This document shows, piece by piece, positions 1 to 64,000 of a DNA stretch of 64,000 nt. Position 1 is the first letter of the stretch; every line of letters starts with the position of its first letter. Origin of the DNA: Gammaproteobacteria bacterium (GTDB lineage: Bacteria > Pseudomonadota > Gammaproteobacteria > Eutrophobiales > Eutrophobiaceae); assembly GCA_963422205.2 (NCBI GenBank), contig CAXMWX010000011.1, positions 96,001 to 160,000 on the forward strand. Reading direction: 5' to 3'. The notes beneath the pieces are model-generated. The model saw only the letters and a program-made list of their open reading frames with translations. It ran no database searches and was not told the DNA's origin. Made by a program: the position numbers and the translations under genes.

Positions 1-905
1 TGATCATCGATCTGCGCGGCAATGGTGGCGGTTCTTTATCGGAGGCACTGGAATTTACTGGCCTGTTCATAGAAAAAGGGCCGATCGTACAAACCAGGGA
101 TGCCGCCGGACGCATTGATGTCAATCATGATCCCGACCCCGGCATCGCCTACGGCGGGCCACTTGCCGTTCTGGTCGACAGAAACAGTGCCTCGGCCTCG
201 GAAATTTTCTCCGGGGCGATCCAGGATTACAAGCGCGGCATTATCGTCGGCGAGCCGACCTTCGGCAAAGGCACGGTGCAGAATATCGTTGATCTCAACA
301 CAGTACAGAATATCGTCGACCTCAGTCGCCTCTCGCGCCAGCCGGATGGGGATTACGGTCGGCTGAAGACAACGATCGCACAATTTTTTCGCATCAGCGG
401 CGGCAGTAATCAATTTACCGGCGTGATCCCCGACATCATCATGCCGACAGCGGCATACGGCGATGAACATGGCGAGCGCGCACTGGATCATGCCTTGCCC
501 TGGGCGCAGATAAAGCCCGCCCGGTACCTCATCGCCAGCGCACCGGTCGACAGTTTCAGCCGCATTAAAAAACGGCACGAAGCGCGTATTGAAAACCATG
601 CACTGTTTCAGCAACTGCTGGCGGATTTGGCGAACAGCTACCAGCGTGGCAACAGAAAAACCATCTCGCTGCTAAAGAGCAAACGGCAACAGGAAAGAGA
701 AACCTTACTGGCTGAAAAGCATCGGCTAAGAAAGGCATTTCGGCGGGCGCAGGGCCTGCCTCCCCTGCCCGAAGATGCCGAGCTTGACGACAAACCCGCA
801 GAGCAAGAGCAGGAAAAACCTTTGGATCTGGTACTGCAAGAGGCCGCACAGATACTCGCAGATCTGCTTACGCCGCCATCACACACCGCCAGCACAGGCC
901 CGTAG
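1..905 (+). CDS. prc: Tail-specific (C-terminal processing) protease, S41 family; 5'-truncated by window edge
   Basis: Frame 3 is open from position 3: IIDLRGNGGGSL, DRNSASASEIFSGAIQDYKRGIIVGEPTFGKGTVQ (S41 Ser/Lys catalytic motifs), then a Prc-type C-terminal domain. Confidence 0.9.
   Translation, partial: IIDLRGNGGGSLSEALEFTGLFIEKGPIVQTRDAAGRIDVNHDPDPGIAYGGPLAVLVDRNSASASEIFSGAIQDYKRGIIVGEPTFGKGTVQNIVDLNTVQNIVDLSRLSRQPDGDYGRLKTTIAQFFRISGGSNQFTGVIPDIIMPTAAYGDEHGERALDHALPWAQIKPARYLIASAPVDSFSRIKKRHEARIENHALFQQLLADLANSYQRGNRKTISLLKSKRQQERETLLAEKHRLRKAFRRAQGLPPLPEDAELDDKPAEQEQEKPLDLVLQEAAQILADLLTPPSHTASTGP
273..326 (+). repeat. In-frame 27-bp imperfect tandem duplication (TVQNIVDLN/TVQNIVDLS) inside prc
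   Basis: acggtgcagaatatcgttgatctcaac followed by acagtacagaatatcgtcgacctcagt. Confidence 0.9.
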
Positions 906-959
906 TGCCTTGCCTCACGCGCCCTTTATCATGGGGGGATAAGTACAATCCGGCAGCGG

Positions 960-2417
960 TTACGCTCGGCCGAAATCATCATCGAAACGCACGATATCAT
1001 CCTCGCCCAAATAACCGCCTATCTGCACCTCAATGACTTCCAAATCCTGTTTGGCGTTATTGGCCAGGCGATGTTTGGTGCCGACCTCAATATAAATCGA
1101 TTCATTCACGCCCAATTCATGCACCTCATCGCCACACGTGACCGTAGCATGGCCCTTCACGATGACCCAATGCTCTGTGCGCTGGTGGTGCAGTTGCAGT
1201 GAGATTTTTTTCCCCGGCTTCACCAGCAGGCGTTTGACCTGATAGCCGGGCGCCGATTGTATGGATTCATAACCGCCCCAGGGACGATGCGTAAAAGCGC
1301 TGCTGCGTAACTCCTCACGATTTTGCTGCTGCAGGATACCGATCAGGTGCGTCATCTGCTGTGAGCCCCGTCGATCCATCACCATAACCGCATCTGCGGT
1401 TTCTATCACCGCCAGATTATCACAGCCAAGCGCCGCCACCAGGCGGGACTCCGCCTGTACCAGCGTATTACTGCACCCATGCAACACCACATCGCCAGCC
1501 ATGACATTCTTGTTCTCATCACATCGAGCCGGATCACCCTGGCCCTGTGACCATACGGCATCCCAGGAACCGACATCAGACCAGGCAACATCGGCAGGGA
1601 TCACATACGCTGATATCGCCTGTAGTTCTTGCAGACGTTCCAGCACCGCATAATCCACCGAATCGGCTGGGCATTTTTCAAATTCATCGTTATCAAGATG
1701 GTAGAAAACACCCTCGGCCCTGCCACCCGTCCAGGCCGCCTGGCATGCAGCAGATATGTCCGGCGCCAGTTGCCGTACAGACTCCCGCCAGAGAGAAGTA
1801 CGCAACATAAACATACCGCTATTCCAAAGATAATCCCTTGTCGCACAATAGCGCTCTGCTGTTTGCTGGTCAGGCTTCTCCGCAAAACGTTCAATCAGAA
1901 ACACATCAACACCGCCAGCAGACGGGGCTTTTCTCTGGCCTTTTTTAATGTAGCCATAGGCCGTATTCGCCGCCGTCGGCCTGATGCCAAAGGTCACAAT
2001 GTGCCCGGCCTCAGCATACGCCATGCCAGCGGCCAGGGTCTGTTCGAATTTTTCAACATCAGCGATGCTGTGATCGGCGGGCAGCATCAGCAGGACAGTA
2101 TCTTTCTCTTGCGCCAATGCAGCGAGGGTCAAGGCCGGGGCCGTGTTACGCCCCACCGGTTCCAGGATAATCGACTGAACAGCCTCGTCAATGGCCGCCG
2201 CCTGTTCCTGCACAACAAAGCGATGTACCTCATTACAGACCAGCAGGGTCGGCAACACATCAAGCCGCTCATGCAGGCCACGTATTCTCAGCAGGGTAGC
2301 CTGCAACAGAGAATGCTCGCCAAACAAGCGCAAAAACTGCTTGGGATAATGCTGCCTTGATAACGGCCACAGACGTGTACCTGAACCACCAGCCAGAATA
2401 ACGGGGCATAGCTTCAT
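960..2417 (-). CDS. manC: Mannose-1-phosphate guanylyltransferase / mannose-6-phosphate isomerase
   Basis: VILAGGSGTRLWPLSR..YPKQF, EPVGRNTAPA, WSDVGSW, and a C-terminal cupin (RPWGGY...SLQLHHQRTEHW). Confidence 0.93.
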   Translation of the reverse strand: MKLCPVILAGGSGTRLWPLSRQHYPKQFLRLFGEHSLLQATLLRIRGLHERLDVLPTLLVCNEVHRFVVQEQAAAIDEAVQSIILEPVGRNTAPALTLAALAQEKDTVLLMLPADHSIADVEKFEQTLAAGMAYAEAGHIVTFGIRPTAANTAYGYIKKGQRKAPSAGGVDVFLIERFAEKPDQQTAERYCATRDYLWNSGMFMLRTSLWRESVRQLAPDISAACQAAWTGGRAEGVFYHLDNDEFEKCPADSVDYAVLERLQELQAISAYVIPADVAWSDVGSWDAVWSQGQGDPARCDENKNVMAGDVVLHGCSNTLVQAESRLVAALGCDNLAVIETADAVMVMDRRGSQQMTHLIGILQQQNREELRSSAFTHRPWGGYESIQSAPGYQVKRLLVKPGKKISLQLHHQRTEHWVIVKGHATVTCGDEVHELGVNESIYIEVGTKHRLANNAKQDLEVIEVQIGGYLGEDDIVRFDDDFGRA

Positions 2418-2574
2418 CGTGTTCTCAGATTGGTCATATCATGCTATGCCAGTTTAGAGGATAAGGCATATCTAACTTAACTAAGGCAACATCAGCGCTG
2501 CGCCTCATTTTTCAACAATACTTCTGGCATCTGTCAGGTCGGTTACTATAGACTATTATTTTCCCCATTCAACC

Positions 2575-3531
2575 TTGAGATCAGTGACCACTGGCTTTAT
2601 CTACAGCGACAGTTTTCTGGCACACGACACCGGCAGTGGCCATCCAGAGTGCCCGGCGCGCTTGCAGGCGGTGATGTCGTATTTATCCGCACAGCCGCTA
2701 TACCAGAAACTGCGATCATACGATGTACGCCCGGCGGATCTGGCCTTGATACACAGCAACCACGACAGCGATTATATCGGCCGTGCCAGGCAGACCTGCC
2801 TGGCAGGTGCGCCCTTTCTGGACTGCATGGATGTCGCCGTTTCTCAGCAATCCTATGACATTGCCCTGCTGGCGACTGGCGCCGCGCTGACCCTGGCCGA
2901 CCGCATGATGACCGGAGAGATCAGTAACGGCTTCGCCCTGGTGCGCCCGCCAGGCCACCATGCCGAGCGTAACCAGGCGCTGGGGTTTTGCCTGTTCAAC
3001 AATGTCGCCATCCTGGCCCGGTATCTGCAGGCTGAGTATGCGCTGGAGAAGATCGCCATCATCGATTGGGATGTGCATCATGGCAATGGCACACAGCATG
3101 CCTTCGAATCCGACCCGTCGGTGTTGTACATCAGTACGCATCAATACCCCTATTATCCCGGCACGGGCGCTTACTCGGAGACGGGCATCGGCCAGGGCCG
3201 GGGCGCCACGCTGAACTGCCCCATGCCGGCTGGCAGCGGCGATGCCGATTATGAACGCGCCTTCACCGAACAGATACTGCCGACCATCAGCCGCTTCCGG
3301 CCGGAGTGTCTGCTCATCTCGGCGGGTTTTGATGCCCACAAAGATGATCCGCTCGGTCAAATTGAATTGAGCACGCCGTTCTTTGGCTGGATGACCCGGC
3401 GCCTGCTGGAGGTGGCCGATCAGCATTGCCAGGGACGGATGATCTCTGTGCTGGAAGGCGGCTATGATCTGACCGCCCTGCCGCTGTGTGTTGTCAAGCA
3501 CCTGCAAGTGATGGCCGGTGCGCCCGCATGA
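2575..3531 (+). CDS. Zn-dependent histone-deacetylase-family protein
   Basis: HPECPARL, RPPGHHA, GFCLFNNVA, DWDVHHGNGTQ, SAGFDAH..DPL, LEGGY. Confidence 0.93.
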   Translation: MRSVTTGFIYSDSFLAHDTGSGHPECPARLQAVMSYLSAQPLYQKLRSYDVRPADLALIHSNHDSDYIGRARQTCLAGAPFLDCMDVAVSQQSYDIALLATGAALTLADRMMTGEISNGFALVRPPGHHAERNQALGFCLFNNVAILARYLQAEYALEKIAIIDWDVHHGNGTQHAFESDPSVLYISTHQYPYYPGTGAYSETGIGQGRGATLNCPMPAGSGDADYERAFTEQILPTISRFRPECLLISAGFDAHKDDPLGQIELSTPFFGWMTRRLLEVADQHCQGRMISVLEGGYDLTALPLCVVKHLQVMAGAPA

Positions 3532-4913
3532 TACAGGTGGCGCTGAAGGCCCTGGGTTGCCGACTGAACGAGGCCGAGCTGGAAGCCTGGGCGCAGCAAT
3601 TCAAACACTACGGCTATGGCATAACCGGCGATGTTGCACAGGCGGATCTGCTGGTGATCAACACCTGCGCCGTCACCCGGGAAGCGGTAAAAAAATCGCG
3701 GCAGCTCATCAGACGAAGCCAACGCCGCAACCCCAACGCCAGGCTGGTGGTCAGCGGCTGTTATGCCAGCCTTGCCCGCACGGCTGACGATAGGCCGCCG
3801 CTTGCCCCTGCCAGCGACCTGGCAGGCATCGATCTGCTGATCCCCAATCAGGATAAAGAGACGCTGGTGGCGCATGTACATCGGCAACTGGGCGCACGGC
3901 TCAAACCGCCGCCTGCCGGTGAAGCTGATACCAGAACCCATGCCGATGCCGATGCCCCTGCCGACGACCAGACTCAACACAGGCGTAACCGCGCCTTTAT
4001 CAAGGTGCAGGATGGCTGTCGTTATCAATGCACTTTCTGCATCGTCACCGTTGCCCGCGGCGATGAGCGCAGCAAGCCCGTCAGGCAGGTGGTTGATGAG
4101 ATCAATGCAGCGCAGGCACAAGGCATCAAAGAGATCGTACTGACCGGTGTGCATATTGGCGGTTACGGCAGCGATGCGGACACCAGCCTGGTTACACTCA
4201 TCCAGACCATCATCAAAGAGACGGATATCCCCCGCATACGCCTAGGCTCGGTTGAGCCGTGGAATTTGGGTGAGGACTTCCTGGCCCTGTTTACCCACGC
4301 CAGGATGATGCCGCATCTGCACCTGCCCATGCAGAGCGGTGCAGATACTGTGCTGAGACGCATGGCCAGGCGCTGTAAAACCGCTGCGTTTATCGACTGG
4401 CTGGTCGTGGCCAGAGAGCAGGTTCAGGACCTGAATATCACCACGGATATGATCGTCGGTTTCCCCGGTGAGACTGACAGCGAATGGCAGCAAACCCTGG
4501 CCTTCGTGCGGGCTTGTCGGTTCTCCCATATCCATATCTTCCCCTACTCGGCAAGACCGGGTACGTACGCCGCTTCGCTGCCCGGGCAGGTGGACGCCGC
4601 CACCAAAAAACAGCGCTGTCGGGCGCTGCGATCACTCGCCGAGGCGATGAAGCTGGCGTATATGCAAACCTTCATCGGCCGGGAATGTGAGGTATTGATC
4701 GAACATGCCCGGGATGTGCATGACGGCGAGGCGGCATATTCAGGGTACGCACCGAACTACCTCAGAGTCGCCATCCCGGCACAACAAGGCAAGCCATACA
4801 TCAACCGCATCGTACCCGTGCAAATAACCGGCTACAGCCAGGCACAACAACGATTGCAAGGCCAACTGCGGCCTCATCGCCCCGGCCCGAGGAGATCGCC
4901 AGCGAGATCATAA
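3528..4913 (+). CDS. mtaB: tRNA methylthiotransferase, MtaB/MiaB-like radical SAM enzyme
   Basis: LGCRLN, INTCAVT, KVQDGCRYQCTFC (CxxxCxxC), EIVLTGVHIGGYG; its ATG overlaps the upstream stop (ATGA). Confidence 0.85.
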   Translation: MIQVALKALGCRLNEAELEAWAQQFKHYGYGITGDVAQADLLVINTCAVTREAVKKSRQLIRRSQRRNPNARLVVSGCYASLARTADDRPPLAPASDLAGIDLLIPNQDKETLVAHVHRQLGARLKPPPAGEADTRTHADADAPADDQTQHRRNRAFIKVQDGCRYQCTFCIVTVARGDERSKPVRQVVDEINAAQAQGIKEIVLTGVHIGGYGSDADTSLVTLIQTIIKETDIPRIRLGSVEPWNLGEDFLALFTHARMMPHLHLPMQSGADTVLRRMARRCKTAAFIDWLVVAREQVQDLNITTDMIVGFPGETDSEWQQTLAFVRACRFSHIHIFPYSARPGTYAASLPGQVDAATKKQRCRALRSLAEAMKLAYMQTFIGRECEVLIEHARDVHDGEAAYSGYAPNYLRVAIPAQQGKPYINRIVPVQITGYSQAQQRLQGQLRPHRPGPRRSPARS

Positions 4914-5146
4914 GCATGGCAGGCTCAATCAGGCAAGCCAGCGTGCGCGGTGACATACAGGAACAGCTCGCTTGACCTTCAGGGCGTGCATGGCGCAATC
5001 CACCAATACTGCCGGGATGCTGCCGACCTCTCCGGGCGGTGGCATCGGCCTGTTTGCCCAGTGGGCAATGCCTTATTTAACCGCCCATCATAGTCATCAC
5101 GATATAAGCAAGTCATCCACATAACCGCCCGTGGCCCCAGGCGCCC

Positions 5147-5578
5147 TCACTTTATCTGTGTACCTTGCAGAGACTGTCGGATACCTGCAATCGCAGCGAG
5201 GCTGTAATTGACACGCTGGTATTCACGTTCGATCGCCGCCAGGTCATGAAATGCCCCCAGCATGGGCGGATTTTTCAGCACGGCATGCGCCTCTGCCATC
5301 GCATGACTCATCTCTCTTGCCCGTACTGGTGGCAGCTTCACACCCCATAACTCGGCTTTTAATTGACCTAGCTGTCTGCGTAACTCGCCCCTGGCCTGCT
5401 TGAGAAGGTCATAGTGTTGCCGCATCTCAGTGACACGCTGTTCAGCAACATAGGGGTCAACAGGTGCAGCTTGCGCTGGTTCACTGACCGGTCGGCTTGC
5501 CACTGGCGCCCTGTTCATGAAGACAAAAACAGCGAGCACGATGATGAGCGCCAGGGAAAAAAGAAGAAAGATTTTCAT
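5147..5578 (-). CDS. Hypothetical protein with N-terminal signal/TM anchor and coiled-coil region
   Basis: 143-aa ORF with a hydrophobic N-terminus (MKIFLLFSLALIIVLAVFVFM); fills the gap between genes. Confidence 0.65.
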   Translation of the reverse strand: MKIFLLFSLALIIVLAVFVFMNRAPVASRPVSEPAQAAPVDPYVAEQRVTEMRQHYDLLKQARGELRRQLGQLKAELWGVKLPPVRAREMSHAMAEAHAVLKNPPMLGAFHDLAAIEREYQRVNYSLAAIAGIRQSLQGTQIK

Positions 5579-5619
5579 GGATTGGGCTTGATGCGGCCTG
5601 GTACAGCAGACGATTCATA

Positions 5620-5860
5620 GAAATCATCAGTATATTCAGAAAATAAAATTTATTTATCAATATGTTATATTAATTTTCACAGAATTAATATGTAAAGTTA
5701 AATATCATAAACATTATTTAAAATACTATTATTTAAAGATTTTTCTTGATCTAACTCGTAATTTATTCTACAACTGTTTCTCTGTATTTTCCCCGTACAG
5801 TTTGGATAATTTAATGATAACTCAACGATTTAAGAGATTTAGTAAAAAAATATCTCAACA
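5620..5860. promoter_or_regulatory. Strongly AT-rich divergent intergenic region
   Basis: Long A/T runs, in sharp contrast to the GC-rich flanks, between two divergent genes. Confidence 0.55.
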
Positions 5861-5897
5861 CAGGACGACATGTCTTCACCTGAGTGCATTGTACAAC

Positions 5898-6332
5898 ATG
5901 CCGATCACCGACCAGCAGACCGGTTTTATTTATCATCCCCACGGTTTTCCGTTGGAATACAAACGCATCTGGTTTGCCTGGCGACAGCAAACCCAGGATC
6001 CATCCGAGACCAGCGATATGGGCTTGATCTTCCGCGCTGAGAAATATTTTCGCCCCGGCGCTACCCTGGAGTTGACCATTCCATTGCATAACGAAACCGA
6101 AAAATTTCGCGGTAAAGTCGTCATGGTACGCAACATGGGCGAGCATTTCGAGATTGGCCTGTGGTTACAACGCCGGGCCGATGCCAGCCGCGTGCGTATT
6201 GTCGAGCAAATCTGCCATATTGAGGTCTACCTGAAAGAGAAGAAATACCGCGAGGGGCCCTATGCCCTCAATCGTGACAGGGCGGCCGCTGAGTGGATCA
6301 CCAAATACGCCAGCACTGTGCCCTCGCTGTAG
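5898..6332 (+). CDS. PilZ-domain protein with degenerate c-di-GMP motif
   Basis: FIYHP..FPLEY, SDMGLIF, FRGKVVMVR, FEIGL, RVRIVEQICHIEVY...AAAEWITKYA match the stand-alone PilZ family; start could be further upstream (5802). Confidence 0.75.
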   Translation: MPITDQQTGFIYHPHGFPLEYKRIWFAWRQQTQDPSETSDMGLIFRAEKYFRPGATLELTIPLHNETEKFRGKVVMVRNMGEHFEIGLWLQRRADASRVRIVEQICHIEVYLKEKKYREGPYALNRDRAAAEWITKYASTVPSL

Positions 6333-6353
6333 ATGATCGCTGGTCTCGCCAGA

Positions 6354-6989
6354 CTACGGCACACAGCGAACACCGGTACCGCCCAGACCACAATAGCCAT
6401 CAGGATTCCTGGCCAGGTATTGCTGATGATAATCCTCAGCATAATAGAACGCACCGGCGGGCAGGATCTCGGTGCTGATTGCGCCATAACCTGCCGCTGA
6501 CAGGGCCTGCTGATACCGCGCTCGGCTGGCCTCGGCGGCCTGATGCTGCTGCTCGGAATAGACATAAATACCGGAGCGATACTGCGTGCCGCAATCATTG
6601 CCCTGACGCATGCCCTGGGTCGGATCATGGGCTTCCCAGAAGACCGTCAGCAACTCATCAAAACCCAGCTGTTCAGGTTGAAAGACCACCAGCACCACTT
6701 CGTTATGCCCGGTTCTGCCCGTGCATACCTCTTCATAGCTTGGGTTCGGCGTGTAACCGGCACTGTAACCCACAGCGGTGGTATACACCCCCGGTAACTG
6801 CCAGAATTTACGCTCAGCCCCCCAGAAACATCCCAGACCGAAGATGATCTGCTGCATGATCCCGGGGAAAGGCGGCGTCAGCGGATGACCGTTGACATAG
6901 TGCCGGGCAGGCACTGGCAGGGGCTGTTCACGCCCGGGCAGGGCTTGAGATAAGGATGGCATCTCAGTTCTCCGGAAAAGCAACGACAT
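6354..6989 (-). CDS. msrA: Peptide methionine sulfoxide reductase A (cytoplasmic)
   Basis: [49 protein letters not shown]. Confidence 0.95.
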
Positions 6990-7134
6990 ATCATCTCCCA
7001 TCGCAACGCAGGCGAGCTTGTCCCCACCCGGCGCTGTCTTTAACGAAACTATTATACAGGAACGCTATCAAAGACGATAACAAACCCATACCATCCACCT
7101 GCCAGGCCACAGATAGACCAGGGACAGCGCCACC

Positions 7135-7782
7135 ATGAAGACGGCAAAATCCATCATCAGCACCCTCTCTGTGCTGGCGGTCATCAGCATACTCTGGCTT
7201 GAGCAGATGCCAACAGCCCACGCCGAGAAAGACCCGACCACACCGAACTCGTATGCCAGGGCGGTTTTCGCTGGCGGCTGTTTCTGGTGTATGGAACCGC
7301 CTTATGATGCACTTGATGGGGTCATCAGCACCATCTCAGGCTATACCGGCGGGCGGGTTAAAAACCCAAGCTACAAACAGGTCTCCTCCGGGACTACCGG
7401 CCATATTGAAGCGATTGAAGTCACCTATGATTCCAGCCAGGTAGATTATGAGACCCTACTGGATGTGTTCTGGCACAATGTGGATCCCACCCGTGATGAT
7501 GGTCAGTTTTGCGATCAGGGCGCACATTACCGGCCGGCTATCTTCTTCAAAGATGCGCTGCAAAAACAGCTGATTGACGAATCATGGCAGCGGATAGAAG
7601 CCACCAAACCTTTCCCTGAGGCGCTCAAAGTGGACATTTTGCCGGAGACAGTCTTCTATCCGGCTGAGGAGTACCATCAGGATTATTATCAAAAGAACCC
7701 CATCCGCTATAAATTCTATCGTTATTCCTGCGGGCGGGATCAACGGCTGGAACAACTCTGGGGCAAACAACGCAAGCAATAA
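7135..7782 (+). CDS. msrA: Peptide methionine sulfoxide reductase A with predicted signal peptide
   Basis: FAGGCFWCME, GHIEAI, FYPAEEYHQDYY; N-terminal K-rich, hydrophobic, AHA segment. Confidence 0.92.
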   Translation: MKTAKSIISTLSVLAVISILWLEQMPTAHAEKDPTTPNSYARAVFAGGCFWCMEPPYDALDGVISTISGYTGGRVKNPSYKQVSSGTTGHIEAIEVTYDSSQVDYETLLDVFWHNVDPTRDDGQFCDQGAHYRPAIFFKDALQKQLIDESWQRIEATKPFPEALKVDILPETVFYPAEEYHQDYYQKNPIRYKFYRYSCGRDQRLEQLWGKQRKQ

Positions 7783-7887
7783 GATCAACCCCGGCAAGGC
7801 GACAGCGCTCATCGTGGCAGATAAAACATACGGCTTCGATTTGGACAGAGTGCCTTTGATTGGCTTTCCTAAAAGTGCCTTTAAGAG

Positions 7888-8385
7888 TCAACGGCGTTCA
7901 TGCAGCTGCTTGAACAAGCTAGATTCACGCTTGAAGAAGCCTTCCGTGTGAAAAGAATCCGCCAGTTTTAACACTTCATAATCCAGGTGGTGACACAGCT
8001 CGTGCAGCAAGGTGCGAAAAAACGTCCTGTAGGCCACCACCTGCCGGTTTCTGGCGGTACGCATCCAGACGGTGATACACGCCAGCCGGCCCTGCTCGAC
8101 CGGCTCATACAGACCATGCAACTCCCCACCGCCATCAGACGGCCTGACGCTCAAGACCTGCACCGTCAATGCAGGCGCATTTAACTCGACTGCCAGTCGA
8201 TTGATGAGGGTATGCGCCCGGGTTTGGATAGCCGGTTGATTCTCCTTGGCAAGGCTCGTCTGTAATTGCCGAATCATGTCACGATACTGTGTCGGCTCAC
8301 GAACCGGCACCCGCTGCACACGGTCACTGGCACGATAAACCGCCTGCTCACGCTTGCTCAACTGGTAGTAATAATCAAATACCAT
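7888..8385 (-). CDS. Hypothetical HExxH zinc metalloprotease-like protein
   Basis: TLLHELCHHLD motif plus downstream FHTEGF (possible third His ligand). Confidence 0.7.
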   Translation of the reverse strand: MVFDYYYQLSKREQAVYRASDRVQRVPVREPTQYRDMIRQLQTSLAKENQPAIQTRAHTLINRLAVELNAPALTVQVLSVRPSDGGGELHGLYEPVEQGRLACITVWMRTARNRQVVAYRTFFRTLLHELCHHLDYEVLKLADSFHTEGFFKRESSLFKQLHERR

Positions 8386-8492
8386 AAGCCAAACATCCAC
8401 CAGTATCAGCGCCCGTTTCAGACTCAGCCTGGTTTTTATTCAGGCCAAGGCGCTTGTCACCTTGCCAGCCTGCTAAAGACGGCGGCTAAAAA

Positions 8493-9005
8493 CTACTGTT
8501 GCAGAAGCCGGTTGATGGTCGTCCTGACGGCAGCCTCTGCCTCGGTATCCTTGATGCCACTGGCACGTACATATTGAATCTGGTGTTGATCATCAACCAC
8601 CATCAGGCCGGGCGTGCCCTTTACGTCATACGCCTCGGCAACATCATCGGCATCCATCAGCAAGGTCAGCGTGAAGTCGCCATCCTGCATGTATTGTACG
8701 GAGTCCCCCTCTTCCCATACATTCAAGGCATAGAAATCCACGGGTTGGCCTTTGAACTCATCCACCAGCGTCTGGAGATGCGGCAGCAGTTTCCGGCAGT
8801 ACGGACACCAGGTAGCCCAGAACATCAGCACGGCTATGCGGTCCTGGCTGTTTTGGTAAAAGTTGACCTGTTTGCCATTTTTATCCATCAGCGTCCAGTC
8901 TGGTGCTATCTCCGCTGCCTGTGCGGATACGGACACCATGACCGCCAGAGCGGCTGCCGCGACGACCTGCTGTGTCAGTTTGACCATACTCTTCAGTGTT
9001 TTCAT
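8493..9005 (-). CDS. TlpA/ResA-family exported thiol-disulfide oxidoreductase
   Basis: APDWTL, FWATWCPYC, YDVKGTP; signal peptide ending SAQA. Confidence 0.88.
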   Translation of the reverse strand: MKTLKSMVKLTQQVVAAAALAVMVSVSAQAAEIAPDWTLMDKNGKQVNFYQNSQDRIAVLMFWATWCPYCRKLLPHLQTLVDEFKGQPVDFYALNVWEEGDSVQYMQDGDFTLTLLMDADDVAEAYDVKGTPGLMVVDDQHQIQYVRASGIKDTEAEAAVRTTINRLLQQ

Positions 9006-9390
9006 TGTCGTTACCATCCGTTAAGTTAAGCTGCCTGAATGCAGGTTTCGACACCCCACCCGGGATAAGGTTCGATACACAGGCAGTCACCCTGTCGGCC
9101 TGTTTCGCTGTCCCAAATCGCTGTTAAGTACACCGAAGTTCGCTGCCTCTACAGCAAGAGCTAAGCTGGCCGGCTTGTCCGGCTGCACGAGTGCAAACAG
9201 CGTCAACGAGCGGCCAGGATGCTCATCAATACATACCCCTGCCCATGAATGAGGGACTGTTTGCCGTATTCAAGGCAGGCCAGGTACATATTTTCAGCAT
9301 GATTCTGGCGGCAATCGGTACGTATACCAGTCTTATCTGATTGTTTTTATTGGATTTTTAAATTATTTAAAAAATAATACAAAAATATGT

Positions 9391-9429
9391 TGCATCGCAC
9401 AATTTCATGGTTTATGATGCGGCGCAACA
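9391..9429 (+). promoter_or_regulatory. Two PhaR-like operator boxes upstream of phasin
   Basis: TGCATCGCACAA (9391-9402) and TGCGGCGCAACA (9418-9429); the same motif occurs upstream of phaC. Confidence 0.65.
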
Positions 9430-9455
9430 ATTAACCCAACATCGGAGAAGCAAAG

Positions 9456-9770
9456 ATGAATGCCACAGTAGAAAAATACTTGGAGCCTGTTCAGCAATTA
9501 AATGCACTGGCTATCACCAACATTGAAAAGCTGGTCAAGCAGCAGGTCAAATTCTTAAATGAGACCAGCGAGATCGGCCTCGGCCAACTGAGAAGTGCGA
9601 CCGAAATCAAAGATATAGAAGGTCTGCAAAGCTACATTCAAGGGCAGGCTGAAGCGGCCAAGACCATGAGTGAGCGTCTGCTGGCAGAGAGCAAATATAT
9701 CACTGAACTCGGCACAGAATACAGTAACGAGGTACAGAAAATCTTCAAAGAGGCTGCCGCCACGAAGTAA
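9456..9770 (+). CDS. phaP: Phasin (PHA granule-associated protein)
   Basis: 104-aa helical protein of phasin type (LNALAITNIEKLVKQQ...LRSATEIKDIEGLQSY); RBS ggag; phaC nearby. Confidence 0.8.
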   Translation: MNATVEKYLEPVQQLNALAITNIEKLVKQQVKFLNETSEIGLGQLRSATEIKDIEGLQSYIQGQAEAAKTMSERLLAESKYITELGTEYSNEVQKIFKEAAATK

Positions 9771-9830
9771 GGTTTTACCTCACCCCCCATCCGTCACTCC
9801 TCCTCATCTGCAAGTCGACGGAATGTACTG

Positions 9831-9855
9831 AGCCGCCCGCCTGGGCGGCTTTTTT
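9831..9855 (+). terminator. Rho-independent terminator after phasin
   Basis: agccgccc-gcct-gggcggct hairpin followed by a T tract. Confidence 0.8.
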
Positions 9856-9934
9856 ATGCAACTCAACCCGCCAGCACAGCCTGGCACCGGATCGTGGCAG
9901 GGATGCACCCGGCAAACAAACACGGCATGGCAAC

Positions 9935-10888
9935 TTAAAAAATCTCCATGCTGGCAAAGACGAACAGCAGAATCGTGATGGATATAATAGAGAGCAGGGA
10001 AGAGAGAAAGATGGTCGTCGTTGCCAAGGCACGGCCGGCTGTATAGCGCTGTGCAAACAGATACACTGTCACGCCCGCCGGTTGTGCCGCCATAACAGTC
10101 AGCACCGCCGCCCAGAAAATATTCAGCATAAACACACTGGTTGCCAGGCTCCAGACCAGCAGGGGAAACAGGATATTTTTCACAAATACGATGAAAGCCG
10201 CTTCCGTGACATGCCCTGCTATTTTGTATCTGGTTAATGAGGCGCCCAGTGAGAATAAGGCACAAGGCACCACGGCCGCCTGCATGTAGGCGGTGATGGC
10301 GTCTATTGCTGCCGGGAGTTTTGTATCCGTCTGGTTTAGCAATACGCCAATACACATGGCAATGATAAAGGGGTTTTTAATCAGCCCGGCCAGTATTTTT
10401 TGTGGTACACGCACAAGCGTTTCATGACGATTTTTACCGTATTCAAACAACACCGTGGTCAGTGCAAAAAAACTCAAACCATGCACGGAGAGAATCATGA
10501 AATAAGGCACGGTGCCTGCTTCGCCAAAAGTGCGGGTTATCACCGGCAGACCCACCAGCACCATATTACCAAAGGCACAGGCAAACCCGGTGATCACCGA
10601 GGTCATGAACTGGCGGGCAAACAACTTCGAAGCGACCAGTATGCCGAGCAGATAGCAAGCAGAGCCAGCAATATAAAAGCTGCCAAACAAGGCCCAGGGG
10701 ATCTGCTCCGGTAACACCGTGTTGGCGAAAATTCTCACCAGCATGATCGGCACCGCATAATCAAATACAAACAGCGCCAGGCCCTCTGCCGCCCGGTCTG
10801 AAAACCAGCCGAGCCGGGCGGCCAGATAACCGATGAATGCGATGCCGTATACCGGCAGAATAATATTGATAATTGCGTATAGATGCAT
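9935..10888 (-). CDS. AEC (auxin efflux carrier/malonate) family transporter
   Basis: About 10 TM segments, FGNMVLVGLP, NPFIIA, ALFSLGASL. Confidence 0.85.
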   Translation of the reverse strand: MHLYAIINIILPVYGIAFIGYLAARLGWFSDRAAEGLALFVFDYAVPIMLVRIFANTVLPEQIPWALFGSFYIAGSACYLLGILVASKLFARQFMTSVITGFACAFGNMVLVGLPVITRTFGEAGTVPYFMILSVHGLSFFALTTVLFEYGKNRHETLVRVPQKILAGLIKNPFIIAMCIGVLLNQTDTKLPAAIDAITAYMQAAVVPCALFSLGASLTRYKIAGHVTEAAFIVFVKNILFPLLVWSLATSVFMLNIFWAAVLTVMAAQPAGVTVYLFAQRYTAGRALATTTIFLSSLLSIISITILLFVFASMEIF

Positions 10889-11013
10889 TCGGTGTCTGTC
10901 AGCCTGCAGGCTGGTGGGCGTGATACGCCAGGATCAGCCGGCTTCAGCAAAGCCCGGGCGCGGTGTTAATATAAGCCGCCATCAGGATAACTCATCATCA
11001 TAACCATCCAGTC

Positions 11014-11826
11014 ATGCTCGCACAATTTCTACAGAAGTATAAGCCGGTTTTCGTGCTGACCGGTGCGGGCGCCAGCACCGCCTCGGGGATCCCGGATTAC
11101 CGCGATAAAAACGGCGCCTGGAAGCATACGCAACCCATTCGGTATCAGGATTTTTTAAGGCACGAAAACATGCGTAAACGCTACTGGGCGCGCAGTATGA
11201 ACGGCTGGCCGCATATACAAGCTGCACGCCCGAATGATGCCCATATCGCGCTCCGGCAGATGGAGGATATGGGGCTGATCAGTGCGGTGGTGACGCAAAA
11301 CGTCGATGGCCTGCATCAGCAGGCGGGCAGCCGGGCGGTGATCGACCTGCATGGCACGATCCACAAGGTGCGCTGTCTGGACTGCCACAGCCTCTACCCG
11401 CGGCATGATATTCAACACGAGCTGGAGGCAAAGAACCCTGGCTTTATCAACACCAACGGCGACATCAAACCCGATGGCGATGCCGCTGTTGTACGCCATA
11501 ATCTGGCCGAGTTTCGGCTGCCGTATTGTCCGTGCTGTCATGGCACAGTCAAACCGGACGTGGTATTTTTCGGCGAGAACGTACCCAGGGAGCGGAAAGA
11601 CAGCGCAACCCAACGGCTGATCATATCCAGAGGCATGCTGGTGGCCGGTTCTTCCTTGATGGTCTATTCGGGCTATCGTTTCTGCCAGATCGCACAGCAA
11701 TATGGCATCCCGATCGTATCCGTCAACCAGGGCGTGACCCGCGCTGATGATGAGTTTTTATTCAAACTTGATGCAGAATGCGGCAGCACATTAAGAGAGA
11801 CCATAAAAACGCTCAGACAAGGCTGA
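11014..11826 (+). CDS. cobB: NAD-dependent protein deacylase (sirtuin, SIRT4/class II-like)
   Basis: LTGAGASTASGIPDYR, RKRYWARS, TQNVDGLH, CxxC...CxxC, KPDVVFFGE. Confidence 0.92.
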   Translation: MLAQFLQKYKPVFVLTGAGASTASGIPDYRDKNGAWKHTQPIRYQDFLRHENMRKRYWARSMNGWPHIQAARPNDAHIALRQMEDMGLISAVVTQNVDGLHQQAGSRAVIDLHGTIHKVRCLDCHSLYPRHDIQHELEAKNPGFINTNGDIKPDGDAAVVRHNLAEFRLPYCPCCHGTVKPDVVFFGENVPRERKDSATQRLIISRGMLVAGSSLMVYSGYRFCQIAQQYGIPIVSVNQGVTRADDEFLFKLDAECGSTLRETIKTLRQG

Positions 11827-12006
11827 ACATTGCCCTGTATCAGGGGGAAGATATCGATATAAAGATGCCACACATACACAGCAACAATGCATTATCATGG
11901 GCAGGACTGGCAACAGTCTGGTCGGCTCTCAAGAGAACAACCATGCACACTGCCGATAACCGACCCGGTCAGTGAACCAACACGGGCTATCCATCATCAC
12001 ATCAAT

Positions 12007-12633
12007 ATGCCAATGAAAAACGCTGCCCCGACCCCACGCCGGCTGGGCGCCTACCTGGCCTGCTCTGATGCCGTCCTGGAAAATGCTGTGAATAAACAGC
12101 AGCAGGCGGCCAGGGCCGGGCAGAGGGCCAAACGTATCGGCCAACTGCTGCTGAATAACAGCGACATCACGACCGATGAACTGTCTGCTGCCATCAACAG
12201 GCAACGTGTGGCCCGCCTGGGCGCATGTCCTGTTTTTCACACCTTGAGCAGCACCGAATTAACCGCGTTGAGTCGCTGCTTTGATGAGGTATCCGTTGCC
12301 AGCGGCAAACAATTTATCATTCAGGATCAGCCTGATCCGACCTTGTTTATTCTATGCAGTGGCGCAGTTGAGGTATACCGCACCACACTGGCAGGCGAGC
12401 ATCTTCATATCACGCACGTAACCGCACCTGAGCCGATCGGCGAGATGGGGTATTTCTCCGATGGTATCAGGGCGGCCTCGGTCAAGGCCGTGGAGGCAGT
12501 CGAGTTGTTATGTGCAGAATACAGCGCACTGACCACGTATTTCGAACATGTCCCCAGGGTGGCATTGGCATTTCTCTCCTTGGTTGAGCAGCGGCGCAAG
12601 GCGATGGCCGCCATCACAACGCCACCAACCTAG
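12007..12633 (+). CDS. Cyclic-nucleotide-binding protein with N-terminal MshEN-like repeats
   Basis: cNMP cassette IGEMGYFSDGIRAASVKA; N-terminal RLGAYL... and RIGQLLLNNSDITTDELSAAINRQ; start uncertain (11887-12013). Confidence 0.75.
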   Translation: MPMKNAAPTPRRLGAYLACSDAVLENAVNKQQQAARAGQRAKRIGQLLLNNSDITTDELSAAINRQRVARLGACPVFHTLSSTELTALSRCFDEVSVASGKQFIIQDQPDPTLFILCSGAVEVYRTTLAGEHLHITHVTAPEPIGEMGYFSDGIRAASVKAVEAVELLCAEYSALTTYFEHVPRVALAFLSLVEQRRKAMAAITTPPT

Positions 12634-12634
12634 C

Positions 12635-14119
12635 TCACCTGTTTTCGGCCTGGTACGAATACGTCGGCAACAGCTTGTGTTCAATCAAATCAAATACACC
12701 CTGCACCGACAAAGCCAGCACCGCCGCCGGGATTGCCCCATCCAGAATCAAGGCCGTATCATCAAGCCGAATCCCGGTCAATATGGGCTGACCATAGCCA
12801 CCGGCACCGATCAATGCGCCCAGCGTGGCCAGCCCCACATTCATCACCGCTGCGGTTTTGATACCCGACATAATCGATCGCAAGGCCAGCGGCAGTTCAA
12901 TACGTTGTAACCTCTCAGCCGCAGGCAGGCCCAGCGCGATGGCCGATTCGATCACGTCAGGCTGAATATCCTTAATGCCACTCGCTGTATTGCGTATGAT
13001 CGGTAACAGGCTGTAGAGAAACAAGGCCACGATGGCGGGCAGCGTGCCGATGCCCAGCAAGGGAATGAGAAAGACAAACAGCGCCAATGCCGGGACAGTC
13101 TGCAACACACCGCTGCCGGCCAGCAGCACCTGCCCCAGGCGTGCCTGTTTTGCTGCCACAATCCCAGCAGGTACGGCGATGAGGATCGCACAACTGAGCG
13201 AGACAATCACCAGATATAAATGACTCAAGGTATTTTTATACAGCCTGCCGACCCAACTCACGCCAGCAGGGGCGGCTTGTATGGATAATGCTGAACGCAG
13301 AAAATCCGCCACCACCTGCTGACTGTCCTGCCGGGCAATTTTCACCTGCCGGTTCAGGGCCGTCATGGTGTGTTCGTTCAAGTGATTATTGACCAGCGCC
13401 AACCTTTCGGACAAGCCGGGATAAGCCGCCAGGGCCTGCTCCCGGTACAGATAGATGGCCTGGTATTCAGTAAAAAACTGCTTATCATCGCGCAATCGCT
13501 GGATTTTATAATAGTCAATCTCGGCATCTGTTGCATACAGATCAATGACATCGATATGCCGGCTGACCAAACCACGGTAGGCCAGATCATGATCCAGACC
13601 GGTCACATGCGTATGTGGCAGTCCGTAGTGCTGGCGCAGGGCTGACCAGCCATCACCTCGTGAGATAAACTCATTGCTGAGTCCGAAACGCAACTGAGGC
13701 CAGCGATGCAAATCGGTTATTTCCTTAATCTGCAGGGCGGCCGCCCTGGCCTGCAACATGCCCAGCACATAACTGTTGTTAAAACCCAGGGGCGCCGTCA
13801 TCAAGATCCCCTCGTGCTTTAACTGCCGTGACAGGGCCTCATCATTCGGCAGCGGGACACCGGCAAAAATTTCCTGGCGCAGCGTGCCGGTATACTCTGG
13901 ATAAATATCTATTTTCCCGGCCAGCAGCGCATTCCATAAAATGCGTGTCCCGCCCAACTCCTGTCTGTGTTCTACCCCGATACCATCAGCGGCAAGTAAT
14001 TGCATTGCTATCTCCGCCAGGATCACGTTCTCGGTAAATTTCTTCGAAGCCACCGTCAAGCCCGGACTGGCATGCACCGAGGCCGCACTCAACACCAGCA
14101 GGAGGCACAAAGCACGCAT
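12635..14119 (-). CDS. Osmoprotectant/betaine-type ABC transporter, fused substrate-binding and permease domains
   Basis: VASKKFTENVIL, DIYPEYTGT, GFNNSY (OpuAC-like), then permease QTVPALAL...LGALIGAGGYG. Confidence 0.88.
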   Translation of the reverse strand: MRALCLLLVLSAASVHASPGLTVASKKFTENVILAEIAMQLLAADGIGVEHRQELGGTRILWNALLAGKIDIYPEYTGTLRQEIFAGVPLPNDEALSRQLKHEGILMTAPLGFNNSYVLGMLQARAAALQIKEITDLHRWPQLRFGLSNEFISRGDGWSALRQHYGLPHTHVTGLDHDLAYRGLVSRHIDVIDLYATDAEIDYYKIQRLRDDKQFFTEYQAIYLYREQALAAYPGLSERLALVNNHLNEHTMTALNRQVKIARQDSQQVVADFLRSALSIQAAPAGVSWVGRLYKNTLSHLYLVIVSLSCAILIAVPAGIVAAKQARLGQVLLAGSGVLQTVPALALFVFLIPLLGIGTLPAIVALFLYSLLPIIRNTASGIKDIQPDVIESAIALGLPAAERLQRIELPLALRSIMSGIKTAAVMNVGLATLGALIGAGGYGQPILTGIRLDDTALILDGAIPAAVLALSVQGVFDLIEHKLLPTYSYQAENR

Positions 14120-14871
14120 TATGTCTGCAACGCAGATAAGGTCTGCAAGGGCTGTCTTTGCGCCTGCACAAAGTCATGCACAAAGCGGTTGACGGGAGAC
14201 TGTATCAATGCCCTGGCCGTGCCCTGCTGGACGATGCTGCCATGGTGTAATAACACAATCCAGTCAGCAAAATACACCGCTTCGCTCATATCATGCGTCA
14301 CCATGACAACCGTCTTCGCCAGTTCCTGAAAAATGTCCCGTAGCTGCTGCTGTAGCTGATAACGGATCAGCGGATCAAGCGCCGCCAGCGGCTCATCCAG
14401 GAGCAATATTTTCGGATCAAGCATCAAGGCGCGCATCAGGCTGACACGCTGACGCTGACCGCCTGACAGGTGTATCGGGTAACGAGTCAGTGCGTTACTA
14501 CTGATCTGCACCAGATCAGCAAGCTGCTGCACTCGCTGTTGCAGTCGCTTATCAGACCAGCCAAGATAGCGCGGCATCAGGGCGAGGTTTTCAAAGGCAT
14601 TCAGATGAGGGAACAGCCCGCCTTCCTGGATCACATACCCCATGGCCTGGCGTTGTTTCAGCAGCTTATCCTGACACAATCTCTCATCATCAATCTGTAT
14701 GCGGCCCGTATCACAGGCAACCAGCCCGTTTATCAGCCGCATGAGGGTGGACTTGCCACTGCCGCTGGGGCCGATCAAGGCCGTGGTGGTGTTGGCCTTG
14801 AAGTGCAACGTGATGTTATCGATGGCAACCTGCCCTGCATACCGCTTGCCTACCTTGTCAAGCGTAATCAT
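14119..14871 (-). CDS. ABC transporter ATP-binding protein (OpuA/ProV-like)
   Basis: GPSGSGKS, LSGGQRQRV, LLLDEP, VTHD. Confidence 0.92.
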   Translation of the reverse strand: MITLDKVGKRYAGQVAIDNITLHFKANTTTALIGPSGSGKSTLMRLINGLVACDTGRIQIDDERLCQDKLLKQRQAMGYVIQEGGLFPHLNAFENLALMPRYLGWSDKRLQQRVQQLADLVQISSNALTRYPIHLSGGQRQRVSLMRALMLDPKILLLDEPLAALDPLIRYQLQQQLRDIFQELAKTVVMVTHDMSEAVYFADWIVLLHHGSIVQQGTARALIQSPVNRFVHDFVQAQRQPLQTLSALQT

Positions 14872-14993
14872 GACCGTTTGCCTCAGTGCTGATTCATGAT
14901 CGATGCGGGTGGGCTGTGCGCCGATGACAGACTGCCAGCCCAGCCGTTCGGCAGGTGCAGAGGCAAAACACAGGATGCCATCATCGCCGCCGG

Positions 14994-15674
14994 TCAGGCG
15001 AATAAATGATCAGCGACAAAGGGATTGGTCTGCCGTTCCTGGCCGAAAGTCGAGCGAGGGCCATGACCGGGCACGAATTCTACATCATCGCCCCGGTGAT
15101 CTGCCTGGGGAGCTGTCTCATGCGTTGCGAGGGGCCATAGCTTGCCACGGATGGAATCGATCAAATCGGCATAATTACCACGGGGAAAATCCGTCCGGCC
15201 AATCGCCCCCTGGAATAACACATCGCCGACGAGCGCCAGCCTGTGTTGCGGCTGAAAAAAAACGACATGGCCGGGCGTGTGACCAGGACAATGTTTCACC
15301 AACCACGTCAAATTACCTACGCTGACGATATCGTCATCTTCCAGCCAGCGATCCGGCACAAAGGCTTCAGAGGCGGGGAAGTCAAACATGCGCGCCTGTT
15401 CGGCCAGCATATCAATCCAGAACTGATCCGCCTTATGCGGCCCTTCTATGGGTAAACGCAAGCGCCTTGCCAACTCGGCAACGCCACCGGCATGATCAAT
15501 ATGGGCATGCGTGACCAGGATTTTCTCCAGCACCGCCTGCTCCGCCTCAACGGCATCGAGCAGCCGGTCCAACTCGCCGCCCGGATCGACCACAGCCGCC
15601 TTGCCCGTCTCATCACAAATGATGATGGAGGCGTTTTGTTGTAACGGCGTGACCGGCACCACAGTGATTCGCAT
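14994..15674 (-). CDS. Metallo-beta-lactamase-fold hydrolase (YcbL/GloC-like)
   Basis: THAHIDHAG, PGHTPGH, GDVLFQGAIGRTDFPRG, PGHG. Confidence 0.9.
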   Translation of the reverse strand: MRITVVPVTPLQQNASIIICDETGKAAVVDPGGELDRLLDAVEAEQAVLEKILVTHAHIDHAGGVAELARRLRLPIEGPHKADQFWIDMLAEQARMFDFPASEAFVPDRWLEDDDIVSVGNLTWLVKHCPGHTPGHVVFFQPQHRLALVGDVLFQGAIGRTDFPRGNYADLIDSIRGKLWPLATHETAPQADHRGDDVEFVPGHGPRSTFGQERQTNPFVADHLFA

Positions 15675-15783
15675 ACTCTCATACTCCTGTTATGGCATGG
15701 ACGCATGGCAGGCATGATAACCCCATATCATGCAAGTCGCCGTTGCCCTGCTCATCAGCAGAAGGGACGTAAAGCGGAGGGCA

Positions 15784-17604
15784 TCACACCCGGACTTTGA
15801 CATAAGCGCCCGGGGCATCTTCCAGTGCGGGCAGGTCCGCAGCACCGGGGATGCGGGCAGGGACTTTGTTACCGCTGAACTCCAGCAACCACTGATTCCA
15901 GTCAGGCCACCATGAACCGGCATGTTTTTCCGCTTGCCGCCGCCAATTAGCTGCTGCCACCGCCACTGAACCGCCGGTGTAGTACGCATACTTGCCAGCA
16001 TCTGGATGGTTGATGATACCGGCAATATGGCCTGAGGTGCCCAGAACAAAACGCACCGGGCTGGCAAAGAGCTGGGCGCCCTTATAGGTCGTCTTCCAGG
16101 GGGCAATATGATCCTCTTCGGTGGAGATAAAATAAGCCGGGGTATCAACAGAGCGTAAATCAATCGGCACATCGGCGATGCTGATCCCGCCCGGCTCTTT
16201 GAATTTATTCTCAAGATACATGGTACGCAGATAGGTGCTGTGCATTTTCGCCGGCATACGCGTGCAATCGGCATTCCAGTACAACAAATCAAACGGAAAA
16301 GGATCTTTACCCAGCAGGTAGTTACGCACGTAAAAAGACCAGATCAAATCATTGGCACGCAGCATGTTAAAGGTCTTCGACATCTCTGCCCCATCATGAT
16401 AGCCCTTCTCATTCATGCACGCCTCCAGGCGGCTGAGTTGCTCCTCATCAATGAACACCCCCAGATCACCCGGCTCGGAGAAATCCAGCAGGGCCGCAAA
16501 AAATGTGGCCGACTTGATACGCATATCCTGTTTGGCCTTGAGATACGCCAGCACCGCACCTAACAAGGTGCCGCCGATGCAGTAGCCGGTGACATTGACC
16601 TGTTGCTCCCCGGTGCATAAGGTCACGGCGTCCAGGGCAGCCAGAGGCCCCTGGAACACATAGTCGGCAAAATCCTTATCACCCAGAGCAGCATCCGGGT
16701 TGACCCAGGAAATCACGAACACGGTGTGACCTTGCCCCGTCAGCCACTTGATCAGGGAATTCCTGGCTTGCAGATCGAGAATATAAAATTTATTGATCCA
16801 GGGAGGCACAATCAGCAACGGCGTCTGGTAGACTTCTTCGGTGGTCGGGGCGTACTGCAACAACTGCATCATCTCATTCTGAAATATCACCTTGCCGGGC
16901 GTGGTGGCCACATCCTTGCCTAACTCAAAGGCATCCATGTCGGTCATTTTAATCTTGAGCTGGCCTTGTTCAGGATCAAAATCATCAATGAAATTCTGCA
17001 AGCCCTTGAGCAGATTGTCGCCCTTGCTGTCAATAGTCGCCTGCATCACCTCAGGATTAGTCATGGCAAAATTGGAAGGCGACATGGCATCAACAAATTG
17101 CTTGGTATAAAAACGCGCCTTGTGGGCGGTCTTCTCATCCAGCCCGTCAATCTCTTCCGCCATGCCCTGTATGGTGTTGGCCGTCAGCAGATAAGACTGC
17201 TTGATAAAATCAAAAAACGGATGGCTGTCCCAGGCATCATGCTTAAAACGAGAGTCGCCCCTGTCCGGTGCCAGCTGCGCCTTGACCTCGGTCCCCATAA
17301 AACGCCGGGTCGCATCCAGCCACAGATCAGCATAGGACTGCCACAGCTGCATCTGCACCTCGGCCAGTCGTTCAGGGCGCTGCATCAAGGCGGCGGTCAT
17401 CTCCAGAAAAGTCTGCCCCACACCGAGGGGATCCAGGCCGCCCCCCTGCTGACCCTGCACCTGTTGACATTGAGCATGCAGAAACTGGCTCAACATGCCA
17501 TGATAGCTCTCGGCAATACTGGCCAGGGCCTTCACTAACTCCTCATTGATTGCCGCCTGCTCTGTCTGGCTGTTCTCTGCTGATGTGGTGTCTGCTGGGT
17601 TCAT
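15784..17604 (-). CDS. phaC: Class I poly(3-hydroxyalkanoate) synthase
   Basis: PLLIVPPWINKFYILDL, GYCIGG lipase box, EDHIAPW, SGHIAG, GSWWPDW. Confidence 0.95.
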   Translation of the reverse strand: MNPADTTSAENSQTEQAAINEELVKALASIAESYHGMLSQFLHAQCQQVQGQQGGGLDPLGVGQTFLEMTAALMQRPERLAEVQMQLWQSYADLWLDATRRFMGTEVKAQLAPDRGDSRFKHDAWDSHPFFDFIKQSYLLTANTIQGMAEEIDGLDEKTAHKARFYTKQFVDAMSPSNFAMTNPEVMQATIDSKGDNLLKGLQNFIDDFDPEQGQLKIKMTDMDAFELGKDVATTPGKVIFQNEMMQLLQYAPTTEEVYQTPLLIVPPWINKFYILDLQARNSLIKWLTGQGHTVFVISWVNPDAALGDKDFADYVFQGPLAALDAVTLCTGEQQVNVTGYCIGGTLLGAVLAYLKAKQDMRIKSATFFAALLDFSEPGDLGVFIDEEQLSRLEACMNEKGYHDGAEMSKTFNMLRANDLIWSFYVRNYLLGKDPFPFDLLYWNADCTRMPAKMHSTYLRTMYLENKFKEPGGISIADVPIDLRSVDTPAYFISTEEDHIAPWKTTYKGAQLFASPVRFVLGTSGHIAGIINHPDAGKYAYYTGGSVAVAAANWRRQAEKHAGSWWPDWNQWLLEFSGNKVPARIPGAADLPALEDAPGAYVKVRV

Positions 17605-17626
17605 ATTCAGTTGATTTCATTCATTT

Positions 17627-17638
17627 TGTTGCGATGCA
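17627..17638 (-). promoter_or_regulatory. PhaR-like operator upstream of phaC
   Basis: Reverse complement TGCATCGCAACA, 22 nt upstream of the phaC ATG. Confidence 0.6.
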
Positions 17639-17690
17639 GCATAATGTTGTACAGAGACATTGTCAACGCATTATGCACACGGATAGACGC

Positions 17691-18329
17691 TCAGCTAAAC
17701 AACCAGGGCGCTTGTCTTGCACGTTGGGCTTCATAGTCCTTGATCGCTGCGCTGTTTTGCAGCGTCAGGGCAATATCATCCAGGCCGTTCAGCAGCCGGT
17801 GTTTTAATGCCGGGTCAATGGTAAATTCCATCGCCTCACCATCGGGCTGAACGAGGGTCTGGGCGGCCAGATCGATGCTCAACTGATAGCCCTCATGGGC
17901 AAATACCCGGGCAAACAAGTCGTCCACTGTCTCCTCGGGGAGTTGAATGGCCAGCACGCCGTTCTTGCCACAGTTGCTGAAAAATATATCGGCAAAACTC
18001 GGGGCGATGAGGCAGCGAAAACCATACTCCCGCAAGGCCCACACCGCATGTTCTCTTGAGGAGCCGCAGCCAAAGTTTTTCCTGGCCAGCAGGACCTCCG
18101 CGCTCTGATAGCGCGGCAGGTTTAACACAAAGTCCGTCACCAAAGGGCGCTCGGCACACTCCTGCCCCGGCTCGCCCACGTCCTGATAACGCCATTCGTC
18201 AAACAGAAACTGCCCAAAGCCGCGGCGATGAATGGATTTCAAAAACTGTTTCGGGATGATGGCATCGGTGTCCACATTCGGCCGGTCTATCGGCGCCACT
18301 AAACCCACTAATGTTGTAAATGCCTGCAT
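17691..18329 (-). CDS. leuD: 3-isopropylmalate dehydratase small subunit
   Basis: [38 protein letters not shown]. Confidence 0.95.
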
Positions 18330-18362
18330 CTTAATCCCGTCTGCCAGTCAGCCGCAGCCCCT

Positions 18363-19766
18363 CTAGCCCTGCTCCCTGATGTCGACAAAATGGCCGGCAA
18401 CAGCGGCAGCGGCGGCCATCGCCGGGCTGACCAGATGCGTCCGCCCGCCCGGCCCCTGTCGGCCCTCAAAGTTACGATTCGATGTAGAGGCGCACCGCTC
18501 GCCCTGGTTGAGCCGGTCTTCATTCATGCCCAGACACATGGAACAGCCCGGCTCACGCCATTCGAACCCGGCCTCCAGAAAGAGCGTGTCCAGCCCTTCC
18601 TGCTCGGCCTGTTTCTTGACCACACCGGAACCCGGCACGATTAGCGCTTCGGTAATGTTGGCGGCAATTTTTCTTCCCGCTACCCGCTCGGCCGCCGCCC
18701 GCAGGTCTTCAATCCGTGAGTTGGTGCAGGAGCCGATAAAGACCTTGTCCACTTTGATATCCGTGATGGCCGTCCCCGGTTGCAAATCCATATAGGCCAG
18801 GGCCTGCTGCATGCCCTCTCTTTTTACCGGGTCGGCTTCTTTTTCCGGGTCGGGCACTACGCCTGTCACTGGTACCACCATCTCCGGTGACGTACCCCAG
18901 GTGACAGCCGGGGCGACATCGGCGGCATCGATCTCAAGCACGGCATCGAATCGGGCATCAGGATCAGAGTGCAGTGTCCGCCAGCAGGCAACGGCCTGCT
19001 CCCATAGATCACCGGTTGGCGCAAAAGGCCGACCTTTGACATACTCAATGGTCTTCTCATCCACCGCCACCATGCCGCTGCGGGCGCCCGCTTCAATCGC
19101 CATATTACACAGCGTCATGCGTGCCTCCATGCTCAATGCGGTGATGGCATCGCCAGCGAACTCGATGACAAACCCGGTGCCGCCCGCCGTCCCTGTTTTG
19201 CCGATGATATGCAGGATCAGATCCTTGGCGCTGACATGCTCGGCCAACCTCTGGTTGACCTTGACCAGCATATTCCTGGCCTTCTGCAACGGCAGGGTCT
19301 GGGTCGCCAGCACATGCTCTACCTCTGAAGTGCCGATACCGAAGGCCAGCGCGCCCAGGGCGCCGTTGGTCGTGGTGTGGGAATCGCCACAGACGATGGT
19401 CATGCCGGGCAGGCAAGCCCCCTGCTCCGGCCCCATCACATGCACAATGCCCTGACGTTCATCATGCAGTTCAATATGAGGAATGCGCCAGTGTTTTACA
19501 TTCTTGTCCAGCGTCTGTAGCTGCAATTTCGACACCGGATCACCGATCACAGCCCGGTCCCTGGTCGGCACATTATGATCCGGCACGGCGATGTTGGCAG
19601 ACAAACGCCAGGGTTGCCGACCGGCCAGCCTCAGGCCCTCAAAGGCCTGCGGCGAGGTCACTTCATGGATGATGTGTTTGTCAATGTAAATGAGACAGTT
19701 GCCATCGCCCGTATCCTGCACAAGATGATCGTCCCACAGCTTGTCGTAGAGTGTTCTGGCAGTCAT
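18363..19766 (-). CDS. leuC: 3-isopropylmalate dehydratase large subunit
   Basis: [46 protein letters not shown]. Confidence 0.96.
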
Positions 19767-19818
19767 CGCCCTATCATAACCCAATCACGGGAAAACACAG
19801 CATCCTGCCTGCTTTTAG

Positions 19819-22392
19819 CTAATTGAATTGATAGGAGACTTCCACCATCCAGCGACGTTCGTTGCCCGGATGGATAAAGGCCCCGCCAAATTCGGGCGCC
19901 GGAATGACCTCAGCCAGATAATCGGTATCCAGCAGATTTTTCACGACACCATGCAGCCCCCAGGTATCGCTTTCAAGGCCAGCACGCAGGTTCACCAGGC
20001 TGTAGGAATCACGGGTGGCGTTGGTCTGGTTGGCAAAGCCAAAATTCAGCCCGGTGAACAAGGTCGGTGTTCTGTCGCCCTCCTGGACTTCGGCAAAACG
20101 CGTTGGCCCGACTGCGGCATAATCAAACCGGCCGACAAACTCCACGCCATCAAGAAAACCGCTGGGCTTAATCCACTCAGCCCCCAGATTAAAGGTGTAT
20201 TCAGGCGCATAAGGCACCCGGTTGCCTGCCGTCTGCGGACGATTGCGGTTCTCATCAATGCGCGCATTGGTGGCGGCCACACCGCCGTAGATACGAAGGG
20301 CATCATTAAGCTGCACACTCAGCGCATATTCCGCCCCGGTGATGCTGACCTCATCAATATTCGATACCACACGCAACAAGCCGAACGGGCCGACAAAGAA
20401 GTTGAATATCTGCATGTTATCAACCAGCGTGTGATAGATCGCCCCCTCCATGCTGACCCGGCCATCGGCAAACGTGGATTTAAAGCCCACTTCAAACGCA
20501 TTGGCTATCTCTTTCTCAAAGCTGTCGCTGATCGTCAGGCCCGCACCAGTTGCCGAGCCCGGATTAAATTCCGCGGCATTAAAGAATAGATTGACAGTCG
20601 CCTGACTGCCCTGATTGTTAAACCCGCCGCTCTTAAAGCCGACGCCCCAGCTCCCGAAAAAAGTCCAGTTCTCATTGGCATTCCAGCGCAGGCTGATCTT
20701 CGGTTGCAACTCCTTAAAGGTCTGCTGCCGGTCGGGGATGCTCTGACGGATCGTGCAGTTGTTGTTGGCATCAATGCTGAGAAAGGCCGGGTTCAGCGGC
20801 GAGCCCTGGCCATCGCCCAGGCCCTGGCAAGGCACCAGCCCCAGCGGAAAGAGCTGAAAGGCATCGGTGTAATCGATAAAATCGGAGGTCTGCGTATCCG
20901 GTGCGGGCACCAATGATGTCACTTCGCGCTTTTCCCGGTCATAGCGAAGGGCAGCGGCGAGCTCAATCTCCTCAGTGACATCAAAAGCCACCTGACCAAA
21001 CACGGCAAGGACTTCCGTGTCGAAACGATCGTACACCAGGGCCTCGGTGGCCGGCCCGATCAAGGCCCGCTGTAATTCAGCACCAGCGACAAAACCAACG
21101 CCGGGATCTTCTATGGTAGCCACACCCACCTCACGCTCCAGGTTCAGATAATACCCGCCCAACTGCCAGCGCAAGCGCTGCTCGCCCGGCGAGGTTAAGC
21201 GCAGTTCAAAGCTGATGTCTTCCTGGTTGCGCTCCTGCCATTGCCCTCCATCACAGGTGGTCGGTGTGTAGGGGCCAAGCAGGTTGAGCGGACTGTTGAC
21301 GATGCCAGTGTTGTTCTGCGGCGATGGCAGCGGATCGGTCATGACTGTTGATGCCAGCGTTGCGATGCAGTTCGGCTCTGCATTAAAAAAACCAAAGGCG
21401 GCGCTGGTGCCATCGGCCAGGAAGGATTGATCGATGTCGCTGTACAGCAACCAGCCGGTGGCTGTTGCCCAGCCCATGTCATAATCTGTCTTGATGGACA
21501 GATCGAACGACTGCTGCTCATTTTCCGGACGGATGTTGGGCTGAAAGACAAATTCATGCGTGTTGACATCCTCATCCAGCAGCGAGTTGCCAAAGGCATT
21601 GGCCGCATCTTCCAAGTGAAATGCCACATTAAATGAAATGGAAGCCGCATCCACCTCGCCGTAATGGGCGCGCAAGTCCACGCTGAGATCCTCACTTGGC
21701 TGCCACAGCAAGCGGCCATTGATGTTGTAATTTTCAAAGTCATCGACGATGTCCCTGCCCGGACTGGCACCGACATTGACGTTGTTATAAAAACCATCGG
21801 TCGTCCGGTAGTCGACATGCAAGCGGCCAGCCAGATCATCGGTCAGGCCACCGCCAGCTTGTGCTGACACATAATAGCTGTTGTCGCTGCCGCCCGTGGC
21901 GCGGATACCTGCACTCGCCTCCTGCACCGGCTTTTTCGTGGTCACGATAACAGCACCGGCGGCGGCGCTGCGGCCATACACCGCCCCCTGCGGCCCTTTC
22001 AGAATTTCAATCTGCTGCAAGTCGGCAAACTCGCGGTTAAACGCACTGGGGTTGGTGTAGAGGATGCCATCGACAATAAAGGCAAAGTTCGCTTCCGCAT
22101 CTCGGGAGCCATTGATACCACGAATACTCACCTGTGCATCGCCTACCTCGGCGGTGTCGACAAAACTCACGCCTGGCGTCAGGGCAATAAAATCCTCGGC
22201 ACGCTCGATGGCCGCACGTTCGATCTCACCGGAGGTAAACGCCGTGATTGTCGCCGGCACATCGGTCAGCACCTCTTCACGCTGGCGGGCGGTCACGATA
22301 ATCTCTTCAATCTGTGCCGATACCGGCAGGGTGATCAGGTAGCTGGCCGCACCGCTGGCAAGCAACAGGCAGTACGTGGTTAATGGTTTCAT
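19819..22392 (-). CDS. TonB-dependent outer-membrane receptor
   Basis: Signal peptide, TonB box EEIIVTAR, plug IEILKGPQGAVYG, C-terminal VSYQFN; RBS ggagga. Confidence 0.95.
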   Translation of the reverse strand: MKPLTTYCLLLASGAASYLITLPVSAQIEEIIVTARQREEVLTDVPATITAFTSGEIERAAIERAEDFIALTPGVSFVDTAEVGDAQVSIRGINGSRDAEANFAFIVDGILYTNPSAFNREFADLQQIEILKGPQGAVYGRSAAAGAVIVTTKKPVQEASAGIRATGGSDNSYYVSAQAGGGLTDDLAGRLHVDYRTTDGFYNNVNVGASPGRDIVDDFENYNINGRLLWQPSEDLSVDLRAHYGEVDAASISFNVAFHLEDAANAFGNSLLDEDVNTHEFVFQPNIRPENEQQSFDLSIKTDYDMGWATATGWLLYSDIDQSFLADGTSAAFGFFNAEPNCIATLASTVMTDPLPSPQNNTGIVNSPLNLLGPYTPTTCDGGQWQERNQEDISFELRLTSPGEQRLRWQLGGYYLNLEREVGVATIEDPGVGFVAGAELQRALIGPATEALVYDRFDTEVLAVFGQVAFDVTEEIELAAALRYDREKREVTSLVPAPDTQTSDFIDYTDAFQLFPLGLVPCQGLGDGQGSPLNPAFLSIDANNNCTIRQSIPDRQQTFKELQPKISLRWNANENWTFFGSWGVGFKSGGFNNQGSQATVNLFFNAAEFNPGSATGAGLTISDSFEKEIANAFEVGFKSTFADGRVSMEGAIYHTLVDNMQIFNFFVGPFGLLRVVSNIDEVSITGAEYALSVQLNDALRIYGGVAATNARIDENRNRPQTAGNRVPYAPEYTFNLGAEWIKPSGFLDGVEFVGRFDYAAVGPTRFAEVQEGDRTPTLFTGLNFGFANQTNATRDSYSLVNLRAGLESDTWGLHGVVKNLLDTDYLAEVIPAPEFGGAFIHPGNERRWMVEVSYQFN

Positions 22393-22502
22393 CGTTCATC
22401 TCCTCCAGTTAAGCGATGGCATGGCATTTTAAGTTGCTTATATACAACATATCGCATACGGGTTTTTAAAGTCGTTGTATTTATAACATAACCCGTCATT
22501 TT

Positions 22503-22514
22503 AATGTATACATT
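22503..22514. promoter_or_regulatory. Putative GntR operator (AATGTATACATT palindrome)
   Basis: Perfect 12-bp palindrome between the divergent TonB receptor and gntR; variants at 22438-22447 and 22637-22646. Confidence 0.65.
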
Positions 22515-22666
22515 CGATGTTATCACCACTTTTCTGATCATCTCTCCCATATCGCTGATTTATTTATGAAAATACCCTGTATGTTGAATCATGCTGACTG
22601 TTGCTCACGTTATCTGGCTGGAGAAATCGTGTTTTTATGTATACGATCAGCAGGGGAGGGGAGGCC

Positions 22667-23350
22667 ATGTCGAAAGCCGTTGAAAAAGCCTATCAACTGA
22701 TCAGGGAGCGGATACTGTCCGGCGACTATGCGCCGGGCTCTCACTTAAAAGAGGAGGCCATCTCCGAGGAGGCGGCCGTCAGCCGTACGCCGGTGCGGGA
22801 AGCCCTGCGCCGATTGAGCAATGAGCAGTTGGTCAAGTTTATCCCCAACCAGGGGGCCTATGTCAATTCCTGGGATGAGGACGATGTGGATGTGATTTAT
22901 GATCTGCGTATCATGCTGGAAGGCTATTCGGCCGCCCGGGCGGCACAGCGCATATCCAATGAAGAGATCGTCGAATTGGAGGAGTGCATCACAGAGATCG
23001 AAAAGCTGTGTGAACAACACTCAAAAGAAAACCACAGGCGCACGATTGAGCATAACCATCGCTTCCACAGCATCATCATTGAGGCGGCCAGCAGTGAGCG
23101 GGTGCATAAAATGCTGGGCTGGCTGGTCGAGATCCCGATGCTGTTAAAGACAATCGAGCAATACAGTGATGCGGATGTGGAGAGAAGCAATAACCATCAT
23201 CGCGAGATCGTCGCGGCGTTTAAGGCCAGAGACAGCGACTGGGCCCGCAGCGTCATGCAGACACATCTGCGTGCCGCTTACCAGATTTATACCCATGCCG
23301 CACCAAACCGCAAGGCCCATCAGACAATGCCATCTTACTCTGCGCCCTGA
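22667..23350 (+). CDS. GntR/FadR-family transcriptional regulator (FCD domain)
   Basis: VSRTPVREAL HTH, NHRFH and HHREIV FCD motifs; RBS ggagg. Confidence 0.93.
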   Translation: MSKAVEKAYQLIRERILSGDYAPGSHLKEEAISEEAAVSRTPVREALRRLSNEQLVKFIPNQGAYVNSWDEDDVDVIYDLRIMLEGYSAARAAQRISNEEIVELEECITEIEKLCEQHSKENHRRTIEHNHRFHSIIIEAASSERVHKMLGWLVEIPMLLKTIEQYSDADVERSNNHHREIVAAFKARDSDWARSVMQTHLRAAYQIYTHAAPNRKAHQTMPSYSAP

Positions 23351-23398
23351 TCTGCTGTTGCCCCGTGTTACCCGGGCAAACAACCCCATAGCGATGCC

Positions 23399-23992
23399 TT
23401 ATAATGATACGATATGTTCCAGGACGGCATGGCTATCCAGCACCTCGCCATACTTAGCCTGGATGTCAAACAGATTCGCCTCGTGTGCCTTGGGATTTCT
23501 ATCCCCCACTGCCTGCCTTGGCACAAACACGGCAAAGTCGTGCTGCAACGCATCCACGGCGGTTGCACGCACACACCCACTGGTCGTCAAACCGGTGACA
23601 ATCACAGTATCGGCCTGTTGTGTGCGTAGCTGTGCCGCCAAGTCGGTCTTAAAAAATGCGCTGGCCCAGTTTTTCTCGATGATTATCTCGTTATCCCGCC
23701 GCTGCAAGGCCGGATCGATTTGTACCCAATGGCTGTCAGGCTGAAGCACATTCAACGCAGGCAACTTTTGCCTGAACACCTTGGCCTGGGTCTCATGCCG
23801 GTAGATCACCGTGGTGAAAAATATCGGCAGGGATTTGTTCCGGGCGGCCTCAAGCAATGTTTGATTGGCCGCAACCACCGCCGGGCAGTCTGATCCCAAA
23901 GGACATTCAGGATCGGTAAACCCGTTGATCACATCAACAATCACCAGGCCCGGCCGACGGCCGAGATCAAGTGCGGTTTTTTCCAGATCCAT
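23399..23992 (-). CDS. Isochorismatase-family amidohydrolase (N-carbamoylsarcosine amidase / maleamate amidohydrolase-like)
   Basis: IVDVINGF, EKNWASAFFKT, GLTTSGCVRATAVDA (Asp-Lys-Cys triad), ANLFDIQAKYGEV. Confidence 0.9.
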   Translation of the reverse strand: MDLEKTALDLGRRPGLVIVDVINGFTDPECPLGSDCPAVVAANQTLLEAARNKSLPIFFTTVIYRHETQAKVFRQKLPALNVLQPDSHWVQIDPALQRRDNEIIIEKNWASAFFKTDLAAQLRTQQADTVIVTGLTTSGCVRATAVDALQHDFAVFVPRQAVGDRNPKAHEANLFDIQAKYGEVLDSHAVLEHIVSL

Positions 23993-24025
23993 TCAGCCCG
24001 GAGCCAGCGAGCGATACAAATCGGT

Positions 24026-25879
24026 TCAAAAACGGGGGGAGGCAGGTGCAGGCAGATGTGTCTCATCCAGCGCCCTGGATTTTATCTCATCAATCGTGCC
24101 GCCGAAATCGAACAACGCCGGCTCGCCCCGCACACCACGCAACTCATCTCGCAAGGCCGTGGTGGCCGCCTCATCCACCTCACCATCGGCATTGATCACA
24201 ACACCATAACGCGCTGCCCCGTCCCGGGTGACAATGCCACGCAGCACATCCAGCCGGACAAGGGCCGGATCACGGGCATAGGGATCACCCCAGCCGCCGC
24301 CGCCCCAAGTCGTAAACTCCAGCAGATCGCCCGCCTTGACTGCAATATCCTCACACTTCGATGGCAACCAGGTATCCGTACCATCAGCCCGGATAAGGTG
24401 CTTGCTTGAACGTTGCCCGGGCTGGCCGCCATTAACGCCCCAGGGATAGGTCAGCCAGCGATCATCATGAATGGCGATCGTGCCATCGCAAAGAAACCGG
24501 TAGCCGACATTGAGCCCGTTACCGCCACGGTGCAGGCCCGCCCCGCCTGAATCAGGCACCGGCGCATAGTGTTCTATCCGCAAGGGAAAATAGGCTTCGA
24601 TAAACTCATTTGGTACGTTGGTAAAACCGGGCCAGAGTGAATGACCATCCGGGCCATCGCCGGCAGGGCGACCGGGAATGCCACCAAAGCCGATCTGAAA
24701 TAACTGGAACCACTCGCCATGATCATCGTAGCCGGAGTAGAACAGATGCGGACTGTCGGAAAAACCGGCCGCATTCAGCGCCTCTGGAGTACCCTGGCCT
24801 AATAACCCGCCCATCACGTCAAAAATTCTGCCCAGGGCATGGGTACGGCCGGACAAGGCCGCCGGATAATCCGGCTTTAACAAAGACCCTTTCGGTATGC
24901 GTACCTCCACCAGATCATAAAAACCATCATTGAACAGAATCTGCGGATCAAACAGATTAATCGTGAAGGCACCGAAGAACATCTTGAACATGCGCTCGCT
25001 TAAATAAAAATTAATCGAACTCTTCGCCTGGGGGTCGGTGCCGTCAAAATCGAAGATGGCAGTCGCACCTTCCCGCCAGAGCGTGCATTTAATTTTGTAC
25101 GGCCCCATGCCAACCCCATCATCACACAGATAATCTTCAAAGGTGCGCGGCTCCTCCGGCACGATCATCTCGATGATCTGTTTCATGGCGGCATGGTTGC
25201 GTTCCAGCATGATATCCATCGTGCTGTGAAAAATATCATCACCAAAACGCTCCGCCAGCTCAACACAGCGCTTTGCCGCCGTATTACATGCTGCGACCAG
25301 GGCATTAAGGTCAAACCGGTTCCATTGCGGTGTGCGTACGTTATGCAGGATCAACTCCAGCAAATCCTGCTGCAACACCCCTTGTTTATACAGCTTCACC
25401 GGTTTGATACGAATGCCTTCCTGGAAAATCGTCGCCGCATTGATGGGAATACTGCCCGGCACCATGCCGCCGTTATCGGACATGTGGCCGAACATGGCCG
25501 ACCAGGCGATGTGCCGTTGCTGCTTGAAGATCGGCACCAGCACGATCCAGTCGGGCAGATGCGATACCGCACCATCACACATATACGGATCATTGGTCAG
25601 AATGACATCACCTTCTTCAATCTCCTCATCGTATGCCTGCATCAGGCCATGAATAAACGAGCCAAACTGGCCGACCACCATCTTCCCCTCACGGTTAGCC
25701 ACCATGGGAAAGCAGTCGCCCTGCTCCCGTATCCCTGGCGACATCGCCGTACGAAACAACACCGCATCCATCTCAACCCGCACATTACGCAGGGCATTTT
25801 CGATGATATCCACCGTCACGGTATCGACTTCAACCCGTTGCAGCGGGGTTTGATTTGCTTCAATAATTTTCGCTGGCAT
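24026..25879 (-). CDS. Hydantoinase B / oxoprolinase-family subunit
   Basis: RTAMSPGIRE, TNDPY...SHLPD, HMSDNGGMVPGS, DSGGAGLHRGG, TWGGGGWGDP. Confidence 0.92.
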   Translation of the reverse strand: MPAKIIEANQTPLQRVEVDTVTVDIIENALRNVRVEMDAVLFRTAMSPGIREQGDCFPMVANREGKMVVGQFGSFIHGLMQAYDEEIEEGDVILTNDPYMCDGAVSHLPDWIVLVPIFKQQRHIAWSAMFGHMSDNGGMVPGSIPINAATIFQEGIRIKPVKLYKQGVLQQDLLELILHNVRTPQWNRFDLNALVAACNTAAKRCVELAERFGDDIFHSTMDIMLERNHAAMKQIIEMIVPEEPRTFEDYLCDDGVGMGPYKIKCTLWREGATAIFDFDGTDPQAKSSINFYLSERMFKMFFGAFTINLFDPQILFNDGFYDLVEVRIPKGSLLKPDYPAALSGRTHALGRIFDVMGGLLGQGTPEALNAAGFSDSPHLFYSGYDDHGEWFQLFQIGFGGIPGRPAGDGPDGHSLWPGFTNVPNEFIEAYFPLRIEHYAPVPDSGGAGLHRGGNGLNVGYRFLCDGTIAIHDDRWLTYPWGVNGGQPGQRSSKHLIRADGTDTWLPSKCEDIAVKAGDLLEFTTWGGGGWGDPYARDPALVRLDVLRGIVTRDGAARYGVVINADGEVDEAATTALRDELRGVRGEPALFDFGGTIDEIKSRALDETHLPAPASPRF

Positions 25880-25889
25880 CGGCTGCTCC

Positions 25890-27947
25890 TCACGGCATGG
25901 GCTTGATGATCAGATTGCCCTGGCTGTCGACTGTTGCATCATGAGCGGGTAACACCACCGTGGTTGAATCCATTTCAACGATCACCGCCGGGCCGGGAAT
26001 GACCAGCCCTTCATGCAGTTTCATTCGCTCATAAATCACGATATCGAGCCACTGGCCATCGTAGAAATACTGGCTGTCCTTGATTTTGCAATCCTCAAGG
26101 CGGGTGCCCGCCTCGCCGGTTTTAAGATCAGCCAGCGCTTTTGACCGGGCCTTGACGATAGCGCGAATCATGACGATCTCATGGCCCTCGCCCAGGGCAA
26201 AGGTGAACAACTGCTCATGTTCGGCATCAAACCTGGCCGTCAGGCCAGCGATGCCATCCCGCTTCAGTTGCTCCTCGGTGAAATCCAGCGTGATCTGATA
26301 CGCCTGGCCGGTATAACGCAGATCGGCCTGATAAAGCACTTCCCAGTCAGTCGCCGCAATACCATCGGCCTGCAAAGAGGCCGATGCTCTGTCTTTCAGC
26401 GCCTTTAGATCAGCAAGCAATGTGTCAGTGCCCGCCTCCCTGGCCATGGTGACAGAAGTACGGGCGGCCTCATCCTGCACCTGTGTGGTCGCATCACCAT
26501 AGGCACACAACACCCCCGGCCCGGGCGGCACGATCACCGGCCAGGCCCCGCTCAATACCCCCAGGGCATTGGCATGCAGGGGCCCAGCACCCCCAAAACC
26601 GACCAGGGAGAAATCACGCGGGTCATGCCCCTGCTCAACCGAGACCAGGCGCAGGGCGCCGAACATGGCCTCGTTGACGATCTTGATGATGCCCTCAGCC
26701 GCCGCCATCAGACCAATCTCCATGGCATCGGCCACTTTTTGCACGGCTTTCTCGGCGGCCTGTTTGTTGATCGCCATCGCACCGCCCAGTTGCACATCGG
26801 CAGGCAAATACCCCAGCACCACATTGGCATCACACACCGTCGGCTCCTGCCCGCCTTTCATATAGGCCGCCGGCCCCGGCACCGCACCTGCCGATGCCGG
26901 CCCGACCCGAAGCGCCCGGGTCAACTCCGGCACAAACGCAATCGAGCCGCCGCCCGCCCCGATGGTACGCACATCCATTGAAGGGGCACGTACCCGGACA
27001 TCGCCAACGATGGTCTCACGCCTGACCTGTGCCTTGCCCTGCTGGATCAGGGCAACATCGGTGGATGTCCCTCCCATATCCAGCGTCATGATGTTCTCAT
27101 AACCCGCCCGGCGACAGAAGTAGAGCGCACCCGCCACCCCGCCAGCCGGCCCGGACATGAGCAGATTCACCGGCGATTCAGCGGCGGCACGGCCAGATGC
27201 CAGGCCACCATCAGAGCGCAGGATAGATAACGCCACCTCACCCATCTTGTCCTGCAGGGCGGTTTGCAGATTGGTCACATAATTTGCCACTTCAGGGCGC
27301 ACATAGGCATTGACGACTGTGGTCTCGGTGCGCTCGTATTCCTGCATCTCCGGCACCACGGCACTGGAGATGGAGACAGGGATGTCGGTGAAGATCTCGC
27401 GTGCGATTGCCGCGGCTCTGGTTTCATTCTCACCATTGATATATGCGTTGATAAAACAAATCGTCAGCGATTCCACTTCGTTACGGGCATGCAGAGCCTG
27501 CAAGGACTGGCGCAACGCCGCCTCATCCAGCGGCTTGATGATGGTGCCATCGGCCGCCATGCGCTCATCCGCCTCAACAGTGAGTTCCAGCGGGGCGAGC
27601 AAGGGTTTTTTGACATAGCTTACCCAGCCGCCGAGACCACCCGGACAGAATGAACGGGCAACCTGCAATATCTGCTTAAAACCCCTGGTTGTGACCAGAC
27701 CGACCCGGGAACCGCGCCCGGTCAGCACGGCATTGGTGGCCACCGTGGTGCCGTGCATGACCCGAGAGATAGCCGATGGATCAATACCGGATTGCTCGCA
27801 GATCCGGGCAATACCACCGAGCACGCCGAGAGAGGGATCCTCCGGTGTAGACGGCACTTTTACCGTGCAGGTCTGGCCAGTCTGCTCATTGATAAGCAGC
27901 AGATCAGTGAACGTGCCGCCGACATCAACACCCAGTCTGTAAGACAT
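25890..27947 (-). CDS. Hydantoinase A / oxoprolinase-family ATP-binding subunit
   Basis: GVDVGGTFTD, HGTTVATNA, SGPAGGV, DMGGTSTDV, FGGAGPLH. Confidence 0.93.
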   Translation of the reverse strand: MSYRLGVDVGGTFTDLLLINEQTGQTCTVKVPSTPEDPSLGVLGGIARICEQSGIDPSAISRVMHGTTVATNAVLTGRGSRVGLVTTRGFKQILQVARSFCPGGLGGWVSYVKKPLLAPLELTVEADERMAADGTIIKPLDEAALRQSLQALHARNEVESLTICFINAYINGENETRAAAIAREIFTDIPVSISSAVVPEMQEYERTETTVVNAYVRPEVANYVTNLQTALQDKMGEVALSILRSDGGLASGRAAAESPVNLLMSGPAGGVAGALYFCRRAGYENIMTLDMGGTSTDVALIQQGKAQVRRETIVGDVRVRAPSMDVRTIGAGGGSIAFVPELTRALRVGPASAGAVPGPAAYMKGGQEPTVCDANVVLGYLPADVQLGGAMAINKQAAEKAVQKVADAMEIGLMAAAEGIIKIVNEAMFGALRLVSVEQGHDPRDFSLVGFGGAGPLHANALGVLSGAWPVIVPPGPGVLCAYGDATTQVQDEAARTSVTMAREAGTDTLLADLKALKDRASASLQADGIAATDWEVLYQADLRYTGQAYQITLDFTEEQLKRDGIAGLTARFDAEHEQLFTFALGEGHEIVMIRAIVKARSKALADLKTGEAGTRLEDCKIKDSQYFYDGQWLDIVIYERMKLHEGLVIPGPAVIVEMDSTTVVLPAHDATVDSQGNLIIKPMP

Positions 27948-27967
27948 ACCATGCCCTCATTGTTATT

Positions 27968-28889
27968 TTACGTACAAGCCGCCGCCTGGACTGTATTCGG
28001 AAACACCCCTGCCCTGCTTACCATCGCCGGCATCGGGGTCGCCAGCGGCTGCTCCAGCCATTTTGCCGTGTCGATGATTTTTTCAATATCCACGCCCGTC
28101 TTTAACCCCATACGGTGAATCATATAGAGCAGGTCCTCGGTGCCGACATTGCCTGTGGCCGCCGGGGCAAACGGGCAACCGCCCACACCCCCCGCAGCTG
28201 GCATCGAAGATGCTGACACCTTCCATGATAGCCGCATACACATTCGCCACGGCCGTGTTGCGGGTGTTGTGAAAATGACAGCGCAGAGCAACATCCGGCA
28301 CCGCCCGTTGGGCCTGTTTGACCAGGCTGGCCACCTCGGCCGGCGTGGCCACACCGATGGTATCGGCCAGGGCGATCTCGGTAAATCCCATATCAGCCAG
28401 CCGCTGACACAGGCCGAGCACTTTGCCCGCCGGTATCTCTCCTTCGAATGGACAACCAAACGCCGCACTCACCGTCACCGAGCTACGCAGGGGGGTTGTC
28501 TGTATTTCTCTGGCGATCTCGGCAATGACCTGCATGGTCTGCTCGGTTGTTGCGTTCTGGTTACGCTGATTGAAGGTGTCTGACGCCACCACAGCACAGT
28601 TGATTTCATTGATGCGGCTGGCGGCGGCGCGCTCAAACCCGCGCCTGTTCAATACCAGCCCGATGTAGGTGACATCATCCCGTTCCGGCAGGCCGGCAAT
28701 CACCGCCTCGGCATCGGCCATTTGCGGCACCCGTTTGGGATTGACAAAACTCACCACTTCCAGGCGCCGTATGCCAGCATCGATCAGGCGGCTGATCAAG
28801 GTCAGTTTATGCGTTGTCTCCAGCAGCCTGGCCTGACTCTGCAAACCATCACGGGGAGCAACATCAATAATTTCGATAAAACCTGTCAT
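27968..28889 (-). pseudogene. HMG-CoA-lyase-family gene split by a one-base insertion in a G6 tract
   Basis: Frame A has DVAPRDGLQ...ALADTIG...HFHNTR...FDASCG; frame B continues GVGGCPFAPAATGNV; C6 run at 28188-28193. Confidence 0.85.
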
Positions 28890-28969
28890 GGCGTCTCTTA
28901 AGAACCCGCTTGCACTTGTTGAAGGCCAGATCATTTTAAGCCAAAGCCCTTGACAAGAGCTACTCGAAC

Positions 28970-29010
28970 AAATCAACTTATAAAATCAACTTAAACTTAT
29001 AAAATCAACT
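28970..29010 (+). repeat. Short direct repeats (aaatcaact x3) in a divergent promoter region
   Basis: aaatcaacttataaaatcaacttaaacttataaaatcaact. Confidence 0.6.
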
Positions 29011-29015
29011 CATAA

Positions 29016-29078
29016 TTGTATACAAAGAAAAGATATTAAGGCATAATAATGCCTTTTTTTTCCGATAAATGTATACAA
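29016..29078. promoter_or_regulatory. Two putative GntR operators (TTGTATACAA, ATGTATACAA)
   Basis: Motifs at 29016-29025 and 29069-29078 between the divergent lyase and CoA-transferase genes. Confidence 0.65.
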
Positions 29079-29106
29079 TAAATGACTCATCTACCTGCCA
29101 AACATC

Positions 29107-30321
29107 ATGAACCAGAGAGATGAATTACAACAGCGCGGCCCGCTGGCCGATGTCCGTGTCATTGAAATGGGTGTGCTTCTGGCCGGGCCGTTCTGTGGTC
29201 AGCTGCTGGGGGATTTCGGCGCCGAAGTCATCAAGATAGAACAGCCCGGGGTGGGCGATCCCATGCGTGAATGGGGTCAGGAAAAAGCCCAGGGGCATTC
29301 GCTGTGGTGGCCGGTCGTGGCGCGGAATAAAAAATCCATCACCTTGAACGCACGGGAAACCGAAGGCCAGCAGATCATCAAGCAGCTCGTGGCCGAGGCG
29401 GATATTCTGATCGAGAACTTCCGTCCTGGCACGATGGAGCGCTGGAACTTGAGCTATGAGGAGTTGGCAGAGATCAACCCGCGGCTGATCATGGTGCGTA
29501 TAACCGGCTTCGGTCAGACCGGCCCTTATGCCAAACAAGCCGGCTATGGCTCGATTGGCGAGGCGATGGGCGGGCTGCGGTTTGTGGTGGGTGATCCGGA
29601 CAAACCCCCCAGCCGCATGGGGATCAGCATTGGCGATGAGCTGGCCGCCACCTATGCCTGCCTGGGTGCCTTGAGTGCCTTGCATGTACGCCAGACCACC
29701 GGCCGGGGTCAGGTCGTTGATTCGGCGATTTATGAGGCCGTGTTTGCCATGATGGAGTCCTTGATCCCGGAATACCAGATCGGCGGCTATGTGCGCCAGC
29801 GCACCGGTTCAATTTTACCTAATGTGGCCCCGGCGAATGCGTATCCTGTCAAAGATGGTGACTATCTGGTCGCCGCCAACCAGGATACCGTCTTCAAACG
29901 CTTTGCTGAGGCCATGGGGCGCCCGGAACTGGCCGAGGATTCGCGTTACGCCACGCACACCGCCCGCGGCAGACACCAGCAGGAACTGGACGAGTTGATA
30001 TCTGCCTGGACACAAACCATGACAGCCGCCGAGTTGCGCGAGAAGATGAACGAACATGGCGTCCCCAGTGGCAAGATTTATACCGCGGCCGATATGCTGG
30101 AGGATGAGCACTTCGCTGCACGCCAGGCCATCGTCTCGGTGCCGCATACGCTGTTTGGTGAGTTGAAGATGCAGAACGTGTTCCCCCGCATGTCTGACAC
30201 GCAAGGCAAGGTGCGCTGGCCAGGCCCGGAGCTGGGCGAGCATAACAAGGAAATCTATCAGGACGTGCTGGGCATGGCGGATGAGCAGATAGCGCAGTTG
30301 AAAGAGAAAGGCGTTATCTAG
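29107..30321 (+). CDS. Class III CoA transferase (CaiB/BaiF family)
   Basis: AGPFCGQLLGDFGAEVIKIE, RNKKSITL, ENFRPG, GFGQTGPY, ISIGDE (catalytic Asp). Confidence 0.93.
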   Translation: MNQRDELQQRGPLADVRVIEMGVLLAGPFCGQLLGDFGAEVIKIEQPGVGDPMREWGQEKAQGHSLWWPVVARNKKSITLNARETEGQQIIKQLVAEADILIENFRPGTMERWNLSYEELAEINPRLIMVRITGFGQTGPYAKQAGYGSIGEAMGGLRFVVGDPDKPPSRMGISIGDELAATYACLGALSALHVRQTTGRGQVVDSAIYEAVFAMMESLIPEYQIGGYVRQRTGSILPNVAPANAYPVKDGDYLVAANQDTVFKRFAEAMGRPELAEDSRYATHTARGRHQQELDELISAWTQTMTAAELREKMNEHGVPSGKIYTAADMLEDEHFAARQAIVSVPHTLFGELKMQNVFPRMSDTQGKVRWPGPELGEHNKEIYQDVLGMADEQIAQLKEKGVI

Positions 30322-30434
30322 CGTTATCTGGGCGAGCATAACAAGGAAATCTATCAGGACGTGCTGGGCATGGCGGATGAGCAGATAGCGCAGTTGAAAG
30401 AGAAAGGCGTTATCTAGCGTTATCTGGGCGAGCA
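30232..30434 (+). repeat. Exact 96-bp tandem duplication of the CoA-transferase 3' end, plus an 11-bp third partial copy
   Basis: Units start with ctgggcgagca at 30232, 30328 and 30424. Confidence 0.95.
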
Positions 30435-30438
30435 GATG

Positions 30439-30837
30439 CTAAACCAGCACGTTTGACCCGCTCATATACACATACACTTCTTGGAATTTCTCATCGCGAA
30501 TACGCCAGAAATTGGTATTCTCCAGCCGGGTTTCGTTGCCATCCGTATCAACCAGCTCGGCCACAAAACTGGCGGCAATGCGACCATTGGCGGCATCTAC
30601 CGTGCAGGTAAAATCACGATGAATAATGGTCTCGTATGCGCCCATGAAATCAACAAACATGCGCCTGATCTCTGCCTTGCCGACATGGGTGGTGAAGGCC
30701 GTCTGTACGGTCAGCATGGCATTGTCATGAAAACAATCCAACACGGCATCCAGTGCCTTTTTATCCACATTACCGAAGTATTTGTGTATCGCCAGATCGA
30801 TCAGGCCATCGCCATCCAAACGTGATGGATATTGCAT
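30439..30837 (-). CDS. NTF2/SnoaL-like protein
   Basis: YFGNVD...VLDCFHDNA, ENTNFWRI, EVYVYMSG. Confidence 0.8.
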   Translation of the reverse strand: MQYPSRLDGDGLIDLAIHKYFGNVDKKALDAVLDCFHDNAMLTVQTAFTTHVGKAEIRRMFVDFMGAYETIIHRDFTCTVDAANGRIAASFVAELVDTDGNETRLENTNFWRIRDEKFQEVYVYMSGSNVLV

Positions 30838-30852
30838 AATTATCTCCTCGCC

Positions 30853-31248
30853 TTACTTCAGCAGGTTCTCGCCGCTCATATAGACAAACACACGGCTGAA
30901 TTTTCCCTCATGCAGATAGAAACGATTACAGTTTTCATAACGCTGTAGCTCACCGGTCGCCTTTGGCACGACTTCAACGGAGAACTGCGAGCATATCGCC
31001 TGTGCCTGCGTGTCCACCGTATGGACAAAGTTGCCATGCCAGATCCGGCTGTGTGCATCAAACAGGCCAACGAACATCGCCTTGATCGCATCCATGCCAT
31101 CGTGCAAGGTGTTGGAGGTCATCTCCCGTAACGTGGCATCGGCGTGAAAACAATCCAGCACCCGCCCCATGTCGTCATTATCCACCCCGTGAAAATAACG
31201 CTTGGTGACGATGTCCACATAGTAGTCGTAGTGATAGTCGCTCATCAT
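30853..31248 (-). CDS. NTF2/SnoaL-like protein (paralog of the downstream gene)
   Basis: YFHGVD...VLDCFHADA, ENCNRFYL, RVFVYMSG. Confidence 0.8.
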   Translation of the reverse strand: MMSDYHYDYYVDIVTKRYFHGVDNDDMGRVLDCFHADATLREMTSNTLHDGMDAIKAMFVGLFDAHSRIWHGNFVHTVDTQAQAICSQFSVEVVPKATGELQRYENCNRFYLHEGKFSRVFVYMSGENLLK

Positions 31249-31278
31249 GCTAACCTTAGGGTCTGTTGTATTGATCGA

Positions 31279-32034
31279 TCACGCTGGCTTTTGGATGCGA
31301 GAGAGAATCATCGCATCATTCGGTTTTTCAGGGCTGGGGAAGGCCCGCTTGCTGTGGCTGAGGTTGAGTTGCAGATACATCTCACACAGCTTGTAGGCCA
31401 CCTGCCCCGGATTGATCACCGGCACGGGTAATCTCTCGGCCAGATAGCCGTGCGACTGGTGCATGGTGGTTGAGCCCAGCACGATCACACTGGCCGCATC
31501 CTCATTGATCGCCCGCAGGCTTTCCTGTTCCAGTTGCTTAAAAACCCCCTCTTCCTTGCCCTCCAGAAGTTCCTGCAGGTCCGGCCGGGTTTTGATCGAG
31601 CGCAACGAGGCACAGCGATGCTCAAGCCCGTACTCTTTCAGCGTCTTGGTGTACAGCGGAAACCATTCATCCCACATGGTGATCACGGAGAACCTGTGTC
31701 CCAGACAACAGGCGATATGGAAGGCCGCCTGCCCCGGCCCGACAACCGGTATCAAGAGCCTGGAACGCAGGGCATACATGCCGGAATCACTGACCGTATC
31801 AATGCACACAGCCGCATAGCCCTCTTCCTCCGCCTGGAGACCCGCTTCAAAGACGCTCATGTCCATAAGCAGCGTATCGTAGTAGCTGTCGCCCAGCGCC
31901 GCCCCCCAACTGACAGCGACAAAATCAACCTCCGCCCCTGGCATCAGCAGGTCTTTCGGTAATTGTGATGCCCGGTTATCAACACCTGCCTGATCCATGG
32001 GAACAGGCACGATAATCTTGATTTTTTTTGTCAT
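31279..32034 (-). CDS. Asp/Glu/hydantoin racemase-family protein
   Basis: AEEEGYAAVCIDTVSDSG, IPVVGPG, IVLGSTTM, VPVINP. Confidence 0.85.
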   Translation of the reverse strand: MTKKIKIIVPVPMDQAGVDNRASQLPKDLLMPGAEVDFVAVSWGAALGDSYYDTLLMDMSVFEAGLQAEEEGYAAVCIDTVSDSGMYALRSRLLIPVVGPGQAAFHIACCLGHRFSVITMWDEWFPLYTKTLKEYGLEHRCASLRSIKTRPDLQELLEGKEEGVFKQLEQESLRAINEDAASVIVLGSTTMHQSHGYLAERLPVPVINPGQVAYKLCEMYLQLNLSHSKRAFPSPEKPNDAMILSRIQKPA

Positions 32035-32100
32035 AACCCAAGCCCTTGCGACTTGACTAATGCAGTAAGCTAAGAACGGCACTCTATCATCTTTGTTATA

Positions 32101-32110
32101 TTGTATACAA
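32101..32110. promoter_or_regulatory. Putative GntR operator TTGTATACAA upstream of the racemase operon
   Basis: Perfect 10-bp palindrome ~66 nt upstream of the start codon. Confidence 0.65.
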
Positions 32111-32314
32111 AATTTAAGCGGAGATATTCATGCAAACCTGTGCATTCACCGATTTTGCGTGTTGTACTCGCCGTAGTATTGATTGATTTTCCGCACCAGA
32201 GGGCCGCCGTCACACATTTGAGGAGAGCATTGTGCCGGCGCAGAGACGCAAGGCGTCCGTGCAAAAAGCCGCTGCCGTGCTTGCCACCGTGCTTTCAGGG
32301 GGGAGTGCAGCTTG

Positions 32315-34048
32315 TCAAGCCTGCCAGCAATCTGCCCTCTGGTGGTTTTTGATCTGGCCTGTGTCCTCCTGCTTGCCCTCATCCCCACGCTCATCTTGAG
32401 GCAGGTAGAACCAGCGAATTTGCCTGGCGCTTTTCGACAGCGTGATGTTGCCAACGGGTCCGGGGGCCTCAACGCCAGCCAAACGCCTTTCCGCTTCACC
32501 CAGATAAGGCGTCAGCCGCTTCGGCCGGTTTACTTCATTGGACGATGACCCTCTGCCCACCTCCTGAAAATCCCACTCACCAAGGCCGGCGTTCAGTGTA
32601 CGCCTGTTTGCATGGTAGACCCAGATCCCGGTCGCCTCATCATAATCGTAATAAGACAACAGCTTCCAGCCTTGTTCGGCAATCAGTTCAATGGCACGAA
32701 TGATATAGTCAGTTGTTTCCGTATCGAAAAAATAATTAAAACTCAATCGCACCCAGCCAGGCCGCATGATGCTGTTTCCCCGCAAGACCTGCTGTTCCAG
32801 TTGCAGGCTGTATTCGCTGTCCATACCCAATAAGTCGTGGGCATAGGGGCCGGCACAGGAGCAGCCGCCGCGCGCCTGAATACCAAATAAATCATTGAGC
32901 AATGCAACGATAAAGCCGTAGTGAAGATATTTATCAAGGCGCTTGATCTGAAAAGACAGTATTGCCAGCCGTTCAGCCTCCGGGTTGCCGAGAATTTCAA
33001 TGCAGGGATGTGGAAGGAGTCGGGATATGGACTGTCGGATCAAGGATTGTTCGCGTTGCTCAATTTCCTCCATGCCGACTGCCTGTTGTAATTTGAAGGC
33101 CAGGCCAGCACGAATGGCACCGATAATGTCAGGCGTACCCCCCTCTTCACGCTTTTCAGGATCATCATGATAGACATGGTGCCCGGGGCTGACATAGCGG
33201 ACAGTACCGCCGCCGGGCACCACCGGCGTGGTATTTTTGATCAGCGATTTTTTGACCACCAGGATGCCAGAGCTGCCTGGCCCGCCAACGAATTTATGCG
33301 GCGAGATAAAAACCGCATCCTTGCCAGTATCGCCTTCCGGCCCCTGCCGACCCAGCATGTCTATGCGGGTATACGGTGCGGCGGCGGCATAGTCCCAGCA
33401 GGCATAGGCGCCATGTTTCTTTAAAAGGCGAGTGATCCGATCGGTGTCCGTTTTAATACCGGTGACGTTGGATGCGGCCGAGAAGCTGCCTATCTTCACT
33501 GGCCGGTGTACTGAGGCGATCAACACCTGTTCCAGTTCAGCGATGTCAATATGTCCGTCTTTATTCAGTGAAATCCTGACCAGTTCCACTTGGCTTTCCC
33601 GCCAGGGCAGCTCGTTGGAATGGTGCTCATAAGGGCCGATCAATACCAGCGGAGTCTCCGGATTGCCGGCAGGTTTTGAAGACATATACCCCTGCTCAGC
33701 GCGTGACAGACACAACAGACCAATCAGCTTGTGAACCGCCGCCGTTGCACCCGCACCGCAGAACAAGACGCAGTAATCCTGGCTGGCATTGACCGCCTGG
33801 CTGATGATTGCCCTGGCTTGTTCCATATAGGCCGTGGTCTGTGCGCCGCTGTAAGAGCTTTCTGTGTGCGTATTCGCATAGCAAGGCAACACCTGCGCGC
33901 AAATAAAATCCTCAATGAAAGACAGCGCCCGACCCGAGGCCGTGTAGTCGGCATAGACCAGCGGCCTTGAGCCAAACGGTGTTTGAAACAAGGCGTGCTC
34001 ACCTATCACCGAATGACGAATTTGATTAATCAGCTTCTGCTGGTGCAT
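32315..34048 (-). CDS. Class V PLP-dependent aminotransferase / cysteine-desulfurase-like protein
   Basis: YADYTASGR, GPYEHHSNELPW, SAASNVTG, FISPHKFVGGPG, RGGCSCAGPY. Confidence 0.9.
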   Translation of the reverse strand: MHQQKLINQIRHSVIGEHALFQTPFGSRPLVYADYTASGRALSFIEDFICAQVLPCYANTHTESSYSGAQTTAYMEQARAIISQAVNASQDYCVLFCGAGATAAVHKLIGLLCLSRAEQGYMSSKPAGNPETPLVLIGPYEHHSNELPWRESQVELVRISLNKDGHIDIAELEQVLIASVHRPVKIGSFSAASNVTGIKTDTDRITRLLKKHGAYACWDYAAAAPYTRIDMLGRQGPEGDTGKDAVFISPHKFVGGPGSSGILVVKKSLIKNTTPVVPGGGTVRYVSPGHHVYHDDPEKREEGGTPDIIGAIRAGLAFKLQQAVGMEEIEQREQSLIRQSISRLLPHPCIEILGNPEAERLAILSFQIKRLDKYLHYGFIVALLNDLFGIQARGGCSCAGPYAHDLLGMDSEYSLQLEQQVLRGNSIMRPGWVRLSFNYFFDTETTDYIIRAIELIAEQGWKLLSYYDYDEATGIWVYHANRRTLNAGLGEWDFQEVGRGSSSNEVNRPKRLTPYLGEAERRLAGVEAPGPVGNITLSKSARQIRWFYLPQDERGDEGKQEDTGQIKNHQRADCWQA

Positions 34049-34195
34049 ACCATAGTCCTGATAAATAAAAAAACACTATATTTTATTTACTGATAAATTA
34101 TTTACTTTTTTTTAGCTTTTTTCGCTAAAATATCATAAATATTTCCATTAATAGACTAAAAATAGAAAAAATATTTCGATAACAAAGAGTATAAC

Positions 34196-34657
34196 GTGGA
34201 CAAGTTCGATAAAGACATACTGAAGCTGTTGCAACAAGATGCCAGCCTGCCGCTGGCTGAGTTGGCCGAGTTGGTTTCCCTGTCAAAAACGGCCTGCTGG
34301 CGGCGGCTGCAAAAATTGCAGGCCAATGGCGTGATCACAGCACGCATCTGCCTCCTGGATGCAAAGAAACTGAATCTGTCATTGACGGTGTTTATTTCCG
34401 TGCGTACCAATCGGCATGATCGGGACTGGCTGGATAACTTCGCCGAAGTCGTCACCGCCCTTCCTGAAATCCAGGAGATCTACCGTATGAGTGGCGATCT
34501 GGATTATCTGCTGCGCGCCACCGTCACCGACATGGCAGGTTATGATGCGTTGTATAAAAAATTAATCCGGAATGTTTCTCTGTATGATATCAGCGCCAGT
34601 TTCGTGATGGAGACCATCAAACGCACAACGCAACTGCCCCTGACTTACATGGATTAA
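34196..34657 (+). CDS. Lrp/AsnC-family regulator (DecR-like)
   Basis: DKDILKLLQQDA, LSKTACWRRL, YRMSGDLDYLL, IKRTTQLP; divergent from the class V PLP enzyme. Confidence 0.9.
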   Translation: MDKFDKDILKLLQQDASLPLAELAELVSLSKTACWRRLQKLQANGVITARICLLDAKKLNLSLTVFISVRTNRHDRDWLDNFAEVVTALPEIQEIYRMSGDLDYLLRATVTDMAGYDALYKKLIRNVSLYDISASFVMETIKRTTQLPLTYMD

Positions 34658-34880
34658 ATGCAGGCATCAAGGATAAACCCTGGGTATAACACAGCACGTC
34701 TGCAACGCTTTCTTATCCCGTGCTGACAGCGATTACAATGCGATAACCGAACAGATAAGGATGAGTAGATGACGGCACAGCGATTTACCGCCACCGAGGA
34801 TCTGATGCTGGCGGTGAAAGCGATTGCAACGCTTAAACAGCACGCCGCCCCATTGCCATCCTGAGAGGCATTAATCTGCC

Positions 34881-35195
34881 ATGAACATCATCGATATCTG
34901 GGTGAACTGCCCCTCCAGAGAGGTGGCTGAGAAAATCGCCGCGGTGTTGCTGCAAAAAAGACTCATCGCCTGTGCCAATATCTTCGCCAGCATAGACAGC
35001 GCATATCACTGGCAAGGCAACATGGAACGGGATACGGAAATACCCCTGCTGTTAAAAAGCAAAGCAGTGTTGTTTGCCGAAATAGCCGCCGAGATACAAC
35101 GCATGCACCCCTATGAGATACCGCCGATTACGGGAGTCCCGGTGACACAAGTCAATGCAGCCTATAAAGACTGGGTGATCAGCGAAACGAAGTAA
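34881..35195 (+). CDS. cutA: Divalent-cation tolerance protein CutA
   Basis: CPSREVAEKIA, RLIACANI, SAYHWQG, HPYEIP. Confidence 0.92.
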   Translation: MNIIDIWVNCPSREVAEKIAAVLLQKRLIACANIFASIDSAYHWQGNMERDTEIPLLLKSKAVLFAEIAAEIQRMHPYEIPPITGVPVTQVNAAYKDWVISETK

Positions 35196-35254
35196 TCGGG
35201 CAGGTGGTGGGCTGGCTATGGCATCAGTTCTACGATAATCCTCATCGCCAGGTG

Positions 35255-35410
35255 CGGCAGCGCCTGTGGCAAGGCGAAAACAGATCGTCCCGGCCTATCT
35301 GCTTTGGTGGATTAACCGGCCATCATCGCAGCGCTATCTCAACTCAAGATCAAGGGCAACGATGCTGAAAATGATGGACAGGCAATCTCTGGAAAACCGT
35401 GAAAAACCAA
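35255..35410 (+). pseudogene. Fragment of a type I R-M specificity-subunit-like gene
   Basis: AAAPV...IVPAYLLWWINRPSSQRYLNSRSRATMLKMMDRQSLEN resembles HsdS TRD segments; sits directly upstream of an hsdM fragment. Confidence 0.5.
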
Positions 35411-35474
35411 CACCGGTAACAGCTAACGACTCACACTCACCGAAAGGCAAGCCGCACAACACTGGGAAAAGAAC

Positions 35475-35640
35475 ATGACCAGTGAATCCATTAACCAGAA
35501 AGACGTGAATAGCACCGCCCAGGCGGCCTGCAATACCTTATCAAGGCATGATGGATGCGGCGGGTTACTAAGGATGATATTCTGGTGATGTTCCTCCTGG
35601 AAGATATCTCGGATGTATGGAGAAGCCACGATATGAGAAG
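35475..35640 (+). pseudogene. hsdM: Frameshifted N-terminal fragment of type I R-M methyltransferase HsdM
   Basis: Stitching three frames gives MTSESINQKDVNSTAQAACNT / QGMMDAAGY / KDDILVMFLLEDISDVWRSH, matching the HsdM_N pattern (AACDTFRG.....YKDYILVMLFLKYISDVW). Confidence 0.7.
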
Positions 35641-35675
35641 TGCCGCAAACGATATGATCGTGTGTTTCAAGCGGC

Positions 35676-35767
35676 TGGCGGAGAGAGAGGGATTCGAACC
35701 CTCGATACGGGATGAACCGTATACACACTTTCCAGGCGTGCGCCTTCAACCACTCGGCCACCTCTCC
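35676..35767 (-). tRNA. tRNA-Ser (anticodon GGA)
   Basis: Reverse complement GGAGAGGTGGCCGAGTGGTTGAAGGCGCACGCCTGGAAAGTGTG...GGTTCGAATCCCTCTCTCTCCGCCA; long variable arm, encoded CCA. Confidence 0.97.
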
Positions 35768-35827
35768 ACAACCCTAAGCTGACAGAACGCCAAGGCGGGC
35801 AAGTAATACCTGATGGTGGCAGATGAG

Positions 35828-37564
35828 TCAATTAAATTGCAGCTTCGCCAGGCGGGCATACAGCCCCTGCCGGGCAACTAATACCTCGTGTTTGCCCTCA
35901 TCCACGATCCTGCCCTGCTGCATCACAATAATCCGGTCGGCCTGTTTAACTGTGGCCAGCCGATGGGCGATGACAATCACCGTACGCCCGCACATTAATC
36001 GTTGCAATGCCTGCTGTACCAGGTGCTCACTTTCCGCATCCAGTGAACTGGTGGCCTCATCTAACAATAACACCGGCGGGTCTTTTAACAGCGCACGGGC
36101 GATGGCGATACGTTGTTGTTGCCCGGCGGATAATCCTGCCCCTTTCTCAGCCAGACGGGTTTGATAGGCCGCTGGCAGACTCTCGATAAACTCCCTGGCA
36201 CAGGCCGCCTTCGCCGCCTGCCTCACCTGCTCATCTGTAGCCGCCGAATCGCCCATGCGAATATTCTCCATCACACTGCTGGCAAACAACAGGGTCTGCT
36301 GCGGGACGAGACCGATCTGTCGGCGCAGGTCTTGCAGGCTGACCTGTCTGATATCACAATCGGATAACATGATCCTGCCGGCCTCGGGATCATAAAAGCG
36401 CAACAATAATTGAAACACCGTGCTTTTGCCCGCCCCTGAGGGCCCGACCAGGGCGACTGTCTCCCCCGGTGCAACCTGCAAGCTGAAATCGCACAAGGTT
36501 CGTTGTTCTTTGCGGGCAGGATAACGGAAACTTACCTTATCGAATTGCAATTTCCCCGCCATCTGCACTGGTAAGGCGATGGGGCGTGTCGGTGTGGTGA
36601 TTTCCGCCTGGCTTTGCAATAATTCGGTGAGCCTTTCCATGGCACCTGCCGCCCGCTGTACATCACCCCAGACCTCGCCGAGTGCCGTGCTGCTGCCTGC
36701 AACAATCGTGGCATAGAGTAAAAACTGGCCGAGCGCACCGGGGGTGATTTCACCATCAATGACGGCCTGCGCCCCGGTCCACAAGACGATCACAATGGCA
36801 CTGAAGGCAGTCAAGACGATAATGCCGGACAACACAGAACTGACCAGCAGGCGCTGCCGTGCTGCCTGAAACGAGGCTTCGACAGACAAGGCAAAACGCC
36901 TCCCTTGCTGCCGCTCCTGCGTGAATGCCTGGATGATGTGAATGGCATTGAGGATCTCGCCGGCGATGCCGCTTGACTCGGCAATTTTATCCTGGGTAAT
37001 CCTGGACAGGCGCCGCACTTTTCTGCCATACAGCCATAAAGGCACAACGACAACCGGCAGCAAGACAAACAACAACAGGGTCAGGCGGCTGCTGGTGATA
37101 AACAACATGATCAACGCACCGGTCAACATGAACCCACTACGCAATGCGATTGACAAGCCCGCCCCTATCACTGACTGCACCAGAGTGGTGTCCGTGGTTA
37201 AACGTGACAACACCTCGCCAGTACGGGTATCCTCATAAAATGTCGGCCCCAGATTGAGGACATGCTGATAGACAGCGGTGCGAATGTCTGCCACCACCCG
37301 CTCCCCAATCCACATCACACAGTAATAACGCAGCGAGGAGAATACAGCTAACGCCATGGCCAGAAGCAACAGGCTCAGAAAGTAGGCGTGTATGGTGCCC
37401 TCCCCTGTCCTGGAAAATCCATGATCGATGACATGGCGGATCGCCACCGGCATGGATAAAGCAGACAGGGCGGCCAGCGACAGACACAGAAAAGCCATCA
37501 GCAGGCGTAACCTGTACGGCCATAGAAAAGGCAGGCTTCGGGCTAAAGGGCGCAGTTTTTTCAC
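35828..37564 (-). CDS. ABC exporter, fused permease and ATPase (MsbA-like family)
   Basis: TM domain with TGEVLSRLTTDT; GPSGAGKST, LSAGQQQRIAIARA, LLDEATS. Confidence 0.92.
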   Translation of the reverse strand: MKKLRPLARSLPFLWPYRLRLLMAFLCLSLAALSALSMPVAIRHVIDHGFSRTGEGTIHAYFLSLLLLAMALAVFSSLRYYCVMWIGERVVADIRTAVYQHVLNLGPTFYEDTRTGEVLSRLTTDTTLVQSVIGAGLSIALRSGFMLTGALIMLFITSSRLTLLLFVLLPVVVVPLWLYGRKVRRLSRITQDKIAESSGIAGEILNAIHIIQAFTQERQQGRRFALSVEASFQAARQRLLVSSVLSGIIVLTAFSAIVIVLWTGAQAVIDGEITPGALGQFLLYATIVAGSSTALGEVWGDVQRAAGAMERLTELLQSQAEITTPTRPIALPVQMAGKLQFDKVSFRYPARKEQRTLCDFSLQVAPGETVALVGPSGAGKSTVFQLLLRFYDPEAGRIMLSDCDIRQVSLQDLRRQIGLVPQQTLLFASSVMENIRMGDSAATDEQVRQAAKAACAREFIESLPAAYQTRLAEKGAGLSAGQQQRIAIARALLKDPPVLLLDEATSSLDAESEHLVQQALQRLMCGRTVIVIAHRLATVKQADRIIVMQQGRIVDEGKHEVLVARQGLYARLAKLQFN

Positions 37565-37819
37565 GTGGTGAATCGGCCTGTCTGTACAATGGCTAACAAA
37601 TGCAGGCTGTGTATTGTGGCTGAAACAGGCGGGCTGCCTTGTGTCAACCCGGCCCTGTCAACATAAACAGCAGCCATCTTATACTTACCGGCATCAGCAG
37701 CACCATTCAAAGCCGACGCACATAAGGCAAAAACATTGCACGGCGTGACCCGGCTCTGAAGTATTTTATGTATAATCTGCGCTTAATCATTATCATCAAC
37801 GGGTTTGAGGTAAGCATGT

Positions 37820-38815
37820 ATGTGGATAGATTCTCTGGCGGAGTACGGGATGTTTATGGCCAAGTTCGGCACCATCTTCATCGCCCTGTGTTTGCTCATT
37901 GTGCTGGTGTTCACCCTGTTCATGCGTGGTCGGGAAGCGGGGGAAGAACACCTGGAGATCAAACACATCAACCAAAAGCTGGACGGCTTTCGCCTGTTGA
38001 TATCGGCGACAGTGTTACCCAAAAAGGCATTTAAGAAATCTGTCAAGGCGCAAAAACAAAAAGACAAGGGCAGTGACCCGGCACAGAAAAAAATATACGT
38101 CATTAATTTTGATGGCGATATACGCGCCAGCCAGGTCAATTCGCTGCGGGAAGAGATCACCGCTGTGCTCAGCATCGCTGATCAGAATGATGAGGTCCTG
38201 CTTGTTCTGGAGAGCAACGGCGGCACCGTGCATGGCTATGGGCTGGCGGCATCACAGCTATGCCGGATAAAGGATAAAGGCATAAAGCTGACCGTGGCTG
38301 TTGATAAGGTGGCGGCCAGCGGCGGCTATATGATGGCCTGTGTGGCCGATACGATTATCGCCGCCCCGTTTGCCATCATCGGCTCGATCGGTGTGCTTGC
38401 ACAGCTACCGAATTTTAATCGCCTGCTGAAAAAACATGATATCGACTTTGAACAGATCGCTGCCGGCCAGTATAAACGTACCCTGACCCTGTTCGGCGAG
38501 AACACCGGCAAAGACAGAGAAAAGCTACAGCAGGAACTGGATGAGACACATGCCCTGTTCAAGCAGTTTGTGCAAGAGAACCGCCGCCAGGCAGAGATAG
38601 AAAAAATTGCCACCGGTGAACACTGGTACGGCCTCAAGGCGCAGCAGTTAGGGCTGATAGACAAAATTCAGTGCAGTGATGATTTTATTTGTGAGGCCGT
38701 CAAGCTGGCGGATGTCTATGAGCTGGCCTATATCAGAAAGCGGCCTGTGCTGGAGAGAATCTTCTCCCCTGCTGTCAAGGCGACCCGATTGCTTGCTGAT
38801 CGCTGGCAGGTGTGA
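37820..38815 (+). CDS. sohB: S49-family peptidase SohB
   Basis: LESNGGTVHGYGLAASQL, VDKVAASGGYMMACVA, AGQYKRTLT, ATGEHW. Confidence 0.93.
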   Translation: MWIDSLAEYGMFMAKFGTIFIALCLLIVLVFTLFMRGREAGEEHLEIKHINQKLDGFRLLISATVLPKKAFKKSVKAQKQKDKGSDPAQKKIYVINFDGDIRASQVNSLREEITAVLSIADQNDEVLLVLESNGGTVHGYGLAASQLCRIKDKGIKLTVAVDKVAASGGYMMACVADTIIAAPFAIIGSIGVLAQLPNFNRLLKKHDIDFEQIAAGQYKRTLTLFGENTGKDREKLQQELDETHALFKQFVQENRRQAEIEKIATGEHWYGLKAQQLGLIDKIQCSDDFICEAVKLADVYELAYIRKRPVLERIFSPAVKATRLLADRWQV

Positions 38816-40079
38816 TCTGGCCATGCAGTTGCTTTAACTCATCAGCAATAATATCGATCCCGGCCGCCACTTCAGCATCGTGTTGTGCATAGCTTAGCCG
38901 GATACATTGCTGTTTGTGCGGCCAATCTGCTGTCAGGCCCGGGAAAAAATGCTCGCCAGCGATGATCAACACGCCGCGTACCTTTAATCGCTGATACAAC
39001 TCCCGGCTGCTGATGGGCAAGTCAGGCAGCCATAACCAGAGAAAAATCGCCCCTTCCGGTTCATGAATATAATAATTCAAACCGGCCAGCTTGCTGTGTA
39101 TCAGCGCCACAGTGCGTTGCATCTTGGCCTTGTAATAGGGCTGGATGATGGTTTTGCACAGGCGATTCATCTCATCGCAGGCCAGCAAGTCCAGGGCAAG
39201 TGCCGGGCCAACGTTACCCAGGGCCAGATTGATCACGCCGTTGATGTTGCCGATGGTACGGATGAACTCCGGCCGGGCCACGATGATACCGGTACGCATA
39301 CCCGGCAGCCCCAGTTTGGACAGGCTCATGGACAAGAGAATATTCTCATTCCAAATCGGCCTGGCACGGGTGAAGATAATGTTCGGAAACGGCATACCAT
39401 AGGCATGGTCAATGATTAACGGCACCTTATGTGCCCGCGCCAGGGCATCCAGCCTGGCAAGTTCCTCATCACTGACGACATTGCCGGTCGGGTTGGTTGG
39501 ACGGGAGAGGCAGATCGCCCCGATGTTGTTCGCGATTTGCAGATGGTCAAAATCGACATGGTACTTAAACAGCTTGTCCGGGCCAGTTCGAATCAGCGGA
39601 CGGCGGGCGGTAAACAGATCATCACACAGGCCAACATCAGCATAACCGATATACTCCGGTATCACTGGCAACAATATCTGTTTACGGCGGCCATCGCCAA
39701 ACTCGCCGGCCAACATATTAAACAGAATAAAAAAGGCCGACTGACTGCCGGCAGTCAAGGCGATATGATCGGCACTGATGCCCCAGCCGTATTGCCTGTT
39801 CAAGCTCTCTGCCAGGGCAGTGATAAACGCCTTATCACCCTGTGGCGGGCCGTAATGGCCGATCATGCGGGCGAAGCGCTCGGAATCGGTCACAATCCGT
39901 TGCATGGTGCGCTGAAAAACCGCCTGCACCTGTGGGATAGATGCTGGGTTACCGCCGCCCAGCATGGCGATTATTTGCTGACCGGCCTGTTGATCAGCCA
40001 TCGCATGGCCGAGATCTTCCATCAGGCGGACGATACCGGCATCCTCACTGAAACGATTGGCAAAATCAGACAAGATCAT
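38775..40079 (-). CDS. avtA: Valine--pyruvate aminotransferase
   Basis: LGGGNPA, GSQSAFF, SRPTNPTGNV, SLSKLGLPGMRTG, PEGAIFLWLW. Confidence 0.92.
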   Translation of the reverse strand: MILSDFANRFSEDAGIVRLMEDLGHAMADQQAGQQIIAMLGGGNPASIPQVQAVFQRTMQRIVTDSERFARMIGHYGPPQGDKAFITALAESLNRQYGWGISADHIALTAGSQSAFFILFNMLAGEFGDGRRKQILLPVIPEYIGYADVGLCDDLFTARRPLIRTGPDKLFKYHVDFDHLQIANNIGAICLSRPTNPTGNVVSDEELARLDALARAHKVPLIIDHAYGMPFPNIIFTRARPIWNENILLSMSLSKLGLPGMRTGIIVARPEFIRTIGNINGVINLALGNVGPALALDLLACDEMNRLCKTIIQPYYKAKMQRTVALIHSKLAGLNYYIHEPEGAIFLWLWLPDLPISSRELYQRLKVRGVLIIAGEHFFPGLTADWPHKQQCIRLSYAQHDAEVAAGIDIIADELKQLHGQITPASDQQAIGSP

Positions 40080-40116
40080 GCCGGTTTAATCTGCGGAATA
40101 CATCGTGGCTTGGGCA

Positions 40117-41268
40117 TCATCCTGCCAGTCTTTTGCCCGTCATCAACAAACACATCACGCGCTCGGCGGCATTGCTGAGATTATGTGTTGCCGAACCAAG
40201 CGCCTCCGGCAATGACATATCACGCGCCACGGCGGCCTCAATCGCATGGATGCCATGGGCAAAGACCAGGCGCGCATCGTCAGCCAGCCCGCCGCCAATC
40301 GCCACCACCGGCAGGGCGAACTCGGCGGCCAGACGGGCAACACCGGCCGGGGTTTTACCGCATACGGTCTGGGCATCGATGCGGCCCTCGGCGGTAATCA
40401 CCAGATCGGCCGACTTGAGATGTTGGCGTAATTCGGTCGCCTGCATCACGATATCAATACCGCTTTGCAAACGGGCCCCGGCAAAGGCCAGCAAGCCGGC
40501 CCCCAGGCCGCCAGCCGCACCTGCACCGGGGACATCCGCCACATCGATTTGCAAGTCCCGCCGGATGATGTCAGCCAGGCGATGCAACCCCTTATCTAGC
40601 GTCCTGACCATGGCGGGCGTTGCTCCTTTTTGGGGTCCGAACACATAGGCAGCCCCCCGCCGGCCATACAACGGATTATCGACATCACACGCCACCACCA
40701 GTTCGGCCTTGCCGAGTAACGGCTTAACAGCAGACATATCAATCCGCTCTATCTGCGCCAATGTCGCACCAGCAGCCGTGCGTCTGATCAGGCGCTGGTT
40801 TACATCATAGAAGCGAACGCCAAGCGCCTGTGCCATGCCGGTGCCGCCATCGTTGGTCGCCGACCCGCCCAGGCCCAGGATAATGCGCCTGGCCCCCCGC
40901 CTGAGCGCATCAGCAATCAACTCGCCCGTGCCATAACTGCTGGTACGCATGGGGTTGCGGTATCGCTTTCGTATCAGCGCCAAGCCGGAGGCCGCGGCCA
41001 TCTCGATTACCGCCGTGCCGGTATGTTTGATAAAGCCGTAGCGTGCCTGAATCTGCCGGCCGAGCGGGCCGGTGACGTTCACCTTGATAAAACGGCCGCC
41101 AGTGGCATCCACCAGCGACTGCACCGTCCCCTCGCCGCCATCCGCCAGAGGCACGATGGTACACCTGGCATCAGGCAGGATGCGTTTAATGCCGGTTTCA
41201 ATCGCTGTGCCTACCTGCAAGGCGGTCAGGCTTTCCTTGAATGAGTCGGGGGCGATGACGATTTTCAT
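40117..41268 (-). CDS. Glycerate kinase (GlxK/GarK family)
   Basis: MKIVIAPDSFKESL, ADGGEGT, GGSATNDGG, PGAGAAGGLG, TAEGRID. Confidence 0.93.
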   Translation of the reverse strand: MKIVIAPDSFKESLTALQVGTAIETGIKRILPDARCTIVPLADGGEGTVQSLVDATGGRFIKVNVTGPLGRQIQARYGFIKHTGTAVIEMAAASGLALIRKRYRNPMRTSSYGTGELIADALRRGARRIILGLGGSATNDGGTGMAQALGVRFYDVNQRLIRRTAAGATLAQIERIDMSAVKPLLGKAELVVACDVDNPLYGRRGAAYVFGPQKGATPAMVRTLDKGLHRLADIIRRDLQIDVADVPGAGAAGGLGAGLLAFAGARLQSGIDIVMQATELRQHLKSADLVITAEGRIDAQTVCGKTPAGVARLAAEFALPVVAIGGGLADDARLVFAHGIHAIEAAVARDMSLPEALGSATHNLSNAAERVMCLLMTGKRLAG

Positions 41269-41340
41269 GCAGCGAACCTGATAAATACCCACACAGTTTA
41301 CGTGATTGGAGGCGATGTTAAAACGCAAGATACAGCGGCG

Positions 41341-42333
41341 TTACTGCATCGCCAACTGTGCCAGCATAGCGGCAAACCCGCTGATCATGCGGGTCATGCT
41401 GACATAATCAAGGCGCTCGGCCACATCGCCAGCCGTGTGGTAGGCACTGTTCCTGAAGTCGGCTGTGTCCGTGACCATCACCGCCGGAAAACCATACTGC
41501 CAGTACGCATAATTATCCGAGCGCTGTATGTCCGGCACCAGCCGGGGCGGGGCAATCAAACCGGCCGAGCGTATAGTGGCCTGTTCTCTGAACAATTTTA
41601 TTGACCGGCGCAACAGCGGGCCGGAGTTAGGATTGCCAACGAAGGCGATAAAATTACCGGTATGGGGATACAGATGCCGGATGATCTTCGGGTAATGTTG
41701 TGTGTGCGGCTCATGCCGGTAGTAACCGATCATCTCCATGGAATACATGATCAGGATTTTATCTTGATGGCGACGAGCAAGTTGCGCGCTGACCATGCTG
41801 CCCATGGATGCGGTGGCAAAAAAAGGCGGCTCCTCGTTGGTAAAGGCGATCAGCCGGATCGTCCTGTCGTAGTGTTTGCCCTTCAGCAGCCGGGCCAGTT
41901 CAAGCAAGCCGGCTACCCCCGAGGCATTATCATCCGCACCAGGGGTCAGCCAGGCGGTGTCGTAATGCGCGCCGACAACGATCACCTCATCCGCCTTGTC
42001 GCCACCGGTGATCTCCACCATCAGGTTTTTATAGTGACCATCACCAAACACCTGCTCGGTCACAGCATAACCGGAGCGGGCCAGTTGCTCGCTGATATAA
42101 TCTGCCGCCTGTGTTAATTGCACTGGTCGCTTATGGTGACGTTCGCCTATCTGCTCGGCCAGCATACGCACATGCCGAACCAGGTTATCGTGCAATGCCT
42201 GTTGTGTTGCCGTTAAATCGGGCACATCGCCGGCGAATGTCGGCCCCGGCATACGAATGCAATAGCCGTAGATAAGCAGCAGGCAGAGCAGAACCATAGC
42301 AACGGCAGCAAGCATGAGACGGATCAACAGCAT
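41341..42333 (-). CDS. M28-family metallopeptidase
   Basis: [31 protein letters not shown]. Confidence 0.88.
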
Positions 42334-42336
42334 GGA

Positions 42337-42786
42337 TTAAAAATTGATGACCTTATCACCAATGCTGATCTGCTGCTTCGCCACCTGACCGGCGTTTAAT
42401 TCCAGCACAGCCAGCACCTTCTGCCCCGATGGCATGGCGGTGAGCGAATGCGGCACCGCCCCTTCTATGATCTTGACGATCACGCCACTGGCATCGATGT
42501 AGAGAATGTCCAGCGGCAGCCAGGTGTTCCTCATCCAGATACTGACCGGCTGGGGCTTAGGATAGCGCAGCAGCATCCCGTGGGCAGCAGGCAGAGATTT
42601 GCGATTCATCAGGCCCTGGCGCCGGCTGTCATCATCGGCGGCCACCTCAACGGTGTAGTCAATGACTCTGCCAGCGCTGATGATGCTGATGCTCGCCCTG
42701 CCAAACTCAACCGCCACCGCCTGACCGCCAACAAGAAAAAGCAGCCAGGCACCATAAAGCCGGTGGGTTTTATCGAACCACGACAT
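42337..42786 (-). CDS. DUF192-family exported protein
   Basis: VEVA...RRQGLMNR, WMRNTWLPLDI, VLELNAG. Confidence 0.88.
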   Translation of the reverse strand: MSWFDKTHRLYGAWLLFLVGGQAVAVEFGRASISIISAGRVIDYTVEVAADDDSRRQGLMNRKSLPAAHGMLLRYPKPQPVSIWMRNTWLPLDILYIDASGVIVKIIEGAVPHSLTAMPSGQKVLAVLELNAGQVAKQQISIGDKVINF

Positions 42787-42811
42787 GAAAAACAGACCGG
42801 AAGCCGGTTGT

Positions 42812-43804
42812 TCAACCCTGTTGCAGCAGGGTTTTCAAATCAATGACGGCGGCGTTGGCACGGGAGATATACGAGGCCATTACCAGCGAATGATTCGCCA
42901 GCAGCCCAAAGCCGGTGCCGTTGAGAATCACCGGACTCCACACCGTATCCTGGGTCGCCTCCAGCTCACGGATGATTTGTCGCAGGCTGACCAGCGCATT
43001 TTTCTTGATCAGCACCTGTTCAAAATCCACTTCCGCGGCGCGCAGAAAATGTATCAACGCCCAGGTCGCCCCGCGGGCCTCATAAAACACATCGTCAATC
43101 TCATACCAGGGTGTCTTGACATTGAGTTGCTGTGGCTTGGTGGTGGCTTGCTGGGCGGCGACATCGCCTTGCAGATCGGTGTTGATGCGCTGCTGACCGA
43201 CGCTGGCACTGAGGCGCTGGGACAGGCTGCCCAGCCGCTTCTCAACGATCGCCAGCCAATCGCGCAGATTATCTGCCCGGGAGTAAAACTGTGCGTCTTT
43301 CTCATCGGCATTGATCAGCCGCTGCTGGTAGCGTTCAAGCGCCTCAATGCCCTGACGGTATTCCCTCTCGCTCGCTGGCAATATCCAGGAGCTGTTATCG
43401 TAATGAAACTGCGGGTCGGCAATGCTCAGATCGACATCCTCGGTTGACTGGGTTTGCGAGCGGCTGAAGTCATTGCGGTAGGCCCTGGCGATGTCACGTA
43501 CCTGGGTGAGTACACCAAATTCCCAGGCAGGCAGGTTATCCATCAACACGCCGGGCGGGAAAATATCATTACTCAAATAACCGCCCCGCTTGTCCAGCAG
43601 GATCGTCATCACTTCAATCACCGTGGCGGTTGTCACATACCCGGTCACCGCCGGTTGATCGGCAGGCAAGGCCGCCAGCGCCTGCTGTTTGACATTGAAT
43701 GTGGCCGGCTCGCTGTCCCAAAGCCACATCAGTAACAGCATAATCAGGACACCGGCCAGGCTGACAAGACCCAGCAGTTTCAACAACGGCTTGGCAGTCA
43801 TCAT
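42812..43804 (-). CDS. DUF2333-family protein
   Basis: KRGGYLSND, DNLPAWEFG, FSRSQTQS, DDVFYEARG, ANHSLVMASYISRANAA. Confidence 0.85.
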   Translation of the reverse strand: MMTAKPLLKLLGLVSLAGVLIMLLLMWLWDSEPATFNVKQQALAALPADQPAVTGYVTTATVIEVMTILLDKRGGYLSNDIFPPGVLMDNLPAWEFGVLTQVRDIARAYRNDFSRSQTQSTEDVDLSIADPQFHYDNSSWILPASEREYRQGIEALERYQQRLINADEKDAQFYSRADNLRDWLAIVEKRLGSLSQRLSASVGQQRINTDLQGDVAAQQATTKPQQLNVKTPWYEIDDVFYEARGATWALIHFLRAAEVDFEQVLIKKNALVSLRQIIRELEATQDTVWSPVILNGTGFGLLANHSLVMASYISRANAAVIDLKTLLQQG

Positions 43805-43871
43805 GGAAATTTCGCGCATGATTATGTCTTTGTGGTGGTTAAACGGGCGGGGTTATCTGTGTGCTCATCAC

Positions 43872-44336
43872 TCACCCTATCTGCCGGTTATCCTCTTCGG
43901 TCTTTGTCGCCTTGCTGTAGCCGGTGTCCTGTCGGTTCATGTTGACCGCATGTTTCTGGCGATAAATGGCATACACCTCATCCGGCGTCAGCCCGGCGCT
44001 TAGCATGCACGATACCAGAAAATGCAGAATGTCGATCAACTCCACCCGAATGTTCTGCATATCCAGGGGATCCCTGCTCCACCACTTCCACGGCAACTCC
44101 TCCTGCAACTCGGCCACCTCAGCCTGCATCGCCCGGCAGTAATTCGCCAGCCAGCGAGCCGGCAAGTCATTGACCTGTAATTTATCCGCTTGTGCTGCAT
44201 CACAGATCGCCTGCATACTCAACACATTGCCAGCATCATCTGTGATGTTGTGGGTGCGAAAGACATGGTTATTCAAGTCGGCCTGCATGGCAAAGAGACG
44301 GCGCAGCATGTCATGGCTATTGTTATCAGTGTACAT
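43872..44336 (-). CDS. All-alpha dimeric dUTPase-like NTP pyrophosphatase
   Basis: AEVAELQEELPWKWW, RVELIDILHF, Y..KH.VN..RQ..GY motifs of the dUTPase_2 family. Confidence 0.8.
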   Translation of the reverse strand: MYTDNNSHDMLRRLFAMQADLNNHVFRTHNITDDAGNVLSMQAICDAAQADKLQVNDLPARWLANYCRAMQAEVAELQEELPWKWWSRDPLDMQNIRVELIDILHFLVSCMLSAGLTPDEVYAIYRQKHAVNMNRQDTGYSKATKTEEDNRQIG

Positions 44337-44481
44337 ATTCCGACCCTGTCCTGTATAATGGATGGATGATGGCGTGTGACAGTCCTGCATAATTCTCATA
44401 GACAGCAACACTGAGTAAGTTCAGTAAAATTATATCGCCATGCACACACGTTAAGCAATCTCACCTGATCAATGAGGCAAC

Positions 44482-45192
44482 ATGACCAAGACGGCATTCA
44501 TCACCGGTAACAGCAGCGGCCTGGGCGCCGCCCTCACACAGCACCACATACAGCAGGGCGATACGGTCTATGGTCTTAGCCGCCGCGGATCTCCACTGGA
44601 ACATCCTAAGTTGCACGATGTGCCGTGTGATCTGGCTGAACTGGAGACGATCGAACAGCACCTGTCCACCCTGCTGGGTGATTGTCAGCATCTGGATTAC
44701 GTCTACCTCAATGCAGGCATGCTCGGCCAGCTACAGGCCATCCATGAGGCCAGCATCACCCAGCTTAAAGCCATGCTGAACATTAACCTCTGGAGCAATA
44801 AGGTCATACTGGACTGGCTGCTCAAGGCAAACATCCATTGCGCTGTGATTATCGCCATCTCTTCCGGTGCAGCGAACAGCGGCAGTCGTGGCTGGTCGGG
44901 TTATGCGCTGTCCAAGGCCGGCCTGAATACCTTAATGCAGCTGTATGCCCACGAATGGCCTGACAGCCAGTTGATCGCCCTGGCGCCAGGTCTGATCGAC
45001 ACCGCCATGATGGACTACCTGAACGATGATCAGCAGATATCGGTGAGCGAATTTCCCGCCGTACAGCGCCTGCGTGATGCACGTGGCACGGAGGCCATGC
45101 AAACCACCACCGAAGCAGCGGCCAGAATCCATGCCTTCTGCCAGGAACTGCACGGCATAAAATCGGGCAGTTTTGTTGATATCAGGCAGTGA
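44482..45192 (+). CDS. Short-chain dehydrogenase/reductase (benzil/sepiapterin reductase-like)
   Basis: TGNSSGLG, LNAG, ISSGAA, YALSK, PGLIDTAM. Confidence 0.88.
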   Translation: MTKTAFITGNSSGLGAALTQHHIQQGDTVYGLSRRGSPLEHPKLHDVPCDLAELETIEQHLSTLLGDCQHLDYVYLNAGMLGQLQAIHEASITQLKAMLNINLWSNKVILDWLLKANIHCAVIIAISSGAANSGSRGWSGYALSKAGLNTLMQLYAHEWPDSQLIALAPGLIDTAMMDYLNDDQQISVSEFPAVQRLRDARGTEAMQTTTEAAARIHAFCQELHGIKSGSFVDIRQ

Positions 45193-45269
45193 CCCTGGCA
45201 ACACCTGGTCCTTGCAGATGCCAACCCTTAGGGTTAATTCTCCAAACCGATGGCAGATGAGAACACGCA

Positions 45270-45295
45270 CAGGTTAAATATCAGGTTAAATATCA
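45270..45295. repeat. 12-bp tandem duplication spanning the stop codon of the 45286-45852 gene
   Basis: caggttaaatat caggttaaatat ca. Confidence 0.8.
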
Positions 45296-45852
45296 AATTG
45301 TGGCTCGTCCAGCTTGTCCTTGTCACTCATGTCAACGGCACGCTTGGCGTTTTCCATGTATTCCCTGGCCCGAGAGGTTTTCCCCATCGTTGTGGCATCC
45401 CACTCCCAGAACATCGCCAGCTCGCCATTGACCAGCCCCCGGCCCGACAAGGTGGCGACATGGTCAATATATCCCTGCACCTGCTCATAGCGCTCGGCCA
45501 GTTTTTCAACATCGGTAAAGTTTTCCTTGGCAATCGCTTCTAAGGCAAATAACCTGTTATTCAGGGTGATAATGCAATGTGCTGCGCTGCGAAAACCGGC
45601 ATCGCTGACCAGACCGCCCAAGGCCATGAGAGAACCTGCAACCGGTATGACCGTGGCGGTAATCAAGGCATAAGGCACATTTTCGGTGTAGAGATAGACG
45701 ATGACACTGAGGGCGATGCTGACGATGAGTATGATGAGAGACGATATGATCGTATCACGCCGCCTGATCTCCTGCAGTTCCTTTTTAATCGCCACCTGCT
45801 CACTGGCTATCTCATCGGCTGAGGGTGGCGTCTTGTCGATATTAAAATTCAT
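45286..45852 (-). CDS. Hypothetical two-TM membrane protein
   Basis: 188-aa ORF with two hydrophobic segments; fills the intergenic space. Confidence 0.7.
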   Translation of the reverse strand: MNFNIDKTPPSADEIASEQVAIKKELQEIRRRDTIISSLIILIVSIALSVIVYLYTENVPYALITATVIPVAGSLMALGGLVSDAGFRSAAHCIITLNNRLFALEAIAKENFTDVEKLAERYEQVQGYIDHVATLSGRGLVNGELAMFWEWDATTMGKTSRAREYMENAKRAVDMSDKDKLDEPQFDI

Positions 45853-46155
45853 ACATTATCACCACAGCTAGTCAAACTCCCCACAGTCTGCCTCTTAATT
45901 ACTCCGATTATCATACGCTTTTCGAGGCAATAAAAGTAGCTGTCACACCGAAAAATCTGTGACTTTTTCAACCTATAAATGGCTTTTTTCACGCCCTCAA
46001 CTGCCGCAATAATATCAGAATTTCATTGCATATTTAGCGGCATCATTTTGATTTTCCATGAAAATTTGCCTGGCAATCAGATCAGCGCTGATTTTTCAGC
46101 CCGGCACAAACGCCCCTCACCCGCCTGGCACGGCAGTCATCGCCCTTGTCCCTGG

Positions 46156-47031
46156 CTACAAGATAGCTGTCATGGTGCTGATGCAGGCCGCATAATACGG
46201 CTGACCAAACAGATTCAGATGATTTAATTCATGATACAGGCGGTACAGAGAGAAACGCCGCTCGGCCTCGGCCTGGAACGGCCAGACCTCAGCATAGGCC
46301 GCCTCACAGCGCGGCCCGAAGCCGCCGAATAGCCGCATCATGCCAATCTCCGCTTCCCGCTGGCCGTAGTAACTGGCAGGATCAAACACCAACGGCCTGC
46401 CCTGCTCATCAGCCGCGGCATTACCCCGCCAGAGATCACCGTGTAACAACACCGGCGGCTCATCAAGATCCGCCAGCAGGGTATCCAGCCGGGCCATCAA
46501 CTGATCGCCCAGTTTTAACAAGGCATCATCAGAATCGGCCTGACGGGCAAATTGTTGCAGCTGCCATCCCAGCCGCTGATAACGCCAGAATGACAGCCAG
46601 TCGCTGCTCCAGGCGTTGGGTTGCACAGTCTCTCCCAGGTAGTTGTCCATCATAAAACCGAATTGCCCGGCCTGAGTCTTTTGATGCAGCAAGGCCAGCG
46701 TGCGGCCAAGCTGCTCGGCCCAATCCGCCGCCGCCTCACCAAACGCCAGTGCTTCCAGCACCAGAAAATCATCTGCCCGGACCACTGGCCGGGGTACCCG
46801 GATGATATTCGCCTCGGTAAACAGCGCCAATGCCTCAAATTCAGCAGCATACATACCGGGCAGACTGGCGATGCGGGGATGGGTCTTGACAAAATAGCGC
46901 CGCCCGTCATCCAGCGTGATGAGACGGCTATCATTGATACTGCCGCCATGACGGGGCTCGGCGCTTGCCAGCCTGGCCGGCTTGCCAGTGGCCTCGGTGA
47001 GCGCAGCTTCGAGTGTTTGCTGTAACGGCAT
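46156..47031 (-). CDS. Fructosamine-kinase-family protein
   Basis: GGSIN, YFVK, FGFMMDNYLG, LLHGDLWRGN, FDPASYYG, LYHELNHLNLFG. Confidence 0.92.
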   Translation of the reverse strand: MPLQQTLEAALTEATGKPARLASAEPRHGGSINDSRLITLDDGRRYFVKTHPRIASLPGMYAAEFEALALFTEANIIRVPRPVVRADDFLVLEALAFGEAAADWAEQLGRTLALLHQKTQAGQFGFMMDNYLGETVQPNAWSSDWLSFWRYQRLGWQLQQFARQADSDDALLKLGDQLMARLDTLLADLDEPPVLLHGDLWRGNAAADEQGRPLVFDPASYYGQREAEIGMMRLFGGFGPRCEAAYAEVWPFQAEAERRFSLYRLYHELNHLNLFGQPYYAACISTMTAIL

Positions 47032-47089
47032 ATTGCATCATACAGCCTTGACAAACGGCTTGCCCCGAACGACGTTGATTCTAACGGCG

Positions 47090-47584
47090 TTATTGATCCT
47101 GGCAACGTTGACAATAGGCGAGTATCCCCGGGCAGGCCTGCTCAATCATATCCAGCACGGCCACAAAACCCTCAGCCCCGCCGTAGTAAGGATCAGGCAC
47201 CGAGGGGGCACCATCATTGCCCTGCTGGCCGGGCAGGAAGCTCCCCAGCAGGCGAATATGCGCTTTTGTGCCGCCAGCCATCGCTTCCAGATAGCGCAGA
47301 TTATCGGTATCCATCGCCACCACCAGATCAAACGTCCTGACATCGTCCCGCATGACCTGTCGGGCGATTGAATCCAGGGTATACCCCCGGGCCGAGGCCG
47401 CCTCCTGCATGCGGTGATCTGCCGGGGCGCCGCAATGGTAGTCTGTCGTACCGGCAGAATCGATTCGGATCTGATCAGTGAGATGGCGCTCGGCGATATA
47501 GTGCTTGAAGATCCCCTCGCCTGCGGGCGAGCGGCAGATATTGCCCATACAGACAAACAACACGGCGATAGGATTCTCTGCCAT
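47090..47584 (-). CDS. Low-molecular-weight protein tyrosine phosphatase
   Basis: VCMGNICRSP, DSAGT, VPDPYYG. Confidence 0.93.
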   Translation of the reverse strand: MAENPIAVLFVCMGNICRSPAGEGIFKHYIAERHLTDQIRIDSAGTTDYHCGAPADHRMQEAASARGYTLDSIARQVMRDDVRTFDLVVAMDTDNLRYLEAMAGGTKAHIRLLGSFLPGQQGNDGAPSVPDPYYGGAEGFVAVLDMIEQACPGILAYCQRCQDQ

Positions 47585-47651
47585 CGTGATCCCCTGATAA
47601 TGCCCCTTATATGATAATCTCTAGCATGATAAAGACGATACGACTGGGGGG

Positions 47652-49967
47652 CTACTGATAGATATCTGCTGCTGCCGCCTCGGCCACATAATACCAGCCA
47701 GTTGAGTTGAGTTTGTAGTAGGAAATAATGCGCTCACCTGCCCCCTCATCAACCAGCATCAGGCCATGCTCAGAGGTGCTGTCCCGGATACTGGCAACGA
47801 CTTCCTGATAGTGATATGCCGGCAGTTCAGCCGCCGTATTGATCAAGGTGCCCACGGCATATTGCTCCGCCTTGTCTTGTGTGCTGACGACCACCCGGCC
47901 CTCGTTATCCAGCAGATAGGCCGCATGAATGTCCTGCATGGCCTCGGTGATGAGCAAATGCTCACGGATGTAATCCAGGGTCATTTCAACGGCGGCAACG
48001 CCAATGATGATGCCCTCGGTGTCGTACAGCGGTGTCGTGCAGGGTAACATCCAGCCCCGCCCGGTGACATCAATATACGGCAGGGTCCAGCCAGTTCGCC
48101 GCTGCTGCAATGCCTGCCGGTACCAGGGCCGCTGCCTCGGATCGTATACCTCTGTATAGCCCGTCCGGCCTGGGTAGTCCATCAGAAATCCTTCCTCCAG
48201 GCCCAGAAAGGTGCTGATCGGCAGACCGGCAGAGCGGATCACCTGCCGGATAGCGGCCACATCGTTTATGGGGATGTCCAGATCATGGCTACGCACGATA
48301 AGCCGCTTGAGGGTGTGCCGTAGCGGATTGAGCCGGCGAATGACTGGCTCCGCTGCCCTCCGGGTCACGCCCGGTGCCAGCTTGTATACCGGCCAGTCAA
48401 CACTGATGGGGATGTTGTGCGCCGGCGCCGGGGTATAATCCGGAGGGGCGGTATCGGCAATCAGGTAATCCGTGTGCAGGTAATACGGGGACGGGTCGGC
48501 ATGACCATGATTCAACAAATTACTGGCAGCGGCAGCAATGCCCTCTAAAATGGCTTCATACTCCAGAAACCGGCTGTCTATGTGCTGTGCCTGGCTGCCG
48601 ACTTGTCGCAGGAAATCGCTGGTATGCTCGGCGGCCAGCTGTGCCTGAATCCGATCTTTCTGGTGCATGTATAGCGTGCCTGCGGTGATAACAAAGGCAG
48701 CGATGATGCTGTAGGCAAAGATATTAAATGCCGCCACACGATGCCGGTTCATCCACCGGGCGGCTTGCTGTACGAGCGTATCCGGCTGTGCCTGAATGGC
48801 CCTACCATTTAGAAAACGCCGGATATCAGTGGCAAACTCATCCACTGTGTCATAACGATCTTCCGGCTTGAACCGGGTTGCCTTGTGGACAATCGCAATC
48901 AGCGGCCCGGGCACCTCCAGCTTGCGAGAGAAGGGAATGGGTTTTCTTATCTTGCCCTTGCGTGCCTCGCTGAGTAACAGAATATGATTATGCCCCTTAT
49001 AGGGTTTACGCAAGATAATCAATTCATAGAGAATCAGCCCCAGGGTAAATAAATCACTTCGATGATCCAGCATCTCATGTTTGCCCATCGCCTGTTCAGG
49101 CGACATATACGCCGGCGTACCCAGCATATCACCTGACTGGGTCACCCCTCCGATCTGTGCATCGTTATCATCATGTATTGACTGTTGTGCCAGTTCCGTA
49201 TACGTATCGTCGCTCAGGTTGATGACCTTGGCGATCCCCCAGTCCATCACATAGACATCATTGTAGGGGCCGACCATAATATTCAACGGCTTCAAGTCAC
49301 GATGTATCACGCCTTTCCTATGGGCATAGTGCATGGCATCACAGACTTTCAGAAAATGTTGCAGCAAGGCGGCCAGATTATGCCTCTCGTCCGGCCTCCC
49401 CCATTGCCTGACTTGCTCCCTGGCATCCTCCAGCATGTCTTTCAGGGTTTTGCCATCGATCAGTTTCATGGTGTAACCGACATGATTCTGTACCACTCTC
49501 ATCCGGTAGATGGGCACGATATTGGGATGTTCCAGCTGGGCGGTGATCTGTGCCTCTTTGAAGAACCGCACCATGTAATTCGGCTCATCGGCAATATGTG
49601 AATGAATCTTCTTCAGCGCCACCGTGCGCCCCAGTTCATTATCCCTGGCCATCAGTATCTCACCCATCGCCCCATGAGCAATGGACTGCAACACGGTAAA
49701 CTCATGATCATCAAGATGGCGGGTTCGGGTAGCAAAGGACTCCTGGATATGCCCGGCACTGTGATCGGTGATACTGGTCAGATGGCTGCTCTCTATGCTT
49801 TGCACCGCCTCGTACTCATCCGGGCTGATCTGATTGCCCGCATAAAGATCATCAATGAAACCATAGACATCATCATTGCAATACTGATCCTGATACTCTG
49901 AATACAGCTTATCCAGCTTCTCACCAGGTAATGAATGGATGCTCTGTTTTATCTGTACTGGTATCAT
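47652..49967 (-). CDS. Hanks-type Ser/Thr receptor kinase with TM helix and extracytoplasmic dCache domain
   Basis: VALK, HRDLKPLN, DWG, GTPAYMSPEQ; TM AAFNIFAYSIIAAFVITAG; YDPRQRPWY...PYID Cache motif. Confidence 0.88.
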   Translation of the reverse strand: MIPVQIKQSIHSLPGEKLDKLYSEYQDQYCNDDVYGFIDDLYAGNQISPDEYEAVQSIESSHLTSITDHSAGHIQESFATRTRHLDDHEFTVLQSIAHGAMGEILMARDNELGRTVALKKIHSHIADEPNYMVRFFKEAQITAQLEHPNIVPIYRMRVVQNHVGYTMKLIDGKTLKDMLEDAREQVRQWGRPDERHNLAALLQHFLKVCDAMHYAHRKGVIHRDLKPLNIMVGPYNDVYVMDWGIAKVINLSDDTYTELAQQSIHDDNDAQIGGVTQSGDMLGTPAYMSPEQAMGKHEMLDHRSDLFTLGLILYELIILRKPYKGHNHILLLSEARKGKIRKPIPFSRKLEVPGPLIAIVHKATRFKPEDRYDTVDEFATDIRRFLNGRAIQAQPDTLVQQAARWMNRHRVAAFNIFAYSIIAAFVITAGTLYMHQKDRIQAQLAAEHTSDFLRQVGSQAQHIDSRFLEYEAILEGIAAAASNLLNHGHADPSPYYLHTDYLIADTAPPDYTPAPAHNIPISVDWPVYKLAPGVTRRAAEPVIRRLNPLRHTLKRLIVRSHDLDIPINDVAAIRQVIRSAGLPISTFLGLEEGFLMDYPGRTGYTEVYDPRQRPWYRQALQQRRTGWTLPYIDVTGRGWMLPCTTPLYDTEGIIIGVAAVEMTLDYIREHLLITEAMQDIHAAYLLDNEGRVVVSTQDKAEQYAVGTLINTAAELPAYHYQEVVASIRDSTSEHGLMLVDEGAGERIISYYKLNSTGWYYVAEAAAADIYQ

Positions 49968-50171
49968 GCGCCAATCTGACCCCTAATAACCGAACGACAT
50001 AAGGCTCGCCATGAGTATAGCAAAATAGAGGATGAGATAAAATGAACACGGGCAAGCGCTGACAGGACGACACCACCGATACTGCTACAACGTGAAAGCA
50101 AGCTGATGATTGGCGCTGGCGCCGTGCTTTGATCACCCCCTTAACTCAAGCGAGGCGTATCATCTTGCCGG

Positions 50172-50789
50172 TTAATCAAGCAAGTGTTTAAGCTGTCGAT
50201 AATCTTCCGGTCGATCCAGATCGTGTTTCTCATCCAGTTCAAAGCAGGATAAGCCCATGCGCTGTATCCTGTTTCTTGTTTGTGACAAGACAGTCGCTTC
50301 ACCCCAGTCTATATCAGCAAACAACGCCGCGTATGCCTCCCTCAGACCAATCAGATAATAGCCCCCATCCACTGCCGGCCCCAGCACGACATCATAACCT
50401 GCATTCAGTTTACTCATGCCTTGAGCAAGATCGGCAGTCGTCAATGCCGGACAATCACAGCCAACAATCATCGTATTTTTATACTGCCTCAAGCTCTGCT
50501 TGCAGGCGTTTAACATCCGCTCGCCCAGGGTCATGCCCTGCTGCAAAGATAACCTGATAGCAAACTCCGCTGCCAGGGATTCCAGCAACGGGTCGGCCAG
50601 CGTGGGCGTTGCCCAAAGATAGCTGTCCCATTCATCAGAGGCAGTCGCCGTTGCGATAGTCTTGTGCAGTAATTTCTGATAAATACACCGGGTTTGCTGC
50701 TCGCCGTATGCCGCCAGCAAGCGGGTTTTCACCCGCCCTGATAACGGCGTTTTGGTAAACAGTAAAACCGCCGTGCAAGGCTCAGTCAT
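50172..50789 (-). CDS. DUF2064 / TIGR04282-type transferase
   Basis: FTKTP..GRVKTRL, QQG.TLGERM, VGCDCP, LGPAVDGGYYLIG, DLDRPED. Confidence 0.85.
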   Translation of the reverse strand: MTEPCTAVLLFTKTPLSGRVKTRLLAAYGEQQTRCIYQKLLHKTIATATASDEWDSYLWATPTLADPLLESLAAEFAIRLSLQQGMTLGERMLNACKQSLRQYKNTMIVGCDCPALTTADLAQGMSKLNAGYDVVLGPAVDGGYYLIGLREAYAALFADIDWGEATVLSQTRNRIQRMGLSCFELDEKHDLDRPEDYRQLKHLLD

Positions 50790-51453
50790 ATTGCCTGGCA
50801 AGTGCTGCCGGGTCCCGGCCCAAATACCAGGCTAATCGTAACCACCACATATTCAGTATGGTGCGGAATATCCCTCTCTCCTCCCAGCGGCGGCTGGAGG
50901 TGATCACCGGCTGCCGGATGATGGCCGGACGTTGCAAGGCACGTAACCGTCGGCACAGATCAATATCCTCCATTAACGCAATCTCCGCATAACCATGCAA
51001 TGCGAGAAAGGTTGCCCGGCGTACAAACAGGCATTGATCACCGGTCGCCACAGCGGTCAAAAAACTGCGGCAGTTCATGCCGGCCTCAATCAGGCGAAAT
51101 ACACAATGCTGACCGGATAATCGGACAAGGAAAAATCCCCAGACTGAACGCTGTAATGCCGCCAGCAGCAGCTGATCAAAATCATCAACCAGCAAGGTAT
51201 CGGCATGCAGAAACAGCAGGGCATCGCCATCCGCAATGGCGGCACCGGCATTCATCTGCACTGCCCGACCTTGAGGGGCGGTAATGATTTTATCTGCACA
51301 GGCTGTAAACATATCGACACTGTTATCTTCACTGCCGCCATCAACCACGATCACCTCATGCCCGTGCTGACGTGCAGCTTGCAGGCCCGGCAGGATACCG
51401 GCGGCCTGATCTGCCTCGTTCAATACCGGTATGATAATGGACAGCGTGTGCAT
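50782..51453 (-). CDS. TIGR04283-type family 2 glycosyltransferase
   Basis: SIIIPVLNE, VVDGGS, GRAVQMNAGA, FLHADT, TGDQCLF, LMED, TSSRRW. Confidence 0.88.
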   Translation of the reverse strand: MHTLSIIIPVLNEADQAAGILPGLQAARQHGHEVIVVDGGSEDNSVDMFTACADKIITAPQGRAVQMNAGAAIADGDALLFLHADTLLVDDFDQLLLAALQRSVWGFFLVRLSGQHCVFRLIEAGMNCRSFLTAVATGDQCLFVRRATFLALHGYAEIALMEDIDLCRRLRALQRPAIIRQPVITSSRRWEERGIFRTILNMWWLRLAWYLGRDPAALARQYD

Positions 51454-51478
51454 CTGACAGGCAAACAGGCTCGCTGTA

Positions 51479-52273
51479 TCACACCGCCACCGGTGCCGCT
51501 ATGGCGGCGTGTGATTGATAATTCTGCAAGGCAAAATCATCATAGCCAAAAGCAAAGAGATCGCCTATATCGGGGTTTATCTGCATGACCGGCAGCGGAT
51601 AGGGCTTACGCCCAAGCTGCTCATCAGCCTGTGGCAGATGATTGACATACAGATGCACATCGCCCGAGGTATGGATCAATTCACCCGCCCGCAAGCCGGT
51701 GACCTGTGCCATCATCAGGGTCAGCAAGGCATAAGAGGCGATATTAAATGGCAGCCCCAGAAACACATCCACACTGCGTTGATATAACTGACAAGATAAC
51801 GCACCGCCCGCAACATAGAACTGAAACAGCACATGACAGGGCGGCAGTGCCATCCTGGCCAGCTCGCCCACATTCCAGGCACTGACTAGCAGCCGCCGGG
51901 AGTTTGGTTTGGTCTTTATCTCGGCAATGACATCGGCGATTTGATCCACCGTTGTGCCATCGGCCGTGCGCCATGAACGCCACTGCGCCCCGTAGATTGG
52001 GCCGAGATCGCCCGCCGCATCCGCCCATTCATCCCAGATAGTCACGCCGTTATCTCGCAGATAGCCCACATTTGAACTGCCGTTAAGGAACCACAACAAC
52101 TCGTGAATGACCGACTTGACATGCACTTTTTTTGTCGTCACCACAGGAAACCCGGCTGCCAGGTTAAAACGCATTTGATGGCCGAACACGCTCAAGGTAC
52201 CCGTACCGGTGCGATCCATTTTTCGGCTGCCATGCTGGCGAACGTGCTCAAGTAATTGCAGGTATTGTTGCAT
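51479..52273 (-). CDS. thyA: Thymidylate synthase
   Basis: [36 protein letters not shown]. Confidence 0.96.
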
Positions 52274-52331
52274 TCGGCAAGGCGTTCCGTGTGTTAGACG
52301 GCTGGCATCATAATCTGTTTGACGGCAGGGT

Positions 52332-53123
52332 TTAATCGATTTTTGCCGGGCGCCGGTAAGCACACCACAACAGCCCGGCCCCCAGCAGGATCATCGGGAT
52401 ACAGAGCAGTTGCCCACGGGTCATCCAGTGTGCAATCAGGCCGGTCAAGTGGCTGTCCGGTGCACGCACAAACTCAACCAGAAATCTGACTGTACCATAA
52501 CCGAGCAAAAACACGCCGGACACCGACATGGCCGGCCGGGGCCTGGCGCTGAACCACCACAGCAAAACAAACAGTCCAATGCCCTCCAGCATCGCTTCAT
52601 AGAGTTGTGATGGATGACGGGCGATGTTACCGGCATTCGGGAACACCATGCCCCAGGGCAGATCCGTTGGTCGCCCCCACAATTCTGCATTGATAAAATT
52701 CCCCAGCCGACCGGTAAACAAGCCCACAGGCACGACCGGGGCGAGATAATCAGCAACAGCGAAAAACGGCTTCTGCTCACGGTAAGCGACATACCCGATG
52801 GCAACCACCACCCCAAGCAGCCCGCCATGAAACGACATCCCGCCCTGCCACAGCTTGATCATATCCAGCGGGTTATCCAGATAATACGGCAGATGATAGA
52901 ACACCACCGAGCCCAGGCGCCCGCCAACCAGGATGCCGATGGTAGAATAGAAAATCAGATCCGCCACCTGCCCGGCCGTCCAGCCGCTGCCCGCTGCACT
53001 GGTGCGCCAATGCAGCAACCACCAGGCGGAAAAAATACCCACCACATAGCTGATGCCGTACCAGTGAATTTTAACCGGCCCTAACTCAAAGGCGACCGGA
53101 TCGATGCCCGGAAAAGTCAACAC
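52332..53123 (-). CDS. lgt: Prolipoprotein diacylglyceryl transferase
   Basis: [34 protein letters not shown]. Confidence 0.96.
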
Positions 53124-53126
53124 AGG

Positions 53127-53154
53127 AACGTCAACATGCCAACGTCAACATGCC
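53127..53154. repeat. 14-bp tandem duplication just upstream of lgt
   Basis: aacgtcaacatgcc x2. Confidence 0.85.
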
Positions 53155-53357
53155 CACAGGAGATGCCCCGGCAGGCGGGCGGGCGAATAGTATCTACAAC
53201 ACATCAGCGTATGTCTGATAACAGCCTCCGGGTAGCCCCTCATCTGGCGCATCAGCCTGCCCCTGTCAACAGGCTGGACGCATGATGAATGATACCCGGC
53301 TTTTTCTCAAGATTAAGCGCAAAAAAGCCGGTATAGTACACCGCTGAAGAAAGCACC

Positions 53358-55454
53358 ATGGCAGCACTTAACCGAAGACAAAACCGGCTCGCCGCCGAGA
53401 CCAGCCCCTACCTGCAACAACACGCCGACAATCCGGTCGACTGGTATCCCTGGGGCGAGGAGGCCCTGGCCAGGGCGAGGGATGAGGACAGGCCCATCCT
53501 GTTATCCATCGGCTATTCCGCCTGCCACTGGTGTCATGTCATGGCGCATGAATCCTTTGCCGATGAGGCCACCGCCACATTGATGAACCGCTATTTCGTC
53601 AATATCAAGGTTGACCGGGAAGAACGGCCGGATATTGACAAAATCTACCAAAGCGCCCAGCACCTGCTGACCGGCCGGACCGGCGGCTGGCCGTTGACCA
53701 TGTTCCTGACACCAGCCGATCAGGTGCCGTTCTTCGGCGGCACCTATTTTCCACCGACACCACGCCATGGCCTGCCCGGCTTTGGCGAATTGCTCAACCG
53801 CATTCATGCCCTCTATGATAACCGGCGGGACGATATCAGCGAGCAGAATGCCGCCTTCCTGACGGCACTGGCACAATCATCACCCGCCCTCAAGGCATCA
53901 GAGCAGACTGTGCCAGACCTCGCGCCCGTGGTGGCGTGCATTGAAAAATTGCAGGGCGCCTTTGACCGGCAGCATGGGGGCTTCGGTGCAGCACCGAAAT
54001 TCCCCCACCCCAGCAACCTGACGCTGCTGCTGCAATGCCAACGGCTGAAGCTGGCCGAACAAACCAGACAAACCGCACGGACGATGTGCCTGCTCACGCT
54101 GGAGAGAATGGCGGCAGGCGGCATCTACGATCACCTGGCGGGCGGCTTTTGTCGTTACGCCGTTGATGCCGCCTGGCAGATCCCCCATTTTGAAAAAATG
54201 TTATACGACAACGGGCCGCTGCTCGCCCTGTATGCCGAGGCCAGCCAGCTTGACCCGAACAACCCGGTGTTTGCAGCCGTTGTCCGGGAGACAGCCGCCT
54301 GGGTACAGCAAGACATGCAGGCCGAACAAGGCGGCTATTATTCCTCGCTGGATGCGGACTCAGAAGGCGAGGAAGGCCGGTTTTATGTCTGGGACAGGCA
54401 GGAGCTCGCCAGCTTGCTGGATGCACAGCAATTTGCCCTGTTCAGCCAGCGTTACGGCCTTGATCGCCGTCCGAATTTTGAAGGCAAATGGCATCTTTAC
54501 GCCAGCAAAACAATCGCCGAGGTGGCCAGCGGGCAAGACCTCACGCCAGAGAGTACGCACAAGGCCCTCGCCCAGGCCCGACAGACCGTGCTGAAGCATC
54601 GCTCACAACGGCCCCGGCCGGGACGTGATGAGAAGATCCTCACCGCCTGGAATGCCATGATGATCACAGGTATGGCCATCGCCGCACGCCAGTGCGTCCA
54701 TGAGTCTACCAGGGACAGCTACCTGCACTCAGCAGAGGCGGCCCTGGCATTCATCCATGAGACGCTCTGGCAGAACCAGCGCCTGCTGGCGACCTGCAAA
54801 GATGGCACCGCCCACTTAAACGCCTATCTGGATGACTACGCCTTCACGATAGAGGCCATCCTGGCCGTGTTGGCCGTGCGCTGGAATACCCGTTGGCTGA
54901 ACTTTGCCATCGCCCTGGCCGAGGTGCTGCTGGCACAGTTCCATGCTCAGGAGAACGGCGGGTTTTTCTTCACCTCGCACGACCACGAGCGCCTGTTGCA
55001 ACGCCGCAAGGACTTTATGGACGATGCCCTGCCCGCCGGCAACGGCATCGCCGCACTGGGGCTGCTGCGGTTGGCACACCTGACGGGCAACCCGGCCTAC
55101 ATGCAGGCGGCTGAGAAGACGATAGCCGCCGCCAGCCCTCTCCTGCAACGGGCACCAGCGGCCTGCACCGCCATGGTGTGTGCGCTGATCGAATTTCACC
55201 GCCCGCTCGCCTCGGTGATCATTCGCGCCGATGAGGCAACGCAGCAGACATGGTGGCAGGCCATCTACGCACACGGCGGCCTGCACGTGCAATGTTACGC
55301 CATTCCTGCTGACAGCCCGCCACTGCCCGGTCTACTGGCCGAAAAACAGGCGCTGCATGACCAGCCCACGGCCTATATCTGCACCGGCTTCACCTGCCTG
55401 GCACCAGCGCATGATCTCAACAGCATTTTAACCGCCTTGGACAGCCTGAATTAA
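53358..55454 (+). CDS. Thioredoxin-domain protein, YyaL/SSP411 (DUF255) family
   Basis: [49 protein letters not shown]. Confidence 0.92.
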
Positions 55455-55587
55455 CGATGTCATAATGCCCGCCCATTCGGACAGGCTCGCTGCTGATGCA
55501 AGCAAACGATAACGATGCAAACACATCGACATATCAACACAGCGCCTTACGAGCCTGCTTTTCAATATTCATCGTTGGGGAAGCTAA

Positions 55588-57396
55588 ATGAATAGTGATA
55601 ACACCGGTTTATCCCAGTGGGTGGACGACTTCGCCGAGTTATGCCGTCCTGAGACCATCATCTGGTGTGATGGCAGCCGCCAGGAGCACGATCAGGTCTG
55701 CGCTCTGCTGCTGCAAACCGGCGCGGCAAAACGGCTCAACCCGGCGCTGCGCCCGAACAGCTATCTGGTGTGGTCTGATCCGGCGGATGTTGCCCGGGTG
55801 GAAGATCGCACGTTTATCTGCTCTGAAGATCAGGCTGATGCCGGCCCGACCAACAACTGGCAGGCGCCGGCGGCCATGCGGGAGACACTGCGTGGTCTGT
55901 TTACCGGCTGTATGCAGGGGCGCACCCTGTATGTGATCCCGTTCAGCATGGGGCCGATAGGCTCGCCCGGCGCCCATATCGGCGTACAGCTGACCGACTC
56001 CCCCTATGTGGTCGCCAGTATGCACATCATGACCCGGGTCGGCAGCGAGGTATTGGAAGTATTGGGGAAAAGCACAGATTACGTCCCCTGCGTGCATTCG
56101 GTGGGTATGCCGCTGACCCGGGGCGTCAGCGATGTTCCCTGGCCCTGCAACAGCGCTAACCGCTACATCGTCCATTTCCCGGAAACCCGTGAGATCTGGT
56201 CGTTTGGCTCCGGCTATGGGGGCAATGCGCTGCTGGGCAAAAAATGCTTTGCCCTGCGTATCGCCTCGGTCATGGCCAGAGATCAGGGCTGGCTGGCCGA
56301 GCACATGCTGATCCTGAAGATCACCAGCCCTGAGGGCAGTTCACGTTATCTTGCGGCCGCCTTCCCCAGCGCCTGTGGCAAGACCAACCTGGCCATGCTG
56401 ACCCCGACCATGCCCGGCTGGCAAGTTGAGACCATCGGCGATGATATTTGCTGGATGAGGTTCGGCACAGACGGCCGGCTGTATGCCATCAATCCCGAGG
56501 CGGGCTTCTTCGGGGTGGCGCCCGGTACCGGTGCCAAGACCAACCACAATGCCATGCAGACCCTGACGAAAAACGGCATCTTCACCAACGTGGCCGAGAC
56601 GCCGGAGGGCGATGTCTGGTGGGAAGGCATGACCGCCGAGACACCGGCACAGCTTATCGACTGGCGGGGCAGGCCATGGACGCCGACGGCCGACACCCCG
56701 GCGGCGCACCCCAACGCCCGCTTTACCGTCCCGGCCAGCCAGTGTCCGGTCATCGCTGAGGAGTGGGACAGCCCACAGGGCGTCCCTATCAGTGCGATCC
56801 TCTTTGGCGGTCGGCGTGCCAGTGTTGTGCCGCTGGTCAATGAGGCCAGAGATTGGCGCCAGGGGGTGTTCTTTGGCTCCATCATCGCCTCTGAAAAAAC
56901 GGCCGCCGCCACCGGCAGGATCGGCCAGCTACGCCGTGACCCCATGGCCATGCTGCCTTTTTGCGGCTACAACATGGCCGACTACTGGCAGCACTGGCTG
57001 GACATGGGGGCTAAACCGGGCGCCAGGCTGCCTAAAATCTACTATGTCAACTGGTTCCGCAAAGATACCGCGGGCAACTTTATGTGGCCGGGTTTTGGCG
57101 AGAACAGCCGGGTATTGAAATGGATTTTTCAGCGCTGTGAAGGCACTGCCGAGGCCATTGACACCCCCATCGGTAACCTGCCTGAGATTGATGCGCTGGA
57201 CTTTACCGATCTTGCTGCCGTTGATGAGGCCAGTATTGCCGACTTGCTGAGAGTGGACATGGATGGCTGGCTGGAAGAAATCCCCCTGATCAGGCAGTAT
57301 TATGCACAGTTCGGCGATAAGGTGCCGGCTGTATTGCAGCAAGAGGTAGAGGCGCTTGAAACCCGGCTGCTGAGTGCCAAGCAGGCGGCCGCCTGA
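55588..57396 (+). CDS. pckG: Phosphoenolpyruvate carboxykinase (GTP)
   Basis: [49 protein letters not shown]. Confidence 0.96.
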
Positions 57397-57417
57397 TCCT
57401 GGCGCTGTCCCAAAGGC

Positions 57418-57447
57418 GATATTTCTGACGGGGATATTTCTGACAGG
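57418..57447. repeat. 15-bp near-exact tandem duplication downstream of pckG
   Basis: gatatttctgacggg gatatttctgacagg. Confidence 0.75.
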
Positions 57448-57689
57448 CCCATCGTCATGCCAGTCGGGGTGATCAGCCGGTGGCACGATGGCGCACGATA
57501 AGGATGGCTGCACGCCGCCCGTGGTCGGTGGTCGGCAGTCGGCTGGACCCGCTGCAACATCCGCATGATAAGGCCAGCGGGGGGTGAGCGGATATGAAGC
57601 CAGCCGGGTTTTACGCCGGTTCGCTGCGATGCTGTACCCATTCCATCCAGTCCATCAGAGGCCGGGCGTCTTGTGATGCCGGGATGCGG

Positions 57690-60572
57690 TTAATCAGATA
57701 ATAACGCTGGCTGTTTTCTTTTTCGCTTTCCAGTTGTTCGGGCAGGTTTTTTTTTCAAGACCGCCGCCAGGTAGCTGGCGGTGTAAGAGCCTTTTACCTT
57801 GACCAGATCCTCGGGCCGGCCAGCAGCAATAATCTGCCCGCCGCCATCGCCACCTTCCGGCCCCAGATCGATGATCCAGTCCGCCGTCTTGATCACATCC
57901 AGATTATGCTCAATCACAACCACCGTATTGCCGTGATCGCGCAACCGGTGCAATACCTGTAGCAACTGTTTGATATCGTGAAAATGCAGGCCAGTGGTGG
58001 GTTCATCCAGAATGTACAAGGTCTTGCCGGTGTCACGTTTGGACAGCTCGCGGGAGAGCTTCACCCGCTGTGCCTCGCCGCCTGACAAGGTCGTTGCATT
58101 TTGCCCCAGACGGATATAGGACAGGCCGACATCCATCAAGGTCTGTAGCTTGCGGGCCAACACCGGCACGGCATCAAAAAACTCACGCGCCTCTTCCACC
58201 GTCATGTCCAGCGCCTGATAAATGCTTTTTCCCTTGTAGTGAATGTCCAGGGTTTCACGGTTATAACGCTTGCCCTTGCAGAGATCACACAGCACATAAA
58301 TATCGGGCAGAAAGTGCATCTCAACCTTAATCAAGCCATCGCCCTGGCAGGCTTCACAGCGCCCGCCTTTGACATTAAAACTGAACCGGCCGGGCTTATA
58401 GCCACGAGAGCGCGCCTCAGCCGTGGCCGCATACAGCTCCCGTATGGGCGTGAATAACCCGGTGTAGGTGGCCGGATTCGAACGTGGCGTGCGGCCAATC
58501 GGGCTCTGATCAATGTCCACCACTTTATCGAACTGCCCAAGCCCCTTGATGGTTTTATACGCCGCCGGGCTGGCACTGGCGCCATGGATATCCCGTGCGG
58601 CTATTCGGTACAACGTATCGTTAATCAAGGTCGATTTACCCGACCCGGAGACACCCGTGATGCAAGTCATCAGGCCAACCGGCAGGGTCAGGTTGACGGA
58701 TTTCAGGTTATTACCACAAGCACCCAGGAGCTTGACTGTGCGCTTAACATCCATGGCGGTACGGCTGGCAGGCACCTCAATCCGCGCTTTGCCAGAGAGG
58801 TAATGGCCAGTGAGGGATTTGTCTGATCCTGCAATAGCCGCCGGCTTGCCCTCGGCCACCACCTGCCCGCCATGCACACCCGCCCCCGGCCCCATATCAA
58901 TCACATGATCAGCCGCATTAATCGCCTCCTCATCATGTTCAACCACGATCACGGTGTTACCAAGATCACGCAAATGCCGCAAGGTGGCCAGCAGCCTGTC
59001 ATTATCACGCTGGTGCAGACCGATGGACGGCTCATCCAGCACATACATGACACCGACCAGGCCCGCCCCGATCTGACTGGCCAGACGGATGCGTTGGGCT
59101 TCACCGCCGGAGAGTGTCTCAGCGCTTCGATCCAGGGTCAGGTAATCCAGGCCGACATTCATCAAAAACTGTAACCTGTCGCTCACTTCTTTCAGAATTC
59201 GGGTGGCGATTTCTCCCTTGCGTCCGGCCAGCCGCAAATCCTGAAAAAATTCCTGCGCTGCCTGCACCGGCATGGCCGTGATCTCAGGCAGGGAAAGCTG
59301 CTGGATAAACACATGACAGGCCGAGCGGCGCAGACGGCTGCCGCCACAATCCGGGCAGGGCTTGTTGTTCTGATAACGTGCCAGCTCCTCCCGCACGATG
59401 CCAGAATCGGCCTCCCGGTAACGGCGCTGCATATTCGGTATCACGCCTTCAAACGGACGTGTACGCCTCTCTGCCCGCTTCCCGTCATACACATACTCAA
59501 ACGCAATTTGCTCATCCCCACTGCCGTAGAGAATCATCTGCTGCATGGCTTTTTTCAGCTTGGCAAAAGGCGTATCGATATCAAACTGGTAATGCCGGGC
59601 CAAGGATTTAATCAGTTGAAAATGATACGCATTGCGCCGTTCCCAACCCCGAATCGCCCCGCCCGGCAGACTAAGATCGGGGTTCTGCACCACCCGATCC
59701 ACATCAAAAAACTGGATCACCCCCAGGCCATCGCAACGGCGGCATGCCCCCACGGGATTATTAAATGAGAACAGGCGCGGCTCCAGCTCACTCAGGCTGT
59801 AACCACACACAGCGCAGGCATAGCGGGCCGAGAAGACCGTATCCTCAATCGTTGCATCATCCATGGCCGCAACGATCACCAGGCCATCGGACAGACGGGC
59901 CGTGGTCTCCAGAGATTCTGCCAGCCGTAACCCCAGATCCGGCCGCACCTTAAAACGGTCGACAACGGCTTCGATGGTGTGATTGCGGCGTAAATCCAGC
60001 GACGGTGCAGAATCCAGCCCCACTACCTTGCCATCAATTCTGGCACGCACAAAACCCTCCGCCCTGAGTTTGTCCAGCGCCTGCACATGCTCGCCCTTGC
60101 GCCGCTTGACGATGGGCGCCAGCAGCATCAGACGCTCGCCTGCCGGGCGCTGCAAGATCAGATCGACCATCTGGCTGATCGTCTGTGCCTCCAGCACTGT
60201 GCCGTGATCCGGGCAATGTGGCTCCCCCACACGGGCATAGAGCAAGCGCAGGTAGTCATAAATCTCGGTGATGGTGCCGACTGTTGAGCGCGGGTTATGC
60301 GAGGTGGATTTCTGCTCGATGGAGATGGCCGGAGACAGGCCCTCAATGTGATCCACATCCGGTTTTTCCATCATCGATAAAAATTGGCGGGCGTAGGCGG
60401 ACAGGGATTCCACATAACGCCGCTGCCCATCGGCATAGATCGTATCAAAAGCCAAGGAAGACTTGCCCGAACCGGACAGCCCGGTGATCACAATCAGCTT
60501 GTCCCTCGGCATATCAAGATTAATGTTCTGAAGATTGTGTGTCCGGGCACCTCTGATATGAATCGTATCCAT
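57690..60572 (-). CDS. uvrA: Excinuclease ABC subunit A
   Basis: GARTHNL, two Walker A motifs ([18 protein letters not shown]), zinc fingers, LSGGEAQR twice. Confidence 0.97.
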
Positions 60573-60616
60573 GATGAGAAATTTCAGCCCCTGGTATTAG
60601 CCTAATAAAAATTAAA

Positions 60617-60632
60617 CTGCTAATATTAGCAG
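60617..60632. promoter_or_regulatory. Putative LexA (SOS) box between divergent uvrA and ssb
   Basis: Perfect palindrome CTGCTAATATTAGCAG = CTG-N10-CAG at the classic uvrA/ssb position. Confidence 0.6.
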
Positions 60633-60692
60633 ATAGCGGCAAAAATATGTCAACCGGCTTGAACAAAGAACATAACAACAAAGAGAACAGCG

Positions 60693-61148
60693 ATGGCAAG
60701 AGGGGTTAATAAAGTCATACTCATCGGAAACCTGGGGAACGACCCGGATGTGCGTTACACGGCGGGCGGGTCGGCGGTGGTCAATATCAGCATCGCCACC
60801 TCAGAATCATGGCGCGATAAAGAAACGGGGGAGAGGCAGGAGCGCACCGAATGGCACCGGGTGGTGTTCTTTGGTCGGCTGGCCGAGATCGTCTCAGAGT
60901 ACCTGCGTAAAGGCGCGAAAATCTATATAGAAGGTCGCCTGCAAACCCGCAAATGGCAGGATAAGGACGGCAGCGACCGCTGGACAACGGAGATTGTGGC
61001 AAATGAGATGCAGATGCTGGACAGCCGTGGTGGTCATGCAGATGCCGCACCGCCCGCACACAGATCAACCCAGGGAGCATCACCGGGCGAGGCGCCAGCA
61101 AAGCAGGCAACGGACTCTGAGTTTGTCGATGATGATATTCCGTTCTAG
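60693..61148 (+). CDS. ssb: Single-stranded DNA-binding protein
   Basis: [24 protein letters not shown]-terminal DDDIPF. Confidence 0.97.
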
Positions 61149-61227
61149 TACAAGCGGCTAGGCGCATAGCGGTCGCAGCAGATGGGGCAGGCAGCAACCG
61201 GGGGCATATTCAAGGCCAACCGCTGGT

Positions 61228-62679
61228 ATGACCATCACAACCCACGTTAATCTGCTCAAAAACAGACGGACGAAGATCATCGCTACGGTCGGCCCGGCTT
61301 CGGCCCGGATGATCGATCAGTTGATTGATGCCGGGGTCAACGTATTCCGGCTGAACATGTCGCACGGTGAGCATAAATTTCACCACACCATCTACCATGC
61401 CATACGGCAACAGTCGCTTGCACAACGCAGGACGGTAGCCGTGCTGGCCGATCTGTGCGGACCGAAAATTCGTACCGGCAGATTTCAGGGAGGGGCGACG
61501 ACACTGGCAGATGGTGCTGAGGTCATCGTCACCACCAGGGAAGTGCTGGGAAGGGTCGGAAGGGTCGGGCTGATACCCTCACAATATGACCGGCTGGCCG
61601 CTGATCTCAAGCCCGATGATCGTATTCTGCTGGATGACGGGGCGATTGAGCTAAAAGTCAAGCGCATTGCAGGTGAGGATATTCACTGCATTGTCGTACA
61701 TGGCGGGGTGCTGCAAGATCACAAGGGCATGAATCTGCCCGGTGTCTCGGTCTCAGCACCTGCATTGACCGACAAGGATCGGGCAGATGCCGTCTTCGCC
61801 ATGCAGTTGGGGGTTGACTTTTTAGCCCTGTCTTTTGTGAGGACAGCCGATGATATTAAGCAGTTGCAAGCACTGATTAAAGACCATGATGCCGCCTGCA
61901 AGGTGGTCGCGAAAATTGAAAAACCGGAGGCGCTGCACAATGCCGAATCCATTATCAACGCCGCCGATGCCATCATGGTTGCCCGCGGCGATTTGGGCGT
62001 TGAGTTGCCAGCCGAACAGGTGCCGGTTGCACAACGGGAGCTGATTGAACTGGCAAGAGCGCATTTCAAACCGGTCATCGTTGCCACCCAGATGCTCGAG
62101 TCCATGATTGAAAATGCCCGCCCTACCCGTGCCGAGGTCACGGATATCGCCTATGCCGTTACACTCAACACCGATGCCGTGATGCTCTCTGCCGAGACGG
62201 CGGCGGGCGATTTCCCGGTAGAGGCCGTGACGATGATGGATCGCATTGCCAGGCAAACAGAAGCCCACTTGTGGCAAAGCGGCCGTTACGGTGCGGCCAT
62301 GCAGGCAGCGAAAGACAGCCCGCCCATCTGGTCGGTGATAGCCAATGCCACTGCGGTGATGTCACGTGAACTCATGGCACATGCCGTGGTGGTCATCTCG
62401 CAGACCGGCATGTCCGCCATGACGATGAGCGCCGCGCGCCCTGCCGCGCCCATCGTGGCACTGACGGCCAGCCCACAGGTATATCAAGGCATGGCGTTAA
62501 TGTGGGGCATTATCCCCGTCTTGATCGAACAGGATGAGTCGCATGATCTCCTGACACTGGCCAAGACCAAAGCCAGTGAGCTGGGGCTGGCAGAGACGGG
62601 CGATTATATCCTGCTGGTTCAGGGTTTTAACAAAGAGGCCGCTAACAATACACCAACCATAACCGCCATCATGATCTGA
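61228..62679 (+). CDS. pyk: Pyruvate kinase
   Basis: RRTKIIATVGPA, RLNMSHG, DLCGPKIR, KIEK, MVARGDLG, ATQMLESM. Confidence 0.96.
   Translation: MTITTHVNLLKNRRTKIIATVGPASARMIDQLIDAGVNVFRLNMSHGEHKFHHTIYHAIRQQSLAQRRTVAVLADLCGPKIRTGRFQGGATTLADGAEVIVTTREVLGRVGRVGLIPSQYDRLAADLKPDDRILLDDGAIELKVKRIAGEDIHCIVVHGGVLQDHKGMNLPGVSVSAPALTDKDRADAVFAMQLGVDFLALSFVRTADDIKQLQALIKDHDAACKVVAKIEKPEALHNAESIINAADAIMVARGDLGVELPAEQVPVAQRELIELARAHFKPVIVATQMLESMIENARPTRAEVTDIAYAVTLNTDAVMLSAETAAGDFPVEAVTMMDRIARQTEAHLWQSGRYGAAMQAAKDSPPIWSVIANATAVMSRELMAHAVVVISQTGMSAMTMSAARPAAPIVALTASPQVYQGMALMWGIIPVLIEQDESHDLLTLAKTKASELGLAETGDYILLVQGFNKEAANNTPTITAIMI
61549..61568 (+). repeat. In-frame 9-bp tandem duplication in pyk (GRVGRVG)
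   Basis: ggaagggtc ggaagggtc gg. Confidence 0.75.
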
Positions 62680-62687
62680 TCAGCGGC

Positions 62688-63185
62688 TCACAGCAGCCTG
62701 CCCGCCCGATAGACCGGCAGGCTATCGTCAGCCGCCGCCTGATAGGCCAGGCTGAAATCATCCAGGCCGCTTATCGCCCCTCTGCTGTCTTTATCTGCAC
62801 TGATCTGAAAGGCATCAAAACCACAGCGCTGCATGTAGAACAACTGATCCCGCAGCACCTCCCCGACCGCCCTGAGTTCGCCTTTGTAATGATACCTCTC
62901 ACGCAACATACGCGCCTGTGAATAGACCCGGCCATCCTTGAACTGGGGAAAATTCAGGGCAATCATCGGAAAATCAGCCAGCAACGGGGCTAACAGTGCC
63001 ACCTCATCGTCAGGATTGAGATAGACGGCCACCTTGCCCGGATGTTCTTCCAGGACGGCCGGTTGCTCCCGCCACCAGGCGAAAGGCACGATAATATCGG
63101 TTGCTGGCAGCCGCTGATCATGCCCATCACCCGCAATCAGTTGCCACTGATCCTCCATCACCTGCCTGTGCTTAATGACCTTCAA
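62688..63185 (-). CDS. DUF934 protein (sulfite-reductase-associated)
   Basis: FPQFKDGRVYSQARMLRER..Y.GELRAVGEVLRDQL..MQRCGFD; overlaps the cysI stop. Confidence 0.9.
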   Translation of the reverse strand: MKVIKHRQVMEDQWQLIAGDGHDQRLPATDIIVPFAWWREQPAVLEEHPGKVAVYLNPDDEVALLAPLLADFPMIALNFPQFKDGRVYSQARMLRERYHYKGELRAVGEVLRDQLFYMQRCGFDAFQISADKDSRGAISGLDDFSLAYQAAADDSLPVYRAGRLL

Positions 63186-64000
63186 CGTATCGCCGCCTCC
63201 CTCGCCGTGCCAGCCCCCGCTGCATAGACCCTCGCCTTGAAAGGCGCCATGCCGATACGCTGATAAGTCGCCAGGAATGGCTCTTCAGCCTCCCGTTGCT
63301 CAACATACACCTGCAATATATCCGCTATGGTCTCGGCTACCTTTTCCCTGGCGATGGCAGGGCCAAGCCGCTCGCCGAGGCTGGCCTGCTGATTTGCCGA
63401 ACCGCCCAGGGTCAGTTGATAAAACTCCTCGCCTTTTTTATTCACGCCCAGAATGCCGATATGCCCGACATGATGATGCCCACAGGCATTCATGCAGCCC
63501 GACATTTTGATCTGTATCTCGCCGATGTCGTGCAGATAATCCAGATCATCAAAGCGCTGGTTGATCTGCTTGGCGATGGGGATAGAGCCGGCATTCGCCA
63601 GGCTGCAATAATCGAGGCCCGGGCAGCAGATCATATCCGTCAGCAGGCCGATATTCGCAGTCGCCAGGCCCTGCTGTTTAAGCACCTGCCAAAGCGGGTA
63701 GAGATCCGCCTGCCTGACATGGGCGAGAAGCAGATTTTGATCGTGCGTCACCCTGATCTCGCCCAGGCTGTATTGTTCCGCCAGATCAGCAATCATACGC
63801 ATCTGCTCGCTGGTGGCATCCCCCGGGGCGATGGCCGGATGCTTGAGCGAGAGATAGACGGCACGGTAGCCCGACACCTTGTGTGGCTTGACGTTGCGCT
63901 GATACCAGTTGCTGAAGTCCTTCGATTCGGCGATGGCCTGATCACAGGTACGATCGGCAGCGGCATCGGCGGCATAATCGGGCATCGTGAAGTGTGATCT
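63182..64000 (-). CDS. cysI: Sulfite/nitrite reductase hemoprotein; 5'-truncated by window edge
   Basis: CCPGLDYCSLA and SGCMNACGHH siroheme/4Fe-4S motifs; followed by DUF934. Confidence 0.9.
   Translation of the reverse strand, partial: RSHFTMPDYAADAAADRTCDQAIAESKDFSNWYQRNVKPHKVSGYRAVYLSLKHPAIAPGDATSEQMRMIADLAEQYSLGEIRVTHDQNLLLAHVRQADLYPLWQVLKQQGLATANIGLLTDMICCPGLDYCSLANAGSIPIAKQINQRFDDLDYLHDIGEIQIKMSGCMNACGHHHVGHIGILGVNKKGEEFYQLTLGGSANQQASLGERLGPAIAREKVAETIADILQVYVEQREAEEPFLATYQRIGMAPFKARVYAAGAGTAREAAIR

Follow-up and report, generated by a model that had tools for sequence, protein, structure and literature searches.

The ten-gene cluster at 19819..32110 of the 64 kb stretch of DNA analysed here (the window) is real and jointly regulated, and it extends from marine bacteria to salt-lake archaea. 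With about even confidence we read the locus as a GntR-repressed regulon for the uptake and catabolism of a small cyclic imide, most likely a five-membered ring of the maleimide or citraconimide type, all of its steps being predicted. No description of this gene set was found in the literature. All ten ORFs listed in the preliminary description were present at their coordinates, and profile matches (Pfam, NCBIfam) assigned them to the families it had named. Its overall interpretation, in which all functions are predicted, is supported, and its grouping of the genes as one locus is borne out: the grouping goes beyond chance because core synteny is conserved in relatives and an operator-like palindrome is restricted to the promoter regions of the locus.

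The conserved core consists of HyuA, HyuB, an isochorismatase-type amidase, a class III CoA-transferase and an HMG-CoA-lyase-family lyase. Fully flanked loci (at least 7 kb on both flanks) were available for 47 of 80 relatives, and among these HyuA occurred in 47, the CoA-transferase in 42, the lyase in 41, the amidase in 34 and the receptor in 27. CoA-transferase, lyase and amidase were found together with HyuAB in 31 of the 47, so the claim that these genes keep company in other genomes holds. The co-occurrence spans Pseudomonadota, Actinomycetota, Bacillota and Halobacteria, and the core is carried on plasmids of Acidiphilium (conjugative), Novosphingobium (with receptor and GntR) and Geobacillus, with plasmid-borne copies in three additional phyla or classes. 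Some members are exchanged. The C-C cleavage enzyme is replaced in Haloterrigena by an isopropylmalate/citramalate-synthase-like protein together with a CoA-transferase, and in Natronomonas by a methylisocitrate-lyase-like protein without the CoA-transferase. Locus L016, in which no isochorismatase gene was detected, has an AtzE-family amidase next to HyuAB; the same AtzE-family cluster was found in L034, L039 and L064. PuuE-like proteins, which belong to the cyclic-imidase family according to PMC9304392, and allantoinase/dihydropyrimidinase-like hydrolases recur in the vicinity of the relatives' loci. Seven Porticoccaceae-type loci (L022, L026, L029, L036, L043, L044, L047) abut leucine-catabolic (liu-type) genes, comprising some or all of acyl-CoA dehydrogenase, MerR and carboxyltransferase.

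The HyuB-type protein (24026-25879, minus strand; Pfam Hydantoinase_B, 492.8 bits), the predicted metal-dependent, hydrolytic subunit of an ATP-dependent cyclic-amide hydrolase, is 59-88% identical to those of the 80 relatives. Among solved structures N-methylhydantoinase 7hk5 is closest to it (250 bits), followed by caprolactamase CapB (6yra_B, 177 bits), and it keeps equivalents of the four metal ligands of CapB. The HyuA-type ATP-binding subunit (25890-27947, minus strand; Pfam Hydant_A_N, Hydantoinase_A and Hydant_A_C) is also closest to N-methylhydantoinase among solved structures (442 bits) and contains the ATP motifs DVGGTFTD (8), DMGGT (290) and GAVPGP (354); metal ligands and ATP motifs are as named in PMC8453981. 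The putative 'half-amidase' step falls to an isochorismatase-family cysteine amidohydrolase (23399-23992, minus strand; Pfam Isochorismatase, 135.6 bits) with the Asp-Lys-Cys triad intact. Its best solved relative is N-carbamoylsarcosine amidohydrolase 26st (163 bits), with 4l07/4l08 (132 bits), 1nba (131 bits) and 3ot4/3uao (112 bits) following, of which we take 4l07 and 3uao to be maleamate amidases. The substrates of these nearest solved relatives are all four-atom amic or ureido acids.

The class III (CaiB/BaiF) CoA-transferase (29107-30321, plus strand) matches Pfam CoA_transf_3 over its full length with 428 bits. Its best NCBIfam match, succinate-glutarate CoA-transferase, scores 290 bits, below the cutoff of 750, and the closest solved structures are 4ed9 (252 bits) and the succinate-hydroxymethylglutarate CoA-transferase 9br7 (227 bits). 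The final 96 bp of the gene, with its stop codon, form the unit of a perfect tandem duplication (30232..30434, plus strand; 2.1 copies); translation ends at the first stop, which leaves the protein unchanged. The lyase gene (27968..28889, minus strand) is of the HMG-CoA-lyase family, as first described, but it is not an intact ORF in this assembly. Searching by tblastn with the L006 and L062 homologues split it into an N-terminal part, in one frame from the ATG at 28889, and a C-terminal part, in a second frame to the stop at 27968. The +1 frameshift lies in a G run near 28186-28191, with six G on the coding strand where the L006 homologue reads as five. Unless this is a sequencing error, the gene is a pseudogene. 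The ORF listed for the lyase is 28083-28976 (minus strand). Against PRK05692, the HMG-CoA lyase subfamily of NCBIfam, the N-terminal ORF reaches 261 bits (cutoff 246; intact homologues 307-318), and HMG-CoA lyases are the best solved relatives. Both proteins fall into two sequence types among the relatives (57-77% versus 25-29% identity to the CoA-transferase of the window, 45-65% versus 34-41% for the lyase), and therefore orthology of the lower pathway is not established across all loci.

The putative uptake component is a TonB-dependent outer-membrane receptor (19819-22392, minus strand; Pfam Plug and TonB_dep_Rec_b-barrel), which reached no NCBIfam equivalog cutoff and has homologues of 39-51% identity beside HyuAB in 45 of the 80 loci. 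On the same strand, after a gap of 34 bp, follows a leuC-like large-subunit gene (18363-19784, minus strand; NCBIfam leuC, 756 bits), and directly downstream of it the leuD-like small-subunit gene of an isopropylmalate-isomerase-type hydratase (17691-18329, minus strand; NCBIfam leuD, 246.8 bits, cutoff 116). The pair was overlooked in the first reading and may belong to the locus. A 13-row tree places the leuC of the window as sister to the HyuAB-linked LeuC of L032 and L046 (support 99/98), and its product scores as a canonical LeuC in NCBIfam; the gene could equally be a member of the locus or a housekeeping gene. LeuCD-like pairs adjoin HyuAB in 12 of the 80 relatives in at least seven different arrangements. 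They lie within one co-directional block in Alteromonas sp. A079 (L049), and in L062 and L063 they come immediately after the genes for amidase and CoA-transferase, in the same orientation. On the Geobacillus plasmid leuCD is carried along with the core. The other 68 loci, including that of the closest complete relative, L006, have no LeuCD.

Not all ten genes belong to the conserved set. The core is kept, but the racemase-like gene and the two SnoaL genes recur in only 3 of the 80 relatives and are accessory. The Asp/Glu/hydantoin-racemase-fold protein (31279..32034, minus strand; Pfam Asp_Glu_race, 99.7 bits) was first called as 31279-32082; its start is probably Met17 (32034), matching that of its three orthologues. 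Among solved structures it is closest to allantoin and hydantoin racemases (70-75 bits). The designation as a racemase needs qualifying, as both catalytic cysteine positions are occupied by other residues (Thr96 and Ser204), invariant in 4/4 orthologues. SnoaL/NTF2-like protein 1 (30439-30837, minus strand; Pfam SnoaL_2, 37.5 bits) has orthologues of 70-75% identity in L006, L016 and L053 and no informative solved relative in the structure-sequence comparison; protein 2 (30853-31248, minus strand) is its paralog, 38% identical. The three proteins make up a co-regulated accessory module, which may supply the core substrate from a related ring compound.

The conserved amidase acting after ring opening requires an imide or a ureide, and 'lactam', one of the substrate classes first suggested, is dropped. 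We infer an imide because only an imide or ureide leaves a terminal carboxamide once the ring is open, because the core has a dicarboxylate-type CoA-transferase and no aminotransferase or deaminase for an amino acid, and because of the AtzE-family amidase in L016 and the recurrent PuuE-like and allantoinase/dihydropyrimidinase-like neighbours. Once imported by the receptor, the compound would be phosphorylated at a ring carbonyl by HyuA at the expense of ATP, and HyuB would open the activated ring by hydrolysis, yielding an amic acid (a dicarboxylic mono-amide), from which the amidase would free ammonia to leave an (alkyl)maleate. A LeuCD-type Fe-S hydratase, here perhaps leuCD next to the receptor and elsewhere a dedicated paralog or a housekeeping enzyme, would hydrate this to an alkylmalate, for example (R)-citramalate. 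The CoA-transferase would make the CoA ester, which the lyase would cleave, releasing acetyl-CoA (or a different acyl-CoA) together with a 2-oxo acid, for example pyruvate. An alkylmalate intermediate is suggested because LeuCD-like pairs accompany HyuAB in the 12 loci and on the Geobacillus plasmid, because the haloarchaeal replacements of the cleavage enzyme come from other families, and because LeuC-type enzymes with maleate hydratase activity, (R)-citramalate CoA-transferase and (R)-citramalyl-CoA lyase are known (PMC8307300). The cross-phylum substitutions point the same way as the chemistry proposed in the preliminary description, namely ring opening, deamidation and cleavage of a hydroxy-diacid. 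Known imidase pathways hydrolyse imides without ATP, and the reading does not explain why an ATP-dependent enzyme would be needed here, which counts against it. Other observations against this reading are that the top solved relatives of the amidase and HyuAB favour a hydantoin, that the transferase and lyase likeness and the Porticoccaceae liu adjacency favour the C6 product 3-hydroxy-3-methylglutarate, and that LeuCD is mostly missing, the LeuC of the window is canonical and its lyase gene is frameshifted.

Were the substrate a hydantoin, the pathway would be a ureide route similar to those for creatinine or N-methylhydantoin. HyuAB would then open the ring to form an N-carbamoyl amino acid, and the isochorismatase-type enzyme would serve as a carbamoylase in the manner of N-carbamoylsarcosine amidohydrolase. 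The racemase-fold protein would equilibrate 5-substituted hydantoins, and CoA-transferase and lyase would handle an unusual acid product or side chain. The best solved relatives of HyuAB (250 and 442 bits), amidase (163 bits) and racemase-fold protein agree with such a scheme, as do the RefSeq name of the Novosphingobium homologue ('N-carbamoylsarcosine amidohydrolase') and the neighbourhoods with allantoinase/dihydropyrimidinase-like and AtzE-like genes. Its product would be an amino acid, yet the core has no aminotransferase, oxidase or deaminase, and creatinine deaminase and sarcosine oxidase were not found beside the locus (38 of 58 window ORFs scanned with at least one library). It gives no role to the recurrent CoA-transferase, lyase, LeuCD and haloarchaeal alkylmalate-type substitutes, and the racemase-fold protein is both rare and devoid of the catalytic cysteines. 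We consider a hydantoin unlikely.

Equally improbable is a route that leads from a six-membered, glutarimide-type ring to HMG-CoA. Ring opening and deamidation of a 3-hydroxy-3-methylglutarimide-like compound would yield 3-hydroxy-3-methylglutarate, from which a SUGCT-like transferase would make HMG-CoA; a true HMG-CoA lyase would then produce acetoacetate and acetyl-CoA. The lyase of the window and its homologues do exceed the HMG-CoA lyase subfamily cutoff and have HMG-CoA lyases as best solved relatives, the CoA-transferase resembles 9br7, and nicotinate catabolism in Aspergillus has a cyclic imidase and an amidase acting on hydroxyglutarimide, according to PMC9304392. Leucine-catabolism-type genes abut the cluster in the seven Porticoccaceae-type loci, but this adjacency is limited to one family and so counts as one event. 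LeuCD-type hydratases use 1,2-dicarboxylic (maleate-type) acids, not glutarates; the haloarchaeal substitutes are alkylmalate-type enzymes, and the characterised relatives of the amidase use four-atom rather than five-atom amic acids. To our knowledge there is also no natural source of a 3-hydroxy-3-methylglutarimide-like imide, which we count against this route.

Very unlikely, too, is a role of HyuAB as an ATP-dependent carboxylase akin to acetone or acetophenone carboxylase, with neighbours that process a beta-keto acid. HyuAB belongs to the same superfamily and weakly matches subunits of acetophenone carboxylase (124-281 bits) and acetone carboxylase (60-225 bits), but these scores fall well short of the equivalog cutoffs (1250-1500), and its nearest relatives are hydrolases. 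No carboxylase gamma or epsilon subunit family was matched in the ten genes and flanks (Pfam, NCBIfam), and the tightly linked amidase would have no role.

The co-regulation claimed earlier is backed by the palindrome TGTATACA, whose four exact matches in the window all lie inside the three promoter regions of the locus (0.45 expected by chance; 0 of 100 shuffles reached four). One (22505..22512) lies between the receptor and GntR genes, where it overlaps a minus-strand promoter-like match (22526-22498), and a degenerate copy, TTATATACAA, lies at 22438-22447 in the same intergenic region. Two (29017-29024 and 29070-29077) occupy the divergent lyase/CoA-transferase promoter region (29017..29077), the former overlapping a plus-strand promoter-like match (29019-29047); this pair recurs at the same place in L006 (6853, 6905). 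The fourth (32102..32109) is upstream of the racemase-like/SnoaL operon, and L006 carries this motif at 1812, 64 bp upstream of its racemase-like orthologue. The motif stands at equivalent positions in L006, L062, L063, L027, L009 and L074. The regulator (22601-23350, plus strand; Pfam GntR and FCD) is a GntR-family protein with an FCD ligand domain (FadR subfamily), which would bind the TTGTATACAA-like palindromes of all three promoter regions to repress the regulon, an acid of the pathway being the probable signal for its release. That the ten genes are independent and neighbours by chance is the least probable reading and is already contradicted by the palindrome distribution and by the wide co-occurrence of the core, despite the rarity of the racemase-like/SnoaL genes and of FCD-type GntR homologues (38-44% identity, 6 of the 80 loci) and a regulator that differs by lineage (GntR/UTRA, PrpR-type sigma-54 activators, GntR/FCD).

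Most likely, the locus serves to import a small ring-shaped nitrogen compound, open it with ATP, remove its nitrogen and split the resulting acid into central metabolites.

Between 19819 and 32110 all ten open reading frames were present, with the families that the preliminary description had given them, as confirmed by Pfam and NCBIfam. They encode a TonB-dependent receptor (19819-22392, minus strand), a GntR/FCD regulator (22601-23350, plus), an isochorismatase-fold hydrolase, here called the amidase (23399-23992, minus), HyuB (24026-25879, minus), HyuA (25890-27947, minus), an HMGL-like lyase placed also by homologue alignment and read in two frames from an ATG at 28889 to a stop at 27968 (minus), a class III CoA-transferase (29107-30321, plus), two SnoaL-like proteins (30439-30837 and 30853-31248, both minus) and an Asp_Glu_race-family protein (31279-32082, minus), which probably starts at Met17 (32034) like its orthologues. 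The gene spacing suggests five transcription units: the receptor, possibly with leuC and leuD; gntR alone; lyase, hyuA, hyuB and amidase, spaced by 10-33 bp; the CoA-transferase alone; and the racemase-like gene, SnoaL2 and SnoaL1, spaced by 15-30 bp. Operons were not defined by a promoter scan (12 sites, 11.6 in shuffles) or a terminator scan (25 and 15.4), and the base composition of the locus did not depart from that of the rest of the window. Directly upstream of the racemase-like operon lies a class V aminotransferase of 577 aa (32315-34048, minus strand), SufS-like at 149 bits against a cutoff of 475 and much longer than SufS; since the 80 related loci described below yielded no homologue of it, it is probably outside the system. 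A Ser/Thr protein kinase of 771 aa with a PknD/PknB-like N-terminal domain was seen far from the locus (47652-49967).

A HyuB scan of one genome per species gave at least 577 pattern matches and at least 551 confirmed relatives. Synteny was counted around the best 80 of these at least 551 relatives by tblastn with the window proteins (E < 1e-8, query coverage of at least 50%), and separately in the 47 of the 80 loci that were fully flanked, having 7 kb or more of sequence to either side. HyuA lay beside HyuB in 76 of the 80 loci and in 47/47 of those fully flanked, followed by the CoA-transferase (57/80; 42/47), the lyase (56/80; 41/47), the amidase (54/80; 34/47) and the receptor (45/80; 27/47). 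LeuC (12/80; 11/47), an FCD-type GntR (6/80; 5/47) and the racemase-like gene with SnoaL (3/80; 2/47) were rarer neighbors. The conserved synteny by which the preliminary description had proposed to check its gene set was found, as the CoA-transferase, lyase and amidase occurred together in 41/80 loci and in 31 of the 47 fully flanked ones; two fully flanked loci, L005 and L032, had none of the three. Carriers among the 80 loci include Woeseiaceae, Porticoccaceae, Halieaceae, Alteromonadaceae, Colwelliaceae and Cellvibrionaceae, and also Pseudohongiella, Lysobacterales, Caulobacter, Mesorhizobium, Nocardioidaceae and Ferrimicrobium. Their regulators differ: 22 loci have GntR/UTRA, others a PrpR-type sigma-54 activator, and the window type has GntR/FCD. 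HyuB itself is unusually conserved, with more than 120 protein clusters at 81-88% identity, mostly from uncultured Gammaproteobacteria.

A PLSDB protein search for HyuB relatives returned 342 plasmid records, and the gene contexts of eight of the 342 were compared. Beside HyuA/HyuB, the conjugative plasmid of Acidiphilium multivorum JZ-6 carries GntR, lyase, CoA-transferase and amidase, and the Novosphingobium capsulatum plasmid has the receptor in addition to these four. Plasmid pGYMC5201 of Geobacillus sp. Y412MC52 has a sigma-54 regulator, amidase, CoA-transferase and lyase, then an IS element followed by leuC and leuD, while the Rubrobacter indicoceani plasmid has GntR, CoA-transferase and amidase without a lyase. 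In haloarchaea the partners are a CoA-transferase, an isopropylmalate/citramalate-synthase-like protein (260 bits, LEU1_arch) and an amidase (Haloterrigena alkaliphila plasmid), or an amidase and a methylisocitrate-lyase-like protein (230 bits) without a CoA-transferase (Natronomonas pharaonis PL131). Two sphingomonad plasmids have other contexts: methyltransferase-like, FAD oxidoreductase, zinc dehydrogenase and succinate-semialdehyde dehydrogenase genes in Sphingomonas sp. JE1 (locus L082), and a fumarate-reductase-type flavoprotein, a hypothetical protein, a quinone oxidoreductase and succinate-semialdehyde dehydrogenase in Sphingobium sp. TomTYG65, where the locus begins at base 1 of the record and the context seen is downstream of there.

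The JE1 plasmid belongs to a second architecture around a closely related HyuAB (63-84% identity), seen also in L002, L004, L005, L032, L046, L056, L072 and L074-L076. The partners are a class I SAM-methyltransferase-like protein of about 400 aa and a protein of about 125 aa without a Pfam match, the genes of which lie directly upstream of hyuA in L002, L004 and L005; the CoA-transferase and lyase are often missing, and the sphingomonad version adds FAD oxidoreductases, a zinc dehydrogenase and succinate-semialdehyde dehydrogenase. This may be a different pathway with the same ring-opening enzyme. A further recurrent block adjoins HyuAB in L032, L028, L046, L056 and L067 and holds a Crp-type regulator, two aldehyde dehydrogenases, a PuuE-like protein, an arylmalonate-decarboxylase/EutA-like protein and an FAD monooxygenase. 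Its make-up resembles that of an upper pathway through which a different N-heterocycle would enter the same core.

The GntR protein has an N-terminal winged-helix GntR domain and a C-terminal FCD domain (Pfam), as in the FadR/FCD subfamily, the operators of which are palindromes of the T.GT...AC.A type. The palindrome TTGTATACAA or a near variant is common to three promoter regions, and the window (64 kb) has exactly four copies of its core TGTATACA: one between the receptor and gntR (22505), two between the lyase and the CoA-transferase (29017 and 29070) and one ahead of the racemase-like operon (32102). By chance 0.45 copies would be expected, and 0/100 shuffles reached four; the 10-mer with two mismatches was no longer distinctive (18 found, 15.2 expected). 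Two of the matches in the promoter scan overlap these operators. Nine of the 80 loci also contain the 8-mer TGTATACA; L006, the closest complete relative, has it ahead of the racemase-like gene, twice in the CoA-transferase/lyase gap and twice ahead of the receptor gene, and L062, L063, L027, L009 and L074 have it at comparable places. Judged by their form, the TTGTATACAA-type palindromes look like FadR-type GntR operators and are candidate sites for the regulator. The proposal that the locus is co-regulated is supported by their presence in three promoter regions, with the accessory module of the racemase-fold protein and two SnoaL paralogs having the same operator as the rest. Between the two operators of the lyase/CoA-transferase promoter region (28890-29106) there is also a perfect hairpin, AAGGCATAATAATGCCTT, at 29038-29055, and direct repeats of the form CTTATAAAATCAACT lie upstream; these could be sites for a second regulator. 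The receptor has the Plug domain (63.5 bits) and the barrel domain (127.1 bits, Pfam) that mark TonB-dependent receptors, the barrels of which have 22 strands; it was below the cutoff on every NCBIfam model, which thereby gave no substrate class.

HyuA consists of three HyuA Pfam domains and keeps DVGGTFTD at 8, DMGGT at 290 and GAVPGP at 354, corresponding to the ASKHA ATP motifs DxGGTxTD, DxGGT and GxxPGP of HyuA-type subunits in the caprolactamase study (PMC8453981). In that study the A subunit of caprolactamase is credited with phosphorylating the substrate at the expense of ATP and the B subunit with hydrolysis, and Asp41, His99, Asp102 and His124 are given as the metal ligands of CapB (PMC8453981). 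HyuB (Pfam Hydantoinase_B, 492.8 bits) keeps all four of these positions as Asp/His/Asp/His in the alignment to 6yra_B. Judged by motifs and metal site, HyuA and HyuB belong to the ATP-dependent lactamase/hydantoinase family. The best solved relative of both subunits is N-methylhydantoinase, at 250 bits for HyuB and 442 bits for HyuA over about 600-680 residues, a distant kinship, and no NCBIfam model for the N-methylhydantoinase family matched the window HyuA or HyuB. The NCBIfam caprolactamase equivalogs, with a cutoff of 1000, were missed as well (CapA 531 bits, CapB 191 bits).

The amidase keeps the Asp-Lys-Cys triad, with Asp in 'vivDving', Lys in 'iieKnwa' and Cys in 'ttsgCvrat', and these residues align with those of 26st, 4l07, 1nba and 3ot4; entry 4l08 is a Cys-to-Ala mutant at the catalytic Cys position. 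Its solved relatives score 163, 132, 131 and 112 bits and cover N-carbamoylsarcosine- and maleamate-type members, and no NCBIfam equivalog cutoff was reached. They include N-carbamoylsarcosine amidohydrolases, and the second and fourth best, 4l07/4l08 and 3ot4/3uao, are presumably maleamate amidases. The substrates of both kinds are four-atom acids with a terminal carboxamide.

The presence of this amidase narrows the cyclic amide (lactam, imide or hydantoin) that had been suggested as substrate. Because a conserved amidase directly follows ring opening, the opened ring should end in a carboxamide; only imides and ureides open in this way, lactams giving amines, so that an imide or ureide was retained and a simple lactam, which would leave the amidase nothing to act on, was rejected. 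The same point separates the locus from caprolactamase CapAB and 5-oxoprolinase, which share its two-subunit architecture, ATP motifs and metal ligands but open lactams to an amine. An imide is favored over a ureide since the latter would yield an amino acid, and the conserved core has no enzyme removing an amino group and instead has a dicarboxylate-type CoA-transferase. Locus L016 showed an AtzE-family amidase next to HyuAB, without a detected isochorismatase gene; the AtzE-family cluster is found also in L034, L039 and L064.

A frameshift interrupts the lyase gene. Against homologues from L006 and L062 it aligns in two frames, the first from the ATG at 28889 to about 28185 and the second from 28198 to the stop at 27968, so that the C-terminal 67 residues are in the other frame and the reading frame is not intact. 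Its coding strand has a six-G run where L006 reads as five, a +1 homopolymer difference (28160-28200), and the gene is otherwise well conserved, its two parts being 65% and 70% identical to L006; a homopolymer sequencing error and a real pseudogene appear equally likely. The N-terminal ORF is above the cutoff of the HMG-CoA lyase subfamily PRK05692 (261 vs 246 bits, NCBIfam), its homologues reach 307-318 bits, and the nearest solved relatives are HMG-CoA lyases. The CoA-transferase is a full-length CoA_transf_3 protein (428 bits, profile 1-366 of 366, Pfam) which misses every equivalog cutoff (290 of 750, 273 of 442 and 257 of 700 bits); its NCBIfam matches are all dicarboxylate transferases, and among solved structures it is closest to a CaiB/BaiF protein and to succinate-hydroxymethylglutarate CoA-transferase. 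The 3' end of its gene, stop included, lies in a perfect tandem duplication of 96 bp (30232-30434, 2.1 copies, 100% identity), either recent or an assembly artefact. Among the related loci both proteins come in two types, at 57-77% (close) and 25-29% (distant) identity for the CoA-transferase and at 45-65% and 34-41% for the lyase, both lyase types being above the HMG-CoA-lyase subfamily cutoff. The citramalate pair of Chloroflexus is likewise a class III CoA-transferase with an HMG-CoA-lyase-family lyase, yielding acetyl-CoA and pyruvate from (R)-citramalate. The likeness is at the family level, and the Chloroflexus pair sits in a CO2-fixation cycle whereas the pair described here is in a nitrogen-heterocycle catabolic cluster. 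Succinyl-CoA:(R)-citramalate CoA-transferase (EC 2.8.3.20) and (R)-citramalyl-CoA lyase (EC 4.1.3.46) are listed as known enzymes in PMC8307300.

The preliminary description was correct in its ten genes but overlooked a LeuCD-like hydratase. The window leuC shares the receptor's strand and begins 34 bp beyond the receptor gene, and both subunits are above their NCBIfam equivalog cutoffs (LeuC 756 vs 560 bits, LeuD 247 vs 116). LeuCD-like pairs adjoin HyuAB in 12 of the 80 loci in at least seven arrangements. Locus L049 (Alteromonas sp. A079) has ten contiguous genes on one strand, in the order VOC-fold protein, PrpR-type regulator, receptor, CoA-transferase, lyase, HyuA, HyuB, amidase, LeuC and LeuD, and in L062 and L063 LeuD-LeuC-amidase-CoA-transferase lies opposite lyase-HyuA-HyuB-GntR. 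The high window LeuC score was rejected as proof of a housekeeping role, because cluster-linked copies also pass the cutoff (738, 718 and 636 bits; that of L004 is below it at 543) and the plasmid-borne Geobacillus copy scores higher, at 812 bits. In a tree of 13 rows, with E. coli as the sole housekeeping reference, the window LeuC is sister to the HyuAB-linked LeuC of L032 and L046 (99/98) and not to E. coli LeuC, a link that is suggestive only. No leuCD was found within 10 kb in L006; since housekeeping LeuCD handles citraconate and citramalate, it could serve loci that have no dedicated pair. The recurrent hydratase, together with the haloarchaeal substitutes from the alkylmalate-synthase and isocitrate-lyase families, argues that the compound to be cleaved is a substituted malate made from a substituted maleate. 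A precedent is the nicotinate fermentation of Eubacterium barkeri, in which a LeuCD-type dimethylmaleate hydratase is followed by an isocitrate-lyase-family dimethylmalate lyase. The two share LeuCD-type hydration of an alkylmaleate and then alkylmalate cleavage, and the lyase step is mirrored by the Natronomonas variant (HyuAB, amidase and isocitrate-lyase-family protein); in E. barkeri, however, the maleate comes from a carbon-skeleton rearrangement, not an imide, and no CoA ester is formed. Maleate hydratase activity of LeuC-type enzymes is recorded in PMC8307300.

We infer every step of the following scheme. HyuAB would open a maleimide or citraconimide-type imide to the amic acid with ATP, and the amidase would convert the amic acid to an alkylmaleate. 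A LeuCD-type hydratase would then give the alkylmalate, the CoA-transferase its CoA ester, and the HMGL-family lyase would cleave the ester, as a 3-hydroxyacyl-CoA, to an acyl-CoA and a 2-oxo acid. Against it stands that, to our knowledge, known imidases work without ATP. The cyclic-imide pathway of Blastobacter, with an imidase and a half-amidase, is independent of ATP. So is that of Aspergillus nidulans, with the cyclic imidase HxnM and the amidase HxnN, according to PMC9304392, which also describes PuuE-like proteins as a cyclic-imidase family. These two pathways resemble the scheme in passing from cyclic imide through amic acid to dicarboxylic acid and ammonia, and PuuE-like genes recur near HyuAB in some relatives, as do allantoinase/dihydropyrimidinase-like genes. 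The locus differs in ATP-dependent opening by HyuAB, in the isochorismatase fold of its amidase and in the CoA-dependent C-C cleavage afterwards. In the maleamate branch of nicotinate, nicotine and picolinate degradation (NicF/Ami) an isochorismatase-fold amidase likewise turns a cis-amic acid into maleate, but there the amic acid arises from dioxygenolytic pyridine cleavage and not from ATP-dependent imide opening, and the maleate goes to fumarate by the isomerase NicE instead of being hydrated, activated with CoA and cleaved. No maleate isomerase is present at the locus.

Other substrates were weighed against the imide. A hydantoin route is improbable. It is favored by the top solved relatives, N-methylhydantoinase and N-carbamoylsarcosine amidohydrolase, which in creatinine degradation via N-methylhydantoin also combine HyuAB-type ATP-dependent opening with, as the next enzyme, an isochorismatase-fold cysteine amidohydrolase; yet it leaves the CoA-transferase, the lyase and the often present LeuCD without a role, as they have no place in creatinine catabolism, and a scan of 38 of the 58 window ORFs with Pfam, NCBIfam or both found neither creatinine deaminase nor sarcosine oxidase. 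Improbable too is a route from glutarimide to hydroxymethylglutarate: the lyase and CoA-transferase resemble HMG-CoA lyase and SUGCT, and leucine-catabolic genes adjoin seven Porticoccaceae-type loci (which count as one lineage), but LeuCD and the haloarchaeal substitutes would be unexplained. That HyuAB is a carboxylase rather than a hydrolase is unlikely, since it scores 124-281 bits on the NCBIfam acetophenone/acetone carboxylase equivalogs, far below their cutoffs of 1250-1500, and neither the ten genes nor their flanks gave a Pfam or NCBIfam match to a carboxylase gamma or epsilon subunit family.

The accessory module, with the racemase-fold protein and two SnoaL paralogs 38% identical to each other, is shared by the window, L006, L016 and L053; it follows HyuB directly in L053 and the receptor in L016. 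Membership of the racemase-fold protein in the Asp/Glu/hydantoin-racemase family holds, but a racemase role is doubtful: compared with the allantoin/hydantoin racemases 3qvj and 5lfd, Thr96 and Ser204 replace both catalytic cysteines, so it is not a canonical two-thiol racemase. Both residues are invariant in 4/4 orthologues. A role as maleate cis-trans isomerase was also rejected, as the two cysteines are missing and all four PDB matches at E <= 0.01 are hydantoin/allantoin racemases, with no maleate isomerase among them. The ESM Atlas gave generic family labels only for one SnoaL protein and the racemase-fold protein, and a PDB sequence search with the SnoaL protein gave no significant match. 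L006 has a zinc-dehydrogenase-family gene after the module, two further NTF2-like genes (DUF4440/SnoaL_3, 16659-17504) after its receptor gene, and an F420/LLM-class oxidoreductase and a DUF2141 protein between amidase and receptor. A methylmalonyl-CoA-epimerase-like VOC protein, which at 65 bits misses its cutoff of 115, is found in 13 loci and hints at a 2-methyl-branched CoA ester.

Within the imide scheme we considered, as a distinctly unlikely but specific proposal, that the locus is a salvage pathway for maleimides from oxidised tetrapyrroles (chlorophyll, haem and bilins). The candidate imides would be methylmaleimide, methyl-ethyl-maleimide, methyl-vinyl-maleimide and hematinic acid, which the accessible text of PMC7318184 describes as oxidative breakdown products of chlorophyll and haem, reported from senescent leaves and lake sediments. 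They would give exactly the alkylmaleates that the scheme requires. The TonB-dependent receptor would scavenge the imides, HyuAB and the amidase would yield dialkylmaleates and ammonia, and LeuCD-type hydration followed by CoA-dependent or isocitrate-lyase-type cleavage would give acetyl- or propionyl-CoA and pyruvate, 2-oxobutyrate or 2-oxoglutarate. The proposal fits the carriers, which are largely bacteria of illuminated, phototroph-rich waters and include bloom-associated marine Gammaproteobacteria, Caulobacter, sphingomonads and haloarchaea. It also fits the epimerase-like gene in 13 loci, the PrpR-type regulators (a methylcitrate-sensing family) and the natural occurrence of maleimides, as far as the available part of PMC7318184 describes it. 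If true, it would be the first genetic route from pigment photo-oxidation products to central metabolism.

Every enzyme family involved is already known, and the logic of imide to amic acid to diacid has precedents. In the open-access literature and bioRxiv no description was found of the gene combination or of its coupling to CoA-dependent alkylmalate cleavage, and nothing was found on strains JZ-6 or JE1. Relatives of HyuB are widespread, with at least 551 places at one genome per species and 342 plasmid records, yet the gene set has no assigned substrate or pathway. With a candidate operator, a regulator and several cultured carriers identified, the question can be tested directly. If the imide reading is true, ATP-driven imide opening coupled to alkylmalate cleavage would be a missing catabolic route, and it would give a function to genes now misleadingly annotated 'oxoprolinase', 'N-methylhydantoinase', 'HMG-CoA lyase' and '3-isopropylmalate dehydratase'.
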